From Bdellovibrionales bacterium RIFOXYD12_FULL_39_22 (GTDB lineage: Bacteria; Bdellovibrionota; Bacteriovoracia; Bacteriovoracales; Bacteriovoracaceae), in contig MEQL01000039.1 in NCBI GenBank assembly GCA_001770205.1, positions 74,787-138,786 on the forward strand: DNA of 64,000 bases, read 5' to 3'. Positions 1 to 64,000 of the stretch are shown one piece after another. A program made the translations under genes and the position numbers. Within the stretch, counting starts at the first letter, position 1; every line of letters starts with the position of its first letter. Below the pieces are notes generated by a model that did no database searches, had not been told where the DNA came from, and saw nothing but the letters and a program-made list of their open reading frames with translations.

Positions 1-199
1 AAAAATGACGTTGTCACAATCTACTTACTATAAAAATTTATAAGGCATTTTACACCAAAGCGTTAATTCCGTACACAATATCGACAACTTATTTTAATTG
101 AGATGGCCGGATAAATTTGCCTAGTGTAGCTCCTTTGGCAATATGGCCGGTATCATTGATTGAAAGTGTACTTTATTGCAAAGTCGCAATGGAGGATTA

Positions 200-1078
200 G
201 TGAAAGATATTTGGGTGCCAGTCTCGGGAGCGATTGCTCAACAGCGCAATGTTGATGTTATTGCCAATAATGTTGCCAATATCAATACTCCAGGATTTAA
301 AAAAGATCAGCTAGTGTTCAAAGAATATTTGGCGGCCATGCAAAAAGGTGTTGATGATATTGATCTTCCCCGCAAGGAATGGGCCCCCGGCGATTTTTAT
401 AAAAGTTATGGGGCAGAAAATGGATATGTGGTAGTTGATGGTTCGTATACAATTCATGGGCAAGGAGCACTCAATCCAACGGGAAATTCTTTGGATTTTG
501 GACTGCAGGGCGAAGGAATGTTTGAGATTTTAACTCCGAACGGAGTTCGTTTTTCACGACGTGGAACTTTCTCTATAGACAAAGATGGTACCTTAGTGAC
601 GGAGTTAGGATTTCCCGTCTTGGCAAAAACTAATGCGTTACCGGCCGAAGAAATAACTACTGGCCAGGCAGTCGCCGCAGGAACGGAGTCTCCTCCGACC
701 GATGCTGCTACAAATGCGATAACGCCAGAGATGAGAGCAATTAAACTACCACCAGGAAAAATTTCTGCCAATCAAGAAGGACAACTTTTTGTTGATGGTA
801 ATCAGGTTGGTGAACTTTCAATTATAGAATTTAAAGATATTTATGCACTAAAAAAAGAAGGAAGCAATTTATACATTAATCCAGAGACGGCCAATATAAA
901 GGCCGCTCCAACAAAAACGACAGTCTATCAGGGCTTTGTGGAAGGATCAAATGTTAATGCCATTTCTGAAATGTCTGAGTTGATCAAGGCCAACCGTCAG
1001 TTTGAAAGCGTGATAAGAGCAATTAAGGCCTACGACAGTATGTCTGGTAAGGGTGTCAACGAGATTGGAAAGTTTTAG
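200..1078 (+). CDS. flgF: flagellar basal-body rod protein FlgF
   Basis: VIANNVANINTPGFK N-terminal motif and QGFVEGSNVNAISEM C-terminal motif of rod/hook proteins; GTG at 200 after GGAGG; precedes flgG. Confidence 0.88.
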   Translation: MKDIWVPVSGAIAQQRNVDVIANNVANINTPGFKKDQLVFKEYLAAMQKGVDDIDLPRKEWAPGDFYKSYGAENGYVVVDGSYTIHGQGALNPTGNSLDFGLQGEGMFEILTPNGVRFSRRGTFSIDKDGTLVTELGFPVLAKTNALPAEEITTGQAVAAGTESPPTDAATNAITPEMRAIKLPPGKISANQEGQLFVDGNQVGELSIIEFKDIYALKKEGSNLYINPETANIKAAPTKTTVYQGFVEGSNVNAISEMSELIKANRQFESVIRAIKAYDSMSGKGVNEIGKF

Positions 1079-1118
1079 AGGACTAGAAGACTAAGATGAT
1101 GAATAAAGGAGAAGGTCT

Positions 1119-1970
1119 ATGATTATGCAGGCACTAAAAGTATTTTTGATAACTTTCTTTTTTTGTCTAGCACTGGACATATATTCGATGACGGCAATAA
1201 ATACTGCGGCCACCGGAATGGCCGCTCAGGAGACTAACGTTAATACTATCTCCAATAATATAGCTAATGTTAATACTACGGGCTTTAAACGTGGCCGGGC
1301 AGAATTTGAAGATTTAATTTATGAAACCCGCAATGAGGCCGGAAGTCGCTCCAGTGGAAACAGCCTTTATAACGTGGGAACACAAATTGGTACTGGCGCT
1401 AGGGTCTCTGCGGTTCGCAACGAGTTTAGTGCGGGAAATCCGCAAGTAACAAACAATCCCTATGATTTGATGATTAGCGGGGAAGGTTTTTTTGGGATTA
1501 TTATGCCTAACAATGAATTGCGCTTCACTCGTGATGGTGCTTTTAGTGCCGATGCCAATGGTATTTTGGTTACCAAACAGGGATATAAAGTTTTTCCAAC
1601 CTTCACTATTCCTCCCAACGCAAAATCAATGTCGATTTCCGAAAACGGAGTGGTGGACATTTATCTCAACGATCAGTTAGAGCCAACTACTCTAGGTGTT
1701 CTTCCTCTCTTTACTTTTATAAATAATGCTGGCCTCAAAGAGAGTGGTGGAAATTTGTATCGTGCCACCCAGTCCAGCGGTGCCCCCATACAGGGAGTTC
1801 CTGGAGAAGGAATTGTGGGGGCCATTATGCAAGGAACACTTGAAACATCCAATGTAAACATTATGACCGAGATGACTAATTTAATTCGGGCGCAACGGGC
1901 CTATGAGATGAATGCCAAGGTAATGGGTGTGGCCGACCAAATGTTACAAACGGCAACGAATATTCGCTAG
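1119..1970 (+). CDS. flgG: flagellar distal rod protein FlgG, with a hydrophobic N-terminal extension
   Basis: TAATGMAAQ..ISNNIANVNTTGFKRGRAEFEDLIY and LETSNVNIMTEMTNLIRAQRAYEMNAK motifs; canonical-looking start would be ATG 1188. Confidence 0.93.
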   Translation: MIMQALKVFLITFFFCLALDIYSMTAINTAATGMAAQETNVNTISNNIANVNTTGFKRGRAEFEDLIYETRNEAGSRSSGNSLYNVGTQIGTGARVSAVRNEFSAGNPQVTNNPYDLMISGEGFFGIIMPNNELRFTRDGAFSADANGILVTKQGYKVFPTFTIPPNAKSMSISENGVVDIYLNDQLEPTTLGVLPLFTFINNAGLKESGGNLYRATQSSGAPIQGVPGEGIVGAIMQGTLETSNVNIMTEMTNLIRAQRAYEMNAKVMGVADQMLQTATNIR

Positions 1971-1981
1971 AGATATATTTT

Positions 1982-2884
1982 ATGAGATGGTATTTTTTTA
2001 CATTTTTATTACTGACGAATGTTGCAAGTGCGGAAGGACTTAAGGCCTGCACACTTACCACTTATCCTCAGATTTACTATCTCGAGGAAAGTAATATTTT
2101 TGCAAATGAATTAGTAAAAGATAGCAATTGTCCCCTCACCACTCAAGAAATTTTTGCACAGAACATCACAGCACTAAATGGGCCTATTGTAGGAGAGCAT
2201 TTGAAGCGTGCTTTGTATGAAGAGTTAGATGGACAGGAGATAACTTTTTTCCCTGAGGAATTTAAGGTTTTTTCACTGGAAAAAAAATTGGCCACCTTGT
2301 TGACGCTGCCTAATGGTTGGAGTTTAAGCAAGCTTACGCTACTAGATGGTAGAAAACATTTGTTTTTAAATAACAATCAACAATTATCGGTCAGTTGTAA
2401 TAATTGCACACAATTGGGAGAGAAAAATCTCCATCTTACGGTGCGAGATATAATATCGGGAGAAAGCAGTTCTTTTTGGGCCAGCGCGACGATAATGGCC
2501 AGAACACCGATATATGTGGCGGCCCATAATTTATCGGTTACAAATGAGGCCCTTTCAGAAAAAGATCTTCAAAAGGCCTTCATAGAAGCTGTAAATCCAG
2601 AACAATATACTTGGGAAACAGACCAGCTTGCCTACTATAAAATTAATCATTCCATTGTGGCCGGAACTCCTATTAAACGTTCCGACCTATCCCCCTTAGT
2701 CCTTGTTACTCCTGGTGTGCCTGCGGAGGTAATCTTTATTAGCAACAGCATTAGAATTACCGGAAAAGCTCTTCCAACTTCTCGTGGACAGTGGGGAGAG
2801 AGCGTGAAAATGATTAATGAAAAAAACAGGAAAACTATCATTGGTAAAGTGATAGATTTTAACAAGGTTTTAGTTGAGTTATGA
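1982..2884 (+). CDS. flgA: flagellar P-ring chaperone FlgA
   Basis: Signal peptide; C-terminal SAF-like region (ITGKAL..GQWGESVKMINEKNRKTIIGKV); sits between flgG and flgH. Confidence 0.8.
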   Translation: MRWYFFTFLLLTNVASAEGLKACTLTTYPQIYYLEESNIFANELVKDSNCPLTTQEIFAQNITALNGPIVGEHLKRALYEELDGQEITFFPEEFKVFSLEKKLATLLTLPNGWSLSKLTLLDGRKHLFLNNNQQLSVSCNNCTQLGEKNLHLTVRDIISGESSSFWASATIMARTPIYVAAHNLSVTNEALSEKDLQKAFIEAVNPEQYTWETDQLAYYKINHSIVAGTPIKRSDLSPLVLVTPGVPAEVIFISNSIRITGKALPTSRGQWGESVKMINEKNRKTIIGKVIDFNKVLVEL

Positions 2885-3732
2885 AAAAGATGATTGTAAA
2901 AGTTTGGCCCCAGATTCTTTTGTTAGCATTTCTTTTTTCTCTTGTTTCTTGCGCAGGATATATGGAAAACATGTATCGTCAATTTGATGAAGACGAGGCC
3001 CGTGCCAACACTACTTCGCAAGATCAGTTTGATCGTTATCGTCAAGGAGATGCCGCCAATAAAGAAGATGACGCAATGTTTTTGCGCAAGTCAATGAAAA
3101 CTAATCGTGGAAATGGCCCAGGGCCGGTGACAACCAGTACTCGGCCGGTGTTGCCACCGACGGTGCAACGCGAGTATGTTCCGGCCCGGCCGGCGGTAAA
3201 AAAGCGAATCACCTCTAAAGATCTCAATGATAATGATAATTCAGGAAGTTTATGGGGAGGGACGCAATCATCTTCTGAAGGCTTTTTATTTTCCGTTGAT
3301 ACACGCAAAAAAGTGGGAGACATCGTTTTAATTAACGTTTTGGCCATAATGAAAGCAGAAATTACTATGGAATTAAAAAAAGCATTTCCGCTAGAAGAAC
3401 CTCCGCCTGAAGTAGTCGATCCTAATAAACCCGCCGATAATCCTAATGCTTCTCCGGAAGATCCAACAGCTAAGAAAAAAGAGGTGGCAAAACCAAAGGC
3501 CGCCAAAGAAGAGGATAATGCAGTAGCAGACATTAGAGACCGAATTTCAGGCATTATCGTAGAAGAAATTAGTGCCGAACATATATTGATAAAAGGTCGA
3601 CGCATGGTTTTCTTTCGTGGAGGCAAGCGCAATGTAGAAGTGCAGGCATTGGTTTCCCGGAAAGATATTGCGGAAGACGATTCAATAAACTCAGATAAAA
3701 TTTTGGAGTCAACGATAACGATTATCCAGTAA
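2881..3732 (+). CDS. flgH: divergent flagellar L-ring lipoprotein FlgH
   Basis: Lipobox LVSC; GSLW and RKKVGDIVLINV motifs; LVSRKDIAEDDSINSDKI; between flgA and flgI. Confidence 0.75.
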   Translation: MKKMIVKVWPQILLLAFLFSLVSCAGYMENMYRQFDEDEARANTTSQDQFDRYRQGDAANKEDDAMFLRKSMKTNRGNGPGPVTTSTRPVLPPTVQREYVPARPAVKKRITSKDLNDNDNSGSLWGGTQSSSEGFLFSVDTRKKVGDIVLINVLAIMKAEITMELKKAFPLEEPPPEVVDPNKPADNPNASPEDPTAKKKEVAKPKAAKEEDNAVADIRDRISGIIVEEISAEHILIKGRRMVFFRGGKRNVEVQALVSRKDIAEDDSINSDKILESTITIIQ

Positions 3733-3746
3733 GAGAAGGTAGATTT

Positions 3747-4799
3747 ATGAATAAAATTTTTATTACCACAATGATCATGGCCACCCTACTATTTAGCAGT
3801 TCGCTTTACTCAGAACCAAGTCGACTAAAAGATTTGGTCACCGTTAAAGGAGTGCGCAGTAATTCGATTATTGGATATGGACTCGTTATTGGCCTCAATG
3901 GAACCGGAGATGGTGGCGGAGAAATTACCAATACTGCCCTTTCGCGCATGTTTCAAAAACTAGGTCTGAATGCCCAAAAAGAGATTGTTTCCAAAAATGT
4001 TGCTTCTGTAATTATCACAGCAGATCTTAAACCTTTTGCACGTATTGGCCAAAAATTAGATGTAACAGTTTCTTCTATTGGTGATGCTGGCTCGTTGGCC
4101 GGAGGTACTCTGCTAATTACTCCTTTGAAAGGAGGCGATGGAAATATTTATGCCGTGGCCAGCGGGGCCATTTCCATTGGGGGATTGGATAAAGGAAAGA
4201 AATTCCCTACAACTGGTGTAATTCCTGGTGGTGCTATTGTTGAAAAAGAGATTGATTTAAATTTTGATGAAAAAAAATCATTACGCTTATCACTTAACAA
4301 TCCGGATTTTACCACTGCGGCACGAGTAGAAGTAGTAATCAATCAGGAGTTGGGGGGGAAGTTTGCTATTGCCAGAGATGCAACTACAGTTGATCTGATT
4401 ATTCCGGATAGTTATCAAAATGACGTAGTAAAATTAATGGCCATTGTAGAAAATTTTAAAGTTAACAGCGATGCTGTTGCCAAAATTGTAATTAATGAAA
4501 AAACAGGAACCATTGTGGCCGGAGGAGAGGTTGTTTTAAAAGAAGTGGCCATTGCGCATGGGGATTTGAGCATAGAAATTGGTGGTAACATCGAAGGTGA
4601 CAGCGGAGAGAGTGGCGGTGGAGGAAAAAAAGATTCTGCCAGTGGACTTAGTCGATTCTATTTTGTGGAACAAAAAACCACACTCAAAGATTTAGTTAAG
4701 GCCCTTAATGCTTATGGGGCAACGCCAGAAGATTTGATTTCTATTTTTCAAGCATTAAAGCGAAATGGCTCACTCATTGGTGAGATTGAACTGATCTAG
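3747..4799 (+). CDS. flgI: flagellar P-ring protein FlgI
   Basis: RLKDLVTVKGVRSN.IIGYGLVIGLNGTGD and LNAYGATPEDLISIFQALK motifs. Confidence 0.95.
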   Translation: MNKIFITTMIMATLLFSSSLYSEPSRLKDLVTVKGVRSNSIIGYGLVIGLNGTGDGGGEITNTALSRMFQKLGLNAQKEIVSKNVASVIITADLKPFARIGQKLDVTVSSIGDAGSLAGGTLLITPLKGGDGNIYAVASGAISIGGLDKGKKFPTTGVIPGGAIVEKEIDLNFDEKKSLRLSLNNPDFTTAARVEVVINQELGGKFAIARDATTVDLIIPDSYQNDVVKLMAIVENFKVNSDAVAKIVINEKTGTIVAGGEVVLKEVAIAHGDLSIEIGGNIEGDSGESGGGGKKDSASGLSRFYFVEQKTTLKDLVKALNAYGATPEDLISIFQALKRNGSLIGEIELI

Positions 4800-4838
4800 T
4801 CTATCTCTTTGAAGATCTGTGCTATGTAAAAATTGGTC

Positions 4839-4877
4839 ACTGCAAAAACAGCAACCCCCCTTTTCTGTTTTTACAGT
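4839..4877. other. stem-loop in the flgI-flgJ intergenic region
   Basis: ACTGCAAAAACAG (4839-4851) / CTGTTTTTACAGT (4865-4877): 13-bp arms, one mismatch that is a G-U pair on the minus strand. Confidence 0.5.
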
Positions 4878-5124
4878 AATAGCATGTCGATCTATCTTTA
4901 TCTTAAAAAATTCTGGAATTGACCTCCGAACTATTTTTGACAAAAACCATCGTGTATTTTGCGTAAAAAGGTGGATATAACATATCGGAAAAAGTGAATT
5001 GATCTAAGCGATAGGTTATTTTTACATCCCTAGCATTTTATTCCCTTTCTATGTTACAATTTTAACTGTTGGCAAAGGCCATATCTGATTATGAATAGAT
5101 CAGATTAAAATCTAGGATGGAAAA

Positions 5125-5586
5125 GTGATTGAAGAAACGGGCCCCGTTAAATTCAAGATTTATGGACAGCAACAAGCGATTGCTAATCGTCAGCGGGCCG
5201 ATGATACCCAATACATTCCTGATGAGTATAAAGCGTTTGCTCGTGATCAGGAAAAACAATTTGTACAAATGATGCTTGAGCAAATGAATAATTCTGTTCC
5301 TAAAAATGGATTAGGATTGGAAGGAGAAAATGGTGGAGATAATTCAGCAATGAATTACTATAACTCAATTCTAACTTCTGAACATGCCGATGTTATGAGT
5401 AAAAAAGATGGAGGACTAGGAGTGCAGAAAATGATTTTAGATCAACTCTATCCGCATTCCAGACGCAATCCAATTGCATATAATGCGTATTTAGAACAAA
5501 AAAATCAAATGGCAGAGGGCCGCGCCCACGCGCGCGCAGCATCATCAAGGGCACTGCAAAATGCCAAGGGAGTAGCTAATGAATAA
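5125..5586 (+). CDS. flgJ: short FlgJ-like rod-binding protein (no muramidase domain)
   Basis: EKQFVQMMLEQM...GGLGVQKMILDQL rod-binding motif; between flgI and flgM. Confidence 0.7.
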   Translation: MIEETGPVKFKIYGQQQAIANRQRADDTQYIPDEYKAFARDQEKQFVQMMLEQMNNSVPKNGLGLEGENGGDNSAMNYYNSILTSEHADVMSKKDGGLGVQKMILDQLYPHSRRNPIAYNAYLEQKNQMAEGRAHARAASSRALQNAKGVANE

Positions 5587-5908
5587 CGTCGAAAATTCAA
5601 CCTCGAAATCGCCTTTTTTTCCCAATCAAAAACCGGCCGATCGCCCGGAAAAAGTTCGTCGGAATATTTTACCAACGAATGATCCGGCCAGAAAAATAAA
5701 GATCGATGAAATGGCCAAGCGAGATGCCAAGGTAGATATCGCTGATGCAGTAAAAGATTTTTCACGAATAAAGAGTGCAGTTGATGCGGCCCCAGAAATA
5801 GACAATAGCGCAAAGATTGCCAAGCTAAAGGCCGAAATTAAAAATGGTACATACAATATAGACTACGATGCCGTGGCCGATAAATTATTGGAGAGCGAAT
5901 ACTACTAA
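5579..5908 (+). CDS. flgM: anti-sigma-28 factor FlgM
   Basis: KIAKLKAEIKNGTYNIDYDAVADKLL C-terminal motif. Confidence 0.9.
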   Translation: MNNVENSTSKSPFFPNQKPADRPEKVRRNILPTNDPARKIKIDEMAKRDAKVDIADAVKDFSRIKSAVDAAPEIDNSAKIAKLKAEIKNGTYNIDYDAVADKLLESEYY

Positions 5909-5925
5909 TTCGCAGGCAAAAGTGA

Positions 5926-6483
5926 GTGATGAGTATGGAAATTAATAAAAAGAAAATGGAAAAGTTGGAGCTTTTTTATTTTCAAATAACTGATCTTTGG
6001 AAACAGCTTTGTGAAGAACACTCCCGACTTTTTGATTTGACGGGGGATGAATATTCTGTGCTTTTGGCCAGCAATCTTGATGAACTCGATGTGATTGTAG
6101 AAAAAAAAATGCAGCTTACTACCAAGATCAATCATTTAGAAAGTGTACGGCTTGATGTTATGAATCGACTTAATGAGGCCATCCATTCTGGCGAGGTGGC
6201 GGGAGAGACAGAGGTTAAGAGTGTTGCCGATCTTTTAAGGATAATGGCCGATTTTGAAAAAATTAATAATCAAAATCATCTTTTCCGCTTTAATAGAATT
6301 TTAATCGACATTATTGAAAAGATTAAAGAGCAAAATAAAAAAAATCAGATGTTTATTAATAAAGCACTGCTTTCTTTACGACAAATTCGTGAGGATGTTA
6401 CGGGAACAAAAAGTTACACCACCTACAACGCACGAGGTATTCCTAAACAGGAAAAAGAAGTGGGAAAAAACCATAAGCAGTAA
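5926..6483 (+). CDS. flgN: flagellar export chaperone FlgN
   Basis: All-helical; IKEQNKKNQMFINKAL and TTYNARG motifs; between flgM and flgK. Confidence 0.8.
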   Translation: MMSMEINKKKMEKLELFYFQITDLWKQLCEEHSRLFDLTGDEYSVLLASNLDELDVIVEKKMQLTTKINHLESVRLDVMNRLNEAIHSGEVAGETEVKSVADLLRIMADFEKINNQNHLFRFNRILIDIIEKIKEQNKKNQMFINKALLSLRQIREDVTGTKSYTTYNARGIPKQEKEVGKNHKQ

Positions 6484-6517
6484 AGTGTAAGATGCGTTAT
6501 GACCAAGGAGGGCGAAA

Positions 6518-7984
6518 TTGCCTGATGTACTTAATATAGGGTTGTCTGGGTTGTCGGCGGCCAAAAAGGGCATCGAAACTACCAGTCATAACTTGGCAAA
6601 CGCGAATACGGAAGGTTATTCCCGCCAGCGTATAAATCAAACAACTAACACCCCCGTTACGCAAAGTGGATTAATTCATGGCACCGGGGTGCGCGTTGTG
6701 GATGTTAATCGTATCCATGATCCTTTTTTAGAAAAAAAATTAACTTCTACGATCTCTGCACATGAGTATTTTAAAGAGCGCAATGTGCAGATGGAGCAGT
6801 TGGAAAATATTTTTAATGAGGTCAATGGCGAAGGAATGAATCAACTTTTGAATAAGTTTTATAACTCCTTTCGCGATCTGGCCAATCAACCGGAAAATGA
6901 AACGGTGCGCTCAGTGGTACGAGATGGAACCCGTTTGATCATTCAAGATTTTCATCGTATGCGCGAAACTCTAAACGCCATGGCCACGGGGATTGATGGC
7001 AAAGTCACCAATGAGATCACCAGTATTAATCAGATCTCTTCACATCTGGCGGCCTTGAATAAGAAAATTGCAGAGCTGGAGGCCAATGGCCAAGAGACTG
7101 GAGATTTGCGAGATCAGCGCGATCTGGGAGTGCGAGAACTGGCAAAGTCTTTTAATATTTCAACCTATGCTGATGAAAAAAATAAGTTTGTAGTATTTGC
7201 CAAGGGAGTTGGCCCACTAGTTATTGGCGGTATCTCTCAGGAGTTGAAAGTAGGAAAACTTGCCAAGGCCGATTCTGCCAACAATATGGATGGCTCGGTG
7301 GAAATTTTCGTCGAAGGTCGGCCCAATTTTCCAATAAGTGGAAAATTTTCGGGAGGAATTGTCTCTTCTTTGCTTATTGCTCGCAATGAAGATATTTTCA
7401 AATTACAAAATAAAATTGACTCTATCGCCTATGACTTTATAAATACCGTTAATGCGATTCATCGCCGCGGATTTATTAATCGTCCTATTGAAATGGATGC
7501 CGAGGGAAATCCTATTGAACGCAATGGTTCTCCCGTAACCGGAATTAATTTTTTCAAACATCTTGATAGTCGAGAGAATGCTTCAGCACTTATTGATTTT
7601 AGTGAGGCAGTAAAAGATGATATAAACAACATTGCCACGGCCTTGGAACCAAATAGTCCGGGGGACAATCGTATCGCTTTGGCCATTTCAAAATTACAAC
7701 ACGAAAAAATTTTAAATGATGGTAATTCTACTTTGGAAGAAGAGTATCTCTCTGTAATTGGAAACATAGGACTGGAGACCGGCAAGGCCAAAATTGATAG
7801 CGAACATACTGAGGGGTTATTGGCCCAAACCCAGGCCATTAAAGATCGCCTCTCCGGCGTCTCCATCGATGAAGAAACGGCCAATCTGATTCGCTATCAA
7901 CACTCCTTTGAAGCATCAGCAAAAGTGCTAAATACTGTGGATAAAATGTTTGAAACTGTTTTAGGCCTTGGTGGCAGAGGTTAA
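6518..7984 (+). CDS. flgK: hook-associated protein FlgK
   Basis: LNIGLSGL..TSHNLANANTEGYSRQR and SGVSIDEETANLIRYQHSFEASAKV; TTG start after AGGAGG. Confidence 0.95.
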   Translation: MPDVLNIGLSGLSAAKKGIETTSHNLANANTEGYSRQRINQTTNTPVTQSGLIHGTGVRVVDVNRIHDPFLEKKLTSTISAHEYFKERNVQMEQLENIFNEVNGEGMNQLLNKFYNSFRDLANQPENETVRSVVRDGTRLIIQDFHRMRETLNAMATGIDGKVTNEITSINQISSHLAALNKKIAELEANGQETGDLRDQRDLGVRELAKSFNISTYADEKNKFVVFAKGVGPLVIGGISQELKVGKLAKADSANNMDGSVEIFVEGRPNFPISGKFSGGIVSSLLIARNEDIFKLQNKIDSIAYDFINTVNAIHRRGFINRPIEMDAEGNPIERNGSPVTGINFFKHLDSRENASALIDFSEAVKDDINNIATALEPNSPGDNRIALAISKLQHEKILNDGNSTLEEEYLSVIGNIGLETGKAKIDSEHTEGLLAQTQAIKDRLSGVSIDEETANLIRYQHSFEASAKVLNTVDKMFETVLGLGGRG

Positions 7985-7993
7985 GGACAATAA

Positions 7994-9055
7994 ATGACCA
8001 GAGTATCTGAAAATAGCAATATGGCCGCAGTAAACTTGTCCATCAACAAGGCCAAAAGCAAATTGGAAAATTTGCAAATGAAAGGCGCTAGCCTGAAAGA
8101 GGTCAATCGTCCTTCTGATAATCCGATTGGAAGCGTGGAAGCTCTAAGTATTGGATCAATCACTGGTGATAATGAACAATATTTGAAAAATATTAATCAT
8201 GCTCTTATGCAGTTAAATATTTCCGAGAGCACCTTGGAGCAATTAACCGAAGTTATGGTCAAGGCCAAGGAAATGGCAGTCGGCCAGGCCTCCGATTTTT
8301 ATGACGAAAAAATTCGCAAAAATGTGGTAATGGAGATAACGCAACTGCGCAATCAGGCCTTGGCCTTGGCCAATCAACGCCTGGGCCCACGCTTTATTTT
8401 TGGTGGCCACTCCACCCTAAAACCGCCTTTTGATAAAGATGGTAACTATCTCGGAGATTCCGGAAAAATTAATTTGGAAGTTGCCAAAGATCTTTTTGTT
8501 CCAATAAATGTTCCCGGCAATGAGGTCTTTTTTTCTGCTGAAAAAAACAGTTCTCGCATTGAAAGTCCGATGAAGGATATTCCAGAAATTCATCGTGGAA
8601 AACCGGCAATCGAAGAGGAAAAATTTAATGAGGAGCTTCCGCCAGAAGAAAGCGTTGAAGTTTCTCGAGAGTTAGCATCGGTAAAAATTAATAACGATTT
8701 GGATAAAGATTTTGCGGCCCGTAATAATATTTTTTCCCAACTCTCTTCTTTCATTGCCGCACTAGAAAATAATGACACCAAAGTAATTCAATCCTTGCTA
8801 GAAGGTTTTGATGAGAGCATCAGTCGTCTAATTACCATCCGCACTAAAATTGGTTCTTTACATAGTTCTGTACAAATTGCGAAAAATGGCATCGAAGGCC
8901 AAAATCTCCAACTAGCAGAGAAAAAAAGCTTACTTCTAGACGCAGATATTGCTGAAGTTTTCTCCGATTTGACAAAACAGCAACAAGTTTTAAAAACTAC
9001 CTACAACTCCAGCAAAGGCCTAATAAATCAGACACTTCTAGATTTTATCCGCTAG
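7994..9055 (+). CDS. flgL: hook-associated protein FlgL
   Basis: RPSDNP motif, RFIFGG, C-terminal TLLDFIR; follows flgK. Confidence 0.92.
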   Translation: MTRVSENSNMAAVNLSINKAKSKLENLQMKGASLKEVNRPSDNPIGSVEALSIGSITGDNEQYLKNINHALMQLNISESTLEQLTEVMVKAKEMAVGQASDFYDEKIRKNVVMEITQLRNQALALANQRLGPRFIFGGHSTLKPPFDKDGNYLGDSGKINLEVAKDLFVPINVPGNEVFFSAEKNSSRIESPMKDIPEIHRGKPAIEEEKFNEELPPEESVEVSRELASVKINNDLDKDFAARNNIFSQLSSFIAALENNDTKVIQSLLEGFDESISRLITIRTKIGSLHSSVQIAKNGIEGQNLQLAEKKSLLLDADIAEVFSDLTKQQQVLKTTYNSSKGLINQTLLDFIR

Positions 9056-9194
9056 CCCCTTTTATTTTTTTTGAAAAATCGCTTTTTTACTTACTAATTT
9101 GATTGCATATCAAAAATTTTACTTGATTTTTGCATGTCGAAATAATATATCAGACCCTCTAACACTAGGATGGGCCAATTAAGGGGTTATTAAA

Positions 9195-9425
9195 ATGCTG
9201 GTATTGACACGGAAGCTGGGCGAAAGCATTGCGATTGATGACCACATAAAGATTGTAGTCGTTCAAATCAAAGGTAAGCAAGTAAGGCTTGGAATTAAGG
9301 CACCGAAGGAAACAAAAATTCACCGCGAAGAAGTTTATGATGCTATTCAAAAACAGAACTCGGAAGCATCTCAATCTGATATAAATGATTTGTACAAACT
9401 CTCCGAAGAATTGAAGAAGAAATAA
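9195..9425 (+). CDS. csrA: carbon storage regulator CsrA
   Basis: MLVLTRKLGESIAI...VRLGIKAPKETKIHREEVY. Confidence 0.97.
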   Translation: MLVLTRKLGESIAIDDHIKIVVVQIKGKQVRLGIKAPKETKIHREEVYDAIQKQNSEASQSDINDLYKLSEELKKK

Positions 9426-9510
9426 ATTCCTCCTTGCTCTTTTATGCTTTTGATTGCTAGAATCTAACGGCCGGAATCGAAATGATGCCGGACAAATTGG
9501 AGGCAATTAC

Positions 9511-10098
9511 ATGAAGGTAAAGACAACGCGATTTGGTGAACTTGATGTTGATAAAAAAGATGTCATCACTTTTAAAGAAGGCATTTTAGGCTTTGAAAGT
9601 TTGAAAAAATTCTTTGTTGTTGACCCAGGAGACCAAACCTTGATCCTTTGGCTTCAGTCTGTTGAAAATTCCTCCGTTGCGTTTCCAATCATCGAACCTA
9701 AAATTTTCAAACCTGATTACGTTGTAAAACTTTTACCAATAGAGCTTAATAGTTTGGAGCTCGAGAATTTAGCTGATGCTAATGTTTATACCGTTATTAC
9801 TATTCCTCCGACAGTAACAGAAATGTCCGCCAATATGAAAGCGCCCATTGTAATTAACAACAAAACCAAAGTGGCGCGGCAAATCGTTTTGCAGGATAAT
9901 AAATTAGAAGTAAGGCACAAAATGTATATGGAATTGAAAAAATACATTGTTAATTTTTCTTCTGATGATTCAAAAAGAACACGTGTTGAACTTGCTATTT
10001 CCGTTGATAATGCCACGGCCACTGAGGTCGAGGTGGAAAATCACAACGAAGAGCGAGTATCACGTATCAATTCAAATACAGCTATTGATTTGCAATAG
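9511..10098 (+). CDS. fliW: flagellar assembly factor FliW
   Basis: MKVKTTRFGE..ITFKEGILGFE..WLQS..SANMKAPIVIN; ATG 9511 after GGAGG; adjacent to csrA. Confidence 0.93.
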   Translation: MKVKTTRFGELDVDKKDVITFKEGILGFESLKKFFVVDPGDQTLILWLQSVENSSVAFPIIEPKIFKPDYVVKLLPIELNSLELENLADANVYTVITIPPTVTEMSANMKAPIVINNKTKVARQIVLQDNKLEVRHKMYMELKKYIVNFSSDDSKRTRVELAISVDNATATEVEVENHNEERVSRINSNTAIDLQ

Positions 10099-10828
10099 CT
10101 GTTTCAGTCGCAGAACGCGAAAGATTTAGATACATTTTTGCTTCTTTGTTTGTTGGATCTTTGGCCAGGATTTTGTTCCATTCGCTTTGTGCTTCTAAAA
10201 TATTACCATTAGCGTAATAGAAAACTCCAATGGCAATACGGGCAGGAATGTAGGATGGGTGTTCATTTTTAAGCCGGCGCAACTCTTCTAGCGCCTTGGC
10301 CTTAAATCCTTTCTTGGCATAAACTTTGGCCATTTTAATGCGCGCATCGAGATTTTGAGGGTTAAGGGCCACACACTTATTGTATTCGAAAAGGGCATCA
10401 TCAAAGCGGTTATAGGAGATGTAGAGTTCTGCCAACTCAAAATGCTTATCAGAAAATTTGCGATTAATGTGTTGATCTTCGATGATGTCTTGGCGTTTGC
10501 TGTTTTTTACTCGTTCATTTTCTTGATTGAATATTTTACGTGCCTCATCGTAGCGGCCTATGTCGTTGTAGATAACTGAAAGACTAATGGCCGCATCAGT
10601 ATTGTTGGGATCTAGTTCGCGAACTTTTAAAAGTGCTTGGATGGCCTTTCCAATTTCACCATTGGCATGATAAATGTTGGCCAAAGAAAAATAGGCCTCG
10701 CTATTTTGGGGATTGGCATCGACGACTTGATGAAAGCATTCAGTGGCACCTATTACATCTCTGCTTTCAAGAAGAACTTTCCCTCGCTCAATAAGCTCTT
10801 TTTCCACGGAACTATTTGTCGCTTGCAT
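10082..10828 (-). CDS. tetratricopeptide repeat protein
   Basis: Multiple TPR units (e.g. EAYFSLANIYHANGEIGKAIQALLKVRELDPNN); overlaps the fliW 3' end convergently. Confidence 0.85.
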   Translation of the reverse strand: MQATNSSVEKELIERGKVLLESRDVIGATECFHQVVDANPQNSEAYFSLANIYHANGEIGKAIQALLKVRELDPNNTDAAISLSVIYNDIGRYDEARKIFNQENERVKNSKRQDIIEDQHINRKFSDKHFELAELYISYNRFDDALFEYNKCVALNPQNLDARIKMAKVYAKKGFKAKALEELRRLKNEHPSYIPARIAIGVFYYANGNILEAQSEWNKILAKDPTNKEAKMYLNLSRSATETAIANQ

Positions 10829-10849
10829 GTGCTATCCTCCAGACCTGGT

Positions 10850-11689
10850 CTAAATTTTTTTACAATTCTCAAAACTAGAGACCAAATCTTCTTTGCGATC
10901 AGAAGAAATTACGCCCTTATACATATCAAAATATTTAGTGCAATCTGCCTTGTTCTTTAGCAGTTTCGCACTTTCTAAGATTTTTAGTATTGAGTAATCC
11001 TTCAATTCCACCGTAGAGAAATTTTCCACAATACTTTTAAAGCGATAAATGGCAGCAGCGTATTCCTCTGTTTTAAAATAAAAATCCGCAATGTACTGTT
11101 CCTTTTTTTCCAGCATCTCTTTGCATTTGGCGATTTTTTCTACTGCTGCCTTAGCGTTGCGATAGTTGGGAAATTTTTGCAACAATTCGTTGTAATATTT
11201 TATGGCCTCATTGGCAAAAGAGAGGTCGCGATCGTGGGAGTTGGGAACTTGGTGATAAAAAGATTCAGCAATTCGCCAAAGAACATAATCGCTTTTGGGA
11301 TGTTTGGGGTGAAAATCTTTAAAAAGAATGTAGGCGGCAGAGGATTCAACGTAATTTTCTTGTTTAAAGAGAATATCGGCCTGTAGTAGTTCGGCATGGG
11401 TGGCATAATAGCTATAGGGGTGTTTAGAGCGAATAAGATTTAATTTTTCGGTTGCCTGAATGTAATGGCCATCTTTCATAAGATCATTGGCATCTTTAAA
11501 CAGTACTTCCGCTTCCGTTGGCCCGCTCTCTTCAGTGGAGCTGCAACCTAAAAAAGCCGAGGCAGTAAAAAGTGCAAAAATGACATGCATGACGATTAAA
11601 AAAGTTATGGCCCAAAGGCGCCTGCGTGGAGATAGTCTGTTTAAGATTTTAAAATTAATCATAATGATGTCCTGTCTCGTTATATCCAA
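10850..11689 (-). CDS. bamD: outer membrane protein assembly factor BamD
   Basis: Lipobox FLGC; HPYSYYA, FHPKHPKSDY, DRDLS and EQYIADFYFK motifs; true start uncertain. Confidence 0.88.
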   Translation of the reverse strand: MDITRQDIIMINFKILNRLSPRRRLWAITFLIVMHVIFALFTASAFLGCSSTEESGPTEAEVLFKDANDLMKDGHYIQATEKLNLIRSKHPYSYYATHAELLQADILFKQENYVESSAAYILFKDFHPKHPKSDYVLWRIAESFYHQVPNSHDRDLSFANEAIKYYNELLQKFPNYRNAKAAVEKIAKCKEMLEKKEQYIADFYFKTEEYAAAIYRFKSIVENFSTVELKDYSILKILESAKLLKNKADCTKYFDMYKGVISSDRKEDLVSSFENCKKI

Positions 11690-11806
11690 TACTAGTATCT
11701 GATGTGCACACCTTTGAAGAATGTATCACTGGTAAAGTGTGTTAGTCAAAAATTATGCTTGGTGAGGTGATGGCAAAATCAGAAGATAACAGGTAAAAAG
11801 AGAAGG

Positions 11807-11836
11807 CCGCAGAAATAACGATTGCTATTTCTGCGG
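11807..11836 (-). terminator. probable intrinsic terminator of the OMP gene
   Basis: CCGCAGAAATA / TATTTCTGCGG 11-bp perfect stem followed by a pyrimidine/T-rich run on the minus strand. Confidence 0.65.
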
Positions 11837-11848
11837 ATAAATAAAAAA

Positions 11849-12499
11849 TTAGAGGCTTATAGGAATGCTAACACCAAAGGCGATCATATTATTTTTTGAA
11901 TCGTATTCAAGGTCTCCTTCATCTCGATCCGAAGCTTCCAGATTATCCATAACGGTAGAATCATCTGAAAATCTGGAGTACTCAGTATAGGTGTGCATTT
12001 GATATTCCACCCAAAGTTGAATTAATGGAATAACTTTAAATCCCAGGCCAGCTTTAATAGCAGAACCGGTTATCGTGTAATCAACATCATTGTTACCATC
12101 CGATATGTCTGCTTGGGTTACGCTGTCAAGAAGATCATATCCAACCCATACACGAAGAGGGAGAACGGGAACAGATATTCCGGCAATTAATCCAGCCGAC
12201 AAACTGCTTATATCACCCTCGTCTGGTTCGGTGATCTCTTCTCCGTCAACATTCAAAGATTCTTCATAGCTTCCCATTTTGTAGGAGGCATCAACGCCGA
12301 AAAAGAACATGGCAAAATCTACTCCTCCGCGAACACCCAGGCCATAACCCATTACGCCCGTTTCTGACTCGTTATCAGCATTATCAACCGTTAAAGTTCC
12401 AAACCCAATAGTGGCGTAAGGATCAACCCAAATAATGGCCTGAGCAGAGGCCGCAAAAAACATGGCCATAACGGCCAAAAAAGATAAGCGCTTGAACAT
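11849..12499 (-). CDS. small outer membrane beta-barrel protein
   Basis: Signal peptide ending ASAQA; amphipathic beta strands; C-terminal FGVSIPISL; ATG 12499 after AAGGAGG. Confidence 0.75.
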   Translation of the reverse strand: MFKRLSFLAVMAMFFAASAQAIIWVDPYATIGFGTLTVDNADNESETGVMGYGLGVRGGVDFAMFFFGVDASYKMGSYEESLNVDGEEITEPDEGDISSLSAGLIAGISVPVLPLRVWVGYDLLDSVTQADISDGNNDVDYTITGSAIKAGLGFKVIPLIQLWVEYQMHTYTEYSRFSDDSTVMDNLEASDRDEGDLEYDSKNNMIAFGVSIPISL

Positions 12500-12607
12500 A
12501 GATTCCTCCTTCAAAAGTTTTTGAATGTTAAGTGATCATTATGTGTGAGCTCGCATAAAAACTCAAATAAAACATACCCGACCAAAGCAGTCCATTCTTT
12601 CTCGGCA

Positions 12608-13666
12608 TTACTCTTTACCTGTCGGATAGATTTCTAGATAAATTTCGTGAATGATAAGTTTAATGGCGGCAACCATTGGAATAGAAATGACCATTCCAAC
12701 CACACCTAAAAGTTGTGACCCCAAAATAACACTGGCAACAACTAAAAGAGGGTGCAAATCGACAATTTTGGAAACTAAAATGGGAAAAACCAGCGCCAGA
12801 TCTATTACGTTGGCGATGGCGTAGAGAATAATTACTGCCCAAAAATTACTAGAGATTCCATATTCGGCCAGCGCGAGGAGAATGGCCGGAAATAATCCCA
12901 AAATTGGGCCAACGTAGGGAATAATGTTAGTGATCATTGCGATAAGGCCTAGCAAAAAGGCAAAACGAATTTCCATTATCCAAAGGCCAGTAGTGATGAT
13001 TATTCCGACGATACTGGCCTCGACAATTTTGGCAAAAATGTAACCACCCAATTGGTTATTAAATTGATGAGAAAGAAAATAAAACTTTTCAAAAATAGAA
13101 TTGGGAGTTAGTCGTAGTATTGCCCGCTTAACGCTTTCTACTTCTTTCATGTAAAAGAACAAAAAAAGTGGGACGAGCAACATCCACTCCAAAAGAGAGG
13201 CCAGATATTGAGGAAGATTCATTAGAAGATTTCGTGAGCCATCTTTGAGGTAGGTAACTAGATCAATTAGTGTTTTATCTCCTAGTTCTAGGCCCGTTCT
13301 TTGATAAACTTCGTTGCGCAAATTAACATATGTTGCGCCAATAAATTTTTCAATTTTAGGAATATAGTACTGAAAATTTTCTGCTTCTTCGGCGAGGATT
13401 GGAAGTAGTTTTATGATCGGATAGATAGTTATGATAACTATCGCTGCAAAAATTAAAGTTATGGCCAATGTGCGAGAAAGACCGAGACGCTCCAGGCGCT
13501 GCATCAGTGGCATTAGTAAGTGGCCCATTACATATGCCACTCCCACCGGAATGGCCAGCCGGGGTAGTCCAGTAAAAATAATTCCGATTACAACAAAAAA
13601 GAAAATGAAAAAAAACATTTTAGAAAACTCATCGCTTTTTTGAAATTTTCTATCTCTACTTCTCAT
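12608..13666 (-). CDS. AI-2E family transporter
   Basis: Multi-TM; NIIPYVGP, P.LVSKIVDLHP and GVVGMVISIP motifs. Confidence 0.9.
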   Translation of the reverse strand: MRSRDRKFQKSDEFSKMFFFIFFFVVIGIIFTGLPRLAIPVGVAYVMGHLLMPLMQRLERLGLSRTLAITLIFAAIVIITIYPIIKLLPILAEEAENFQYYIPKIEKFIGATYVNLRNEVYQRTGLELGDKTLIDLVTYLKDGSRNLLMNLPQYLASLLEWMLLVPLFLFFYMKEVESVKRAILRLTPNSIFEKFYFLSHQFNNQLGGYIFAKIVEASIVGIIITTGLWIMEIRFAFLLGLIAMITNIIPYVGPILGLFPAILLALAEYGISSNFWAVIILYAIANVIDLALVFPILVSKIVDLHPLLVVASVILGSQLLGVVGMVISIPMVAAIKLIIHEIYLEIYPTGKE

Positions 13667-13675
13667 TAATAAAAC

Positions 13676-14299
13676 TCACTTATTTTCCAATTGCAAAATT
13701 TTATATTTCAGATGCCCAACTTCTTGGGAGATTAGATAAAAACGATCAGCAACAATAATCGAGATGGCCTGTAAAAGACGGGCCGCTACTGTGGGCCATT
13801 CTTCAATTAAATTTTCCAAGTCTGGTTTAAAAATACCTAGTAGATCACAGCTGCTTTTAGCAATTACGGTGGCGGAACGAATGTTATTTTCCTGCAGAAG
13901 TGCCAACTCTCCAAAATAGTCTTTTCGCTCTAGAGAGACTACATGCTTAGAGGCCGTATTCGTTATTTCTCCCATTTCTTGTGCGGACTCGCTTGAGACG
14001 ATGGCCTCTACGTGGCCAGAGTAGACAAAATAAAAACCAACTCCCTTATCTCCCTGTCGAAAAATTGTCTCTGTGGCAGAGAAGGTTCTTTTATGTAAGT
14101 ACTTGGAGAGAATGCGTAATTCATTATCAGAAAAATGTTTCAGGACTTCAATTTTGCGCAAAAATTTGGGGACATGATCCCGATGACTACTAGTAAAAGG
14201 ACTGGCCTGCCAAAAATATTTTATCACCGAAATATCAAGCTTGGCCGGAAGAGGTTGGCGTTTTTCAATTTTCTCACTAATCTCTTTTTCATAACTCAT
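13676..14299 (-). CDS. cyclic nucleotide-binding domain protein
   Basis: IFRQGD..FYFVYSGHV..YFGELALL..RSATV; no HTH. Confidence 0.88.
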   Translation of the reverse strand: MSYEKEISEKIEKRQPLPAKLDISVIKYFWQASPFTSSHRDHVPKFLRKIEVLKHFSDNELRILSKYLHKRTFSATETIFRQGDKGVGFYFVYSGHVEAIVSSESAQEMGEITNTASKHVVSLERKDYFGELALLQENNIRSATVIAKSSCDLLGIFKPDLENLIEEWPTVAARLLQAISIIVADRFYLISQEVGHLKYKILQLENK

Positions 14300-14323
14300 C
14301 TTATATACTACCTTTGGCGCTAT

Positions 14324-14986
14324 TTAATAAGTGGCGACATCGTCTTTATCCACCCATCCGACAAATGCCGATGGTGCCTTAATGTAAAAATAGCGTTGAT
14401 TTGCTTTGCCGATAATAAATTTTTCCCCGGCCTTTATTGTTGAAATTTCCTCATAAATTTTTGAGGGCCCTTGCCGAATGACTGCATCCTTAAGGGTAAT
14501 GCCTATTTCAACATTTCGTAGGTAGAAAAAATGTACGAGCGCTGGAACAAGAGAAAGCGCAAAAATAATAATACCAAGCTTAAGACGGACCAATTTTTTT
14601 ATGCGGTATAAAAAAAGCAAAACCATGAAAGTTGTCAAGGCCACTCCCAAGTAGAGTGACTCCGGGATCAGATTAGTAATACTAATAATTTTACCAAAAG
14701 AATCGCTTTCAAGGAGGTTAGAGGTGGATAGTTTGGCATTAACAAATTCTAGGTTGTTTCTGATTCCATCGCTGTGATAACCATATTTGGCCGCTCGTTC
14801 CAAGTGATAGCGTCCAACGGCCCAATTACCCTTCTGAGCATAGGTAGTTCCGAGGTTGTAATGAAAAATCTCCGGAGCAAATTGACTTTTATTCTCTAGT
14901 AAAAGCGTTATGGTGTCATTATATTTTTTTTCGAAGTAAAGAGTCTCTAATGACTTTAGCACTTCGTTTATGTTACTATTCTCCAT
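14324..14986 (-). CDS. BatE-like TPR / TM / SH3 protein
   Basis: HYNLGTTY TPR, two TM segments, C-terminal SH3b-like IRQGPS...GWV. Confidence 0.7.
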   Translation of the reverse strand: MENSNINEVLKSLETLYFEKKYNDTITLLLENKSQFAPEIFHYNLGTTYAQKGNWAVGRYHLERAAKYGYHSDGIRNNLEFVNAKLSTSNLLESDSFGKIISITNLIPESLYLGVALTTFMVLLFLYRIKKLVRLKLGIIIFALSLVPALVHFFYLRNVEIGITLKDAVIRQGPSKIYEEISTIKAGEKFIIGKANQRYFYIKAPSAFVGWVDKDDVATY

Positions 14987-15063
14987 GTTAATAATTATGG
15001 AAGATGGCCAAAAATAAATCAATCGACCGTTTTTTTCCTGCCTAGCGAAAAAGGGGATGCCAG

Positions 15064-16431
15064 ATGAATCTTGGTGCTGAGAATAACGAAATCAAAGAAC
15101 AGATTAATAAACTTTTTTCTTCTATTTTGATTGAACAACAAAAAATAAATGCCATCAAAGGGCCAGATGTCGGGAAAGAAAATTTAATTCAAACAATACT
15201 AGACGACTTCGCTTCTGATCGTGGTGCGACTTTGTTTTTTAACTACCTCTCTTCCGGAAAAGGCCATGGCCCTTTTTCTCAATTAGTCGATGGCTCTGTA
15301 AAATATGATCTTATTGAAGGAATTGGGGTCAATTTATTGGGACATTCGCACCCTCTTTACATAAAAGCACATTTGGAAATGGCCACTTGTGACACCGTAA
15401 TGTGTGGCAATTTACTCTCCTATGACCAAGCTCGACAGACTACCAAGGCCATTTTGGATTCTGTAAAAAATAGCAGACTAAAACATTTTTGGTATGCTTG
15501 TTCTGGAAGTCTTTCCAACGATATCGCCCTTAAAATTATTTGGCAAAAAAAGGCCCCCAAATATAAAATTTTTGCTTTTGAGAAGGCGTTTGCCGGAAGA
15601 AGTGTGGCCACTCAGGATATCACCTACAATGCTGGTTATCGCGAAGGGATGCTAAAAACTATTCCAGTTACTCACGTTCCTCACTATGATTACACTGATC
15701 CAGAAGGAACTCTGGATAAGACACTCCGAGCGCTCAACGACGCTTGGAATGCAGAACCCGATGCTTATGCTGCGCTTATGATGGAATTAGTACAAGGAGA
15801 GGCGGGATTTATTTATGGAACGAAGGAGTATTACTCGGCAATATTTAAGTGGGCAAAAGAAAAAGGACTATATGTTTGGGTGGATGAAGTGCAATCTTTT
15901 GCGCGCACTCATCAATTATTTGCCTTTCAAATGTTTGGATTAGATGAGTACGTAGATGTTGTTACCATTGGAAAGGTGGCACAAGTTTGTGGTGCCATCT
16001 ACACAGATGAACTTAATCCAAAGAAGGGATTAATAGCTGGAACTTTTAATGGTTCAATGGTGGCGCTTGATACTGCTCGAAAAACTTTGCGCTATTTGCA
16101 AGAAGGTAATTTTTACGGGCCAAAGGGAAGAATCGCTGAGCTAGAAAGTATTTTTATAAATAAGCTTAAATATTTGGCCAATAACAGCTGCAAGGGTAAA
16201 ATTGGCTATATCGGTGGCGTCGGGACCATGATTTCTTTTGAGGTCGGAGATTCAACTTTAGATTTAACCAACGCTTTTATAAAAAATCTTTTTAACAATG
16301 GTGTAATCGCCTTCTCGGCCGGAAAAAATCCTGCCCGCGTGCGCTTCTTGCTCCCGCTTTCGTTAACAGATCACCACATTGATGAAATTTTTAAAATTAT
16401 AGATACCACCGTTCATCAGACTATCTCGTAG
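15064..16431 (+). CDS. class III PLP aminotransferase (ArgD/AstC/lysine aminotransferase-like)
   Basis: ELVQGEAG, DEVQ and TIGK (PLP lysine); upstream of argC-argB. Confidence 0.88.
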   Translation: MNLGAENNEIKEQINKLFSSILIEQQKINAIKGPDVGKENLIQTILDDFASDRGATLFFNYLSSGKGHGPFSQLVDGSVKYDLIEGIGVNLLGHSHPLYIKAHLEMATCDTVMCGNLLSYDQARQTTKAILDSVKNSRLKHFWYACSGSLSNDIALKIIWQKKAPKYKIFAFEKAFAGRSVATQDITYNAGYREGMLKTIPVTHVPHYDYTDPEGTLDKTLRALNDAWNAEPDAYAALMMELVQGEAGFIYGTKEYYSAIFKWAKEKGLYVWVDEVQSFARTHQLFAFQMFGLDEYVDVVTIGKVAQVCGAIYTDELNPKKGLIAGTFNGSMVALDTARKTLRYLQEGNFYGPKGRIAELESIFINKLKYLANNSCKGKIGYIGGVGTMISFEVGDSTLDLTNAFIKNLFNNGVIAFSAGKNPARVRFLLPLSLTDHHIDEIFKIIDTTVHQTIS

Positions 16432-16450
16432 AAAAGGAGAAGGTAGCAAC

Positions 16451-17941
16451 ATGCGATTTACTATTTTAGGAAACTATTTTAACGGAAGCTTCTCTTTACC
16501 ACCGACCTCGGGGCCAGATAGTGTTGAGACTATTAATAATAAATTTTCTCCGGCCAACCTTGCAGATCAACTTTGGTTTTGTCCTTTTGATTATCGCCAT
16601 GTCGATGAGGCCATCACCTCTTCACTTAATGGATTTGATCTCTGGAGAAAGTTAAATATCCACGAACGTATTAAATATTTGCAAAAATATTTCGCTCTTT
16701 TCGTTCAAAAAAAAGAAAATATTGCTGAAGCGCTTGCCTTAGAAACCGGCAGACCACATTGGGATATTAATAAAGAGCTTAACTTTTCTATTGCCAGTAT
16801 TACTCATCAAATAGAAAGATTTTCCACCAACAATAACGGGCAAACATGGAACAGCAATAACTCTACCTTGTATCGTCCGATCGGGCCCTGCCTAATTATT
16901 GGCCCATATCGCAATCCGATTGAGACAATAACGGGCCAAATGGTGGCGGCCTTGCTGGCCGGTAATAGCATTATTTTAAAACCATCTGCCCATACCTGCT
17001 ATAGTTCGCAACTTTTGATTGAGTGTTTTCATGAGGCACAACTTCCTGTCGGCGTTATTAATCTTGTGCAAGGCGATACAGAAATATCTCGACGACTACT
17101 GAAAGAAAAAGACATTCGGATTATTTTTTTCTCGGGAGTTAAAGAAGATGCTCGCGATGTGATGGAGATGGCGTCTCGCCATTTTGGACGAACTATTTCA
17201 TTAAACATTAGTGGAAAAAACTTTGCTGTTATCAACGACTTTTCTAATATCCAGCGAACACTAGATCACAGTATTCGCGCTTGCTTTCAATCTACGGGCC
17301 AGAGATTTGATTCCACTTCACTAATATTGATAAATAGAAAAATTCATGAAGAATTTATTACAAAATTCCATGAAGAAGCAAAAAAATTAATAATTGATCA
17401 TCCCAATCAAAACATTTCTGAGCAGGCATGGCCATTTATGGGACCGCTTATTTCTGCTCAGACCGTCAATCAATATTTAACTTTTGTTGGAATGGCCAAG
17501 CGGGAACAGTTTGAAGAAATTATGCGTGGTAAAAACCTAGAGCGCGAGCCAAGAGGACACTACGTCTCTCCTTCGATTCACTTTGCCGAAAAAATGATAA
17601 ACAAAGGCCATTTTTTAAGTAGTGAGATAATTGGCCCAAGTTGTACTTTCATTGCTTACGACGACGTGGAGGAGGCAATTGCGATTGTCAATAATAACGA
17701 ATTTGGATTAGTGGCCTCTATTTATACTGAACAAGAGGAGATAATGCGTAAATGCGTAGATGATCTTTACGTAGGTAAAGTATATTTTAACCTTCCTACT
17801 ATTTATAACGATTTTTCTACTCCCTATACTTCAACTAAAAACTCAGGAAATATGCAGGGGGGAAACATTGGGATGGTAAGCTCCTGTCTATACACTAAGG
17901 CAATTACTACATATGGAACTCATAACGGAGAAGATATATGA
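16451..17941 (+). CDS. aldehyde dehydrogenase-family protein (AstD-like), catalytic residues substituted
   Basis: ALDH fold motifs ALLAGNSIILKPS, LPVGVINLVQG, EIIGP, FGLVASIYT; GQRF in place of GQRC and LNISGK in place of LELGGK. Confidence 0.85.
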   Translation: MRFTILGNYFNGSFSLPPTSGPDSVETINNKFSPANLADQLWFCPFDYRHVDEAITSSLNGFDLWRKLNIHERIKYLQKYFALFVQKKENIAEALALETGRPHWDINKELNFSIASITHQIERFSTNNNGQTWNSNNSTLYRPIGPCLIIGPYRNPIETITGQMVAALLAGNSIILKPSAHTCYSSQLLIECFHEAQLPVGVINLVQGDTEISRRLLKEKDIRIIFFSGVKEDARDVMEMASRHFGRTISLNISGKNFAVINDFSNIQRTLDHSIRACFQSTGQRFDSTSLILINRKIHEEFITKFHEEAKKLIIDHPNQNISEQAWPFMGPLISAQTVNQYLTFVGMAKREQFEEIMRGKNLEREPRGHYVSPSIHFAEKMINKGHFLSSEIIGPSCTFIAYDDVEEAIAIVNNNEFGLVASIYTEQEEIMRKCVDDLYVGKVYFNLPTIYNDFSTPYTSTKNSGNMQGGNIGMVSSCLYTKAITTYGTHNGEDI

Positions 17942-18996
17942 AAAATAAAATCAATGTTGGAATTATGGGGGGGACTGGTTATGCCGCCGCCGAATTAATT
18001 AGGTTACTACTAAAACATCCTAATGTTAACTTGACTAAAATTGCGAGTATTGATCATGTTGGAAAAAATGTTGGTGAAGTTCATCGCAATTTTGGCAAAA
18101 ATCTTTCTTATACTTTCGAAAATATTCCGGCCTTGGAAATGGGAAAACATTGTGAACTAGTTTTTCTCTCCTTACCACACACCGTTTCTGCTTCTTTTAC
18201 ACCTGATTTAATAAGGGCCGGTGTAAAAATTATTGATCTTTCCGGGGATTATCGCATTCAAGATGTTAATATCTACAATAAATATTACAAGACCAAGCAT
18301 CCCAATCCAGAAAGTATAAAAAACTTTGTCTATGGCCTTCCAGAACTCAACAAAGTGCAAATCAGAGAAGCAAAATATATTGCTAACCCAGGATGTTTCC
18401 CAACTGCTACGGCATTGAGCGTACTGCCATTGGCAAAAAAACAACTTCTCTCAAAAAAAGTACGAGTAATAGGGCCAACCGGAAGTAGTGGCAGTGGAGT
18501 TGCGCCTCAGGAGGGAACGCATCATCCGACCAGGGTAAGTAACTTAAAAAGTTATAAACCACTTACTCATCAACACCAGCCAGAAATGGAACAAACATTG
18601 TCGTTGGCCAGCAACTCCCCTATCTCTATCGATTTTATTCCTATGTCTGCCCCACTTTCCCGGGGAATTTTGATTAATGCGGTAGCGGACTTAGATCCGG
18701 CCATCACCGAGAAAGATATTGATAACATCTATAGGGATTTTTACCAGGACGCTCCTTTTGTACGTTACCTCGGAAATAAAAGTTTTCCAGAGGTTGTTTC
18801 AATTCGCGGCAGCAATTACGTCGAAATTGGTTGGAGTTTGCGCGAGGATATTGTGAGCGGTACCAGGACATTTGCCGCTATTTCGGCCATAGATAATTTG
18901 GTAAAAGGAGCAAGTGGCCAAGCAATTCAGAATATGAACTTAATGTACAATTTGGGCGAAACAACTGGCATTGATGAATTCGGAGTGTGGCCGTAA
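17938..18996 (+). CDS. argC: N-acetyl-gamma-glutamyl-phosphate reductase
   Basis: GGTGYAA, IDLSGDYR, YGLPE, IANPGCFPT, IDNLVKGASGQAIQNMN. Confidence 0.95.
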   Translation: MKNKINVGIMGGTGYAAAELIRLLLKHPNVNLTKIASIDHVGKNVGEVHRNFGKNLSYTFENIPALEMGKHCELVFLSLPHTVSASFTPDLIRAGVKIIDLSGDYRIQDVNIYNKYYKTKHPNPESIKNFVYGLPELNKVQIREAKYIANPGCFPTATALSVLPLAKKQLLSKKVRVIGPTGSSGSGVAPQEGTHHPTRVSNLKSYKPLTHQHQPEMEQTLSLASNSPISIDFIPMSAPLSRGILINAVADLDPAITEKDIDNIYRDFYQDAPFVRYLGNKSFPEVVSIRGSNYVEIGWSLREDIVSGTRTFAAISAIDNLVKGASGQAIQNMNLMYNLGETTGIDEFGVWP

Positions 18997-19814
18997 TGAG
19001 AAAAAAAATCCTAATCAAGTTTGGGGGAGAGATCGTTGAAAATGAAAAATCTCTAGAAAATCTCGCATTATCTCTGGCCAAACTTTTTGCGGATGGACAT
19101 CAGATAATTTTGGTCCATGGTGGTGGGCCACTGGCCACGGCGCTTTCTAAGAGATTAAATATTGAACCTAAAATGGTTGGCGGCAGAAGAGTTACCTGCA
19201 AAGAGACATTGGAAGTCATGAAAATGACTCTGCCGGGAATTATCAATTCTAATATTTTGGCGATGCTAAAAAAGCACAAGCTTCCTGCGGTGGCGGTTAG
19301 TGCTATTAGTTTTATTAATGCCTCTCTTCGTCCACCCAAAAGGGTTTCCGGAAGCAACAATGAAGTTGTTGATTTTGGTTTTGTTGGTGACATTAAAAGC
19401 GTTGATCCTGCATTGATAAATTTTTATTTGGAAAAAAAACTTATTCCCGTAATTAGTCCTCTTTGTGCAGATGATAAAGGAAATATTCTAAATATCAATG
19501 CAGATACCGTAGCTACTGCCACTGCCGAGGCCTTAGAAGTTGATTCTTTGGTCATGGTTACGCAAGTTGGAGGAATTTTCGAAGATATAAAAAATCCATC
19601 TTCGAAAATGACTCTACTTTCTATGTCTGAGGCCTCCAAAAAAATTGCCGAAGGGATTATCAGCGGAGGGATGATTCCCAAAGTAGAAGAGTGTAACAAA
19701 CTTTTTGAAAAACAACTCTCAGCAGTTCATATTGTGGGGGTTAATTCTCCAGATGACATAGCAAATGAAATTGCTCACCCAGGAAGTGTCGGCACCACTA
19801 TCGTTAAAAAATAA
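18996..19814 (+). CDS. argB: acetylglutamate kinase
   Basis: IKFGG, VHGGGP, GRRVT, NINAD, GGMIPKV; ATG overlaps the argC stop. Confidence 0.93.
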   Translation: MRKKILIKFGGEIVENEKSLENLALSLAKLFADGHQIILVHGGGPLATALSKRLNIEPKMVGGRRVTCKETLEVMKMTLPGIINSNILAMLKKHKLPAVAVSAISFINASLRPPKRVSGSNNEVVDFGFVGDIKSVDPALINFYLEKKLIPVISPLCADDKGNILNINADTVATATAEALEVDSLVMVTQVGGIFEDIKNPSSKMTLLSMSEASKKIAEGIISGGMIPKVEECNKLFEKQLSAVHIVGVNSPDDIANEIAHPGSVGTTIVKK

Positions 19815-19821
19815 ATTAAGG

Positions 19822-20445
19822 TCAGTTCTGTTTTTTATTAATTAGGACGCCAACATTGGCCGATCTAGCCATATCCCCTTTAAGCTTTTTTTCTTGATCA
19901 ATTGCTACTGCGGCAGTTTGTTTATATAGATCATAGATCTCTTGCATTTTGATCTTTCGTTGACTCTCCTTGCTACGCATCTGTTCTTCAATAATATAAG
20001 CAACACGATCAATTTTTTCTTCTTCTACGATCTCTTCTTCTTCCAGCAACACTCCATTAACCACCTTCCTAACTGTTTTAATCTTGGCGGGTATTATGGC
20101 CGAAGAGGTATTTGTAGCGTCTTTAGAAGTGGCAGCAAGACTCGATGTAGCAACGGACGAAGATTCCTCGGAGGTTTTATTAAATGGAAGAATTTTTGCC
20201 TGAGATGTTTGGGCGGTATCACTATTGGTAGTTTCTATAGGATGGCCTACTTTGCTCTCATCTTCGGCCTGTGCTGCATTATCTTTCTTATCTTTTTCGC
20301 CGCTTCCCCAAAAATATTTCTCTAAAATACTGGTTAGTGGAATTTTATAAGTAGGATCTAAAATAGTGGTTAGTTGCTCAACCTCTTCTGGCGTAATCAA
20401 GCGTAAAATATTTCGAAGAATGTTCAGTTCCTCTTCTTGTTCCAT
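19822..20445 (-). CDS. hypothetical protein with low-complexity S/T/E linker
   Basis: 207-aa ORF with GAGGGG RBS and a sigma-28-like promoter upstream. Confidence 0.7.
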   Translation of the reverse strand: MEQEEELNILRNILRLITPEEVEQLTTILDPTYKIPLTSILEKYFWGSGEKDKKDNAAQAEDESKVGHPIETTNSDTAQTSQAKILPFNKTSEESSSVATSSLAATSKDATNTSSAIIPAKIKTVRKVVNGVLLEEEEIVEEEKIDRVAYIIEEQMRSKESQRKIKMQEIYDLYKQTAAVAIDQEKKLKGDMARSANVGVLINKKQN

Positions 20446-20463
20446 ACAGTTCCCCTCAATACC

Positions 20464-20490
20464 TTATCGTCAATATTGTACAAAACTTGA
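20464..20490 (-). promoter_or_regulatory. sigma-28 (FliA)-like promoter
   Basis: TCAA-N15-GACGATAA on the minus strand vs consensus TAAA-N15-GCCGATAA. Confidence 0.65.
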
Positions 20491-20606
20491 CTTTTTTACT
20501 TAATAAATAGTTTTTTTTGATACGCCCATGGGGATAGCGAGCCTATCTCCTAGAATATTATAGACAAAGCAACTCAAAATTTTTATAACTATAAACATCA
20601 ATGAAC

Positions 20607-20683
20607 TGGGGTGTAGCGCAGTTGGTCAGCGCAGTAGACTGTTAATCTATTGGTCGTGGGTTCAAATCCCACCTCCCCAGCCA
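20607..20683 (+). tRNA. tRNA-Asn(GTT)
   Basis: Cloverleaf TGGGGTG/CTCCCCA, D-arm GCGC, anticodon arm GTAGA-CTGTTAA-TCTAT (GTT at 20641-20643), T-arm GTGGG-TTCAAAT-CCCAC, encoded CCA. Confidence 0.96.
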
Positions 20684-20785
20684 ATTTTCAAAATCACCTT
20701 TTATCACCAACATATTAACCCAAGATCCGAAAGGGCCACCCTGGTCAATTTTTTATTATGTTTTAGATAAAAGGTCTTAATTTTT

Positions 20786-21352
20786 TTATTTAGGATCATT
20801 TGTATCACACTCTCCTCTGAATAATGGAAAACAACCTCGCTTGGTTTTTATTTTATTCCAAAACCACGACACCTCTTTTTTGTCCTCAAAATTATTTGGA
20901 TTACCACTCATACAAACATATGACTGGCCCCGTATTAAATCGTTAAAATGTTTTTTAACTGTTTGACAAAACTCAATGTCTCTAGCACTGCGATCATAAT
21001 AAAATTGTTTCACTCCGTTAATCTTAAACGTTATATTGAAATCACAAAGGGTCCGAGTCTCTTTATTCGGTCCTACAAATAAGTCGTCTTCCCAGCAAGA
21101 CGTTAGGTTGAATTTCCCATATTTCGTTGGAAAACATTGCCAGCGATAGGGTCCTACCCTCAAATCAGGCGCACCCTTTTTGTTCTCATTAAAATTGCGA
21201 ATCTCATATGTCAGATCCTCGGCAGTTAAAACACCATAATCATCTGTCAGCAAAACTTGGGGGTACTTTTTTCTTATAGCATTTTTTTGTTCGGTTTCAC
21301 CTGCATTAATGCTGACTTGAAATATAAATAAAATACAAAACAGAAAATACAT
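20786..21352 (-). CDS. secreted Cys-containing hypothetical protein
   Basis: Signal peptide ending SINA; several Cys; 1 nt downstream of the SLT gene. Confidence 0.75.
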   Translation of the reverse strand: MYFLFCILFIFQVSINAGETEQKNAIRKKYPQVLLTDDYGVLTAEDLTYEIRNFNENKKGAPDLRVGPYRWQCFPTKYGKFNLTSCWEDDLFVGPNKETRTLCDFNITFKINGVKQFYYDRSARDIEFCQTVKKHFNDLIRGQSYVCMSGNPNNFEDKKEVSWFWNKIKTKRGCFPLFRGECDTNDPK

Positions 21353-21353
21353 C

Positions 21354-22337
21354 TTAATTCATCCCCATCAGTTTAAGATATTTTTTTAAATCCATTCTAA
21401 TCTTTTTTGTTTCACCTGATTGACTTCTTGTTCGCCCCTTAAAATCCATTAAAACTTCTTCCCATGTAGGCTCTCTTTTTAATCTGTTTTTTGCTGTATC
21501 ACGTTTTCTAAATAACCAACGAATCCCTGCGCAAATATTTTTATTCGGGTTGTATATCTCATCATCTGTCAAAATAACAAACTGATCTTTTAACTCTTTG
21601 CGATCTCCACTTAAATTTCCTTGAGTATCTTCTGTTAATTGCATCAATCCTCGCGCGGGGCCAATTCTTTTTGGATTTGTTCCATTAAAGGATTTTGGAT
21701 CAAATGATGACTCCGTGGCAATCAGCGCCTTGACATGGTTGGGGTGAAGAGGAGGATTCACTTTAAACATATAATTCCAATATGCTGTCCACCCTGCTAT
21801 TATTTCATTGTACAAATTACTATTTTCTATATCCTCTAGTTTTACATTACTCGTTCGCACTGAAGCGTTTTTAAATCTTTCTGTCTGCGCCACTTGATCA
21901 ATCTCATCTCCCTTGATTATATCTTTTCCAGTTGGATTCTTTCGACAATGGCCATCAACATCTTCTACGTTTTTCTTCAGTCTCAAATGTTGAATAACCC
22001 AGTGTTCCCCTATTGCGCACACTCTCCATGGGTTATAAATTTTTATGTTATCTGTGTCAAAAAATGGCGCTTTATAAACTTCTCGACGAGAAACTAGACC
22101 ACCAACGGAACCAATCCAGAGTAGTAATTCTATAGCGGGATCTTTAAACTCTTGTCGCAAAACACCAACTGCTGCATCCACCTTCTTCTGATCAATCTTT
22201 TTTGGACTTTTTACGATGATCGTTTTGCTAAACTTTTTATTCCCCTTAACAAAAAAGAATTTTGCTCTATCTGCTTTGTCGAAGCTTTTTGCCAAGACTG
22301 TCTTTAAAATTTCTTTATTATTTTTGATCATATCCAA
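21354..22337 (-). CDS. lytic transglycosylase SLT-domain protein without signal peptide
   Basis: ALIATESSF (catalytic Glu), ARGLMQL and NICAGIRWL motifs. Confidence 0.85.
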   Translation of the reverse strand: MDMIKNNKEILKTVLAKSFDKADRAKFFFVKGNKKFSKTIIVKSPKKIDQKKVDAAVGVLRQEFKDPAIELLLWIGSVGGLVSRREVYKAPFFDTDNIKIYNPWRVCAIGEHWVIQHLRLKKNVEDVDGHCRKNPTGKDIIKGDEIDQVAQTERFKNASVRTSNVKLEDIENSNLYNEIIAGWTAYWNYMFKVNPPLHPNHVKALIATESSFDPKSFNGTNPKRIGPARGLMQLTEDTQGNLSGDRKELKDQFVILTDDEIYNPNKNICAGIRWLFRKRDTAKNRLKREPTWEEVLMDFKGRTRSQSGETKKIRMDLKKYLKLMGMN

Positions 22338-22562
22338 TAATATATATCAAAAGAGAGCAATTCAATTTAAATATTCTTGTCACTCTTTAGGAATATTTAG
22401 TTAGTTACATGACCTTTTATTCTTGTTTTCTAAATTATGACAATGCTTCTGCGAGAACAAACCGAGAACATCTAAATTTGTTCTCGGTTTTTCTACTTCA
22501 AATTATACCACCAGCAACCAATCAATTTTACTAAGATTAAAATCAGGATTTCTAGCAAAGAA

Positions 22563-22597
22563 GGTTCGATATGCAGCCCCGCTGGCCAGCCAATTTT
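22563..22597 (+). repeat. degenerate tRNA 3'-end copy (attR-like)
   Basis: GGTTCGAT...CCAGCCAATTTT resembles the tRNA-Asn T-loop and 3' end. Confidence 0.5.
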
Positions 22598-22652
22598 TTT
22601 AATCTTATTTTTTCAAACAAACAGAAGGATAAAGAGTTCTTTGTTTTTATAC

Positions 22653-23048
22653 TCACCATTCAATCATTTTGAGGGAAGCAATTTTTGAAAACTCTCTAAC
22701 GTTTCTGGTTATCAGAACTAAATCATGGGCAATTGCCGTTGCTGCTATCAGTAGATCATTATTTCCAACAGGATTGCCAGCAAGCTCCAAGTAAGTTCTA
22801 ATCTCGCCATAATGTTCTGCGGCCTGGTCATCAAAAAACAGGCACTCAAATTCATTAAAAAAGACTTTAAGTTTTTTTTCATTTTTTTCACGGTATAAAC
22901 TTTTTTTGGCTCCAAAAATAAGCTCGGCCTTTACTATGCTGCAAAGAAAAACGTCCTCCGGAGATAGCATTTGTAAATTCTTCAAAAAAAGCGAATCTCT
23001 ATTGTTCAACAAGCCGATGCAAATATTGGTATCTAGCAGGTACTTCAT
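22653..23048 (-). CDS. vapC: VapC PIN-domain toxin
   Basis: YLLDTNICI, ELIFGA, NDLLIAATA, LITRNVREF. Confidence 0.95.
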   Translation of the reverse strand: MKYLLDTNICIGLLNNRDSLFLKNLQMLSPEDVFLCSIVKAELIFGAKKSLYREKNEKKLKVFFNEFECLFFDDQAAEHYGEIRTYLELAGNPVGNNDLLIAATAIAHDLVLITRNVREFSKIASLKMIEW

Positions 23049-23057
23049 ATTTTAAAA

Positions 23058-23282
23058 TTACTCCAGATCATCTCTTTTTGTATTTTGCAATTCTGAAGCC
23101 TCTACGAATTCCTCCTCCCATGTCCCACATACTTTCAAAAAAGCACTGCTCCATTTCTTTGGGGAAACTTTTTGACTCAAAATTTCACTGACATAAGCGG
23201 AAATACTTTTGTGATTTTTCTTGGCCTCTTTCTTGACAGCCTTTTCAATTTCCTGAGGTAAGTACAGAGTTACTTGTCCCAT
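23058..23282 (-). CDS. vapB: VapB-type ribbon-helix-helix antitoxin
   Basis: QVTLYLP..KSISAYV RHH pattern with acidic tail; directly upstream of vapC; ATG 23282 after AAGGAG. Confidence 0.8.
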   Translation of the reverse strand: MGQVTLYLPQEIEKAVKKEAKKNHKSISAYVSEILSQKVSPKKWSSAFLKVCGTWEEEFVEASELQNTKRDDLE

Positions 23283-23338
23283 GCTAATCTCCTTCTGACA
23301 ATAGTATAGCATATTAACATATATGTGTCAATTATACT

Positions 23339-24487
23339 TCATAGAACAAAACCGCCCGCAGGCCGTGTAAAAATCTCTAGGTAATCAGAAAATTCAAATA
23401 GTCTGTTTTTCTTTCCGCCAGTTATTTCTCGCAATATTTTTATCTTCACAAACTCTTGAATAATATTATTGGCCGCCGGATGGGTTAGGTTTAAAAACTT
23501 TTGAACATCATTAGAATCAACCGTCGGACACTTAAAAAGGTGGTGTAGAAGCTCCCGCCCCTTCTCGGATCGCCTGCCAAGACTACTTATATGCTTCTCG
23601 CAAGATGATCGGAGCTTAACAATTTGCTCGAAAGAAATTCTACTATTTGAACTACTTTCAATAATTCCAGAAAGAAAAAATTTTATCCATTGCGTGAGGT
23701 CGCTCTGTTTTCTAACCATTGTTAAAGAATCATAGTATGCAGCTCGATGTCGGTTAAAAAAATCTGAGAGATAAAGAGTCGGTCTATCTAATAGATGCTC
23801 GCTTACAAGATAAAGCGTGATAAACAGTCTGCCGATTCTACCATTGCCATCCAAGAAGGGATGAATGGTTTCAAATTGATAATGTGATATGGCCGCCCTT
23901 ATTAGGTGCGGAACTGCAATTTGATCGTTATGCCAAAATTTCTCAAGATCGCTTAGTAGTTCTCCTAATTCTGAGCAATGGGGGGGGATAAAAAAAGCAT
24001 TTTTCAAACTCGAACCACCAATCCAATTTTGACTTGAACGAATTTCTCCAGGACTCTTGTTTTTTCCTCTGGTATTTGACAATAATATTTTATGAGCATC
24101 TTTTAACAGGCGAATTGAAAGTGGCAGCTTGTGCAAACTTTTAATAGATGCATTCATTGCTTTTGTATAACTTTGAACTTCCAACCAATCATCAATATGC
24201 TCTGGATTTATATCTTTTCTATTCATTACCGCTTCACTGACTTCAGTCTTTGTTCCTTCAATCATACTCGACGTTGTAGATTCTTTAGCAACGTGCATGT
24301 GAATAAAAAAATCAACATCTGGAATGAGTTTTCCATAAGCATTTAATTCTCCCAGAAGACGATTAGCATTCGAAAGTAAAACAATAATATCTGGGTCGGT
24401 AATATCAAACTGTCGATTGACTGGTGAGGGGGAAAAACTTTTATATTCATGCTGCTGCCTGAATTGTCCAGATTCAAAACTTTTCAT
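23339..24487 (-). CDS. Fic family protein (N-terminal domain, Fic core, C-terminal wHTH)
   Basis: HPFLDGNGRIGR catalytic motif; SSMIEG autoinhibitory motif. Confidence 0.93.
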   Translation of the reverse strand: MKSFESGQFRQQHEYKSFSPSPVNRQFDITDPDIIVLLSNANRLLGELNAYGKLIPDVDFFIHMHVAKESTTSSMIEGTKTEVSEAVMNRKDINPEHIDDWLEVQSYTKAMNASIKSLHKLPLSIRLLKDAHKILLSNTRGKNKSPGEIRSSQNWIGGSSLKNAFFIPPHCSELGELLSDLEKFWHNDQIAVPHLIRAAISHYQFETIHPFLDGNGRIGRLFITLYLVSEHLLDRPTLYLSDFFNRHRAAYYDSLTMVRKQSDLTQWIKFFLSGIIESSSNSRISFEQIVKLRSSCEKHISSLGRRSEKGRELLHHLFKCPTVDSNDVQKFLNLTHPAANNIIQEFVKIKILREITGGKKNRLFEFSDYLEIFTRPAGGFVL

Positions 24488-24495
24488 AAACCCCT

Positions 24496-24533
24496 GCCTA
24501 ATGTAAACATATTACTAAAAGCTTACATTAGGC
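24496..24533. promoter_or_regulatory. perfect 11-bp inverted repeat, candidate fic operator
   Basis: GCCTAATGTAA-N16-TTACATTAGGC abutting the fic RBS. Confidence 0.6.
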
Positions 24534-24607
24534 CACTGGATATGTAAAGTTTGCGTCAATACAAAACAAAAACAAAAAAAGGCCCTAAAAAACTTCCATC
24601 AGAATCT

Positions 24608-26347
24608 TCAAAAAGATTCCTTACTTACTTTTGGTAGCTCACAAATAAATGAAGTCCCTTTGTCAGGAGTGCTTTCAACTTTAATACTGCCACCATGTCG
24701 AAGTATAATGTGTTTAGCTATGGCAAGGCCAAGGCCAGTACCACCAAGTTCGCGAGAACGAGCTTGGTCTGCTCTATAAAATCTTTCAAACAGCCGAGGT
24801 AAATGAATAGGATCAATTCCAGGCCCATTGTCTTTAACTATCAACTGAACATTTTTGAGATCTGATTTCCATTCGATTTGGATCTCGGTATTTTCAGGAC
24901 AATACTTGTTTGCGTTGTCCAGTAAGTTAATCAATACCTGCTCAATGCGATGTGAATCTACATAAATTGATTTTTCTTCAAATTTTGCAATTACAGTTTG
25001 CGTTTTTTGCTCGATTGCGGCCTTTAGAGCAAGAATTGCTCGATGAGTAATTTCTTCTGCATCCACAAAAGATTTTTCAAGACTATCGCCAGATTCTAGA
25101 CCTGACAAATCTAATAAATCTCGTACCAAGGCCATAAGCCTCTCGGCGTTTCGATATATGGCCTCCGCAAATGCAACATCAGTGGTTTTATTTGCCCGCA
25201 AGTCTTCAAGTAATGTTTCTGAAAATCCTTTTATGGCAGTCAGGGGAGTTTTAAGTTCATGAGAAACATTGGCCACAAAATCAACTCTAATCTGTTCCGC
25301 GGCCTTGATCTGAGTAATATCAAAAAATATCCCAACAGCACCATATACGTTTTTATCTTTGTTTGTAAGTGGCGTTACCGAGAGAGAAATTGACTTTTCA
25401 CCATAAGCAAAAAAAATGATTTTCTCTTTTCCATTTAACGCAAGTTTAAACGCTTCATACACTTCTGGCACTCTAATCAAAGTCCATAAATTTTCAGATT
25501 GTGTATGAGAAAATAAGATCGAAAGATTTTCAAAAAGTTCACACAGCTTTTTATTCCAAAAAATGGCCTTGCTATTTTTATCAATTGCTAAAATGCCTTC
25601 GCCAATGTTGGCAAGAATTTGTCCATTGACTTCACGTTCTTTTGCTAAGATTTCATTTTGTTCGTCTACGTTTTGGCCAACTTTTTCAAGTGCGGATTCA
25701 ATTTCGGTCCATTCTCCGTAAAAATTCGTAAACAAATCCTGGCCCTTTTTTTCTTTGCCCGAGAGAATTTTATTAAGCCTTCCATAAAGTTCGCCTATAG
25801 GCAACACAAGTGCCCGACCACTCATAACTGAAAACAACAAAACCGTAAGTAACACTGCAAAAAGAAAAAATCCAAACGAGGTATCGAAATTTTTTAGTGA
25901 TTGATCTAAATCTTCAAGCGGAACCGCACCTCTGATAAACCAATTTCCACTTTTATTTTTCATGGCACCGTAGACGAATCGTATTTGAAGTGTCTCGCTT
26001 TTTCTTACATGAAATCCAAATTCATAAAGCTCTGCCGCCTGGACCTCCGGCCTTGAAGCATGATTTTCCATAATAGACGAATCATGTTGAGAGTCACACA
26101 ATACCAGTCCATCACCAGCAATAATAGTAAGCCGCAAATGTGGTGAAGAGTCACACGCAGCTTTATCTTGCAAATTTGTTATGTGAGCTGAAAGTGCAAT
26201 CAGCGTGCTTTTGAGTTGATTTTCAGACTGATGAATAACCTGCTCTTCAAAATAATAACGGCCGGCGAGGCCTACTGCCAATAAGGCACAAAAAGCAACA
26301 ATGGCCTGAATTAAAACAATGCGAGTGAAAATCTTCCATGGGAACAT
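24608..26347 (-). CDS. phoR: phosphate regulon sensor kinase PhoR
   Basis: MENHASRPEV, PAS, FVANVSHELKTPLT H-box, N/G boxes; within the pst operon. Confidence 0.92.
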   Translation of the reverse strand: MFPWKIFTRIVLIQAIVAFCALLAVGLAGRYYFEEQVIHQSENQLKSTLIALSAHITNLQDKAACDSSPHLRLTIIAGDGLVLCDSQHDSSIMENHASRPEVQAAELYEFGFHVRKSETLQIRFVYGAMKNKSGNWFIRGAVPLEDLDQSLKNFDTSFGFFLFAVLLTVLLFSVMSGRALVLPIGELYGRLNKILSGKEKKGQDLFTNFYGEWTEIESALEKVGQNVDEQNEILAKEREVNGQILANIGEGILAIDKNSKAIFWNKKLCELFENLSILFSHTQSENLWTLIRVPEVYEAFKLALNGKEKIIFFAYGEKSISLSVTPLTNKDKNVYGAVGIFFDITQIKAAEQIRVDFVANVSHELKTPLTAIKGFSETLLEDLRANKTTDVAFAEAIYRNAERLMALVRDLLDLSGLESGDSLEKSFVDAEEITHRAILALKAAIEQKTQTVIAKFEEKSIYVDSHRIEQVLINLLDNANKYCPENTEIQIEWKSDLKNVQLIVKDNGPGIDPIHLPRLFERFYRADQARSRELGGTGLGLAIAKHIILRHGGSIKVESTPDKGTSFICELPKVSKESF

Positions 26348-26350
26348 TTA

Positions 26351-27016
26351 TTAACCTCTTACTCGGTAGCCAATTCCTCTAATGGTCTCAATGACATCTT
26401 GACAGCTTTGCAATTTTTTTCTCAATCCAAAAATATGGGTGTCAATAGTTCGATCTGTAACATTTGTATCGCCTTGAACCAAATCCATAAGACGATCCCT
26501 TGATAGAACTCGCCCAGCATTTTGCATCATGGCCACAAGTAAACGAAACTCAGAGGGAGTTAAATCAATCGGAACATCTTTACAAAAAACTTCGTGTCGC
26601 TCTATATCTAAAGTCAGACCTTCGATTTTAAGTTTTTTATCCGAGCTTGAGTTTTTGCTCGCTCGTCGTAAAAGAGCATTGACTCGAGCGATTAGCACAT
26701 GCACATCAAAGGGTTTTGTTAAATAATCATCGGCCCCCATTTCAAGTCCTAGCACAACATCTTGAGAAGAGGCTCTTGCTGTAACCATTAAAACTGGAAT
26801 TTGCCTTCCTAGCTTCTTTAGAACATCTAGGCCCGAAAGGCCGGGAAGCATCCAATCCAAAATAATAAGATCAAAACTTAGAATCTTTTTTTTAACAAAC
26901 TCAAGTCCATCTTGGCCATTAGTTGCAATCACAACCTCGTGGCCTTCCCGTTTGAGTCGAGTAGAAATTAAAAAGGCCACATCTTTTTCATCTTCGATGA
27001 CTAAAACATGACTCAT
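26351..27016 (-). CDS. phoB: OmpR-family response regulator PhoB
   Basis: LDWMLPG, GADDYLTKPF, RTIDTHI, TIRGIGY; operon context. Confidence 0.88.
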   Translation of the reverse strand: MSHVLVIEDEKDVAFLISTRLKREGHEVVIATNGQDGLEFVKKKILSFDLIILDWMLPGLSGLDVLKKLGRQIPVLMVTARASSQDVVLGLEMGADDYLTKPFDVHVLIARVNALLRRASKNSSSDKKLKIEGLTLDIERHEVFCKDVPIDLTPSEFRLLVAMMQNAGRVLSRDRLMDLVQGDTNVTDRTIDTHIFGLRKKLQSCQDVIETIRGIGYRVRG

Positions 27017-27046
27017 TTTGATTTCCCTCCATCAACAAGTAGAACA

Positions 27047-27715
27047 TTATTTTGTCCTAGCTACGTGGCCATGACGAATGTCTTTACCTGAAATAACATA
27101 AATCACATCTTCTGCAATATTTGTAGCATGATCTCCAATTCTTTCAAGATGTCTTGCAATTAAAATTAGATGAAGTCCTTGATTTACATCATGAGGCCTT
27201 GTTTTTAGCACTTCTGCCACATCATTTTTAATTTTTGACTTTAAATTATCCACAAGATCATCTCTTTGCAAAACTTCATCGGCCAATTTTTCATTTTTAC
27301 TCACAAAGGAGTTTATCGACTCTCGAACCATTCCCTGTACCTCAGCACACATGATTGGCAAATTAACAAGTTGTTTAAGCGGAGTTCCTTGCAAATAATC
27401 TTCAGAATCATGGGCAATATTGACTGCCAGATCACCCATTCTCTCTAAATCTGTATTCATTTTTATAATTGCAATTAATAAACGTAGATCTGCGGCCAGT
27501 GGCTGGTGCAGTGCCAAAAGTTTAACGCAGGTTTCGTCGAGTGTCATGCTCTCTTGATTGATGGTATCTTCAATAGCATAAACTGATGAAATAAGAGTAA
27601 AGTCTTTTTTCTTAAGTCCTTCAATAGCATTGCCAATGGCCCGCTCCACATGGCCGGCCATAAGTACCAATTGATTTTTTAAATCCCTAAGAGATGCTTC
27701 AAAATGTCTCTCCAT
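27047..27715 (-). CDS. phoU: phosphate signalling protein PhoU
   Basis: QPLAADLR, DLERMGDLA, LERIGDHATNIAE. Confidence 0.96.
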   Translation of the reverse strand: MERHFEASLRDLKNQLVLMAGHVERAIGNAIEGLKKKDFTLISSVYAIEDTINQESMTLDETCVKLLALHQPLAADLRLLIAIIKMNTDLERMGDLAVNIAHDSEDYLQGTPLKQLVNLPIMCAEVQGMVRESINSFVSKNEKLADEVLQRDDLVDNLKSKIKNDVAEVLKTRPHDVNQGLHLILIARHLERIGDHATNIAEDVIYVISGKDIRHGHVARTK

Positions 27716-28473
27716 TATCCAAACCTCCCCGTTATATAGCGTTCAGTCCGCTCATCTTTTGGTGATGTAAATAGCTCTGACGTTGGAGCAAATTCAACTA
27801 AATCTCCTAAAAGAAAAAATGCCGTCTTATCAGAAATTCTTGCGGCCTGTTGCATATTGTGTGTAACGATCACAATCGTGACTTCTTGTTTTAATTCATT
27901 AATCAATTCTTCTATTTTTGCTGTTGAAATTGGATCAAGAGCACTCGTGGGTTCATCCATCAATAAAACTTTCGGCCCAATGGCCAAGGCCCTAGCAATA
28001 CAAAGCCGTTGTTGCTGACCTCCAGAAAGAGAGCTACCTGCTTGCGATAGTTTGTCTTTAACCTCGTCCCAAAGCGCAGCTAATTTTAGATTTTTCTCTA
28101 CCACTTCATTTAAAACACTTTTTCGTTTTATTCCTGAAAGAGTGAGTCCAGATGCCACATTATCGTAAATTGACATTGATGGAAATGGATTTGGCCTTTG
28201 AAAAACCATTCCGATCTTGCGTCTCAAACTTACCGGATCGACTTGCGCACTTAAAATATTTTCTTCTTCAAGCCAAGCATTCCCCTGCAAAAAAGCTCCA
28301 GCTATCTCTTCGTGTAAGCGATTTAGACAGCGAATAAAAGTGGATTTTCCACACCCAGAAGGGCCAATAATCGCCGTCACAGAATTTGGATTAACGCCAA
28401 GAGAAATATTTTTTAGTGCCTGCTGTTTACCAAACCACGCACTTAAATTTTGAACGTCTAATAATGGCCTCAT
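27715..28473 (-). CDS. pstB: phosphate ABC transporter ATPase PstB
   Basis: [30 protein letters not shown]. Confidence 0.97.
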
Positions 28474-29348
28474 ATTTGTTTACCCTTACTTGTGTTAGTT
28501 CGCAGAAGTAAAATTCGCACAGACAAATTGACTACAAATACAAAAAGCACAAGAAGCAGTGCCCCGCCCCACGCTTGGGATTGCCAATCTTCAAAGGGAG
28601 AAATAGCATAATTAAAAATTTGTACTGAGAGTGAAGCAATGGGTTTATTAAATCCATCAAACCAAAAACGACTACTCAAGGCAGTAAATAAAAGTGGTGC
28701 AGTTTCTCCGGCCACTCTTGAGATTGCTAATATAACACCTGTTGAAATTGGCATTAAACTTCCTCTGACAATAATAAAAAGGGTGACCTTCCATCTAGGG
28801 ATTCCAAGGCCGAGACCTGCTTCTCTTACATGCGCCGGAATGAGTTTTAAAATTTCCTCAGTTGTTCTTGCAATGGTTGGAATCATCAATATGGAAAGTG
28901 CAACACCTCCCGCATTTGCAGAAAAACCTTTCATTGGGATTACAATAAGTTCATAAATAAAAAGTCCCACCACAATTGAAGGAATGCTCACAAGCATGTC
29001 TACACAAAAACGAACCACCGAAGCTGTTTTGCTTTTTCCATACTCGGATAAGTAAATTCCAATACTCACTCCCCATGGAATTCCGATCACACTCGCAATT
29101 CCTACTAAAATGGCAGTTCCCAGAAGCGCATTAGCAAGCCCTCCGCCTGATTCACCCACCGGGGCAGGAAGTTTGGTAAAAAAATCAAAATTCAGAGCAG
29201 AAAAACCAAGTTTAATAATATGAGCAAATACGGCAAACAATGGAAGGGCCGAAACAACAAAGGCCAGCACAATCATCGCCAACATACAATAGGATTTTAA
29301 ATTTCTTAGTCGGAAAGTGTGCTCCATCTGCTCTGAAAGTGAACTCAT
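28470..29348 (-). CDS. pstA: phosphate ABC permease PstA
   Basis: [10 protein letters not shown] and [15 protein letters not shown] 29348 overlaps the pstC stop. Confidence 0.95.
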
Positions 29349-30268
29349 CTGGTACTTCCTCTCAAACTTGCACGCCAAACAAAAACACGGGCCAATGAAT
29401 TTATAAAAAATGTGATCAAAAAAAGAACCAATCCGATTTCAAGAAGTGCTGAAATGTGAAGTGAGGAGGTTGCCTCAGAATATTCATTTGCAATAACACT
29501 CGACATACTTTGCCCGGGTGCAAAAAGTGAAATTGAAATATCAGAACGGTTGCCAATCACCATTGTTACCGCCATAGTTTCTCCAAGTGCTCGGCCGAGT
29601 CCTAAAATAACTGCCCCTAAAATTCCAGCACTTCCAGTTTTAATTACGGCCATTTTTATGACTTCCCATCTTGTGGCACCTAATGCCATTGCCGCCTCTC
29701 TATACGAGTTTGGAATGGAGAGAAAGACTTCCTTTGTCACTGCTGTGATTGTAGGAATAATCATGATGCTTAAAATAATTCCCGCAGCAAGCATTCCAAC
29801 TCCATAAGATGGCCCTTGAAATAGCGGTAAAAATCCAAGCGTTTTTCCTAGAAAAGGTTCAACATAAACGCGCAAGAAGGGAGCTAAAACATAAATTCCC
29901 CAGAGCCCATAAACCACACTCGGAATGGCCGCGAGCATTTCAATGATAAAGCTGGCACTTTTTTGTAACCGCCTGGAGGCAACCTCCGTTAAAAAAAGGG
30001 CAGTAAAAATACTTAAGGGGGCAGCAATTAAAATAGCAATCAATGAAGAGATTAATGTTCCAAAGACAAATGCCAAGATACCGTAATTGTCTCGTGCCGG
30101 ATCCCAAATTTTCGTACCTAGAAAATCAAATCCGAATTGATGTATTGAAGGAAGTGAGGCATTTAATAAAAAACCTCCAATACCTATAAGAAGGAGTGGC
30201 AAACAAATCGCCACTCCTTTTAAGAAAAAATAGAAGTATCGATCAAATCTATAAATTTCTCGTCTCAT
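29345..30268 (-). CDS. pstC: phosphate ABC permease PstC
   Basis: LAAIPSVVYGLWG and GRALGETMAV. Confidence 0.96.
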   Translation of the reverse strand: MRREIYRFDRYFYFFLKGVAICLPLLLIGIGGFLLNASLPSIHQFGFDFLGTKIWDPARDNYGILAFVFGTLISSLIAILIAAPLSIFTALFLTEVASRRLQKSASFIIEMLAAIPSVVYGLWGIYVLAPFLRVYVEPFLGKTLGFLPLFQGPSYGVGMLAAGIILSIMIIPTITAVTKEVFLSIPNSYREAAMALGATRWEVIKMAVIKTGSAGILGAVILGLGRALGETMAVTMVIGNRSDISISLFAPGQSMSSVIANEYSEATSSLHISALLEIGLVLFLITFFINSLARVFVWRASLRGSTR

Positions 30269-30271
30269 CTT

Positions 30272-31288
30272 TTATTTCACTTGAATGGACTTAATTGATT
30301 TTTCAACCTTGCCAATCATCTCTTTTGGCAGTGGAGCATAAAATAATTCTTCTGCATATTTTTGGCCATCACTAATGGCCCACTCTAAAAATTTCACCAA
30401 CGTTTTACCTTTTGCTCCTTCCATTTTGGGATGGACTAAAAGGTAAGTGAAACCGCTGATAGGATAAGCATCTTTGCTTTCGGCGTCAGTGATAGAAATC
30501 CTAAAATCTTCTGGCATTGTTTTCAATGATGCGGCCGCCGCAGCAGAAACAGATTTCATAGAAGGGTCCACAAAAATTCCGGCCTTGTTCTTAATTGTAG
30601 CGTATGGGAGCTTATTATTTTCAGCATAAATAAGCTCTACGTAACCAATGCTACCTGGAGTTTGTTTTACAAGTCCCGTAACACCCTCATTCCCCTTGCC
30701 ACCAAGTCCTGCTGGCCAATTAACCGCCGTGCCATGTCCAACTTTTTCTTTCCAACTTGCACTGACTTTTACAAGATAATCTGTAAAAATCCCAGTGGTG
30801 CCACTTCCATCAGAGCGATGTGCTACCATAATAGCAAGATCTGGAAGCTTTAATCCTGGATTGATTTCTAAAATTTTTGGATCATTCCACTTTGTTATTT
30901 TACCTAAAAAAATATCCGCAACAATTGATCCTGTTAATTTTAATCCGGTGGCAACACCTTTCAAGTTATAGGTGACAACCACCGCCCCCATCACTGTTGG
31001 AATATGTAGGGCGGAAACTTTTGCATTTTGCTCGTCGGTCATAGGAGCGTCTGTAGCACCAAAGTCAATAGTGCCTTCTGCGAACTGTCGAATTCCGCCG
31101 CCACTTCCGATAGATTGATAGTCAATTTGGGCATCGGGATGTATTTTTTGAAACTCTGAAAACCATTTTGAATAGATAGGATAAGGGAAGGTAGCGCCAG
31201 CTCCAGTTATTGAAACATTTTTTGCCCAAGCACTGACAACCATCAGCGACATCACCATTAGAATTGTTAAAGTCAAATTCCTAAACAT
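30272..31288 (-). CDS. pstS: phosphate-binding protein PstS
   Basis: GAGATFP, GSGGG, HRSDGSGTT, GKGNEGV. Confidence 0.97.
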   Translation of the reverse strand: MFRNLTLTILMVMSLMVVSAWAKNVSITGAGATFPYPIYSKWFSEFQKIHPDAQIDYQSIGSGGGIRQFAEGTIDFGATDAPMTDEQNAKVSALHIPTVMGAVVVTYNLKGVATGLKLTGSIVADIFLGKITKWNDPKILEINPGLKLPDLAIMVAHRSDGSGTTGIFTDYLVKVSASWKEKVGHGTAVNWPAGLGGKGNEGVTGLVKQTPGSIGYVELIYAENNKLPYATIKNKAGIFVDPSMKSVSAAAAASLKTMPEDFRISITDAESKDAYPISGFTYLLVHPKMEGAKGKTLVKFLEWAISDGQKYAEELFYAPLPKEMIGKVEKSIKSIQVK

Positions 31289-31343
31289 TATTGTCCTCCT
31301 TGTTAGGTTTCTTGTTCATAATGACAGTTTTTAGCAGTGCTTG

Positions 31344-31383
31344 GTCATGGATTTATCAGAGTTTTGTTAGGATTTGATTAGGA
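31344..31383 (-). promoter_or_regulatory. Pho-box-like array upstream of pstS
   Basis: 7-mers at 11-bp pitch on the minus strand: TCCTAAT, TCCTAAC, CTCTGAT, CCATGAC, with A-rich 4-nt spacers. Confidence 0.55.
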
Positions 31384-31456
31384 TATTGGTATTTGAAACG
31401 GGTATGCTACCCTTTATAAAACCTATATACCTAATAGACAATTCTTTACCCGAAGA

Positions 31457-32161
31457 TTATTTTTCGTAATACAATGTTTTATCTAATGACCAGCGATCGA
31501 CAGTAAAATTTTGCGCCTCAATAGTGTACTGCTCAATTTTATGATCAAGTTCGGTGAGTTGCCGTTGGAATTCTTCATATTTTTTAAATGATGCTACCCG
31601 ATCTTCTTCAAGCAATGTTAATTCAGCACGCCATTCCTGTCGCATTTTTTCCTGCAGTATCTGATAGCGGCCATTAACGACATTTACCTTTTCCATATGA
31701 GCATGTAGGGCCGTTCTATATTCGGACGCCAGGCCATTTATGGCCTGCCGCTTTTTATGCAAAAGTTCCAAAAGTTCTCTGCCAACACGAAGGTTTTCTA
31801 CTAGATCGTCACTATAAAAATGTAAGTATGATCCAATGGCCAAGTTTATTGTACCAAGACAGGAGCGAAAATCTGGAACTTTTACCATAATATAATTATG
31901 AGTTTTCCCCACAACTGTTCCTTTGCAACGGATATTAGGATTTTGTTCATTAAAAACTTCTATCCGATTTTTCTTATTAATATACTTCATATTGGAAGCA
32001 GTTATTTTGGCACGAAAAAGTCCAGCGGCCTGGTTAATTTTGACTATATGGCCAGAAAAAATCGCATCTTTATGCCTAGAAATATCTGTGGCAGCATGTA
32101 TCTCGATATTTGTTAAAAGCAAAAAAAATATAAAACTGATAAATAATTGATTGCGCCGCAT
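31457..32161 (-). CDS. secreted hypothetical protein with C-terminal coiled coil
   Basis: Signal peptide ending IHA; beta-rich N-half with two Cys; helical C-half. Confidence 0.7.
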   Translation of the reverse strand: MRRNQLFISFIFFLLLTNIEIHAATDISRHKDAIFSGHIVKINQAAGLFRAKITASNMKYINKKNRIEVFNEQNPNIRCKGTVVGKTHNYIMVKVPDFRSCLGTINLAIGSYLHFYSDDLVENLRVGRELLELLHKKRQAINGLASEYRTALHAHMEKVNVVNGRYQILQEKMRQEWRAELTLLEEDRVASFKKYEEFQRQLTELDHKIEQYTIEAQNFTVDRWSLDKTLYYEK

Positions 32162-32210
32162 ATACCTTACTATTATCCACCGGCCAGGTTATTTATAAAA
32201 GTGAGTAAAT

Positions 32211-33137
32211 TTATCCTGTGGCACTTGCCCCTTTACCGATTCCTTCAAAACCTTTAACGATTAACCTATCTTTTTGCTTAAGATTTTTTTTAAGTATTAT
32301 AGCAAAATTTGTCGTTAAATTTTCAATAGTAGTCTCATTGCCAAAAAGAGCAACGGCAAATCCTGGTAACTTTAATTCAAAATGGCCCTGCGAACCATCA
32401 TATTGCAAATGCACAATCTTGATTTTCTCCAACACTATTCCCGAAGCAGAGATGGCCTCTGGATACGCACTCAGAATCTCTTGCTTATTAACAATATTAT
32501 CCCATAGGGCAAAATGAATATTTGATTTAAACCGTTTTTTCGATAATTGCGCGGCCAACTTGGAATTTTTCCGGCCATTAGTAAATACTTTTATTAAGCT
32601 GCGATGGCCGTGCAATAACCGCTGACAGTTTCCATAGTGGTTTTTTAATCCGTGAGTATAACATAAAAAATGCTCTCCACGTTTACCCTCTTCTTCTCGC
32701 AATGTCACACGTACGCTCCTAACATTGGTGGGCATTTGAGGCAGAATAATTTTTTCTAGAAAACTTTTTATGGATTTATTAGAAACATGTTTAGCATCGA
32801 TCTTACAAAAAGCAGAGGTCGGGGCCCAATATTCCAAATATCCCTTGGCCCCATTTAGCTTATAGTGCAAATGTAGCTGGCCGGTAGGAGACTCTTTCAT
32901 CATTATTTGCTTTGTTATTACCAAACTATGATCAATCGTCTGATCAATGATTTTTTTTATTTCGCGTTTGGCATTGGAGAAATCAAAAATAATTCCCTCC
33001 TTTGCTTCTCCAATCAACTCAACATCAACGGCCAAGGAATTTCCTATGACCGCCATTTTTCTATCCAAATAGGCATAATCAATCATCGTTAGATTTTGAT
33101 AAAAAAGAGAAATCTGCGTTGATAAATTAGCGAGCAT
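32211..33137 (-). CDS. 6-pyruvoyl-tetrahydropterin synthase / QueD-like two-domain protein
   Basis: DFSNAKREIK..IDH, THGLKNHYGNCQRLLHGH, ETTIENL, FEGIGKGA. Confidence 0.8.
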   Translation of the reverse strand: MLANLSTQISLFYQNLTMIDYAYLDRKMAVIGNSLAVDVELIGEAKEGIIFDFSNAKREIKKIIDQTIDHSLVITKQIMMKESPTGQLHLHYKLNGAKGYLEYWAPTSAFCKIDAKHVSNKSIKSFLEKIILPQMPTNVRSVRVTLREEEGKRGEHFLCYTHGLKNHYGNCQRLLHGHRSLIKVFTNGRKNSKLAAQLSKKRFKSNIHFALWDNIVNKQEILSAYPEAISASGIVLEKIKIVHLQYDGSQGHFELKLPGFAVALFGNETTIENLTTNFAIILKKNLKQKDRLIVKGFEGIGKGASATG

Positions 33138-33138
33138 C

Positions 33139-33612
33139 TTATTTTAAGAATACGCCATCTTGAGGTAAATGGCCACGTCTTCCGCCTGGCCACTGATTCT
33201 GCGCTCCATGACTGTTTTGATAAGCTTCTACTATATTCCTACAAATAACACCCGCTCCAATGGGAAGTTGATAATAGTTGTAGTGGCCACTTTTTTTCTG
33301 GCCATGCATATAAATATCTTCCAGAAATGAACTAACTTCAAATAATTTTGCCCGACGGCCTTTTATTATGGAGTAAAGAATCTTATGTTTAATTTCATTA
33401 TATTTTTCGAGCGAACTCATATCAGGAATAATTGCCAAAATAATGACATCTGGTTCACGCAAAAGCGCCCGCAATCCGTCACTATGTATTGGGATTAAAA
33501 AAATATTCTGCCGATTTAAGATTCTGTTAAATTCAAAAAAATCCTTAACCAGATTATTTGAAAGCTGAAGATAAAATATATATTGCGGTTTATCCGTTTC
33601 CATCGTTTCCAT
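33139..33612 (-). CDS. hypothetical protein
   Basis: 157-aa alpha/beta ORF ending WPGGRRGHLP; 1 nt upstream of the queD-like gene. Confidence 0.65.
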   Translation of the reverse strand: METMETDKPQYIFYLQLSNNLVKDFFEFNRILNRQNIFLIPIHSDGLRALLREPDVIILAIIPDMSSLEKYNEIKHKILYSIIKGRRAKLFEVSSFLEDIYMHGQKKSGHYNYYQLPIGAGVICRNIVEAYQNSHGAQNQWPGGRRGHLPQDGVFLK

Positions 33613-33620
33613 TACTTAAA

Positions 33621-33648
33621 CTATCGTAAATTTATAAGCAAAACTTTA
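33621..33648 (-). promoter_or_regulatory. sigma-28-like promoter
   Basis: TAAAGTTT-N12-TACGATAG on the minus strand. Confidence 0.5.
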
Positions 33649-33696
33649 ATTACCAAAAGTTCAAAAAAAGAAAAAAAAGGAAATGGAAATATCTGC

Positions 33697-36600
33697 CTAT
33701 TTGGCCGGAAATTTATATTCACGAGCAAAGTCATCAAAGAATTTTTGTCTAAACTCTTTAAACTTTATATATTCCTCATTATTTCTAAAAAGTTCATTAA
33801 ACTGAAGATCAATTCTTGCCTCTGCCTCGCGCAATTTAGCAATACCTTCTTCCTCAAACTCTGGATTAATCTGCATTCGTAATTCACCTAATTCTTTAAT
33901 CAATCCAGACTCTAAAGTTATAAATGTAACAATTATATCATCGCTAGAATCTAAGTCATTAACGATAAACTTATTAAGTTCAACCACCCAGCGATTTTGA
34001 TAAGCTTCATCAGTCATGATGGCAATAAAATTTTCAGTGTACAAAACATTATCAGTGTAACTTTCTTTATAGTTTGAAGTTTGCTTCGGATTGAATTTTG
34101 GACGATTTGCCTGTGTCTCATTAAATTGCTCTAACATAATATCATTAGCAGTCTTTCCCTGTTTAAACCAAGACGACAACTCACTATTTAAGGTCGGGTA
34201 AAAACTTGGAAAAATAAAATTGATCAAAATTAGTAATACTGGAACTGCCAAAGCAATTCCTACACGTTTCCAATATTTCTTCATCCGTTCAGCGGTTTCG
34301 GGATTATAGGCCACTGCCTGCTTAGTCTGGCGATCAACATCTGGATTTTCTCCCCCCAAAACAGATCTAACAATATCTTTAACCTCAGAGGATAATGCTT
34401 CGATATATTTCTCTTTATTGCTTTGGCCCAACATTTCACGAAATCGAGCATTGATAACTTTCGATAACGCCAAAGAAATACTCTCCACCTCATCTTTGCG
34501 TCGCCGTTGGATTTTTTTCTCCATTTGCTCTTCTTTTTCCCGCAAATCACCTAATCGCTTAACACTTTCTTCATTGAATCGCTGATCCTCCAAGCGTTTA
34601 CGATCACGATATTCTTGCTCGCCTCGCTCAATAACTTTCTTTGCAACTTCCTTAGCATCATTTATAATTTTTTGTGCTTCCACCTGCAAGCTCTCTAGTG
34701 TGCCAATTTTAGAAGTAGACGCCTTCAAAACTATTTCGTGAGCATCTTTTTTTGCCGCACTAATTATCTCGTTGGCGGCCGCCTGTCCCTTTTCAATTTC
34801 TTGTTTTTTTATTATTTCAATTTTCTCAAGGGCCAATGTTTTTTGATTTTCAAAAGAAGTAATCTCTGATTGTAGCAAGGCCTTTTTTTCTTCCAGTTTC
34901 AAAACTTCTGCCTCAACAATCCTTTTATTATCTCGTGCCAGTATAACGCCCTTGGCATCTGGCGATAGTTCCTGTAAGGAGGCAATAAGTTCTTCTTTTT
35001 GTTTCTTATTGTTTTCAAGCGCTCGCGACTGCATTTGTTGCATGTTATTTATAATATTTTGTAACGTTTGATATTCGCTCTTTAAGTCATTAACATCCAA
35101 CAGACAACGATCTTTTTCTTCGTTTGCTCGTTTTTTTTCCTCACGCATTAAATCCAATTCTTTCTGATGTTCCAATCGCTGCTCTTCTATATTTTTTAGT
35201 TCAAGCTGTAGGCCACGAAGAGCATCTCCTTTTTGTGTTTCAATTTCCTCAATGTTTTTTTTCTTTATTATCGATAATCTATTAATCTCTTCATTTAATC
35301 TGGCCCGCAACTCTTCTTGTTCTGTTATTTCTTTTTGCAGTTTATTGGCCTCTGCGGCCTTGCCTTCATTCTGCAAAGATAATTCCTCATACTGTTTTGC
35401 CTTAATTGCCCACTGCTGCTTTAGCTGGTTATATTCTATATTTTTTCCACTCTGTTCAACTATAAGATCATTGATTTCTTTTTGCAGCGTACTTTTCTGT
35501 TCTGCCAAGGAGTTAATTTGCGTATCGATGGCCATCATCTTCAGCTTTGCCTCGGCCTCATAGGAACTTGTTTCTGCATCAATCTTTCGATATTCTACTT
35601 CTTGGTTTTTATTTTTTTCTGCAACATCTTGTTCCAAACGCTGCAATTCTTTTTTCTTATTACTCAATGATTCCATCAACAAATGTAATTCTGCATCATT
35701 TTTATCTTTTTTCTTTTCAACTTCATGTGCCGCACTTTCGGCACGTTCAACCTCTTTTAGCAATATGCCGTTTCTTTTCTCATAATCAACATTAGACTTA
35801 CGCAATGCTGTTTCCGCACTTCGAAGATTTTCTAGGCGTAAGGACGTTTCTGCTATTTCTTGTTCCAATATATTTCTCTTTTTTTCGGAAATTAAAAGAA
35901 CGTTATTTATCTCCAACAGATTACTCTTTTGTGTCTCCAATTCTAAGTTAAGTCTAGTTGCCAATAATCTTTTCTCCGCCACTACTGACTCATATTCTCC
36001 ATTTTTAATTCGAAGTTTTGACTCAAATTCTTCCCAGGCCAAAGAAAAATTTTTCTCTTTATTGGCCATATCTTTACTGGCAAGCTCCAAGCGCGCTTGC
36101 AATTCAGACAATTCACTTTTCTTCTGAGTCAAAGCACTATCTATTTCTTGGAGTGCTTTTTTATTTGCGGCCAAATTTTCTGTTTTACTTGTTAGTTCTC
36201 GGGATAATTGCGCAAACTCTTCCTGGGCATCTTTAAGAATTTTTTCACTATCGCTTATGGCCAATTTGTTCAGATTTTCAGCTTCTTGCTGTGCACGTAG
36301 TACAATTTCCTGCGCCTCGGCCATCTTGCCTTTACGCAATTCCTCGATAGATTGCTCTAATTCATTTTTTTGTTTTTCTAATTCCTGTTTTTTGTCCTCA
36401 AGGTCACTATTATTACTAACCAATTTTAGTGCTCGCTCTTTTGCCTCTCGCTTGGCCACATCTCCTTCGCCATCCACTATTTCAATTGTAACTACTTCTT
36501 TTCCATTCCCTAGTTTTATTGGCACATTCTGACGATACTTATTCGGCTCATTCGGCCTAATTCTTTTTCCATCAACAAAAGTTCCATTTGCTGAATTATT

Positions 36601-36777
36601 ATCCACCAGCCAAATATCATTTCCTTTTTTTGTCACATGTAAATGTTCCCGACTTATCCCATCAAAGGCCAATGACAAGTCGGCATCCTTGGAGCGGCCA
36701 ATAACAATCTTGTCTTTTTCCAAAGACTCCGACTGTACCCCGTCTTGAGAATAGATTTGTATTTTAAATGCGGACAA
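33697..36777 (-). CDS. FHA domain - long coiled coil - TM - periplasmic domain protein
   Basis: IGRS..SREH..SANGT FHA motifs; about 700 aa of heptad repeats; TM (VGIALAVPVLLILINFIF); TTG start after GAGGGG. Confidence 0.88.
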   Translation of the reverse strand: MSAFKIQIYSQDGVQSESLEKDKIVIGRSKDADLSLAFDGISREHLHVTKKGNDIWLVDNNSANGTFVDGKRIRPNEPNKYRQNVPIKLGNGKEVVTIEIVDGEGDVAKREAKERALKLVSNNSDLEDKKQELEKQKNELEQSIEELRKGKMAEAQEIVLRAQQEAENLNKLAISDSEKILKDAQEEFAQLSRELTSKTENLAANKKALQEIDSALTQKKSELSELQARLELASKDMANKEKNFSLAWEEFESKLRIKNGEYESVVAEKRLLATRLNLELETQKSNLLEINNVLLISEKKRNILEQEIAETSLRLENLRSAETALRKSNVDYEKRNGILLKEVERAESAAHEVEKKKDKNDAELHLLMESLSNKKKELQRLEQDVAEKNKNQEVEYRKIDAETSSYEAEAKLKMMAIDTQINSLAEQKSTLQKEINDLIVEQSGKNIEYNQLKQQWAIKAKQYEELSLQNEGKAAEANKLQKEITEQEELRARLNEEINRLSIIKKKNIEEIETQKGDALRGLQLELKNIEEQRLEHQKELDLMREEKKRANEEKDRCLLDVNDLKSEYQTLQNIINNMQQMQSRALENNKKQKEELIASLQELSPDAKGVILARDNKRIVEAEVLKLEEKKALLQSEITSFENQKTLALEKIEIIKKQEIEKGQAAANEIISAAKKDAHEIVLKASTSKIGTLESLQVEAQKIINDAKEVAKKVIERGEQEYRDRKRLEDQRFNEESVKRLGDLREKEEQMEKKIQRRRKDEVESISLALSKVINARFREMLGQSNKEKYIEALSSEVKDIVRSVLGGENPDVDRQTKQAVAYNPETAERMKKYWKRVGIALAVPVLLILINFIFPSFYPTLNSELSSWFKQGKTANDIMLEQFNETQANRPKFNPKQTSNYKESYTDNVLYTENFIAIMTDEAYQNRWVVELNKFIVNDLDSSDDIIVTFITLESGLIKELGELRMQINPEFEEEGIAKLREAEARIDLQFNELFRNNEEYIKFKEFRQKFFDDFAREYKFPAK

Positions 36778-36803
36778 AAAAAATCCCCTCCCGTAATACT
36801 ATC

Positions 36804-38621
36804 TCATGCTGCCTTGTTTTTCTTTTCTCGTAATTTCTCCAACTCTACTTTTATTCTGTCTTTATTTGCACTCTTTTCATCTTGCGAAGAAGGCAATTCA
36901 AAAATCTCTGCATTTGCAGCGGGATCGGTATTATTTTCAAGATTATTCTCTACCGATACTTCTTTAAAGCTAGATTCTACCTGTATCATATCTAGTTTCG
37001 TGCGATCCTCTGCAATTAAGCGTAAACGCAACTCATGTTCTTCTATTTCACCTTGAATTTGCTCTTTTCTATTGGCAAATTCTCGATTCATCTGCTCCCA
37101 ATCTCTTCGACCTTTTTCAATGGCCGCTTTTATATCACTTAGTTTCTTATCATGATCATTCCGCGTATTAACAAACATTGATTCTTCAATTTTTGTCTGA
37201 TCAACTACTTTTTTAAGATGCAAAACTAGCTTTTCTTTTTCATCCACCAATACCTTGCGCTCTTTTTTAGCTAGGGCAATTTGCTCTTTTAGTTCCTGCA
37301 TATCTGCGGCCTTACTGCTTATATCCGAAAGCAGGCGATGTAGCGTTGCCAAATCATCTTTAATAATGGCCTTTAAATCGCTCACATCCTTAGCAAAAAT
37401 GTTTTTCCGTTCCTCTAATGACTTAATCTCAATCAATATGGTGTCTTTTGTTACCGAGAGCTTTTTTATTTCTCCCTCTGCCTGCGATTTGGTCAGCTGA
37501 ATTTGCCCATCAAACTCCTTACTCAGAGCATCCAATCGTTTTGTTTCATTCCCCGCATTGGCCACTATCTCATCATATTGCATTTTTAATTTCTGAAGCT
37601 GCTCTTGAACACGAGATATCTCATCATCGATTTGTTTAAGCGCTTCCTGTTTTTCAATCAATTTATGGCCCAAGATTTGTTCACTTTCTTTTAACTCTTG
37701 CACCGTAGCAGTATGTTTAGAAATATTTTCTAGTAATTCATTATTTGCCGAAGATAATTTTTCAAAAGTGGCCATCAGGCCATCTCTTTCCTTATGAGCT
37801 ACTTTTAAATTTTTTTCGGCCTCAAACTTGGCCATTGCCAAAATTTCTTCGGCCTCTTTTTGTGCCGCTAATTTTATTTCTCTGCCCGCTTGTTGTGCTT
37901 TTACTTCTGTCTCTATCGCACTCTTTTGTGCCATTTCTTTAATTTTTTTAATTTCGCCACTATTATCATTTGTATAGTTATTGCGTCCTTCCGCATTACT
38001 ACTAGTGGCCTTTGCCTCTGAGGGGCGAGCACTTGTTGCATCTGGAACATCTGGAACGTCTGGAATAGACCTTGGCGTGGATGCTGGAATTACCTCTTCT
38101 TTTACTTCTATTGGTAAGGAATACTCTGAAATAGTTTCATGAGAAAGAGAGATCACAGAAGTTGGTGCTAAATCAACCTCCTCAACATCTTCTTCTTTGT
38201 CTTCACTTAAAGAGAATTTCTCCAGCGGGATATCTCCGCTATTTTTAATTTCTTCTTCCAACGAAAGAACTTTTTTGATTTCATGTCTCTTAAAGAATAT
38301 ATCTGACTCTAACAAAATATATTCCTGTGAACTACCTAAAAATATTTTTTGAGCAGGTGAATATTCTACCGGCTCTCCTGGTGGCAGTGGAGTATCGTCT
38401 AACAGCGTACCATTTGATGACTTATCTATTATAAAAACTTTATTATCTTTTTCAAAAATTTCTAAGTGTATACGGCTAGCGCCAGTGATTGAGCAAACAA
38501 TATTTGCCTGACGAGAACGGCCAATGGTAAAATTGTTGGATTCAATCTCCTCGATTTTAACTCCGGCCTGCAAATGGACTAGCACTGTGAACTTGGCCAA
38601 TTGACCTCCCAATAAGACCAT
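36804..38621 (-). CDS. FHA domain - coiled-coil protein
   Basis: IGRS..SRIH..SSNGT; acidic/Pro linker; coiled coil; true start may be TTG at 38600. Confidence 0.85.
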   Translation of the reverse strand: MVLLGGQLAKFTVLVHLQAGVKIEEIESNNFTIGRSRQANIVCSITGASRIHLEIFEKDNKVFIIDKSSNGTLLDDTPLPPGEPVEYSPAQKIFLGSSQEYILLESDIFFKRHEIKKVLSLEEEIKNSGDIPLEKFSLSEDKEEDVEEVDLAPTSVISLSHETISEYSLPIEVKEEVIPASTPRSIPDVPDVPDATSARPSEAKATSSNAEGRNNYTNDNSGEIKKIKEMAQKSAIETEVKAQQAGREIKLAAQKEAEEILAMAKFEAEKNLKVAHKERDGLMATFEKLSSANNELLENISKHTATVQELKESEQILGHKLIEKQEALKQIDDEISRVQEQLQKLKMQYDEIVANAGNETKRLDALSKEFDGQIQLTKSQAEGEIKKLSVTKDTILIEIKSLEERKNIFAKDVSDLKAIIKDDLATLHRLLSDISSKAADMQELKEQIALAKKERKVLVDEKEKLVLHLKKVVDQTKIEESMFVNTRNDHDKKLSDIKAAIEKGRRDWEQMNREFANRKEQIQGEIEEHELRLRLIAEDRTKLDMIQVESSFKEVSVENNLENNTDPAANAEIFELPSSQDEKSANKDRIKVELEKLREKKNKAA

Positions 38622-38644
38622 CAGTGGATATCTCCACTATCAAC

Positions 38645-38671
38645 CTATCGGAGCTCTTTACCTTTTCTATA
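38645..38671 (-). promoter_or_regulatory. sigma-28-like promoter
   Basis: TATA-N15-TCCGATAG on the minus strand. Confidence 0.5.
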
Positions 38672-38778
38672 GAATTTGCATAACCTTTCTACCTTTTTGA
38701 ACTATTTTTTTATATTTTTTAGTAGTTTTTAAAATTTTCGGGGAATTTTATGAGTAAATTGGTCAACCTTGTTTGCCT

Positions 38779-40683
38779 CTAACCAATTTTAGCGATCATA
38801 AAAGTTATATCATCAATTATAACTCTATTGTTGTGGAGATCTTCATATTCACGCTTGAGGCCATTTAAAATATTCATCACGCCTTTGCTTTCTGCAATTA
38901 GATCGCAATAATTTTTTAAAAAACTCATTTCTGTTTTTTGTCCAGAAACCTCAGAAACACCATCGGTGTAAAAGAGTAAAACATCTTCAGCAGACAACTG
39001 AATCGTGTGCTCGGAAAATTTAGTAGTGGTGGCCTCACCTAAGCGAGGAGAATTTACGTCATTAAGTGGAACTAAATCATTTGGTACAAATTTAAAATTG
39101 CCAAGATTGGCCTTAAGTGGAGGAATGTGGCCGGCATTGGCATAAGTCAGTGTTTTGGTATTTTTGTCAAAGGATCCTAGGAAAAAGGTCATTTGCATTT
39201 TTCCCTTTGTTGTTTGTACGATTGAGGCGTTTAGTAATTCCAAGGCCTTTTTCGGAGTAAAATCAGCAAGCTTTTCTATCAAGGTAACCGCTGATCTTGC
39301 GGCAGAAGTAATAAGTGCAGCAGGTAGGCCATGTCCGGTAGCATCTCCCACCCAAATTAAAACCTTATCGCCTTTTTGTGAATAGTGCCACCAATCTCCA
39401 CCACATTCTGAGGCAGAAAAACAGTGTCCAGCAATTTCCACATTAGAGAAGCGCACATAGGTTTCAGGAAAGAGCATCTGTTGTAAAATTTTGGCATCCT
39501 CTAGTTCTTTATGCATTCTCTTTTCGTTTTTTTGCCGCTCTTCTTCTAACTTTTCTTGTAGCAATATTTGTTCGGTAACATCTTTAACAATAATAGAAAA
39601 CTCTCCGGTGGCCTTAGCGACCAAAGGAGGAAGATGTGTTACTGAAAGTAATAAATCAATAGTCTCATTATGTTTGTTGATAAACTTTTGCGTATGAATC
39701 TGATTGGCAGATTGAGCATTCTGCAAAATATTTTGCCAACTACTGCGAATATTTTCGGGAAGTACTTTCTCGATAGATGCACCGAGGGCCTCTTGTTTAT
39801 CGTATTTAAATATACCCTCCGCGGCCTTATTCCAAGAAGTAATTGCTCCATTTTCGTCCAAGGTTAAAATTCCATCGTTGGCCCGCAACATCACGGAGGC
39901 CAAGCGTTTTTGATCGGCCTTGCTTTTTTCAAACAGATCAAGAAGTTTTTTTACTTGCAAAATACTACGTATCGTTGCGATAAACGCAATAACCAGTCCC
40001 GCAACAAGTAATCCTAAAATAATCATTCGTGATTGTGCTGAGGTTTTTTTTGATACCTCTAAATCGCTCCTGGCCGCCTCTGTAAAAATAGTATTCATTT
40101 TTACCAAAAAATCATTCATCGCATCACAATTTATCTTTATGTTATTTAAGCGATCAGCATCGATTTTTTTTTCTTTAATATAATCATTTATTTTTTGACG
40201 GAGAAGTGCCCAATAATTATTGAAGCGCTCCATTGCATCTCTTTCAGCTACAATCGAAGTATCAAAAGTTATCTGTGATAGATAAGAATTAATTTCTCCT
40301 AAAATTCTCGCAACATTGCTCTCTTCTTGTGACAATTCCTGATTTATTGTTTGATCTGCCTCTACAGAAAGTCCAGTTCCGGCCACCGTGTTGGCCAAAT
40401 CAGAAACAGTTTGCGCCTTATCAAGATAGCGATTAATTAATATTAGAGAGTCATATATTCGATTTATATCTTGTCCCATTTTTTGAGAGGCAACAACCGG
40501 CAGCATTCGATCTTCATACGTGGCAATTAATCTTAAATGCGAAGAAGTAGATAGATGATTGCCCACCAATCCCAAAAGAAGCATCGCAACCGTTAGTGAG
40601 GTAGAGAGAATTAATATTAAAAAAATTATCGACCGCTTCAACTTTTTTTCGTCTATTTCTTGCGATATTTTAATATCCACCAT
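38779..40683 (-). CDS. membrane sensor PP2C (SpoIIE-family) phosphatase with four-helix sensor and PAS
   Basis: Two TMs; WNKAAEGIFKY PAS; GGDWW, GDATGHG, YANAGH, YTDG and DDIT motifs. Confidence 0.92.
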   Translation of the reverse strand: MVDIKISQEIDEKKLKRSIIFLILILSTSLTVAMLLLGLVGNHLSTSSHLRLIATYEDRMLPVVASQKMGQDINRIYDSLILINRYLDKAQTVSDLANTVAGTGLSVEADQTINQELSQEESNVARILGEINSYLSQITFDTSIVAERDAMERFNNYWALLRQKINDYIKEKKIDADRLNNIKINCDAMNDFLVKMNTIFTEAARSDLEVSKKTSAQSRMIILGLLVAGLVIAFIATIRSILQVKKLLDLFEKSKADQKRLASVMLRANDGILTLDENGAITSWNKAAEGIFKYDKQEALGASIEKVLPENIRSSWQNILQNAQSANQIHTQKFINKHNETIDLLLSVTHLPPLVAKATGEFSIIVKDVTEQILLQEKLEEERQKNEKRMHKELEDAKILQQMLFPETYVRFSNVEIAGHCFSASECGGDWWHYSQKGDKVLIWVGDATGHGLPAALITSAARSAVTLIEKLADFTPKKALELLNASIVQTTKGKMQMTFFLGSFDKNTKTLTYANAGHIPPLKANLGNFKFVPNDLVPLNDVNSPRLGEATTTKFSEHTIQLSAEDVLLFYTDGVSEVSGQKTEMSFLKNYCDLIAESKGVMNILNGLKREYEDLHNNRVIIDDITFMIAKIG

Positions 40684-40885
40684 CTGGCCAGCTCCCTATT
40701 TATTGGGCCCATTATAATTAGTGATAGCTATATGCAAGTAGAGCATAACACAATCAACTTGTTGATCTGACAACTTGATACTTTCTGCCCACTACAATGT
40801 AGGCCCAAAATAACTGATAATAATCTATGATGAGGCATTGGTGCGCTCATTTAAAAAGCTTTTTTGTCTTCTATCGGGTACAAAA

Positions 40886-43138
40886 ATGAAAAAATTATTT
40901 ACCGCAATTTTCTTTCTATCTTTTCTCTCTGGAGCATCATTACTTTTCTGGGAGATAAAGAAAAGTGACCTTTTAACTAGTTTTTCTTTTGCCGACTTTC
41001 AAAGGCAGCAGGCCCGACAAGCAGAGCTTAATTTGGCCGCTAAACGCGTGGCCGAAAAGATTGCTTTAACTAAGTTGCAATTAGGTAGAACCGCAGAAGC
41101 AACTACTGAATTGAATAGCTTAATCTCTTTTCTTGATAACTCTCTAACCAAAAATAAACTGACGGAGATTGTCGAGTATGTGGCCGGATTTGAGCGACGC
41201 TACCTTTCCACTTCAGCACAAGTAATTGATGATAACGTAAAGGCATTTACTCAATATGTATCAAGTAATAATTGGAAAAAATTATCTGCTGCCGCCTGGC
41301 GACTAAAAAAACAGAGTGAAAATCCAATCGCTAACAAAACTGCAATTAAAGATATTTTGGAAGAAGTAACCAGTATTACTAAAGAATCAACCCTCTCTGC
41401 CGCCTCCTTAGAAAAAGTTCATGCAATGAAAGAGGAAATCGCCAATTCTTTAGATAAATTAATAAGGAAGCAAATTGATCTACAATCACTAAGTGTCTCT
41501 CTTGCCCCATTGCTATCTAGTGCTCAACAAATATTAGAAAAACAAAGTGCAATCATTGCGCAACAAAACAGCAAGGCCCAAGGTACTATTAATCGAGCAT
41601 TAGTTTACTTGGCAATCTTAATCAGTTCTCCATTTTTATATCTTTTATTTCTGGCCTTACACTCTCTGGGCGGGCATTTTTTACACAAGTCATCTCCTCA
41701 AGCGGCCAAGCAGAAAATAAAAATGGATCAAATTATTTTCGAAGCATTAAATAATGAAGCAGAATTTGGTAATGTAGAACTTGCCAGCGAATTTGACCGA
41801 AACTTTCATGATGATCTGCAGCGCTATCGTAAATTTGTGCATCAAAAAGCGACCTTAGGAGAAATTTTTAGTTCTACTATTCCCTTTCCGACTCTGGTTC
41901 TTAACTCTTCACAAGAAATTGTGTGGGCCAATGATCAGTTGTATGGTCTATGGAAGAAAAGAAAGGGAGAAAAACTAAGCTGGGGTACACTAGCAAAGGA
42001 AAGTGACCTTTACGATACTAATACTGTTATAGATTTTAAAAAGAAAGGCGTTTACACGATTAGATTACAGGGTAAATCGGAAAAAAATGATGACATTCAA
42101 TGTGAGATGTATCTCTCGCCGGCCAAGCAAAATGGCGAAGAATTGTCGCTTATGTTTTTCTACCGAGTGACAACTGACTTTGAATTAGTCGAAGAAGTTA
42201 AAACAAAAATCGAACATCACGTTACCAATATTTTAAATTTGATTTCTAATATATCTATTAATAAACCATCTCGCGAAAAAATTCGCGGAGATTTTGAGGC
42301 CTGTGGACTTTCAGATTTATATGAAAAATTTATAAGTCTACATGATGTTTACGGCCAACAAAAGCTAGGACTGATGAACGAAATTAATCGGCTAGAAGAC
42401 CAGCTAGAAGAACGAGTCAGTCGCCAGAAGGCCCAAGAGGCAGAATTGCTTGCATTAAAACAAGTCATTCATAGCACAGAAGCAAACCTAGTGTCCGTAA
42501 AAGAAAACGCACTTCTTTTAAATGTTGTGCGCTACCAGTGGAATGAGATCTGCAATCAGAATATTGACAAATACAAACAAGTTCTAGCGGAAAAAGAACG
42601 CTTAATTCGTGATGCAGAAAGAATGGAGGAAATTCTTTTTGAAAATCAAAACGTCTTCCGCTTAGTTATGTGGATTAAAGATGACTTTGATAAATTGGGC
42701 CAAAAATTTTCGGCAATCCATAACAAGTTAAATGATGTAATAAAGGGGGGGCGAAAAACGCTGGATGTAGAGGGCCTAACTTATCTCCAACATGAATTTG
42801 AAAAATCACATTCCCTATATGCTTTGGCACTTAATAATTTTGAAACTTCTCTGGCAAAACTTAAAATTTCTTCTAATACCGAAAACATTGACTTTGGCGA
42901 TATGAGAATACGACTAGAGCAAAATCGAGAGGATTTGGTGTCTATCGAAAATGCACAGAGAAAACTTATTACTCAGGGAGTAGAAAAAGAGACTCATCTC
43001 ACCTCCAAGATTGATCTAGCAGTGGCCGGAATGCATAAATTTATGGCCTCTTCAAGTAATGGTAGAACGGAAGGTGAAGAGAGTGTGGTGAAAAAAAATA
43101 TCGACAGTGCGAAGGCCGATGTTTTTAGTGAAGCGTAA
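40886..43138 (+). CDS. membrane protein: TM-periplasmic helical domain-TM-PAS-like-coiled coil
   Basis: Two TMs; PFPTLVLNSSQEIVWAN PAS-like segment; long helical C-terminus with no MCP hairpin motif. Confidence 0.7.
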   Translation: MKKLFTAIFFLSFLSGASLLFWEIKKSDLLTSFSFADFQRQQARQAELNLAAKRVAEKIALTKLQLGRTAEATTELNSLISFLDNSLTKNKLTEIVEYVAGFERRYLSTSAQVIDDNVKAFTQYVSSNNWKKLSAAAWRLKKQSENPIANKTAIKDILEEVTSITKESTLSAASLEKVHAMKEEIANSLDKLIRKQIDLQSLSVSLAPLLSSAQQILEKQSAIIAQQNSKAQGTINRALVYLAILISSPFLYLLFLALHSLGGHFLHKSSPQAAKQKIKMDQIIFEALNNEAEFGNVELASEFDRNFHDDLQRYRKFVHQKATLGEIFSSTIPFPTLVLNSSQEIVWANDQLYGLWKKRKGEKLSWGTLAKESDLYDTNTVIDFKKKGVYTIRLQGKSEKNDDIQCEMYLSPAKQNGEELSLMFFYRVTTDFELVEEVKTKIEHHVTNILNLISNISINKPSREKIRGDFEACGLSDLYEKFISLHDVYGQQKLGLMNEINRLEDQLEERVSRQKAQEAELLALKQVIHSTEANLVSVKENALLLNVVRYQWNEICNQNIDKYKQVLAEKERLIRDAERMEEILFENQNVFRLVMWIKDDFDKLGQKFSAIHNKLNDVIKGGRKTLDVEGLTYLQHEFEKSHSLYALALNNFETSLAKLKISSNTENIDFGDMRIRLEQNREDLVSIENAQRKLITQGVEKETHLTSKIDLAVAGMHKFMASSSNGRTEGEESVVKKNIDSAKADVFSEA

Positions 43139-43159
43139 TTTAAATTTGTCTGCTTTTTT

Positions 43160-45064
43160 TTACGCTGCTTTTTTAGTAATTTGCGTTTGAGTTTGTTCCG
43201 CTGTTAGTTGTGAAATATTTGCCACGCTTGCAGCACTAGGTCCACTACCCTCTAATTTAAAACGGCCAGATTTTTCATCATCGCGAAGTTGAGCAATAAA
43301 TAGTTTGCAAATTTCTTTGGCCTGTTGCACTTTTTCTGGTACCGGTCGATCTCTAAAGCGCTTAACTTGATCTGCCACGATAGTTTTACTCTTGCCCTCC
43401 GGCAAAAGGCCCATGATGATATCCGAGATCTGTGGAGGAAATCCAATTGCCAAAAGAAATTTGTCCTCTGGATTTAGATCGCGCAATACGCTGGCCAAAT
43501 GGCCTTTAGGAACTTGCAGCAACACCTTTGGAGTCCAAACTTGTTCACGCAGTTTTTTAGCAAAATCGGGAGAGATTGAAGCAATTTGATCAATAAACTG
43601 ATCATCCTCACCAAACTCTTTTTGTCCAATAAATTGGATGATCGGATTCATTACTACTTTATTTAAGTGAAGCTCATTATTCTCACCAGGATTATCTTTG
43701 AAAAAGGAAATCCACTCTACAATTTTTTTAGCATGCTCATTAATTTCTGCAATTCCAGGAATTTTATCCGCAATAATTGATTTCCACTGCGTGACAGAAA
43801 ATTGAGAGAGTAATGTTCTGTGCATACTAGGAGGAACAAAGTCCATAACAATTTTTTGAATAAGGCCGTTGTTCATCTTCTTGGCCACTTGCAATAATAT
43901 TTGCGGGTCGGCCAGTTTTAATTCTTTGACATATTCATCACGTATTAATTGTGAAAAATAATTACCTTTCTTCAAGCTATTGATGATTACTTTTTCAACA
44001 AATTCGCTAACCCATTTAGCAAAATCACCATCATTCATGGCCGCACTACTTTGCTCCATCTCCATCTGAGATAGTAATCCATCGTTTAGTGCTGACATTA
44101 AAATTTTCTCTTCATTATCCACTAACAGCGGAATTAACTTTTTCAATCCTTTAAGATCAGAGCTGCCACTGGTTATGCTGTTGGCCAGCGCCTCGGGCCG
44201 ATTCTTTATCGTTTTTCGAATAAGTTCAACTTTCTTTTCTACATCAATGTCTAATTGTATTGCTTCCGAAATAACTGTTTTATTTGCAGCGTCGATGCCA
44301 CCTGCGTGATCAAGTACAGGGTTTTCTTCTTTGGCCGCATTTTTATCTGTTACCGAATGTTCTTCTTTAAGATGCAGTTTTGCCGACTGTATAGATTCTG
44401 CAATAGAAGCAACTCCCGACTTCATAGCATTTGCCATAAAGAAAATACCTAAAAAAAGCATGCTGGCAATAATGACAGTGCCCAAGAATTTTAAAAATGA
44501 TGGCAGATGTTCATAAATGTGATCACTTAAAGTTTTAGGAAGAATAATCTCTTGTGGTTTAGGGGGTGGAATAGGGGCCTCCATCAGTGGAGGATCTGTT
44601 AACTTTGTAAAACGGACATCCATCTTTAGATCAGGATTGGTTGTCTTTATTAATTGCTTTAAATTATCCACCGCTTGATCTTTAACTTTGTCATAGACAA
44701 AGAGATCCACGCGCGCACCGGTTACCGTAAAGTAATCACCGGCCATCACCCCATCTCCTACACCTGGTACATAAAGGTATCCCGTATCAATTGAGTTACT
44801 GGACAAATTTTTTTCTGCCTTTAGTTTGCTGGAGAGAAGTTTAACAAATAAACTGTAGCGAACATCTCCCCCCAAATACATTTTGATGTGCCCATTGATA
44901 TCCGCAGTTAGTTCATTTTCAATTTCATTGATCCCTTTGGTATTAACTTTGCTTAGATTAAATTGCTTTGCCAACACCACTTCCGACAATATTAGCGACA
45001 TCATCGCTATTAGCGACAGCAGTAACTTGAAAATAAATGTGTTTTCCTTTCTACGTTGTTTCAT
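43160..45064 (-). CDS. putative natural FliF-FliG fusion-like rotor protein
   Basis: Signal peptide; FliF RBM3-like aa ~47-155; TM aa ~190-212; FliF C-helix-like LIRKTIKNRPEALANSI; FliG-N-like LKGLKKLIPLL; FliG-M-like LKLADPQILL; FliG-C-like aa ~491-604. Confidence 0.72.
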   Translation of the reverse strand: MKQRRKENTFIFKLLLSLIAMMSLILSEVVLAKQFNLSKVNTKGINEIENELTADINGHIKMYLGGDVRYSLFVKLLSSKLKAEKNLSSNSIDTGYLYVPGVGDGVMAGDYFTVTGARVDLFVYDKVKDQAVDNLKQLIKTTNPDLKMDVRFTKLTDPPLMEAPIPPPKPQEIILPKTLSDHIYEHLPSFLKFLGTVIIASMLFLGIFFMANAMKSGVASIAESIQSAKLHLKEEHSVTDKNAAKEENPVLDHAGGIDAANKTVISEAIQLDIDVEKKVELIRKTIKNRPEALANSITSGSSDLKGLKKLIPLLVDNEEKILMSALNDGLLSQMEMEQSSAAMNDGDFAKWVSEFVEKVIINSLKKGNYFSQLIRDEYVKELKLADPQILLQVAKKMNNGLIQKIVMDFVPPSMHRTLLSQFSVTQWKSIIADKIPGIAEINEHAKKIVEWISFFKDNPGENNELHLNKVVMNPIIQFIGQKEFGEDDQFIDQIASISPDFAKKLREQVWTPKVLLQVPKGHLASVLRDLNPEDKFLLAIGFPPQISDIIMGLLPEGKSKTIVADQVKRFRDRPVPEKVQQAKEICKLFIAQLRDDEKSGRFKLEGSGPSAASVANISQLTAEQTQTQITKKAA

Positions 45065-45708
45065 AAGTTAGAAAGTTTATTATTTACTGCCTCCAAAAAT
45101 CTAATCGTTGTTTCATCTTTCCCATCAATGGAAAGTGCGCGCAAAAGTTGTGCCCGAGCTTCGGGATATTTATTTTGATGATAATAGATATTACCCAGCA
45201 TAGTGTAGCTTGCCGCAACGTTGGGATATTTTTTTTGAAAATCAGTTATCTTGTTTTCGGCCAAGGGAAATTTTTGCAAAAATAAAAATCCCTGTATCTG
45301 CAGTAACTGTCGCAGCATCTCATTAGTTTCATCGCCATAGGTTTTTAGCACCCATTTTTCAAAATGATCAGGATTAAGTGGCGTAAGCTCCACGTTATAC
45401 AGGTCAATCCCGTTGACTAGCACTACTATTTCGCGTGGAACAAATCCAACTTTGGAAATCACAAAACTGACAATTCCATCTTTAGCAAATTTATCTAAGT
45501 CCTCTCCCGTTATTTTGAGAGGCGTGGCCCCCACAACTTCTCCCTTGGCAGTTACTACTTCTGCTCCTGCCGGATTTGATTCAATCAAAGCAAATTTTTT
45601 GGGAGGCAATGTTGTGAACACATAATTTTTAATTCGCTGATATGTCGCACATGAAGAAAACAGCATATTGGCCAGCAATAAAATAATCAAACTTAATTTT
45701 TTATTCAT
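45061..45708 (-). CDS. PEGA-domain + TPR lipoprotein
   Basis: Lipobox FSSC; IESNPAGAEV..GATPL..ISKVGF PEGA pattern; C-terminal TPR; ATGA overlap with the next gene. Confidence 0.82.
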   Translation of the reverse strand: MNKKLSLIILLLANMLFSSCATYQRIKNYVFTTLPPKKFALIESNPAGAEVVTAKGEVVGATPLKITGEDLDKFAKDGIVSFVISKVGFVPREIVVLVNGIDLYNVELTPLNPDHFEKWVLKTYGDETNEMLRQLLQIQGFLFLQKFPLAENKITDFQKKYPNVAASYTMLGNIYYHQNKYPEARAQLLRALSIDGKDETTIRFLEAVNNKLSNL

Positions 45709-45767
45709 CAACTTCAAAAGGTACGCTCCATTTGAGAGCAACTCCATTTACAACTATCTCAGTGTAG

Positions 45768-45794
45768 ATATCGGAGAAATTGAGTAATTCTTTA
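45768..45794 (-). promoter_or_regulatory. sigma-28 promoter of the PEGA-TPR / FliFG-like operon
   Basis: TAAA-N15-TCCGATAT; a further perfect -10 GCCGATAA at 45827-45834. Confidence 0.72.
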
Positions 45795-45911
45795 GAACTC
45801 GCACTATCTCACATCATTTTTATAGGTTATCGGCGGGATAATTAACCAGACTTTTTTGCTCAACTGGATAAAAAAATACCTCTGCACTTTTTTTGAGAAC
45901 CTTGTCAATAA

Positions 45912-46067
45912 CTAAACTGGAGAGGCAGAAGCAGCAGTAGACGCAGAAGTTCGCGGCCTTCGTTTGGCAGATGATTAGCTGTCGCAACCATAAATTGCAA
46001 TTAGAAATACTGTCACTACCGCTATTAAATAGGAACCCTTTTTCTTATCTACTTTGCAGACTATCAT
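45912..46067 (-). pseudogene. remnant of a lipoprotein gene (signal peptide only)
   Basis: MIVCKVDKKKGSYLIAVVTVFLIAIYGCDS* with IYGC lipobox and AAGGAG; stop two codons after Cys. Confidence 0.45.
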
Positions 46068-46088
46068 CTCCTTAATTTTCGTAAAATC

Positions 46089-49000
46089 TCACCAACTAAT
46101 GATCAGTCTACCGTTTGTATCCTTGTTACCAGCGGTGCCGCGATCTGGATCGGCAGCATTTCCTGGAGTAGTTCCGCTACCCGCAGTTTGCAATCCTCCC
46201 GGTGAAAAATAACTTGTTCCTGCCCCATTTATGGCGCCGCCACAATATCCACCGCCACCACCGGCCTCATCACCATCAAGAAAATCCATTGCATTTGCAC
46301 CATTTTGTATCCCGGCCGGAACGCAAGCACCGATTCCACCTCCAGCAACACCAGCGCCAAATGCCGTGGCCCCGCCTCCTCCACCTGCTTCTAAAATAAC
46401 CGCTCCACTCAAAGTTACAGAGGTAGATCCACCGCCTCCTCCCGTCACGCCACTCCAACAGCCAACTGCGCAATCTCCATAATCAATTCCATTTCCTCCA
46501 TTAGGCCATCCATAAACGGCACTGCCTGATCCGTAGTTTCCTCTTCCTCCAACGCGAAGTTGCAAAACATCTCCCAATAATACGTTTTGCGTTAAAGAGG
46601 CAAATCCTCCAGCTCCACCATCTACATTTGTTATAGTGCCATCATAGTCATCAATTGCTCCACCACCTCCGGCCCCCCACGCTTTAATTGTAACAGAATT
46701 ACAATTATTACCCATGATGACATATTTAATGGCACCCAGATAATCGATTATTTGATTGCCGGGAACGGTGCAATCAATTTCTGAATAATTAGGCATCGTA
46801 ATAGTCGCTGTTTTTCCGGAGCTGGTATAGCCCGTGTTAGCATCAAAGAGACAGACACGAACGTAGTAGGTTGTTGAAGAACTGAGATTATTCAGAGTAT
46901 AGTTTGTAGCGGCCGTCGAAATAGTTGTGCCCCCGCCACATTGTGCCGCCGGAAATCCCCCAGTCTGATATGCAACGATGTAGTTATCTTCAACTCCATC
47001 CCCTGAAGCGTCCCAATCGATAAGAATATCTTTGGGAGTTGGATTATTTGCTGTTATCGTCAAATTTTGCACGTCACTAGTTTGGCCGTAATTGCGGACA
47101 CACATTACGGTATAAACATAAGATACATTTTGGGTATATTCAGAAAAAGTTGAGGAAGTAGTTATCCAAGAAGCATAATATCTTAAAGAACCACTGGCAT
47201 TATCACTGGTCCAATGTGAGTGATTTGTGCTTACAAGTCCAAGAACCCCTCTATTTAAAAGTAGCGAGGCAAAATGGTTAGTGTTACTTGGATTTGGATT
47301 AGATCCTCCAGCTACGATCCAATCACTTCGGCCATTGCTAACTAAGGTATCACAATGAGCAGTTGCCGCAGAAAAGCTATATGCGCCGCCATAGTGTATC
47401 GCTGTTGGTGACGCACTATCTCTTGCAACAACCCATCCCGTCATAAACTTTATACCACCGCTGCAAATTTTTCCAGCAGGATCTGTAGAAAGACATTCAG
47501 CTTCCGGAGTAGTTTTAATTACCAACGCACCAGTACTAGTTGTATTGTTAGCAATATTTTTCCAACAAACTCTAAAATAATATGTAGTCAATCCAGCTAG
47601 TCCAAATACGTCGTAGTCTGTTGCCGAACTTGCAGAAATCGTCGCGCCGCCTGTGCAATTAACTGGAGGCGCTGAGCCTGCCGCATAAGAGATAATGTAT
47701 TCATCTTCTTCGCCTGCAACAGTGGGACCCCATTCAAGATGAATATCATTGGCGGTAGGGGCCATTGTGGAAGCAGTCAGAGTTTCTACTTCGCCGGCCA
47801 CGGTAAAACTTATAGTATCACTTGTGTCTACTCGATAACCATCATAAGCAAGAGGGGTACTGTCCATCGCAATTGTAACATCTCCAGGTTCTGTTACGTT
47901 AATCGTAGCATAACCAATCCCACCACTAAAGTGGACAACACCCAGGCCCGTGATATTCAAGGCAGTAGGGTTTTGTTCTAGCGTCACATCACCTTCAAAA
48001 TTAGTGTAAAGGCCACCATCAGAATCAATGGCCCGAAGCTGTAGTGTTACCTCTCCATACACCGCCGAGGCAATTGGCTGAAATTGAATAGATTCAATAT
48101 TTGCGTTACCAAAAGGTCTTATACAGCGAACCTTATACGAAGTATCCTTTCTTTCATATCTGTATGTACTTGCAGCATCAGTTACGTTTACTTGTCTGGC
48201 AGTATAGTTAGTGTTGTTTGTTGAACTCCAATAGTAAACACCATTAGTAGTTACCAATCCGACTGCCGCTGTTTTTCCTGCACTAACCAATGAGTTAAAG
48301 ACACCATCCGCTCCAACGAACTCCCCTCGGGCAGGGAGATACCAATTCCTAAATACTCCTGTTGCAACTAAATCATAACAGTAATTGGCGGCATTATGAT
48401 GCCCGTGAGAGTAGAGCGTTTGCGTATTAGCAAGGCCATTAACATCATCTGCTGGATCTCCTGAGAAGTTATAACCACCATACATATAAGTCGCATCTGC
48501 TAGCGAAATTACATGTGTGGCAGAGGCCTTCCATCCACCACCACAAGCAGTTCCGATTGCGTCGCTGGCAGTACAATCGGGTGGTTCCATAAAATCTACA
48601 TCCTTAACATCAGTCGTTGTTAACACTCTCCCTGTTCCGTCTTCTGTTCCATTAGAGAGCGACAGATTAACTGTTTCTATAATTGTATCGGTGATAGTAA
48701 TGATTCCACTACCATTCGTTATGGTGACAAGGCCTTCACCAGTGGAGAAACCATCAGCGATCAACGTTACTGTTCCAGAAAAAGCAAAATCTTTTAGTCC
48801 AGTAGAGGTTTGGGCCTCTACGAGTATAGTGGCATTTTGTGTGACATAAACATCAGTTGGTTCAATGATAACAAATTTACTGGCAGGCTCAGTGAAAATA
48901 TTAAAAGCACTTGAGGTGGTTGTAATGGCCGTGCTGCTGATAGTTGCCCGCAAAGTAAAACCAATTCCGGATTTATTGATTTGTAAATTATTAAAACTTG

Positions 49001-52000
49001 CAACTCCAGTGCTTCCCGTTGTTGCATTTAATGTTGTTGATAGCGTAGATGGAGATCCCGGAGCGTTAGGATCATTGGCCAAAGACATTACAATAGTGCT
49101 GCTTACATTAGTAGTAACGTTTTCGTATATATCATGAACAGCAACTTGAACAGCAGCATTAGCATCCCCCTCAATCGTTCCACCAATAACTTCATTTTGA
49201 GGTTGTGAGGTAAAATGCAAATGATTTGCTGCGGCCGGAATAATATTAAAAGTGGTGGCCGCCACTCCAGAAATTGCAGGATTGGCGCAGTTGGCACTCA
49301 AAGTATAGTTAGCACCGGCAGTATGCAAATTTACGTTGTAATTAACTATACCCGCAACGGCCGCAACAGTGGAAGAGGTCGATCCATTAAAGACGGCGAC
49401 CGGAGAAGTCAGCACTACCGAGCAGGTAAAAGTTGGGTCAACAATATTGGAAGCATTACGGGCCTCTACCCGAACCGCAAAATTTGTACCGGCCACCACA
49501 TTTGCTCCCGATGCGGGCATGATAGTGAAAACTAGATGCGTAGCTGGATCAGTGATTATATTGAAAAGATTTGAATCTTTGGTAATAGCGTTGAAGGTTG
49601 CTGTAAATTGATAACCAGTTCCAGGCATACTTAAATCAATATTATCAAAAGTGGCAATTCCACTCGACAATGTTCTAGGATTAGTTCCGTTTATCGTGGC
49701 AGTGCCTGGATTTAGTTTTAGTGACAAGGTAACATTGGCGCCATCATTGGCAGTTACTACGTTATGATACTGATCATGCAAGGTAACCGTAAATGGAGCA
49801 ATGTCAGTCAATACCTGCGTTGGACTTGCCACGTTTGCAAATTCTAGGTGGTGGGCCACATCAGTATAAATGGTAAAAGCATTTGAAGAAATCATTCCAT
49901 TATTAATTGGTGTTCCACCGATAGTAGCGGTTGCTCCTAAAGTATAAACTCCCGACAACCTAATTTGAGGCCGTGAATTGACGGCCAAATTATTAAAGAT
50001 GGCCTCACCATTAGCATTAGTAGTTTGAGTTAGATTATAAATAGTAGTACCTGGCCCAGAGTCAACTATTAGAGTTATTGTCTCCCCGGCGCGATATACT
50101 TTATTGCCGGCCCCGTCTTGAATCTCCACGACAATTCCTGAAATATCTTTACCTGCGGTGGCATCAGCTACGGTGGAAATAAAGGCCAATTTCGCAGGAT
50201 TTCCAGCGAGTATATCAAAGGCCTCACTTTCTGCGGTCTCTACTGCCCCAATCACCGGAAGTGTTGCCAATGCTTTTATGGTATAGTCAAGGCCGGTTAC
50301 GTTTACAGTAAACGCGCTGAAGCTGGCCAATCCATTAGTGGTCGAGACTTGATATCCGGAGTAATCAGCAGGCAACGACGCTCCCGTATTGTTGTCCACA
50401 AATTCCAAAGTAACTTGAATGGCGGCGTGACTCTCTACGCGGTTATTTCCCTCATCTTGGATTTCAATGATGATAGGTGGATTCATATTAACACCAACAT
50501 CTTCATCTACAGGAGGTTGTTGGTAGATCACTATGTGGTGAGGATTTCCGTAATCAATATTAAAGAGCGTTGAAGTTCCAGATACATTGTAAATACCAAC
50601 CAAGGCGCTTGCGGTTAAACGATAGCCCACTCCTTTTTTATCAAGCGAAATTCCAGCAATGCTGGCAGCTCCCAGTAAAGTGGTATCGGCCGGAGCGGCC
50701 GGAGAAAGTGTCGCTCCTGCAGGATTGGTAGTTAATGACAGAGTTACGTTATTCCCCGTGGAGCTACTTACCACGTTTTCATATTGATCTCTAATTTCCA
50801 CCGCCACGGTGAAATTCTCTTTTGCTTTTGCGTTAGGAGAACTCGGTGGATTTTGTGTAAAGGTAATGTGGTGTGGAATATTATGCGTAACATTAAAAGT
50901 GCTAGTAGTATCTACGGAAAGAATCGTTCCGGCATTGTAGCTGGCCTTTAACTTATAATTAGTATCAGCTTTTTGCACAACAAAGTTACTAAAGGTGGCA
51001 ACATTAGTCGAGCCATCAAAAATTATCTGCGTTGTTCCTAAGCCGGTAGCACCATTTAGATGCACCAACTGCAAGGCCAGGGACGCACCAGAAAGCGCCG
51101 TAGCATTGGCCGGATTATCATCTCCATCCAGGACTCGCACCGTCACGGTACGAATAGCAACGCCCGCGGTAGCATCTGCGGCGCTTTGTAAAAGCACTTC
51201 ATCGATGGCCACTTTAGCGGGGCCTCCTCCTAAAATTTCAAAAGCAGAAGAGGTTTGGGCAGCAGCAGCAGCGTTAGGAAGTGCTCCGGCCAAATCGCCG
51301 GTGGCCGTAAAAACATAACCATTAAAAGCTTTATTTATACTAGTGGTAGAAAAAGTAGCTACTCCACTAGCATTAGTAGAAGCCGTAGCGTTAGTTATTA
51401 CCGCCGCAACCGGCTGGCCGGTAGCTGCAAAAGAGAGAGTTGCCGTTATTCCACTTTGGGCAACACTATTTCCAAACGCATCGACGGCCTGAACTGTAAA
51501 GGTGGCCATTGCAATATTAGATACTGTTTGCAAGGGAGGTTGCGCTACAAAGGCCAGATGATCTGCTCCGGCGGCAATAATTTTAAATCCGCTAGAAAGT
51601 GCTACTTTCCCTGGATTAGTAATGGTTGGAGCGGCAACAATATTGGTGGCCGTTGCATTTAAAGTGTATTCATCGAGGGCCTTGCTAATTTTCTCAATGA
51701 AAAGCGAGTTAAAAGTGGCAGTACCATTTATGGTATTTACCACCAAAGAGTCTGTAGTTTTTAAAACAGCGTTGGCGCTAATTGAAGCATCATGGGCCAG
51801 CGAAATAGTTATCTCTACGCCATTGCTATTAGTTTTATTACCGTATTGGTCACGCACTTCTACTGTGACGGCCGGAGCAATATCAACGCCGGCCACGGTA
51901 TCGTTGCCATCTTCATCAGGTTGAACTTTAAAAGCGATAGATACGGGATTGGCCGGAATTACATCAAACCCTGCGGCCGCTGACTGGGCAGCACCTAAGA

Positions 52001-54353
52001 TAATATCTGGACGGCCAGGAACCGATCCCGTTGCTTGCAACTGATAGTTTGCACCGGCCAAAGTGATAAATTGGTTGCTAAAAGTAGCAATCCCGCCTAC
52101 CGCACTTACGGTTAAGGTCGTCGCTGTTTGTAGTGGGCCTCCCGCTCCGTTTATTGCACTAAGGGTAATAGAAGTGTTGCTACCCACTCCTGTGTCAACC
52201 AAAAAGCCTCCGGCATCTACCACCTTAACTTGAATGGAATTTCCGCTACCATCTTGGATAGTTGCTCCGGCCACCGTTGGATCGGCCGGTTGATTAACAA
52301 ACTCAAAATGGTGAGGAATGCCGGTGACAATTTTAAAAGAACTAGAGGCAACGCTGCTTCCCAAACAAGAATGAGAAGCATCAAAAACGAAAGTTCCTGG
52401 TTGATTTACTGTGATGGCAGTAAAATCAGAAAGTCCGGCCACTGCGGGAATCACTCCACCAGTCAGCACAGCACCTGCGGCCGGATTAAGTGCTAGCGAG
52501 ATATCGGCCACCGCACAAGCAGTGGAAGTGATGTTATTGTCATACTGATCGCGCAAGGCCACAGAAACCTTCGTCATAGTATTTAGTACACCTGTTTCTG
52601 CGGGAGGTTGCGAGGTAAAGGTTAATTTGTTCGGATCATTGTGAATAATATCAAAAAGCTCTGTATTATCGATCGTCAAAGCAGTAGTGTTAACAGAGGC
52701 ACTTGCCTTAAGTTTATAATTAACATTGGCGGTTCTGATTTTTAAATCTGAAAAAGTTGCTACTCCCACAGCAGTTTGAGCGGAGACACTTCCGTAGACT
52801 GTGGCAGTAGGTGAGCCAGTAGCAAAACTCAATGCTACATTAACGCCATCGTTCGTACATTTATTGCCATACTGATCGCGTAACTCCACTTGCAAATTAG
52901 CACCTAAAACAGAAACGATCTGTTCACCGGCCTTGATTTTATTACCAGCGACATTTTTTGGATCATTCAAAAAAACCAGTTTTTTAGGTTCACCCGGGAT
53001 AATGGCAAAAAGATCACTCAGTTCAATTTCGCTTGGATCGAGCGCCGGAGAAGAAAATTTCATTTGATAACCACTGGCCACTTTATCAATATTAAAATCA
53101 AAAGTAGCAATTCCGGCCACTGCATTTTTTTGCCTGCTGCCTGTTAACACCGCGGTGTTACCAGAAGCATCATGCTCCCACCCCATCTCAACAAGTGCAG
53201 TGCTATTCACAAATTGCATGTTAGCATCAAGCAGGCGAATTTTTATTTGAATATTATCGCCAGCATATATAGCAGGGGGAGGAACTGGCATAGCAGGAAA
53301 AGCGCGAACAATTTCCATATAGACGGGAATTCCACCATAGAACCAAACATCCTGTTTACTACTAACATCGATATCGTTGGGTGGATTATCGTCAAAACGA
53401 GAAAGTGAGAGTCGTACTATTTGAGAAGTTAAATCATTAACATCGACGAAGGCCTTACCATCGGTAAAAGTTAATTCTTTAACTTTCGTTCCAGCACTAT
53501 TGTCAACATAAGCAAAACCATTTACATGAAAATTAACTTTCCCTGGATAGTAAGGAACAACATTGTTATCTTCATCCTCTACCTGAATAGTAACGGTGGT
53601 AGCATGGCCAACCTCACTATCTTTAGGATCAACAATTCGGAAGTGATCAGGTTTTTTTACCGCCACCACATTAACTCGAATACTTCCTGGATCTAGGGCG
53701 TCACCATAATCAATTAGAGTAAGCTGCTCTAAGACGATATCGCGAAAGTAAATGGCCTTCTCACTATATCCTTGTTGAATTAGCGCCTGATTAAAGGCTG
53801 GAATGGTACAGGCCGCATCTTTGTAGAAAACTCCACTACCATATCCCGTGGCATTAACACGAATGGTATTTCTAGCTGGAACTTTATTTCCGTAGTGATC
53901 AAGAGAAGTCACTTTAAAAGCGGCGCACTCTCCCTCATAAACGGTGGACGGGCCCTCCCAACCTAACATCTGCGGATAAGGATCTAGAATTTTAACTTTT
54001 GCGGAGGCCACCGCACCTTTAGCATCTTTTACTTTTACGGTGATAATTGAAGAGACATTAGGAATAACAAACTCTCCGCTAGAGAGTTGAGTTACTTCTA
54101 TAGGTTGTTTATTTTCATCTTCCATAGAAAAAACATATTGAGGAGATCCTCCCGTAGCATAAAACTTCTTAACTTGTCCGACGTTTACTTCAAAATCATA
54201 TCCCGCACCACTGCTGCTGCCTTTTATTATTTTGAGAGGTTCTCCTCTCTCGATAATTTCTTTTACATCTTTGTTTAAACATCCAGCTGTAGTAAAAAGC
54301 AAAATGAGCAGCAGGAAATTTAACAGCAACTTGGACAAAGATAATGTTTTCAT
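46089..54353 (-). CDS. giant Ig-like repeat lipoprotein (2754 aa) with DUF1566/Lcl-like, FN3-like and Gly-rich C-terminal domains
   Basis: Lipobox TAGC; roughly 16 repeats with a D(Q)xGN motif; NYC..WYLPARGE..YWSST..VRCIR; YYFRVC and YYVRVC FN3-like ends; IKAWGAGGGG. Confidence 0.88.
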   Translation of the reverse strand: MKTLSLSKLLLNFLLLILLFTTAGCLNKDVKEIIERGEPLKIIKGSSSGAGYDFEVNVGQVKKFYATGGSPQYVFSMEDENKQPIEVTQLSSGEFVIPNVSSIITVKVKDAKGAVASAKVKILDPYPQMLGWEGPSTVYEGECAAFKVTSLDHYGNKVPARNTIRVNATGYGSGVFYKDAACTIPAFNQALIQQGYSEKAIYFRDIVLEQLTLIDYGDALDPGSIRVNVVAVKKPDHFRIVDPKDSEVGHATTVTIQVEDEDNNVVPYYPGKVNFHVNGFAYVDNSAGTKVKELTFTDGKAFVDVNDLTSQIVRLSLSRFDDNPPNDIDVSSKQDVWFYGGIPVYMEIVRAFPAMPVPPPAIYAGDNIQIKIRLLDANMQFVNSTALVEMGWEHDASGNTAVLTGSRQKNAVAGIATFDFNIDKVASGYQMKFSSPALDPSEIELSDLFAIIPGEPKKLVFLNDPKNVAGNKIKAGEQIVSVLGANLQVELRDQYGNKCTNDGVNVALSFATGSPTATVYGSVSAQTAVGVATFSDLKIRTANVNYKLKASASVNTTALTIDNTELFDIIHNDPNKLTFTSQPPAETGVLNTMTKVSVALRDQYDNNITSTACAVADISLALNPAAGAVLTGGVIPAVAGLSDFTAITVNQPGTFVFDASHSCLGSSVASSSFKIVTGIPHHFEFVNQPADPTVAGATIQDGSGNSIQVKVVDAGGFLVDTGVGSNTSITLSAINGAGGPLQTATTLTVSAVGGIATFSNQFITLAGANYQLQATGSVPGRPDIILGAAQSAAAGFDVIPANPVSIAFKVQPDEDGNDTVAGVDIAPAVTVEVRDQYGNKTNSNGVEITISLAHDASISANAVLKTTDSLVVNTINGTATFNSLFIEKISKALDEYTLNATATNIVAAPTITNPGKVALSSGFKIIAAGADHLAFVAQPPLQTVSNIAMATFTVQAVDAFGNSVAQSGITATLSFAATGQPVAAVITNATASTNASGVATFSTTSINKAFNGYVFTATGDLAGALPNAAAAAQTSSAFEILGGGPAKVAIDEVLLQSAADATAGVAIRTVTVRVLDGDDNPANATALSGASLALQLVHLNGATGLGTTQIIFDGSTNVATFSNFVVQKADTNYKLKASYNAGTILSVDTTSTFNVTHNIPHHITFTQNPPSSPNAKAKENFTVAVEIRDQYENVVSSSTGNNVTLSLTTNPAGATLSPAAPADTTLLGAASIAGISLDKKGVGYRLTASALVGIYNVSGTSTLFNIDYGNPHHIVIYQQPPVDEDVGVNMNPPIIIEIQDEGNNRVESHAAIQVTLEFVDNNTGASLPADYSGYQVSTTNGLASFSAFTVNVTGLDYTIKALATLPVIGAVETAESEAFDILAGNPAKLAFISTVADATAGKDISGIVVEIQDGAGNKVYRAGETITLIVDSGPGTTIYNLTQTTNANGEAIFNNLAVNSRPQIRLSGVYTLGATATIGGTPINNGMISSNAFTIYTDVAHHLEFANVASPTQVLTDIAPFTVTLHDQYHNVVTANDGANVTLSLKLNPGTATINGTNPRTLSSGIATFDNIDLSMPGTGYQFTATFNAITKDSNLFNIITDPATHLVFTIMPASGANVVAGTNFAVRVEARNASNIVDPTFTCSVVLTSPVAVFNGSTSSTVAAVAGIVNYNVNLHTAGANYTLSANCANPAISGVAATTFNIIPAAANHLHFTSQPQNEVIGGTIEGDANAAVQVAVHDIYENVTTNVSSTIVMSLANDPNAPGSPSTLSTTLNATTGSTGVASFNNLQINKSGIGFTLRATISSTAITTTSSAFNIFTEPASKFVIIEPTDVYVTQNATILVEAQTSTGLKDFAFSGTVTLIADGFSTGEGLVTITNGSGIITITDTIIETVNLSLSNGTEDGTGRVLTTTDVKDVDFMEPPDCTASDAIGTACGGGWKASATHVISLADATYMYGGYNFSGDPADDVNGLANTQTLYSHGHHNAANYCYDLVATGVFRNWYLPARGEFVGADGVFNSLVSAGKTAAVGLVTTNGVYYWSSTNNTNYTARQVNVTDAASTYRYERKDTSYKVRCIRPFGNANIESIQFQPIASAVYGEVTLQLRAIDSDGGLYTNFEGDVTLEQNPTALNITGLGVVHFSGGIGYATINVTEPGDVTIAMDSTPLAYDGYRVDTSDTISFTVAGEVETLTASTMAPTANDIHLEWGPTVAGEEDEYIISYAAGSAPPVNCTGGATISASSATDYDVFGLAGLTTYYFRVCWKNIANNTTSTGALVIKTTPEAECLSTDPAGKICSGGIKFMTGWVVARDSASPTAIHYGGAYSFSAATAHCDTLVSNGRSDWIVAGGSNPNPSNTNHFASLLLNRGVLGLVSTNHSHWTSDNASGSLRYYASWITTSSTFSEYTQNVSYVYTVMCVRNYGQTSDVQNLTITANNPTPKDILIDWDASGDGVEDNYIVAYQTGGFPAAQCGGGTTISTAATNYTLNNLSSSTTYYVRVCLFDANTGYTSSGKTATITMPNYSEIDCTVPGNQIIDYLGAIKYVIMGNNCNSVTIKAWGAGGGGAIDDYDGTITNVDGGAGGFASLTQNVLLGDVLQLRVGGRGNYGSGSAVYGWPNGGNGIDYGDCAVGCWSGVTGGGGGSTSVTLSGAVILEAGGGGGATAFGAGVAGGGIGACVPAGIQNGANAMDFLDGDEAGGGGGYCGGAINGAGTSYFSPGGLQTAGSGTTPGNAADPDRGTAGNKDTNGRLIISW

Positions 54354-54375
54354 AAAAAATCCCTCGTTATGCCCT

Positions 54376-57300
54376 CTATGGAATTACACACCGATATCCA
54401 ACATTGGAATAAGCAAAAGTAGGATCAAAATTTCCCACACTCGCTGAAAAAATCCCAACATCAGTTTCGGTAGCACTATCCCATGATAGGCCACGTACCA
54501 TTCCTTCCAATCCCATTCCGTTATAAAGTAAAGTTCCATAATTATGATTATTCGAATCATTACTGCCAGGACCAAAATTTGCCATATCATTTGTATGCGC
54601 TAATAAAATATTTTTGATGGCAATATTTCCTGCGGCATCAAATGTTAAACTGGAGCGATTAGTAGAAACCCAGCTAACAGTATTTCCTGAAAAATCCCAA
54701 ATTATGGCACCACTTTTAAGAGTATGCGTTCTTCGATTTACATGCCATACACTATCAGAACAGATGGCCGTACTAGCGCGAGAGTCAGTATATCCAGCAC
54801 ATGGACTATAATCATCGGAAGCGGCCAAGCGAGAATTCGGGGCCAAAGAATTTGAATGGCCACGATTTACCGAACCCGAACCTATCGCGATGCTCCAATT
54901 AGAGGCAACAGCGATAATTTCTCTGGCCACGGTTTGCCATTCATTATTAGTAACTAGGTGTCCTCCCAGCGCCACACATGCCGCACTAGCATCGGCCCGG
55001 TTGATGTTAATTTTCGGCAAACTATTTTTGGTCGAGCCGCCAGCACTGTCCATCTGATATTTGGAAATACAAAATGGGCCATCTTGCACATAAACAAATC
55101 CCTCTTCCGCACAATCATTGATCACCAATAATTTGGGAGCAGATAGACTTACCACATTAGATCCACCTGGAATGCTCATAGAGAGTGAAACAATTTCTGC
55201 GACAGCACCGGTAACGTTGAAAGTCGCAATCCCACTATCAATTCCATTATCCACAATTGTAACGTCAGAGCTATCATCCACCAAATCTATATCATACCCA
55301 GTATCGTTATCTGCAAAAGTATTAATATTTCCATATTGGTCACGCGCCTCTACTCGAACAATGGTGGCAACATTAGGAATAGTATCAGTGGGTTTTAATA
55401 AAACAAAATTGGTAACACTAGCGGCCAAAAACTGAGTATTATCTGAAGAAGAGTTTCCTGCGATGGCACAACTACCACCACCAGGAAGAGTTAGCGTGTA
55501 TTGAACTGTCTCTGCCTTTTCATTGTAAATTTTTACTCGCCCCTCTCCGTTCACAAATGTTACAACGTTTCCTTGAGAGAAAGATGAATTATTACTATCA
55601 TCAGTTATAACAATTCCCGAGTTACAGTTAACGGAAGTAACGACGTTGACCCCAGTAGCATCAACGGCCTTTATTACCACTTCCGCACTATTATTTCCTG
55701 CAGCAACAGTGGTCGGTGCTTCTATAGTGTAATGATCAAGGCCGCCAGCGGTGAATGCCACTGTATTATTTTCCAGAATCGTTACACCGGATGCCAGATC
55801 TGGATTAGACAATACAAGATTGACTGTTTCGGCCACTGAATCAGTTAGTTGACAGGCGGCCGCACCACTTTGCCCATCCACAATAGCTAGAATTCCAGAA
55901 CACCCAACTGCCGCCGAGCCAGTTGTGGCAATCGAAACGCTACCGCTGTGTCCAAAAACACGATTTCCAAAATGATCTTGGGCCTGTACTAAAATATTAG
56001 CAGTTCCATTAACGGCAACATCCGCATGATTTAAAACAACATATTTTTCTATTTCACCAAAAAAGAATTCTACACTTTGCGCTGCTCCACCGTCATCATA
56101 AGTTAACACCCCGGTATTTACGATGGCCAGCTCAACCACTTCCGCTATATTGTTGTTTATTTCAATGGAGCCCAGGCCGCCAACTATACTGACATCCATA
56201 CTTCCAGAAGTTGCTTCGGCGGAATCATTTCCATCACTAAATTGCAATTGCACTACAATATCGTGGGCCACGGGATTGTTATTACCATCTACAGTAATAA
56301 TTTCGATAGTGGTAGGAGTTCCGGCCGTAGAGTCCGTTATAGTTTTAAAAATAACTTTTTCAACGACATCAGAAGAGAAATTTATTATTTCAGTATCACT
56401 TAGATCACTGATCGTTCCTTCAGCAAAATCAGTCCTCTCCAACGAAATAGTAACTTGCTCCGCAATCAAATTGCTTACGTTAATGGAACCATACCCATTG
56501 GTTATAGTCACCGTACCGTCTCCGGCCACCGCAGCATTGCCCGTGGCCGCCAATCTAACAGTACCGCTATATGAAGCGGCCACTGCATTAGTGGCATCCC
56601 GTGCCTGAATTTGAATTCCATGTCCTGTAGGCCCAACAGTAATAGAGCCGGAAATTGGCACTATGTAAAATTTAGTGGCCACTCCCGAAGTAATCATTTC
56701 TAGGAGGTGGGTGCCATTGGATAATCCATCAGTGGCGGCCACAAACTCAATAGGAGCTCCCTCCAGTACATTGTTTTTGTAATAAAGAGGTTGATCCGTA
56801 TCACCTTCTGATAGTTCGAACTGATTATTATCAAGTGCTATGGAGCAGTTGAGATCAGAATAAAAGGCCCCCAAAGAAGCACCGGTTAATGTGATGGTGC
56901 GGGCATCTGATCTTCTGGCGTTATTGCCAAATTTATCGATAGTGTGAATGGTGAATTCCTGACAGTCAGAGGTCAACACCTCGGCCGGCCCATTTATTTG
57001 TAACTGATAAGGTTCAAGACTAATTACATTGATGGTGGCATAAGCAGAGTGGCCCGCAGAATCTTGCACCAAAATTTTTACTGCTCCGGCGGTTGTTCCT
57101 GCAGTATAAAATCCCGATTTAAGCCCAATGTTTCCAGCACCGGAGACAACGGTATAACGATATGGTGCTTTTCCACCTTCGGTAAAAAACTGAACGTTGT
57201 CTTCAACTTCTAGATTACTGACCACTTCCGGATCGATGATAAGTGCTGGATAAACTACTGCGGGTTCTTTGACTTTCATTTCAACGCAACCACCAACAAA

Positions 57301-57378
57301 CAACAGTTGCATCATGATCAACACCACCATAGGAATGGCAAGAAGCTGTTTTATTAATGCTTTAGAAGAGGTAGTCAT
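54376..57378 (-). CDS. Ig-like repeat lipoprotein with C-terminal FGE-sulfatase/C-type lectin fold
   Basis: Lipobox VGGC; about 6 DxxGN repeats; FCISKYQM..ACVALGGHLVTNNEWQ..IWDFSGN..GYRC; likely start ATG 57378. Confidence 0.85.
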   Translation of the reverse strand: MTTSSKALIKQLLAIPMVVLIMMQLLFVGGCVEMKVKEPAVVYPALIIDPEVVSNLEVEDNVQFFTEGGKAPYRYTVVSGAGNIGLKSGFYTAGTTAGAVKILVQDSAGHSAYATINVISLEPYQLQINGPAEVLTSDCQEFTIHTIDKFGNNARRSDARTITLTGASLGAFYSDLNCSIALDNNQFELSEGDTDQPLYYKNNVLEGAPIEFVAATDGLSNGTHLLEMITSGVATKFYIVPISGSITVGPTGHGIQIQARDATNAVAASYSGTVRLAATGNAAVAGDGTVTITNGYGSINVSNLIAEQVTISLERTDFAEGTISDLSDTEIINFSSDVVEKVIFKTITDSTAGTPTTIEIITVDGNNNPVAHDIVVQLQFSDGNDSAEATSGSMDVSIVGGLGSIEINNNIAEVVELAIVNTGVLTYDDGGAAQSVEFFFGEIEKYVVLNHADVAVNGTANILVQAQDHFGNRVFGHSGSVSIATTGSAAVGCSGILAIVDGQSGAAACQLTDSVAETVNLVLSNPDLASGVTILENNTVAFTAGGLDHYTIEAPTTVAAGNNSAEVVIKAVDATGVNVVTSVNCNSGIVITDDSNNSSFSQGNVVTFVNGEGRVKIYNEKAETVQYTLTLPGGGSCAIAGNSSSDNTQFLAASVTNFVLLKPTDTIPNVATIVRVEARDQYGNINTFADNDTGYDIDLVDDSSDVTIVDNGIDSGIATFNVTGAVAEIVSLSMSIPGGSNVVSLSAPKLLVINDCAEEGFVYVQDGPFCISKYQMDSAGGSTKNSLPKININRADASAACVALGGHLVTNNEWQTVAREIIAVASNWSIAIGSGSVNRGHSNSLAPNSRLAASDDYSPCAGYTDSRASTAICSDSVWHVNRRTHTLKSGAIIWDFSGNTVSWVSTNRSSLTFDAAGNIAIKNILLAHTNDMANFGPGSNDSNNHNYGTLLYNGMGLEGMVRGLSWDSATETDVGIFSASVGNFDPTFAYSNVGYRCVIP

Positions 57379-57554
57379 AAATATACCTTTCTCGTCGGTT
57401 AATTCACTTAAAAACATTATACCCGAGAAGGCAGCAATATTTGCTTTTACAAACCATCTACTAAAATTCAACAACTTGACCTATAGGGGCCATGTAGTAA
57501 TAATTATTTAGATGGCAAAAAAGTGCCAATGTTCTTAGGTGCCCCCTTTGTAGT

Positions 57555-57581
57555 TACAATTTTTAGCTAATTGCCCGATAT
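57555..57581 (+). promoter_or_regulatory. sigma-28-like promoter upstream of motA
   Basis: TACA-N15-CCCGATAT. Confidence 0.5.
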
Positions 57582-57646
57582 GACATAACAACAGCGTAAC
57601 AAACAAGATAACCTGCGCAATCTATGGAATTTAATGGAGAAAAAAG

Positions 57647-58432
57647 ATGAATTTATCACTGCCTTTTGGCCTTTTTATGGGTGCTGGAATCATAATTTGG
57701 GCAATTGTTCAAGAGATCAGCAACCCCATGATTTTTACCAATGTTCATGCGATAGCTATCGTCATTGGGGGAACTACCGCTGCGGCCATGGTCTGTTTTC
57801 CCTTTAAACACATACTCAGCATTATGCGCATTATGTTCAAGGCCAGTACTGGTGGCTTTCAAAAAGAGACCATCGGAACCATCAATGAAATTGTAGAACT
57901 TTCACAAATGATGGTGGAAGACAAACCACTTGAAGAGGCAATTGCTAAAGTTCGCAGTCCCTTTTTGCGTGAATCTTTGCAACTAGCGGTAGATGGAACT
58001 ATTCCGGATAATGAATTGGAGGCCGTACTTTTTAAGCGAGTGGAAATTCAAAATGAAAAATACAAACAAGAAGGAATTACTTACAAAATCATTGGTAAAT
58101 TTCCACCGGCCTTTGGACTAATTGGAACCACGCTGGGAATGATATCTCTTCTACAAGGATTGGGAGGCGAATCAGCTTTTGAAAAACTAGGCCCGGCGAT
58201 GTCAGTTTCTTTGACCGCTACCTTTTATGGCCTCGTAGTGGCAAATCTTTTTTTAATTCCCATTGGTGAAAACCTCTCCTTTGCTTCTCAACACGATCTA
58301 ACTCGTCGAAGAATTATCGTAGAAGGTGTCATGCTTTTAAAACATCGAAAACATCCTCTGATCGTGGAAGAGTGTTTAAAAAGTTATCTTTCCCCCGCGG
58401 ATCGAAATCAGATGAAGAAAGTAGATATTTGA
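57647..58432 (+). CDS. motA: MotA/PomA-family stator subunit
   Basis: IVIGGT, PFLRESLQLAVDG, PAFGLIGTTLG, ATFYG...NLFLIP. Confidence 0.93.
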   Translation: MNLSLPFGLFMGAGIIIWAIVQEISNPMIFTNVHAIAIVIGGTTAAAMVCFPFKHILSIMRIMFKASTGGFQKETIGTINEIVELSQMMVEDKPLEEAIAKVRSPFLRESLQLAVDGTIPDNELEAVLFKRVEIQNEKYKQEGITYKIIGKFPPAFGLIGTTLGMISLLQGLGGESAFEKLGPAMSVSLTATFYGLVVANLFLIPIGENLSFASQHDLTRRRIIVEGVMLLKHRKHPLIVEECLKSYLSPADRNQMKKVDI

Positions 58433-58480
58433 TAAATTTTTCACCATATCTGGCCTTTGATGGGCATAGAAAAATTTAAA

Positions 58481-58520
58481 GAAGATTAGAAGATTAGGAA
58501 ATTAGAGGATTAGAGGATTA
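58481..58520. repeat. 5 x 8-bp tandem repeat between motA and motB
   Basis: GAAGATTA GAAGATTA GGAAATTA GAGGATTA GAGGATTA. Confidence 0.85.
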
Positions 58521-58550
58521 ATGAAAAAGGAAGAAAAAGGATAATATGTT

Positions 58551-59303
58551 ATGGGATCAATTTTAGGAGGAAATAATAAAAAAGGCGAAAATATTCCCAA
58601 GCGGTATGAGTTCAAATCAAGTCCGGTGGAAGTTCATGATGATGGAGAAGGAAATTGGCTTGTTTCATATGCCGACATGATGACACTGCTGTGGGGGTTC
58701 TTTGTAATTATAACCATTTTTTCTACTCCCGACGCTTCTAAATTTGAAAAACTAAAAGAGCATACTTCCCAGGCCATGGGAGGAACATACCAGCGGCCGC
58801 TCAATGAATTAACGGAAGAATTAGAACAAGTTTTTGCCGAGATGAATATCAATCAAGATATCCGAATAGAAAATTTAATTGACGGTATAAAATTAACCGC
58901 TAGCTCCACTCGTTTTTTTGCCTCGGGAGATGCTAGTCTTTCTACGGAATCAAAATCTATTTTGGAAAATATTGGAAAAATTTTTCAGGATAGGGCCCAG
59001 GGTTATAAAATAATAATCGAAGGACATACAGACGATGTACCCATCAACACGAAAGAGTTTCCTAGTAACTGGGAGTTGTCATTGCGCCGATCAAGCGAAG
59101 TGGTGAGACTTTTTGAAAACATGGGAATTCCTCATGCAGATTTGCGGCCAGTGGGCCTATCCGATATTGAGCCAATGAAAGAGATCAGCGGATTATCCGG
59201 AGATAAACTTCGAGATGCTCGTGCGCAAAATAGACGAATTGTAATCCGAATTCAAAAACAGATTAAGGCCATTAAAGCACCAGTTAAAACAGAGAAAATT
59301 TAA
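58551..59303 (+). CDS. motB: MotB/PomB-family stator subunit
   Basis: WLVSYADMMTLL with the conserved Asp; OmpA-like EGHTD, NWELS..RS and NRRIVI. Confidence 0.94.
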   Translation: MGSILGGNNKKGENIPKRYEFKSSPVEVHDDGEGNWLVSYADMMTLLWGFFVIITIFSTPDASKFEKLKEHTSQAMGGTYQRPLNELTEELEQVFAEMNINQDIRIENLIDGIKLTASSTRFFASGDASLSTESKSILENIGKIFQDRAQGYKIIIEGHTDDVPINTKEFPSNWELSLRRSSEVVRLFENMGIPHADLRPVGLSDIEPMKEISGLSGDKLRDARAQNRRIVIRIQKQIKAIKAPVKTEKI

Positions 59304-59370
59304 CTACGCCAAAAAGATCACTCTACTAGCAACTGCCTTATCGCTCCATATGATTAAGACCTATGCAAAA

Positions 59371-59997
59371 TCATTCGTCGTTGGCATCATTGGCAACCGC
59401 TGCACCCGCATCAACTGCCGCTGATTCTTTGATAATTTTTTGATGATCGATGGAAAAAGTGTTACTTGATTCTCCCTCCCCTGCTCCAATATTTCCAATC
59501 GCCTCGGCCGCAAATGTTTGGCCAATACTTCCGTCAGTGGTATTAACCGTTGCTTCGTCACCTAAATCGTCCGCCACCTTGGGAGCAGTTCCTCCGGCAG
59601 TTTTTCCGGCGCTGAACGCCAAATGTCCATCACCAGCAGCCCCATCCGTTGCACACAAAGTCTCTCCTGTACCAGCATTTGTATCGGCGGCCTGATTGGC
59701 CACCGCAGCATTTGCTCCAAAACCGATAGCATAATAGCGGCCGGAGGCCGGGCCAGGATTAAATCCCATGTGAAACAAACAAGTAGCATAGTTGTCATAA
59801 TCAGAATAAAAACCAGACTCCGCCATATACAAGGATGAAAGCTGTGTTTTTGCCTCCGTTTTCCGGGCCTTAACTTGATATTTTTGAAAGTTAGGAACTG
59901 CCACCATACTTAAAACACCAATGATTGCAACAACCGCCATCAACTCAACGAGTGTAAAGCCAGCAATCCCACTAATCATTTTTTTCCAGCTTTTCAT
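59371..59997 (-). CDS. pilA: type IVa major pilin
   Basis: G|FTLVELMAVVAIIGVLSMVAVPNFQKYQVKARKTEAK; ATG 59997 after AAGGAG. Confidence 0.88.
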   Translation of the reverse strand: MKSWKKMISGIAGFTLVELMAVVAIIGVLSMVAVPNFQKYQVKARKTEAKTQLSSLYMAESGFYSDYDNYATCLFHMGFNPGPASGRYYAIGFGANAAVANQAADTNAGTGETLCATDGAAGDGHLAFSAGKTAGGTAPKVADDLGDEATVNTTDGSIGQTFAAEAIGNIGAGEGESSNTFSIDHQKIIKESAAVDAGAAVANDANDE

Positions 59998-60380
59998 AAT
60001 ATAAACTCCTTTTAAAATGCGCCCACCACACTGAACAATTGCTAAAATTGTAGCAGAAAAAATAAAAATCAAAACAACTTCTTTGCTTTTTGTTTTATAT
60101 TTTAATTAGTTGTCCACCATCGCAATAAAATTGTTAAAAAAAAGAGTGACAATTATCCGAGGCAATTACTTAACTCAACTACTAGCTAGTGGTCCCCAAT
60201 AAATCCAAATATCAAAATGCCTCTTTTTATGGACAGGGCCCACTCGTTAGGTATCACCCAAAAACAAAAGTTTAAGTGTAGATCTCAGATAAAAAGAATC
60301 TTTTTGTGTTAATGGTAGTAAATTATAAGTGAACCATAAAATTTAAAAAAGTCAGATTATGAGTTACGATGGAGGAAAAT

Positions 60381-61448
60381 ATGAAAATAAAAAACCAGAG
60401 AGGGTCAGCAATCATAATGGCAGTTCTTTTTGGCGTGATCTCTGCGGGAATAATCCAATACGCCCTCGTCAATCACAAGGCACTTACTTCTAGGGCCCAG
60501 GCCGCCGGAGATGCGGGAGAAGCAATTGCAGAGGCAGAGCGATTAGTATCGATTGGTGCCAATCTAATAGTTAATGGCTATGTTTTATGTAAAGGCCATA
60601 CAGACAGCAACGATGATGGATACCCCGATGAACGTTGGGGGAATGGACATAGTTGTAGGGTGGCCATTGATGCCAACTCATTGAAAGAAAAATTTGCCGC
60701 CGCAGAAAATTCAGCGGACTCCTCACCAAATCGTTTGGTTTTTAAAATAGGCGATGGGACAAAGAATTCGGGTGAATACAAGCAAGTTTTTTTTGAAATG
60801 TTTAATATGGACAAAGAGGAGGCGCAAAAAACTTTTGGGAAAATGGCCAATGCTCCAGGAGAATCTCTTTATGGATATGACCATGACAACTGGGGCATTA
60901 TGATTACCTCTGAAGTAGAATATAAAATGTCCAACGCTACGATTAGAAATGAAAGCCGCTTACTAGCACTACGGCGGCCCATTGGTATTTTACGTTTGAG
61001 CGGAGGTAGTTCGATTAGTTGCACCGCCGGTTGTTTAATCACAAATCCAGATGTCCCTGGAACTTGTCTACAGCGCCTCCCGATGTTACCTCAAAGCTCT
61101 TCTATCACCGTCACCAATCTGGGGCCAGGATATCTTTATGCGGCTCAGGCCATTCGCGAGGAAGGTGGCCAAAAAATAGAAATCGACCTATTTGATCCTG
61201 CTAACAGCAATTTTGTATCTGATTGTGAAGGTGGAACAAACAATGATCACTGTCTCGCTCCAGGAAAATCTTTTCAACTTGCCTTTTCTATTCCATGCAA
61301 TGGGGGGGTGGTTACGTTAGGGCCATCTGTTAGTACTGCCGGGGCAATTAGATATTATACCGACATCTTACAGGCACCTATATCACCTAATCGTATATCG
61401 CAAAATAGTAGTGTGTCATATGTAATCATGGTGGTCGTCTCTAACTAG
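60381..61448 (+). CDS. PilX-like minor pilin (no Glu5), Cys-rich C-terminal half
   Basis: KNQRG|SAIIMAVLFGVI class III signal; ATG 60381 after GGAGG. Confidence 0.75.
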   Translation: MKIKNQRGSAIIMAVLFGVISAGIIQYALVNHKALTSRAQAAGDAGEAIAEAERLVSIGANLIVNGYVLCKGHTDSNDDGYPDERWGNGHSCRVAIDANSLKEKFAAAENSADSSPNRLVFKIGDGTKNSGEYKQVFFEMFNMDKEEAQKTFGKMANAPGESLYGYDHDNWGIMITSEVEYKMSNATIRNESRLLALRRPIGILRLSGGSSISCTAGCLITNPDVPGTCLQRLPMLPQSSSITVTNLGPGYLYAAQAIREEGGQKIEIDLFDPANSNFVSDCEGGTNNDHCLAPGKSFQLAFSIPCNGGVVTLGPSVSTAGAIRYYTDILQAPISPNRISQNSSVSYVIMVVVSN

Positions 61449-61457
61449 GATTTAATT

Positions 61458-64000
61458 ATGAGAAAAACAATTGCAAAGTTACTACAAAAAAAAGGATACA
61501 GCTTGATTGAAGTTGCGGTGTCGATAGCGCTGGTGGGAGTCAGCAGCTATTTTCTTGCTAATTTTTTCACCCAATACGGAAAAAATGTGCAAAAAGTGGT
61601 GGCCGATGTGGAGATTAGTAATTTGCAGAAAGATTTACTCTCCGATTCGAAGCGATGGTTTACTCAAGGTGGGAGCAACGGATTTTGTGCGTTAATAAAT
61701 GATGAAACCAACTCAATTAGTACTGGGGCGGTAGTCCCAATTCGTTTTGATTTAAGCAGCAGTAAACTAAATGCGCTAGATTGGAGTGCGGGAAACTATT
61801 TCTCTCGTTGGACAATGTTAAATAGTGCATGTGCGGTGGATAATTCTCTCGATGGGGCCAGCGGAATATGTAAGTTTTTTGTTAAAAATGCCAGCAACGC
61901 TAGCTCTCAAGAAATTGTTGCCAAAAAAGAAATTTTACAGGCCAAAATAGAATTAATTCCAGTTAAAATTAATCTGGCATCTGCAAATGGAGATATGCAA
62001 AATATCGCATTGGAACAAGTAGTAAATAGTAGTGAAGCAGGTTTTAGAATTAGGGCCATTTTTCGTTATAAAATAAATGATCAAACAATAGTGTCGCGTG
62101 ACGAGGATTTTGTCTGGGCCGGGAATGCCGATTCTTGTGCAAATAGCACTGGAGTTCCCATCTCCATGACGGGGATTGGGCCGGGAGAGAGTACGTCCAA
62201 TTACATATATGCAAATCGCCTGTTTAGTAGTGATATCGAAGCAATAGATAATGAGCCTGTTGCTCCCCCGCCATCTTCCGATAGTATAATTCAGATGGCC
62301 AAGATCCATATGTTTGGAGGGGAAGAGATAACAACTGCATCAGGTGCCCATGGCTTTCAGACAGATGTTGATAAGCTTGAAAGCTTTGCTTGCAATGACA
62401 TGGAATACCGACCGCCAAGCGTTTCATCTGCCAATCGAATATATCGGGATTTTAGGGCACTCGCTACGGTAATTCATTCACCAGCATTGGGTAAATCAAA
62501 ATTTCTACCAACCCACGTCAACGTATGTAAAGGAAGCAGTTGCATATTAAGTGCTGCCACCAATCCAGGTGTTTCCGTAGGATTTTTAAAGATGCCTCAG
62601 GATGTTACAAATCAATTTGATTTTTCCCCCACTGGAAATGCCTTTCAAAATGGCGCAGAAAATATCGAAGATTTTGCAAATAACACGCTTAACTTTTTTC
62701 TATACATCGATGACAATGGCGCTATTAGAAATAGGTCCGTATCTCAAGGCAACAACATTTGCCGTGCTGCTTGCGCTGGATATGATAAGGAAAGTAATTT
62801 CTATAAAGCAGGTATTTGCTACAATGTCTATGCCGCTTCCGGTGGAACGGTTAGACGGGAATGTTCCGAAACGCATCGAGTTGCCTGTAGTGCCTGCTTT
62901 ATGAAGGCATGTGGAACACTGGCCATCGATACTTGGGGCCATTTGGATGATTTAGATCAGCACCCTGAACCACTAGATGGAATTGTTCCAGAATACACCG
63001 TCGGCGAGGCCAGCGAGAGCGACTATCTATCGGCAGGATCTCAATTGTTTTCAAAACAAACAACGGCCGGTTGCTTAACAGCTCGCTTTGATGGCAGTAA
63101 AATTATTAGTATCAACAGAGTTGATTGTGGCCAGAACAAAAAATCACTCTGCTTTTATCATGGCAAATTTCGAGTATTAAGTGCAACGTCCGCCTTCCAA
63201 AACAGCAGTACTCTTTGCTATGAACAAGGCCAAATCACGCCTTCCTCCGGAAGTAGCATTTATGATGAAATGTTAGCAACTTTTCAGGAGTTAACAGGCC
63301 CCCTTCCTTCCGGGGATATGGTGGCAGTTGCCAGCGGAAAAATCGATATACCGGGATTGAATATTGCTAATCCATCTTTGGCGCAGATAAAAAGCACTCT
63401 TAATGCTGCCTGCCTGGTACACGACAATAGTTCTGGATTTAACAAAAATCTTTCATCGGTACAAAACCATATTAACTCTAGCGCAATAAGTCCTTGCGCG
63501 GCCAACACTCCCTTTATGAATTTATCTGGAATGGGAATATTTATTTCTCCGGCAACGGGCCAAAATGACAATGAAAATATTTTTGGAAATAAAGGAGTGG
63601 CCAGTGATAATTTTTGGATTAATCTTGTGGCCGACGGCCAAGGATATATCTACGCCCCTCCTCCGGCCTGGAAAGGTAGTGGAGCTCATCTTTTTGCGTT
63701 CTATTATGATATTTTCTCGCGTCCGCATATGAGATATTACAATCCGGAGTGGGCATCACATATAGACAGCACAAGCAATATGTATGTTCTGGCCCATGAT
63801 TTGGGACATGTGGGAGTTGTACCAGTCAGAAATGATAACGCTGCTTTTGAAACACTCTGTTTTGATCCTAACAGCAAACAATATAAAATAATAAATACTA
63901 CCTCCACTGACAACACTGATGCTGATTTACGCTGTAGAAATGATGACAAATTATTCCTTCCCCCCATTTCCTCTCTGGCCTGGCAAAAAAACATGCTTGA
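61458..64000 (+). CDS. very large Cys-rich prepilin-type protein (partial, runs off the window; absent from the ORF track)
   Basis: MRKTIAKLLQKKG|YSLIEVAVSIALVGV; frame appears open to 64000 (>847 aa); Cys clusters such as CRAAC and CSACFMKAC. Confidence 0.82.
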   Translation, partial: MRKTIAKLLQKKGYSLIEVAVSIALVGVSSYFLANFFTQYGKNVQKVVADVEISNLQKDLLSDSKRWFTQGGSNGFCALINDETNSISTGAVVPIRFDLSSSKLNALDWSAGNYFSRWTMLNSACAVDNSLDGASGICKFFVKNASNASSQEIVAKKEILQAKIELIPVKINLASANGDMQNIALEQVVNSSEAGFRIRAIFRYKINDQTIVSRDEDFVWAGNADSCANSTGVPISMTGIGPGESTSNYIYANRLFSSDIEAIDNEPVAPPPSSDSIIQMAKIHMFGGEEITTASGAHGFQTDVDKLESFACNDMEYRPPSVSSANRIYRDFRALATVIHSPALGKSKFLPTHVNVCKGSSCILSAATNPGVSVGFLKMPQDVTNQFDFSPTGNAFQNGAENIEDFANNTLNFFLYIDDNGAIRNRSVSQGNNICRAACAGYDKESNFYKAGICYNVYAASGGTVRRECSETHRVACSACFMKACGTLAIDTWGHLDDLDQHPEPLDGIVPEYTVGEASESDYLSAGSQLFSKQTTAGCLTARFDGSKIISINRVDCGQNKKSLCFYHGKFRVLSATSAFQNSSTLCYEQGQITPSSGSSIYDEMLATFQELTGPLPSGDMVAVASGKIDIPGLNIANPSLAQIKSTLNAACLVHDNSSGFNKNLSSVQNHINSSAISPCAANTPFMNLSGMGIFISPATGQNDNENIFGNKGVASDNFWINLVADGQGYIYAPPPAWKGSGAHLFAFYYDIFSRPHMRYYNPEWASHIDSTSNMYVLAHDLGHVGVVPVRNDNAAFETLCFDPNSKQYKIINTTSTDNTDADLRCRNDDKLFLPPISSLAWQKNML

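Follow-up and report, generated by a model that had tools for sequence, protein, structure and literature searches.

A conserved module of a FliF/FliG-like fusion protein, flagellar-type MotAB and envelope lipoproteins in Bdellovibrionota

The 64,000-nt stretch of Bdellovibrionales bacterium RIFOXYD12_FULL_39_22 that was analysed here, referred to as the window, contains a real, conserved and undescribed rotor-stator module, in which a protein predicted to combine cut-down versions of FliF and FliG is co-inherited with flagellar-type MotA/MotB, a PEGA-like/TPR lipoprotein and, mostly, a small outer-membrane beta-barrel. On balance, we lean towards explaining the locus as a whole as one instance of a conserved module of the envelope that reuses the torque-generating core of the flagellar motor. 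All genes named in the initial annotation were found, at the coordinates listed below together with a nearby phosphatase gene and three promoter-like elements.

38779-40683, minus strand: PAS-PP2C (SpoIIE-type) phosphatase (domain families)
43160-45064, minus strand: predicted FliF/FliG-like fusion protein, 634 aa (two TMs, RBM3-like and FliG-like parts; profiles and model)
45061-45747, start likely at 45708, minus strand: PEGA-like/TPR lipoprotein (lipobox Cys, TPR families)
45768-45855, minus strand: two sigma-28-like elements (pattern matches), the first being AAAGTCT-N13-GCCGATAA with its -10 at 45834-45827
-10 at 45774-45768, minus strand: the second of these elements, TAAA-N16-CCGATAT (pattern match)
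46089-54353, minus strand: giant lipoprotein, 2754 aa (lipobox TAGC, tandem repeats, fn3)
54376-57474, start likely at 57378, minus strand: lipoprotein of ~1000 aa (lipobox VGGC, FGE-sulfatase-like C-terminus)
57574-57581, plus strand, 66 bp upstream of motA: weak sigma-28-like -10 CCCGATAT (pattern match)
57647-58432, plus strand: motA, flagellar type (MotA_ExbB 67.3 bits, above cut-off)
58551-59303, plus strand: motB (MotB_plug 48.2 bits, cut-off 24; OmpA 53.9 bits, cut-off 27.2)

The stop of the PEGA-like/TPR lipoprotein gene and the start of the fusion gene overlapped by 4 bases, and motAB was divergent from the minus-strand lipoprotein, fusion and giant genes. The two giant lipoprotein genes stood inside the module, with the lipoprotein-fusion operon downstream of them and motAB on the other side, and a gap of 341 bp with promoter-like elements of its own separated them from that operon. 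No rod, hook, export-gate, fliM or fliN family was detected among ORFs of at least 100 aa at 38.7-64 kb, as the initial annotation had held for the locus, and the flg cluster, which it had placed about 33 kb away, was found at 176-10098. The window's locus lacked an outer-membrane barrel gene. FHA proteins encoded at 33.7-38.6 kb were considered as part of the module and rejected, as they recurred at no other locus.

Hydropathy peaks and the AF2 model (pLDDT 83) of the 634-aa protein predicted TM1 at about residues 7-34 and TM2 at about 187-216, a single periplasmic alpha-beta-beta-alpha-beta unit at 41-158 and a cytoplasmic FliG-like N/M/C part at about 300-605. Searches against Pfam gave no family above cut-off and no FliG_M or FliG_N match; FliG_C was matched with 15.5 bits (cut-off 23.3, E 0.022) over profile positions 2-106 of 108, and YscJ_FliF (RBM1, RBM2) was not matched even at E 10. 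Among 59 family members, FliG_C was matched by 25 and MgtE_N by 10 (E <0.1), and several relatives exceeded the Pfam cut-off for FliG_C, e.g. with 47.5, 43 and 41.7 bits. The family profile matched the solved Aquifex FliG (E 7.3e-7), and a profile of 21 locus copies retrieved the genome's own FliG (E 3.6e-8); when this FliG was entered as a lone sequence in hhalign, its match to the family was weak (26% probability, E 7e-4). The best Foldseek matches of the model were full-length FliG (probability 1.00). In VIA comparisons, model residues 300-613 aligned with FliG 3-331 (Z 12.7, 282 aligned) and 509-602 with FliG_C 1qc7 (Z 11.0, rmsd 2.4, 89/89 residues), while 41-158 aligned with the S-ring domain RBM3 of FliF at Z 9.0-10.7 (rmsd 2.5-3.8, 88-94 aligned; best Z 10.7 at rmsd 3.1), ranking over OsmC-like folds (Z <=9.3) by a small margin for what is a common fold. 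The description of this protein as a fusion of FliF-like and FliG-like parts, proposed in the initial annotation, is thus backed by profile, Foldseek and VIA comparisons, and by its modelled structure the protein is a FliF-like/FliG-like fusion with cut-down versions of both.

The EHPQ (EHPQR) motif of the FliG middle domain is the FliM-binding motif; it was found in none of the 59 fusion family members and was present in the genome's own FliG. The FliG-like part possessed a conserved charged helix with P555, E556, G557, K560, D565 and R569, conservation in the family being 51/59 for P555, 56/59 for G557, 54/59 for K/R560, 57/59 for D/E565 and 48/59 for K/R569. D565 fell in the column of the D289-equivalent of FliG, and a Gly occupied the column of E. 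coli FliG R281 (E. coli numbering according to PMC12505986).

The window's MotA matched solved flagellar MotA (E 1.4e-36) and PomA (E 2.9e-28) over its full length, and all 10 of the solved sequences matched were MotA or PomA, none being ExbB/TolQ. MotB possessed the plug, the conserved membrane-helix Asp (YADMMTLL, the YAD of which aligned with that of solved MotB) and an OmpA-type peptidoglycan-binding domain. By these alignments to solved MotA/PomA and MotB, the annotated motAB pair is of flagellar type. The window's MotA had no Arg at the R90-equivalent column, and the R90- and E98-equivalent columns were too variable among module MotAs to judge stator-rotor charge pairing. Module-linked MotAs, that of the window included, fell mostly into one group (support 87/85), separate from a syntenic non-module MotA lineage (support 94/95). 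Another MotA of the window's genome, C7, was nested in the module group with no module seen beside it, its gene being located 2.8 kb from a contig end.

The neighbourhood was kept in 28 other Bdellovibrionota loci, comprising the lipoprotein, the fusion, motAB, often the barrel and often a lipoprotein of more than 1000 aa, and since the same neighbours recur in these loci the arrangement is not due to chance. They consist of 20 loci, with the lipoprotein in 15, the small outer-membrane barrel in 13, MotA in 12 and a giant fn3 lipoprotein family in 9, and 8 more distant loci, with the lipoprotein in all 8 and MotA in 6; in the same 15 and 8 loci, the lipoprotein gene adjoined the fusion gene. 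A search of genome contigs for related loci, started from a 5-row alignment, retrieved no relative. In three loci, all of one family (L042-L044), the fusion gene occurred without lipoprotein or MotA, and the relative G351 (L054) had the lipoprotein-fusion pair with no giant or motAB within 19.9 kb. GGDEF and PP2C regulators were recurrent neighbours; PAS-PP2C homologs adjoined the module in L054, L055, L056, L061, L062, L065 and L081, and the PAS-PP2C phosphatase is a possible regulator of the module. The window's genome carried three further, diverged module copies, two of them adjoining a motAB pair and two adjoining proteins of 1235 and 3965 aa. In G355, three complete modules, every one accompanied by a motAB pair, were found besides a fourth motAB outside the modules. 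No description of a module of FliF/FliG fusion, motAB and lipoprotein was found in a literature search, in line with the initial annotation, which had not recognised the arrangement as a described system.

Canonical fliF, fliG and flhA, as well as additional motAB pairs, were located elsewhere in the window's genome, so that the locus holds neither the genome's only FliF/FliG nor its only MotAB, findings that would have told against the stand-alone motor of the initial annotation. The neighbourhood itself proved to be conserved. Flagellar genes were present in all 40 carrier genomes examined, with canonical FliG in 39 and FliF and FlhA in G155. The phyletic pattern is therefore no guide to independence from the flagellum.

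The model of the PEGA-like/TPR lipoprotein (pLDDT 90.7) predicted a beta-sandwich followed by three TPRs, and Foldseek with this model returned TPR domains of peptide-binding type and transthyretin-like/CnaB sandwiches. PEGA was called by Pfam in homologs (E 5e-5 and 6e-7) and not in the window's copy. The 2754-aa lipoprotein contained at least 10 tandem repeats of about 110 aa and two DUF1566/Lcl_C-like modules (Lcl_C E 2.6e-6, below cut-off), each followed by fn3 (E 8.7e-14), and then a glycine-rich C-terminal domain. The ~1000-aa lipoprotein shared repeats with the 2754-aa protein (phmmer E 6e-24 between the two) and possessed an FGE-sulfatase-like C-terminus of C-type-lectin fold (E 3.9e-4, below cut-off), ending in GYRCVIP.

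An ORF of at least 1000 aa was present in 17 of the 29 loci, compared with 22% of 17-kb windows drawn at random from this genome, and absent from the other 12. The giant proteins near the module varied in family from locus to locus: a giant fn3 lipoprotein family occurred in 9/20 loci, the window's giants were of other families, and giants of four loci shared lectin-like C-terminal ends of GFRC type. The giants were also considered as one cargo family, which was rejected because those of the window matched none from other loci (phmmer, E 1e-3). The case for movement, display or retraction of the giants consists of the enrichment in 17/29 loci and the family found in 9/20, and from these sequence comparisons a coupling of the module to giant adhesins is plausible.

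Sigma-28-type promoters are typical of late flagellar genes. Two sigma-28-like elements, pattern matches only, were observed upstream of the lipoprotein-fusion operon, and CCGATA was found at -200 to +60 of the lipoprotein gene start in 6/27 loci versus 5.6% of random 260-nt windows. The weak -10 upstream of motA had no convincing -35, and CCGATA was observed upstream of motA in 3/19 loci. Scans for sigma-70 promoters and terminators gave counts at chance level.

In the explanation favoured here, RBM-mediated oligomerisation of the fusion protein would produce a ring in the inner membrane, the cytoplasmic side of which carries a FliG-like ring. An ion-driven, peptidoglycan-anchored MotA5B2 may push the charged helix (K/R560, D565 and K/R569), by which the ring would be turned or strained, and the periplasmic ring may pass motion or force to the outer membrane via the TPR lipoprotein, plus the barrel where present. 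The most speculative step is that this output would export, display or move the giant lectin-tipped lipoproteins in the attack phase of the predator. In its fullest form, the proposal would be a flagellum-independent rotary engine, with a fusion ring, its own MotAB and motion carried through lipoprotein and barrel to the giant lectin-tipped lipoproteins, used in gliding, prey capture or display; we hold this form tentatively and regard it as doubtful.

Several other readings were weighed against the favoured explanation. That the motor module is real and the two giants of the window are incidental neighbours has a standing only somewhat short of even, as these giants resemble none at other loci, the gap with promoter-like elements sets them apart from the lipoprotein-fusion operon, the L054 pair stands without giant or motAB in 19.9 kb, and such an ORF is also present in 22% of random 17-kb windows; the presence of a giant ORF in 17/29 loci, the one family in 9/20, the GFRC-type ends in four loci and the position of the window's giants between the module halves speak for an association instead. 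Alternatively, the ring energised by MotAB might act as a force transducer or export machine that inserts, exports or exposes the giants through the outer membrane without sustained rotation, much as ExbBD energises TonB and GldLM energises type IX secretion. Lipoprotein, barrel and giant genes adjoining the module, a TPR domain of a type known for binding peptide termini and a locus devoid of genes for a rod or another axle would suit such a machine; the present data accommodate rotation as well. The charges kept in the putative torque helix and the RBM3-like ring domain, which are features of a turning rotor, and the absence of the barrel from the window's locus speak against this reading, which is considered quite improbable.

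A role in the flagellum itself, as an extra ring, as a dock or store for a second stator, or as a membrane-anchored decoy that withholds stators, with the giants as unrelated neighbours, appears unlikely, yet the flagella of all carriers and the sigma-28-like elements upstream of the operon leave room for a flagellum-linked role. The flagellar type of MotAB and the recurrence of GGDEF and PP2C regulators would also agree with it. Each of the three B. bacteriovorus motAB pairs was reportedly found by Morehouse et al. in 2011 to contribute to swimming. One of the three motB genes of G136 lies inside such a module, the fusion protein of G136 being 99% identical to a sequence labelled B. bacteriovorus, and all Bdellovibrio motAB pairs are treated as flagellar stators in the literature (PMC11323537). 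Against an accessory of this kind stand the occurrence of as many as three or four modules in one genome, each paired with a motAB, the outer-membrane partners and the enrichment of giant lipoproteins at the module, the separation of module MotAs from the lineage of the syntenic non-module pair, and the 1:1 fusion of a full FliG-like N/M/C part to a ring-building domain, which suits a rotor and not a decoy.

In the flagellum, FliG is soluble and its gene sits with fliF, fliM and fliN, and FliF, which carries a beta-collar, forms a ring of about 34 subunits. The module resembles this motor core in the RBM3-like fold between two TMs, as in FliF, the FliG-like N/M/C armadillo domains, which include a charged helix towards the C-terminus as a candidate torque helix, the flagellar-type MotA, and a MotB that has the plug, the Asp and a domain for peptidoglycan binding. 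It differs in having one membrane-anchored polypeptide instead of two, a periplasmic part of about 150 aa with one RBM3-like unit in place of RBM1/RBM2, and, at the position of the FliF collar, a loop of only about 29 residues; EHPQ and adjacent fliM, fliN, export-gate, rod and hook genes are lacking, the partners are the PEGA/TPR lipoprotein, the outer-membrane barrel and giant lipoproteins, and the window's genome has the canonical set besides the module. The FliF-FliG fusion of Chlamydiaceae is likewise a natural combination of cut-down FliF and a FliG-like domain outside a complete flagellum; it has about 330 aa with RBM2, one further RBM-like region and the FliG middle domain only, has no MotAB partner and was proposed to act with the injectisome (Bergeron 2016, PMC4768692), whereas the window's protein is 634 aa long and combines a single RBM3-like domain with a complete FliG-like part. 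Engineered or spontaneous Salmonella and Vibrio fusions indicate that a 1:1 fusion can assemble rings, but they contain full-length FliF within a flagellum and are no natural stand-alone gene. Envelope motors that move adhesins include GldLM/T9SS, which drives SprB, and Agl-Glt, which drives CglB. These share with the module an ion-driven inner-membrane motor encoded with TPR/periplasmic proteins, small barrels and large surface adhesins or lipoproteins, but their motors are GldL or of TolQR/ExbBD type without a FliG- or FliF-like rotor, whereas the module's flagellar-type stator would face a FliG-like ring.

To our knowledge, FliG and MotAB work together only inside the flagellum. If the module acts as proposed, the flagellar rotor-stator pair would have a second use without axle or export apparatus, which is relevant to the evolutionary assembly of the flagellar motor and would provide a minimal, genetically tractable rotor for the study of torque generation. 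Were the engine autonomous, it would join GldLM and Agl-Glt as a third class of motor that drives adhesins, and related phyla might carry it too. For the predators themselves, the 'extra' Bdellovibrio motAB pairs, counted as flagellar stators, would need a second look, and the module could account for unexplained parts of gliding or prey attachment.

The locus, lying about 33 kb from a flgF-to-fliW cluster (176-10098) as the initial annotation had proposed, comprised a fusion gene encoding a 634-aa FliF-/FliG-like membrane protein, a lipoprotein gene and motAB, hereafter the module, together with two giant lipoprotein genes. The gene content obtained by ORF listing and Pfam scans was as follows.

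Genes of the locus and those following motB (window positions)
43160-45064, minus strand: fusion protein, 634 aa
45061-45747 (likely start 45708), minus strand: TPR lipoprotein
46089-54353, minus strand: 2754-aa lipoprotein
54376-57378, inside an ORF reaching 57474, minus strand: lipoprotein of about 1000 aa
57647-58432, plus strand: motA (MotA_ExbB over the Pfam cut-off)
58551-59303, plus strand: motB (MotB_plug and OmpA over the Pfam cut-offs)
59371-60072, minus strand: possible type IV pilin or pseudopilin gene
60369-61448, plus strand: possible type IV pilin or pseudopilin gene
61458-63998, plus strand, running off the window: possible type IV pilin or pseudopilin gene

These coordinates agreed with the earlier view that motAB is divergent from the minus-strand lipoprotein and fusion genes, and no rod, hook, export-gate, FliM or FliN family was matched by Pfam in ORFs of at least 100 aa between 38.7 and 64 kb, also as noted before. 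The protein encoded directly after motB matched N_methyl (21.7 bits) and, weakly, ComP_DUS and Pilin_PilA, and one of more than 847 aa carried a weak N-terminal methylation motif; the genes directly past motB may encode type IV pilins or pseudopilins. On the other side of the module, two FHA-domain proteins, one also matching the family for the cytoplasmic domain of YscD, a T3SS ring protein, were followed by a PAS-PP2C phosphatase (33697-38621 and 38779-40683, minus strand), of which only the phosphatase recurred next to modules elsewhere. A gene for a 766-aa protein (40838-43138, plus strand), with a weak DUF2202 as its sole Pfam match, converges on the fusion gene; a homolog adjoins the lipoprotein-fusion pair in a relative (G351, locus L054) and a paralog is located on contig C38. 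PIN-domain and Fic/DOC proteins were encoded at 22653-24487 (minus strand), between arginine-biosynthesis genes and a pst-phoU-phoBR block.

FliG_C matched the 634-aa protein with 15.5 bits (E 0.022) over the full domain length, and Pfam assigned no name. An exhaustive HMMER search gave 106 cluster representatives, mostly of 560-650 aa and matching end to end, and a profile from 59 of them matched the solved full-length Aquifex FliG with E 7.3e-7; at E <0.1, FliG_C was found in 25 and MgtE_N in 10 of these 59. In the AlphaFold model (pLDDT 83.2), membrane helices precede and follow a periplasmic alpha-beta-beta-alpha-beta domain, the first of them N-terminal, and a disordered linker connects the second to about 340 residues of helical repeats. 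The best seven Foldseek matches (E <=0.001) were all FliG, with probability 1.00. By VIA, residues 300-613 of the model matched residues 3-331 of Salmonella FliG (Z 12.7, 282 aligned), residues 509-602 the C-domain of Thermotoga FliG (Z 11.0, rmsd 2.4 Å, 89/89), and residues 41-158 the RBM3/S-ring of Vibrio and Salmonella FliF (Z 9.0-10.7, rmsd 2.5-3.8 Å, 88-94 aligned). The FliF matches only just outranked OsmC-like folds (Z <=9.3); since this margin is small and the fold a common one, the term FliF-like is justified by fold, topology and context rather than by sequence, and on this footing the profile, Foldseek and VIA upheld the FliF-FliG-like fusion recognized earlier. A conserved helix, P-E-G-x-x-K/R-T-I-V-x-D-x-V-x-K/R, coincided with the FliG torque helix in the HMMER alignment. 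The tetrapeptide EHPQ, the core of EHPQR, the FliM-binding motif of FliG, was present in the FliG of the window's own genome and in none of the 59 family members. The fusion protein is thus a FliF shortened to its RBM3-like domain and continued by a complete FliG-like part from which the link to FliM is missing.

The last two residues were small in all 59 members (AA in 34, AS in 13, VA in 9, AG in 2, VS in 1; window 43163-43168 for the 634-aa protein), and such pairs recall C-terminal degradation tags. Stand-alone FliG_C-only proteins of about 140-170 aa were common in these genomes, scoring 55 bits for a copy in the window's genome (contig C4, 54537-54968) and up to about 119 bits elsewhere, and proteins of about 790 aa bearing a FliG_C domain occurred in several genomes.

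The lipoprotein and fusion genes overlapped, stop to start, by four bases. In the model of the lipoprotein (pLDDT 90.7), a beta-sandwich was combined with three TPRs of the peptide-binding kind, and PEGA was called by Pfam in homologs. The solved chains matched by MotA, over its full length, were all flagellar MotA (E 1.4e-36) or PomA (E 2.9e-28), while MotB retained the plug, the membrane Asp and the peptidoglycan-binding domain. The two giant lipoproteins shared repeats (phmmer E 6e-24), the 2754-aa one containing fn3 domains, DUF1566/Lcl_C-like modules (E 2.6e-6, under cut-off) and a tandem array of 10 or more repeats, each about 110 aa long, and the smaller one a C-terminal FGE-sulfatase-like domain (E 3.9e-4, under cut-off). 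Their earlier description as Ig-repeat and lectin-tipped is therefore plausible, but it rests on sub-threshold domain matches. A GFRC-type lectin-like C-terminal motif was common to the giants of four loci, including the window.

The module is real and conserved. A family profile run on 401 genomes of the same phylum (cut-off E <=1e-10) matched in 40, and ORFs around 20 full-length matches, several at loci ending at contig edges, and 8 weak, N-terminal-only matches were grouped by all-against-all BLAST comparison. According to hhalign (probability 96%), the weak matches are full-length relatives that have diverged. The fusion gene recurred with the lipoprotein (15/20 full-length and 8/8 distant loci), MotA (12/20 and 6/8), MotB (11/20 and 6/8), a signal-peptide-bearing barrel of about 200 aa (13/20 and 2/8; OMP_b-brl in two of four members scanned) and, counted at full-length loci alone, a single fn3 lipoprotein family of 1385-1966 aa at full length (9/20); in L042-L044, loci of one family, it stood alone. 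An ORF of at least 1000 aa was present in 17 of 29 loci, the window counted, versus 22% of 17-kb windows drawn at random from the window's genome; as related genomes are not independent, this comparison is indicative rather than a test. Near one module of genome G355, a 1390-aa protein (L055, 15333-19505, minus strand) carried a C-terminal Peptidase_S74 (endosialidase chaperone) domain, which is typical of fibre proteins. In three loci (L045, L048 and L051) motB was followed by a diguanylate cyclase (GGDEF) gene and one for a conserved product about 250-290 aa long; the GGDEF gene hints at control of the module by cyclic-di-GMP. Close relatives of one such fusion protein, that of genome G136, were found in strains of Bdellovibrio bacteriovorus, with 99% and 86% identity, as well as in Bdellovibrionales and Bdellovibrionota MAGs. 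As leads only, ESM Atlas gave clusters of similar length with FliG_C, FliG_M and sometimes YscJ_FliF_C, most commonly from Bdellovibrionota, Myxococcota, Balneolota, Elusimicrobiota and Pseudomonadota, among others.

Motor genes of the flagellar kind were also present in the window's genome: canonical fliF (568-aa frame) and fliG about 65 kb upstream of the window on the same contig, flhA, and several flagellar-type motAB pairs, so that those of the module are not the only ones. Profiles made from the loci revealed three more diverged modules in this genome.

Diverged modules in the window's genome
L070, contig C55, 60212-75981: lipoprotein, 738-aa fusion relative (hhalign 96.6%, E 5e-10), barrel and 3965-aa protein without a Pfam match
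L069, contig C23, 27686-32067: lipoprotein, 657-aa fusion relative (hhalign 88%, E 2.8e-6) and motBA
L071, contig C31, 60097-68616: lipoprotein, barrel, 1235-aa NHL/PKD protein, and 588-aa protein adjoining motBA, similar to the fusion family at the N-terminus only (hhalign 70%)

In five complete or near-complete genomes, MotAs adjacent to the module shared 38-44% identity with that of the window, versus 26-30% for the other MotAs, one or two per genome; the four loci of the latter that were fetched had a conserved gene order of their own in common. A maximum-likelihood tree of 27 MotAs separated a module-linked group (87/85) from the syntenic non-module lineage (94/95), with two exceptions, both from the window's genome: a long-branched non-module MotA at the base of the module group, and a MotA of contig C7, 2.8 kb from the contig end, nested inside it. 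Each of the three full modules of G355 came with a motAB of its own, and this genome had one further, non-module pair; only one pair was module-linked in the complete genome G136, which has three motB genes. The distribution is consistent with co-inheritance of a stator lineage and the module but does not tell which rotor these stators act on.

The fusion protein and lipoprotein might instead serve the flagellar motor as accessory or stator regulator, a reading favoured by the finding that all 40 carrier genomes are flagellated. Two sigma-28-like elements, AAAGTCT-N13-GCCGATAA and TAAA-N16-CCGATAT, in the gap upstream of the lipoprotein-fusion operon point the same way, as does CCGATA, which precedes the lipoprotein gene in 6 of 27 loci, the window included, versus a background of 5.6%; in the five other loci, elements of the type TCAA-N15/16-CCGATA were located just upstream of that gene. 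GCCGATAA also occurs at 5876-5883 (plus strand), 43 bp upstream of a flgN-like gene (5926-6483), where a sigma-28 promoter would be expected, and served as an informal positive example. Window-wide, the -10 pattern was not above chance (9 versus 6.1 expected). In Bdellovibrio, promoters of this type are associated with attack-phase expression at large, in which case the elements would not be specific to the flagellum. Each of the three motAB pairs of B. bacteriovorus reportedly contributes to swimming. Also in favour of a flagellar role, the motAB pairs of Bdellovibrio are regarded as flagellar stators in published work (PMC11323537).

In the full-text literature outside subscription journals, no account was found of motAB combined with a FliF/FliG-like fusion apart from the flagellum, and within this literature the module is undescribed, as the initial annotation had supposed. 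The nearest items were engineered FliF-FliG fusions and the natural FliF-FliG(M) fusion of Chlamydiaceae, which is much smaller and lacks a stator (PMC4768692); such a rotor goes unmentioned in the part covered of a study on the phylogeny of MotAB and its relatives outside the flagellum (PMC12505986). Coupling of the module to the giant lipoproteins is suggested by their recurrence and would be the weakest link. By the mechanism that we consider most likely, at slightly better than even chances, fusion subunits would form a ring on which the module's own MotAB would act, and the ring would be coupled to the outer membrane through the lipoprotein and, in other loci, the barrel.
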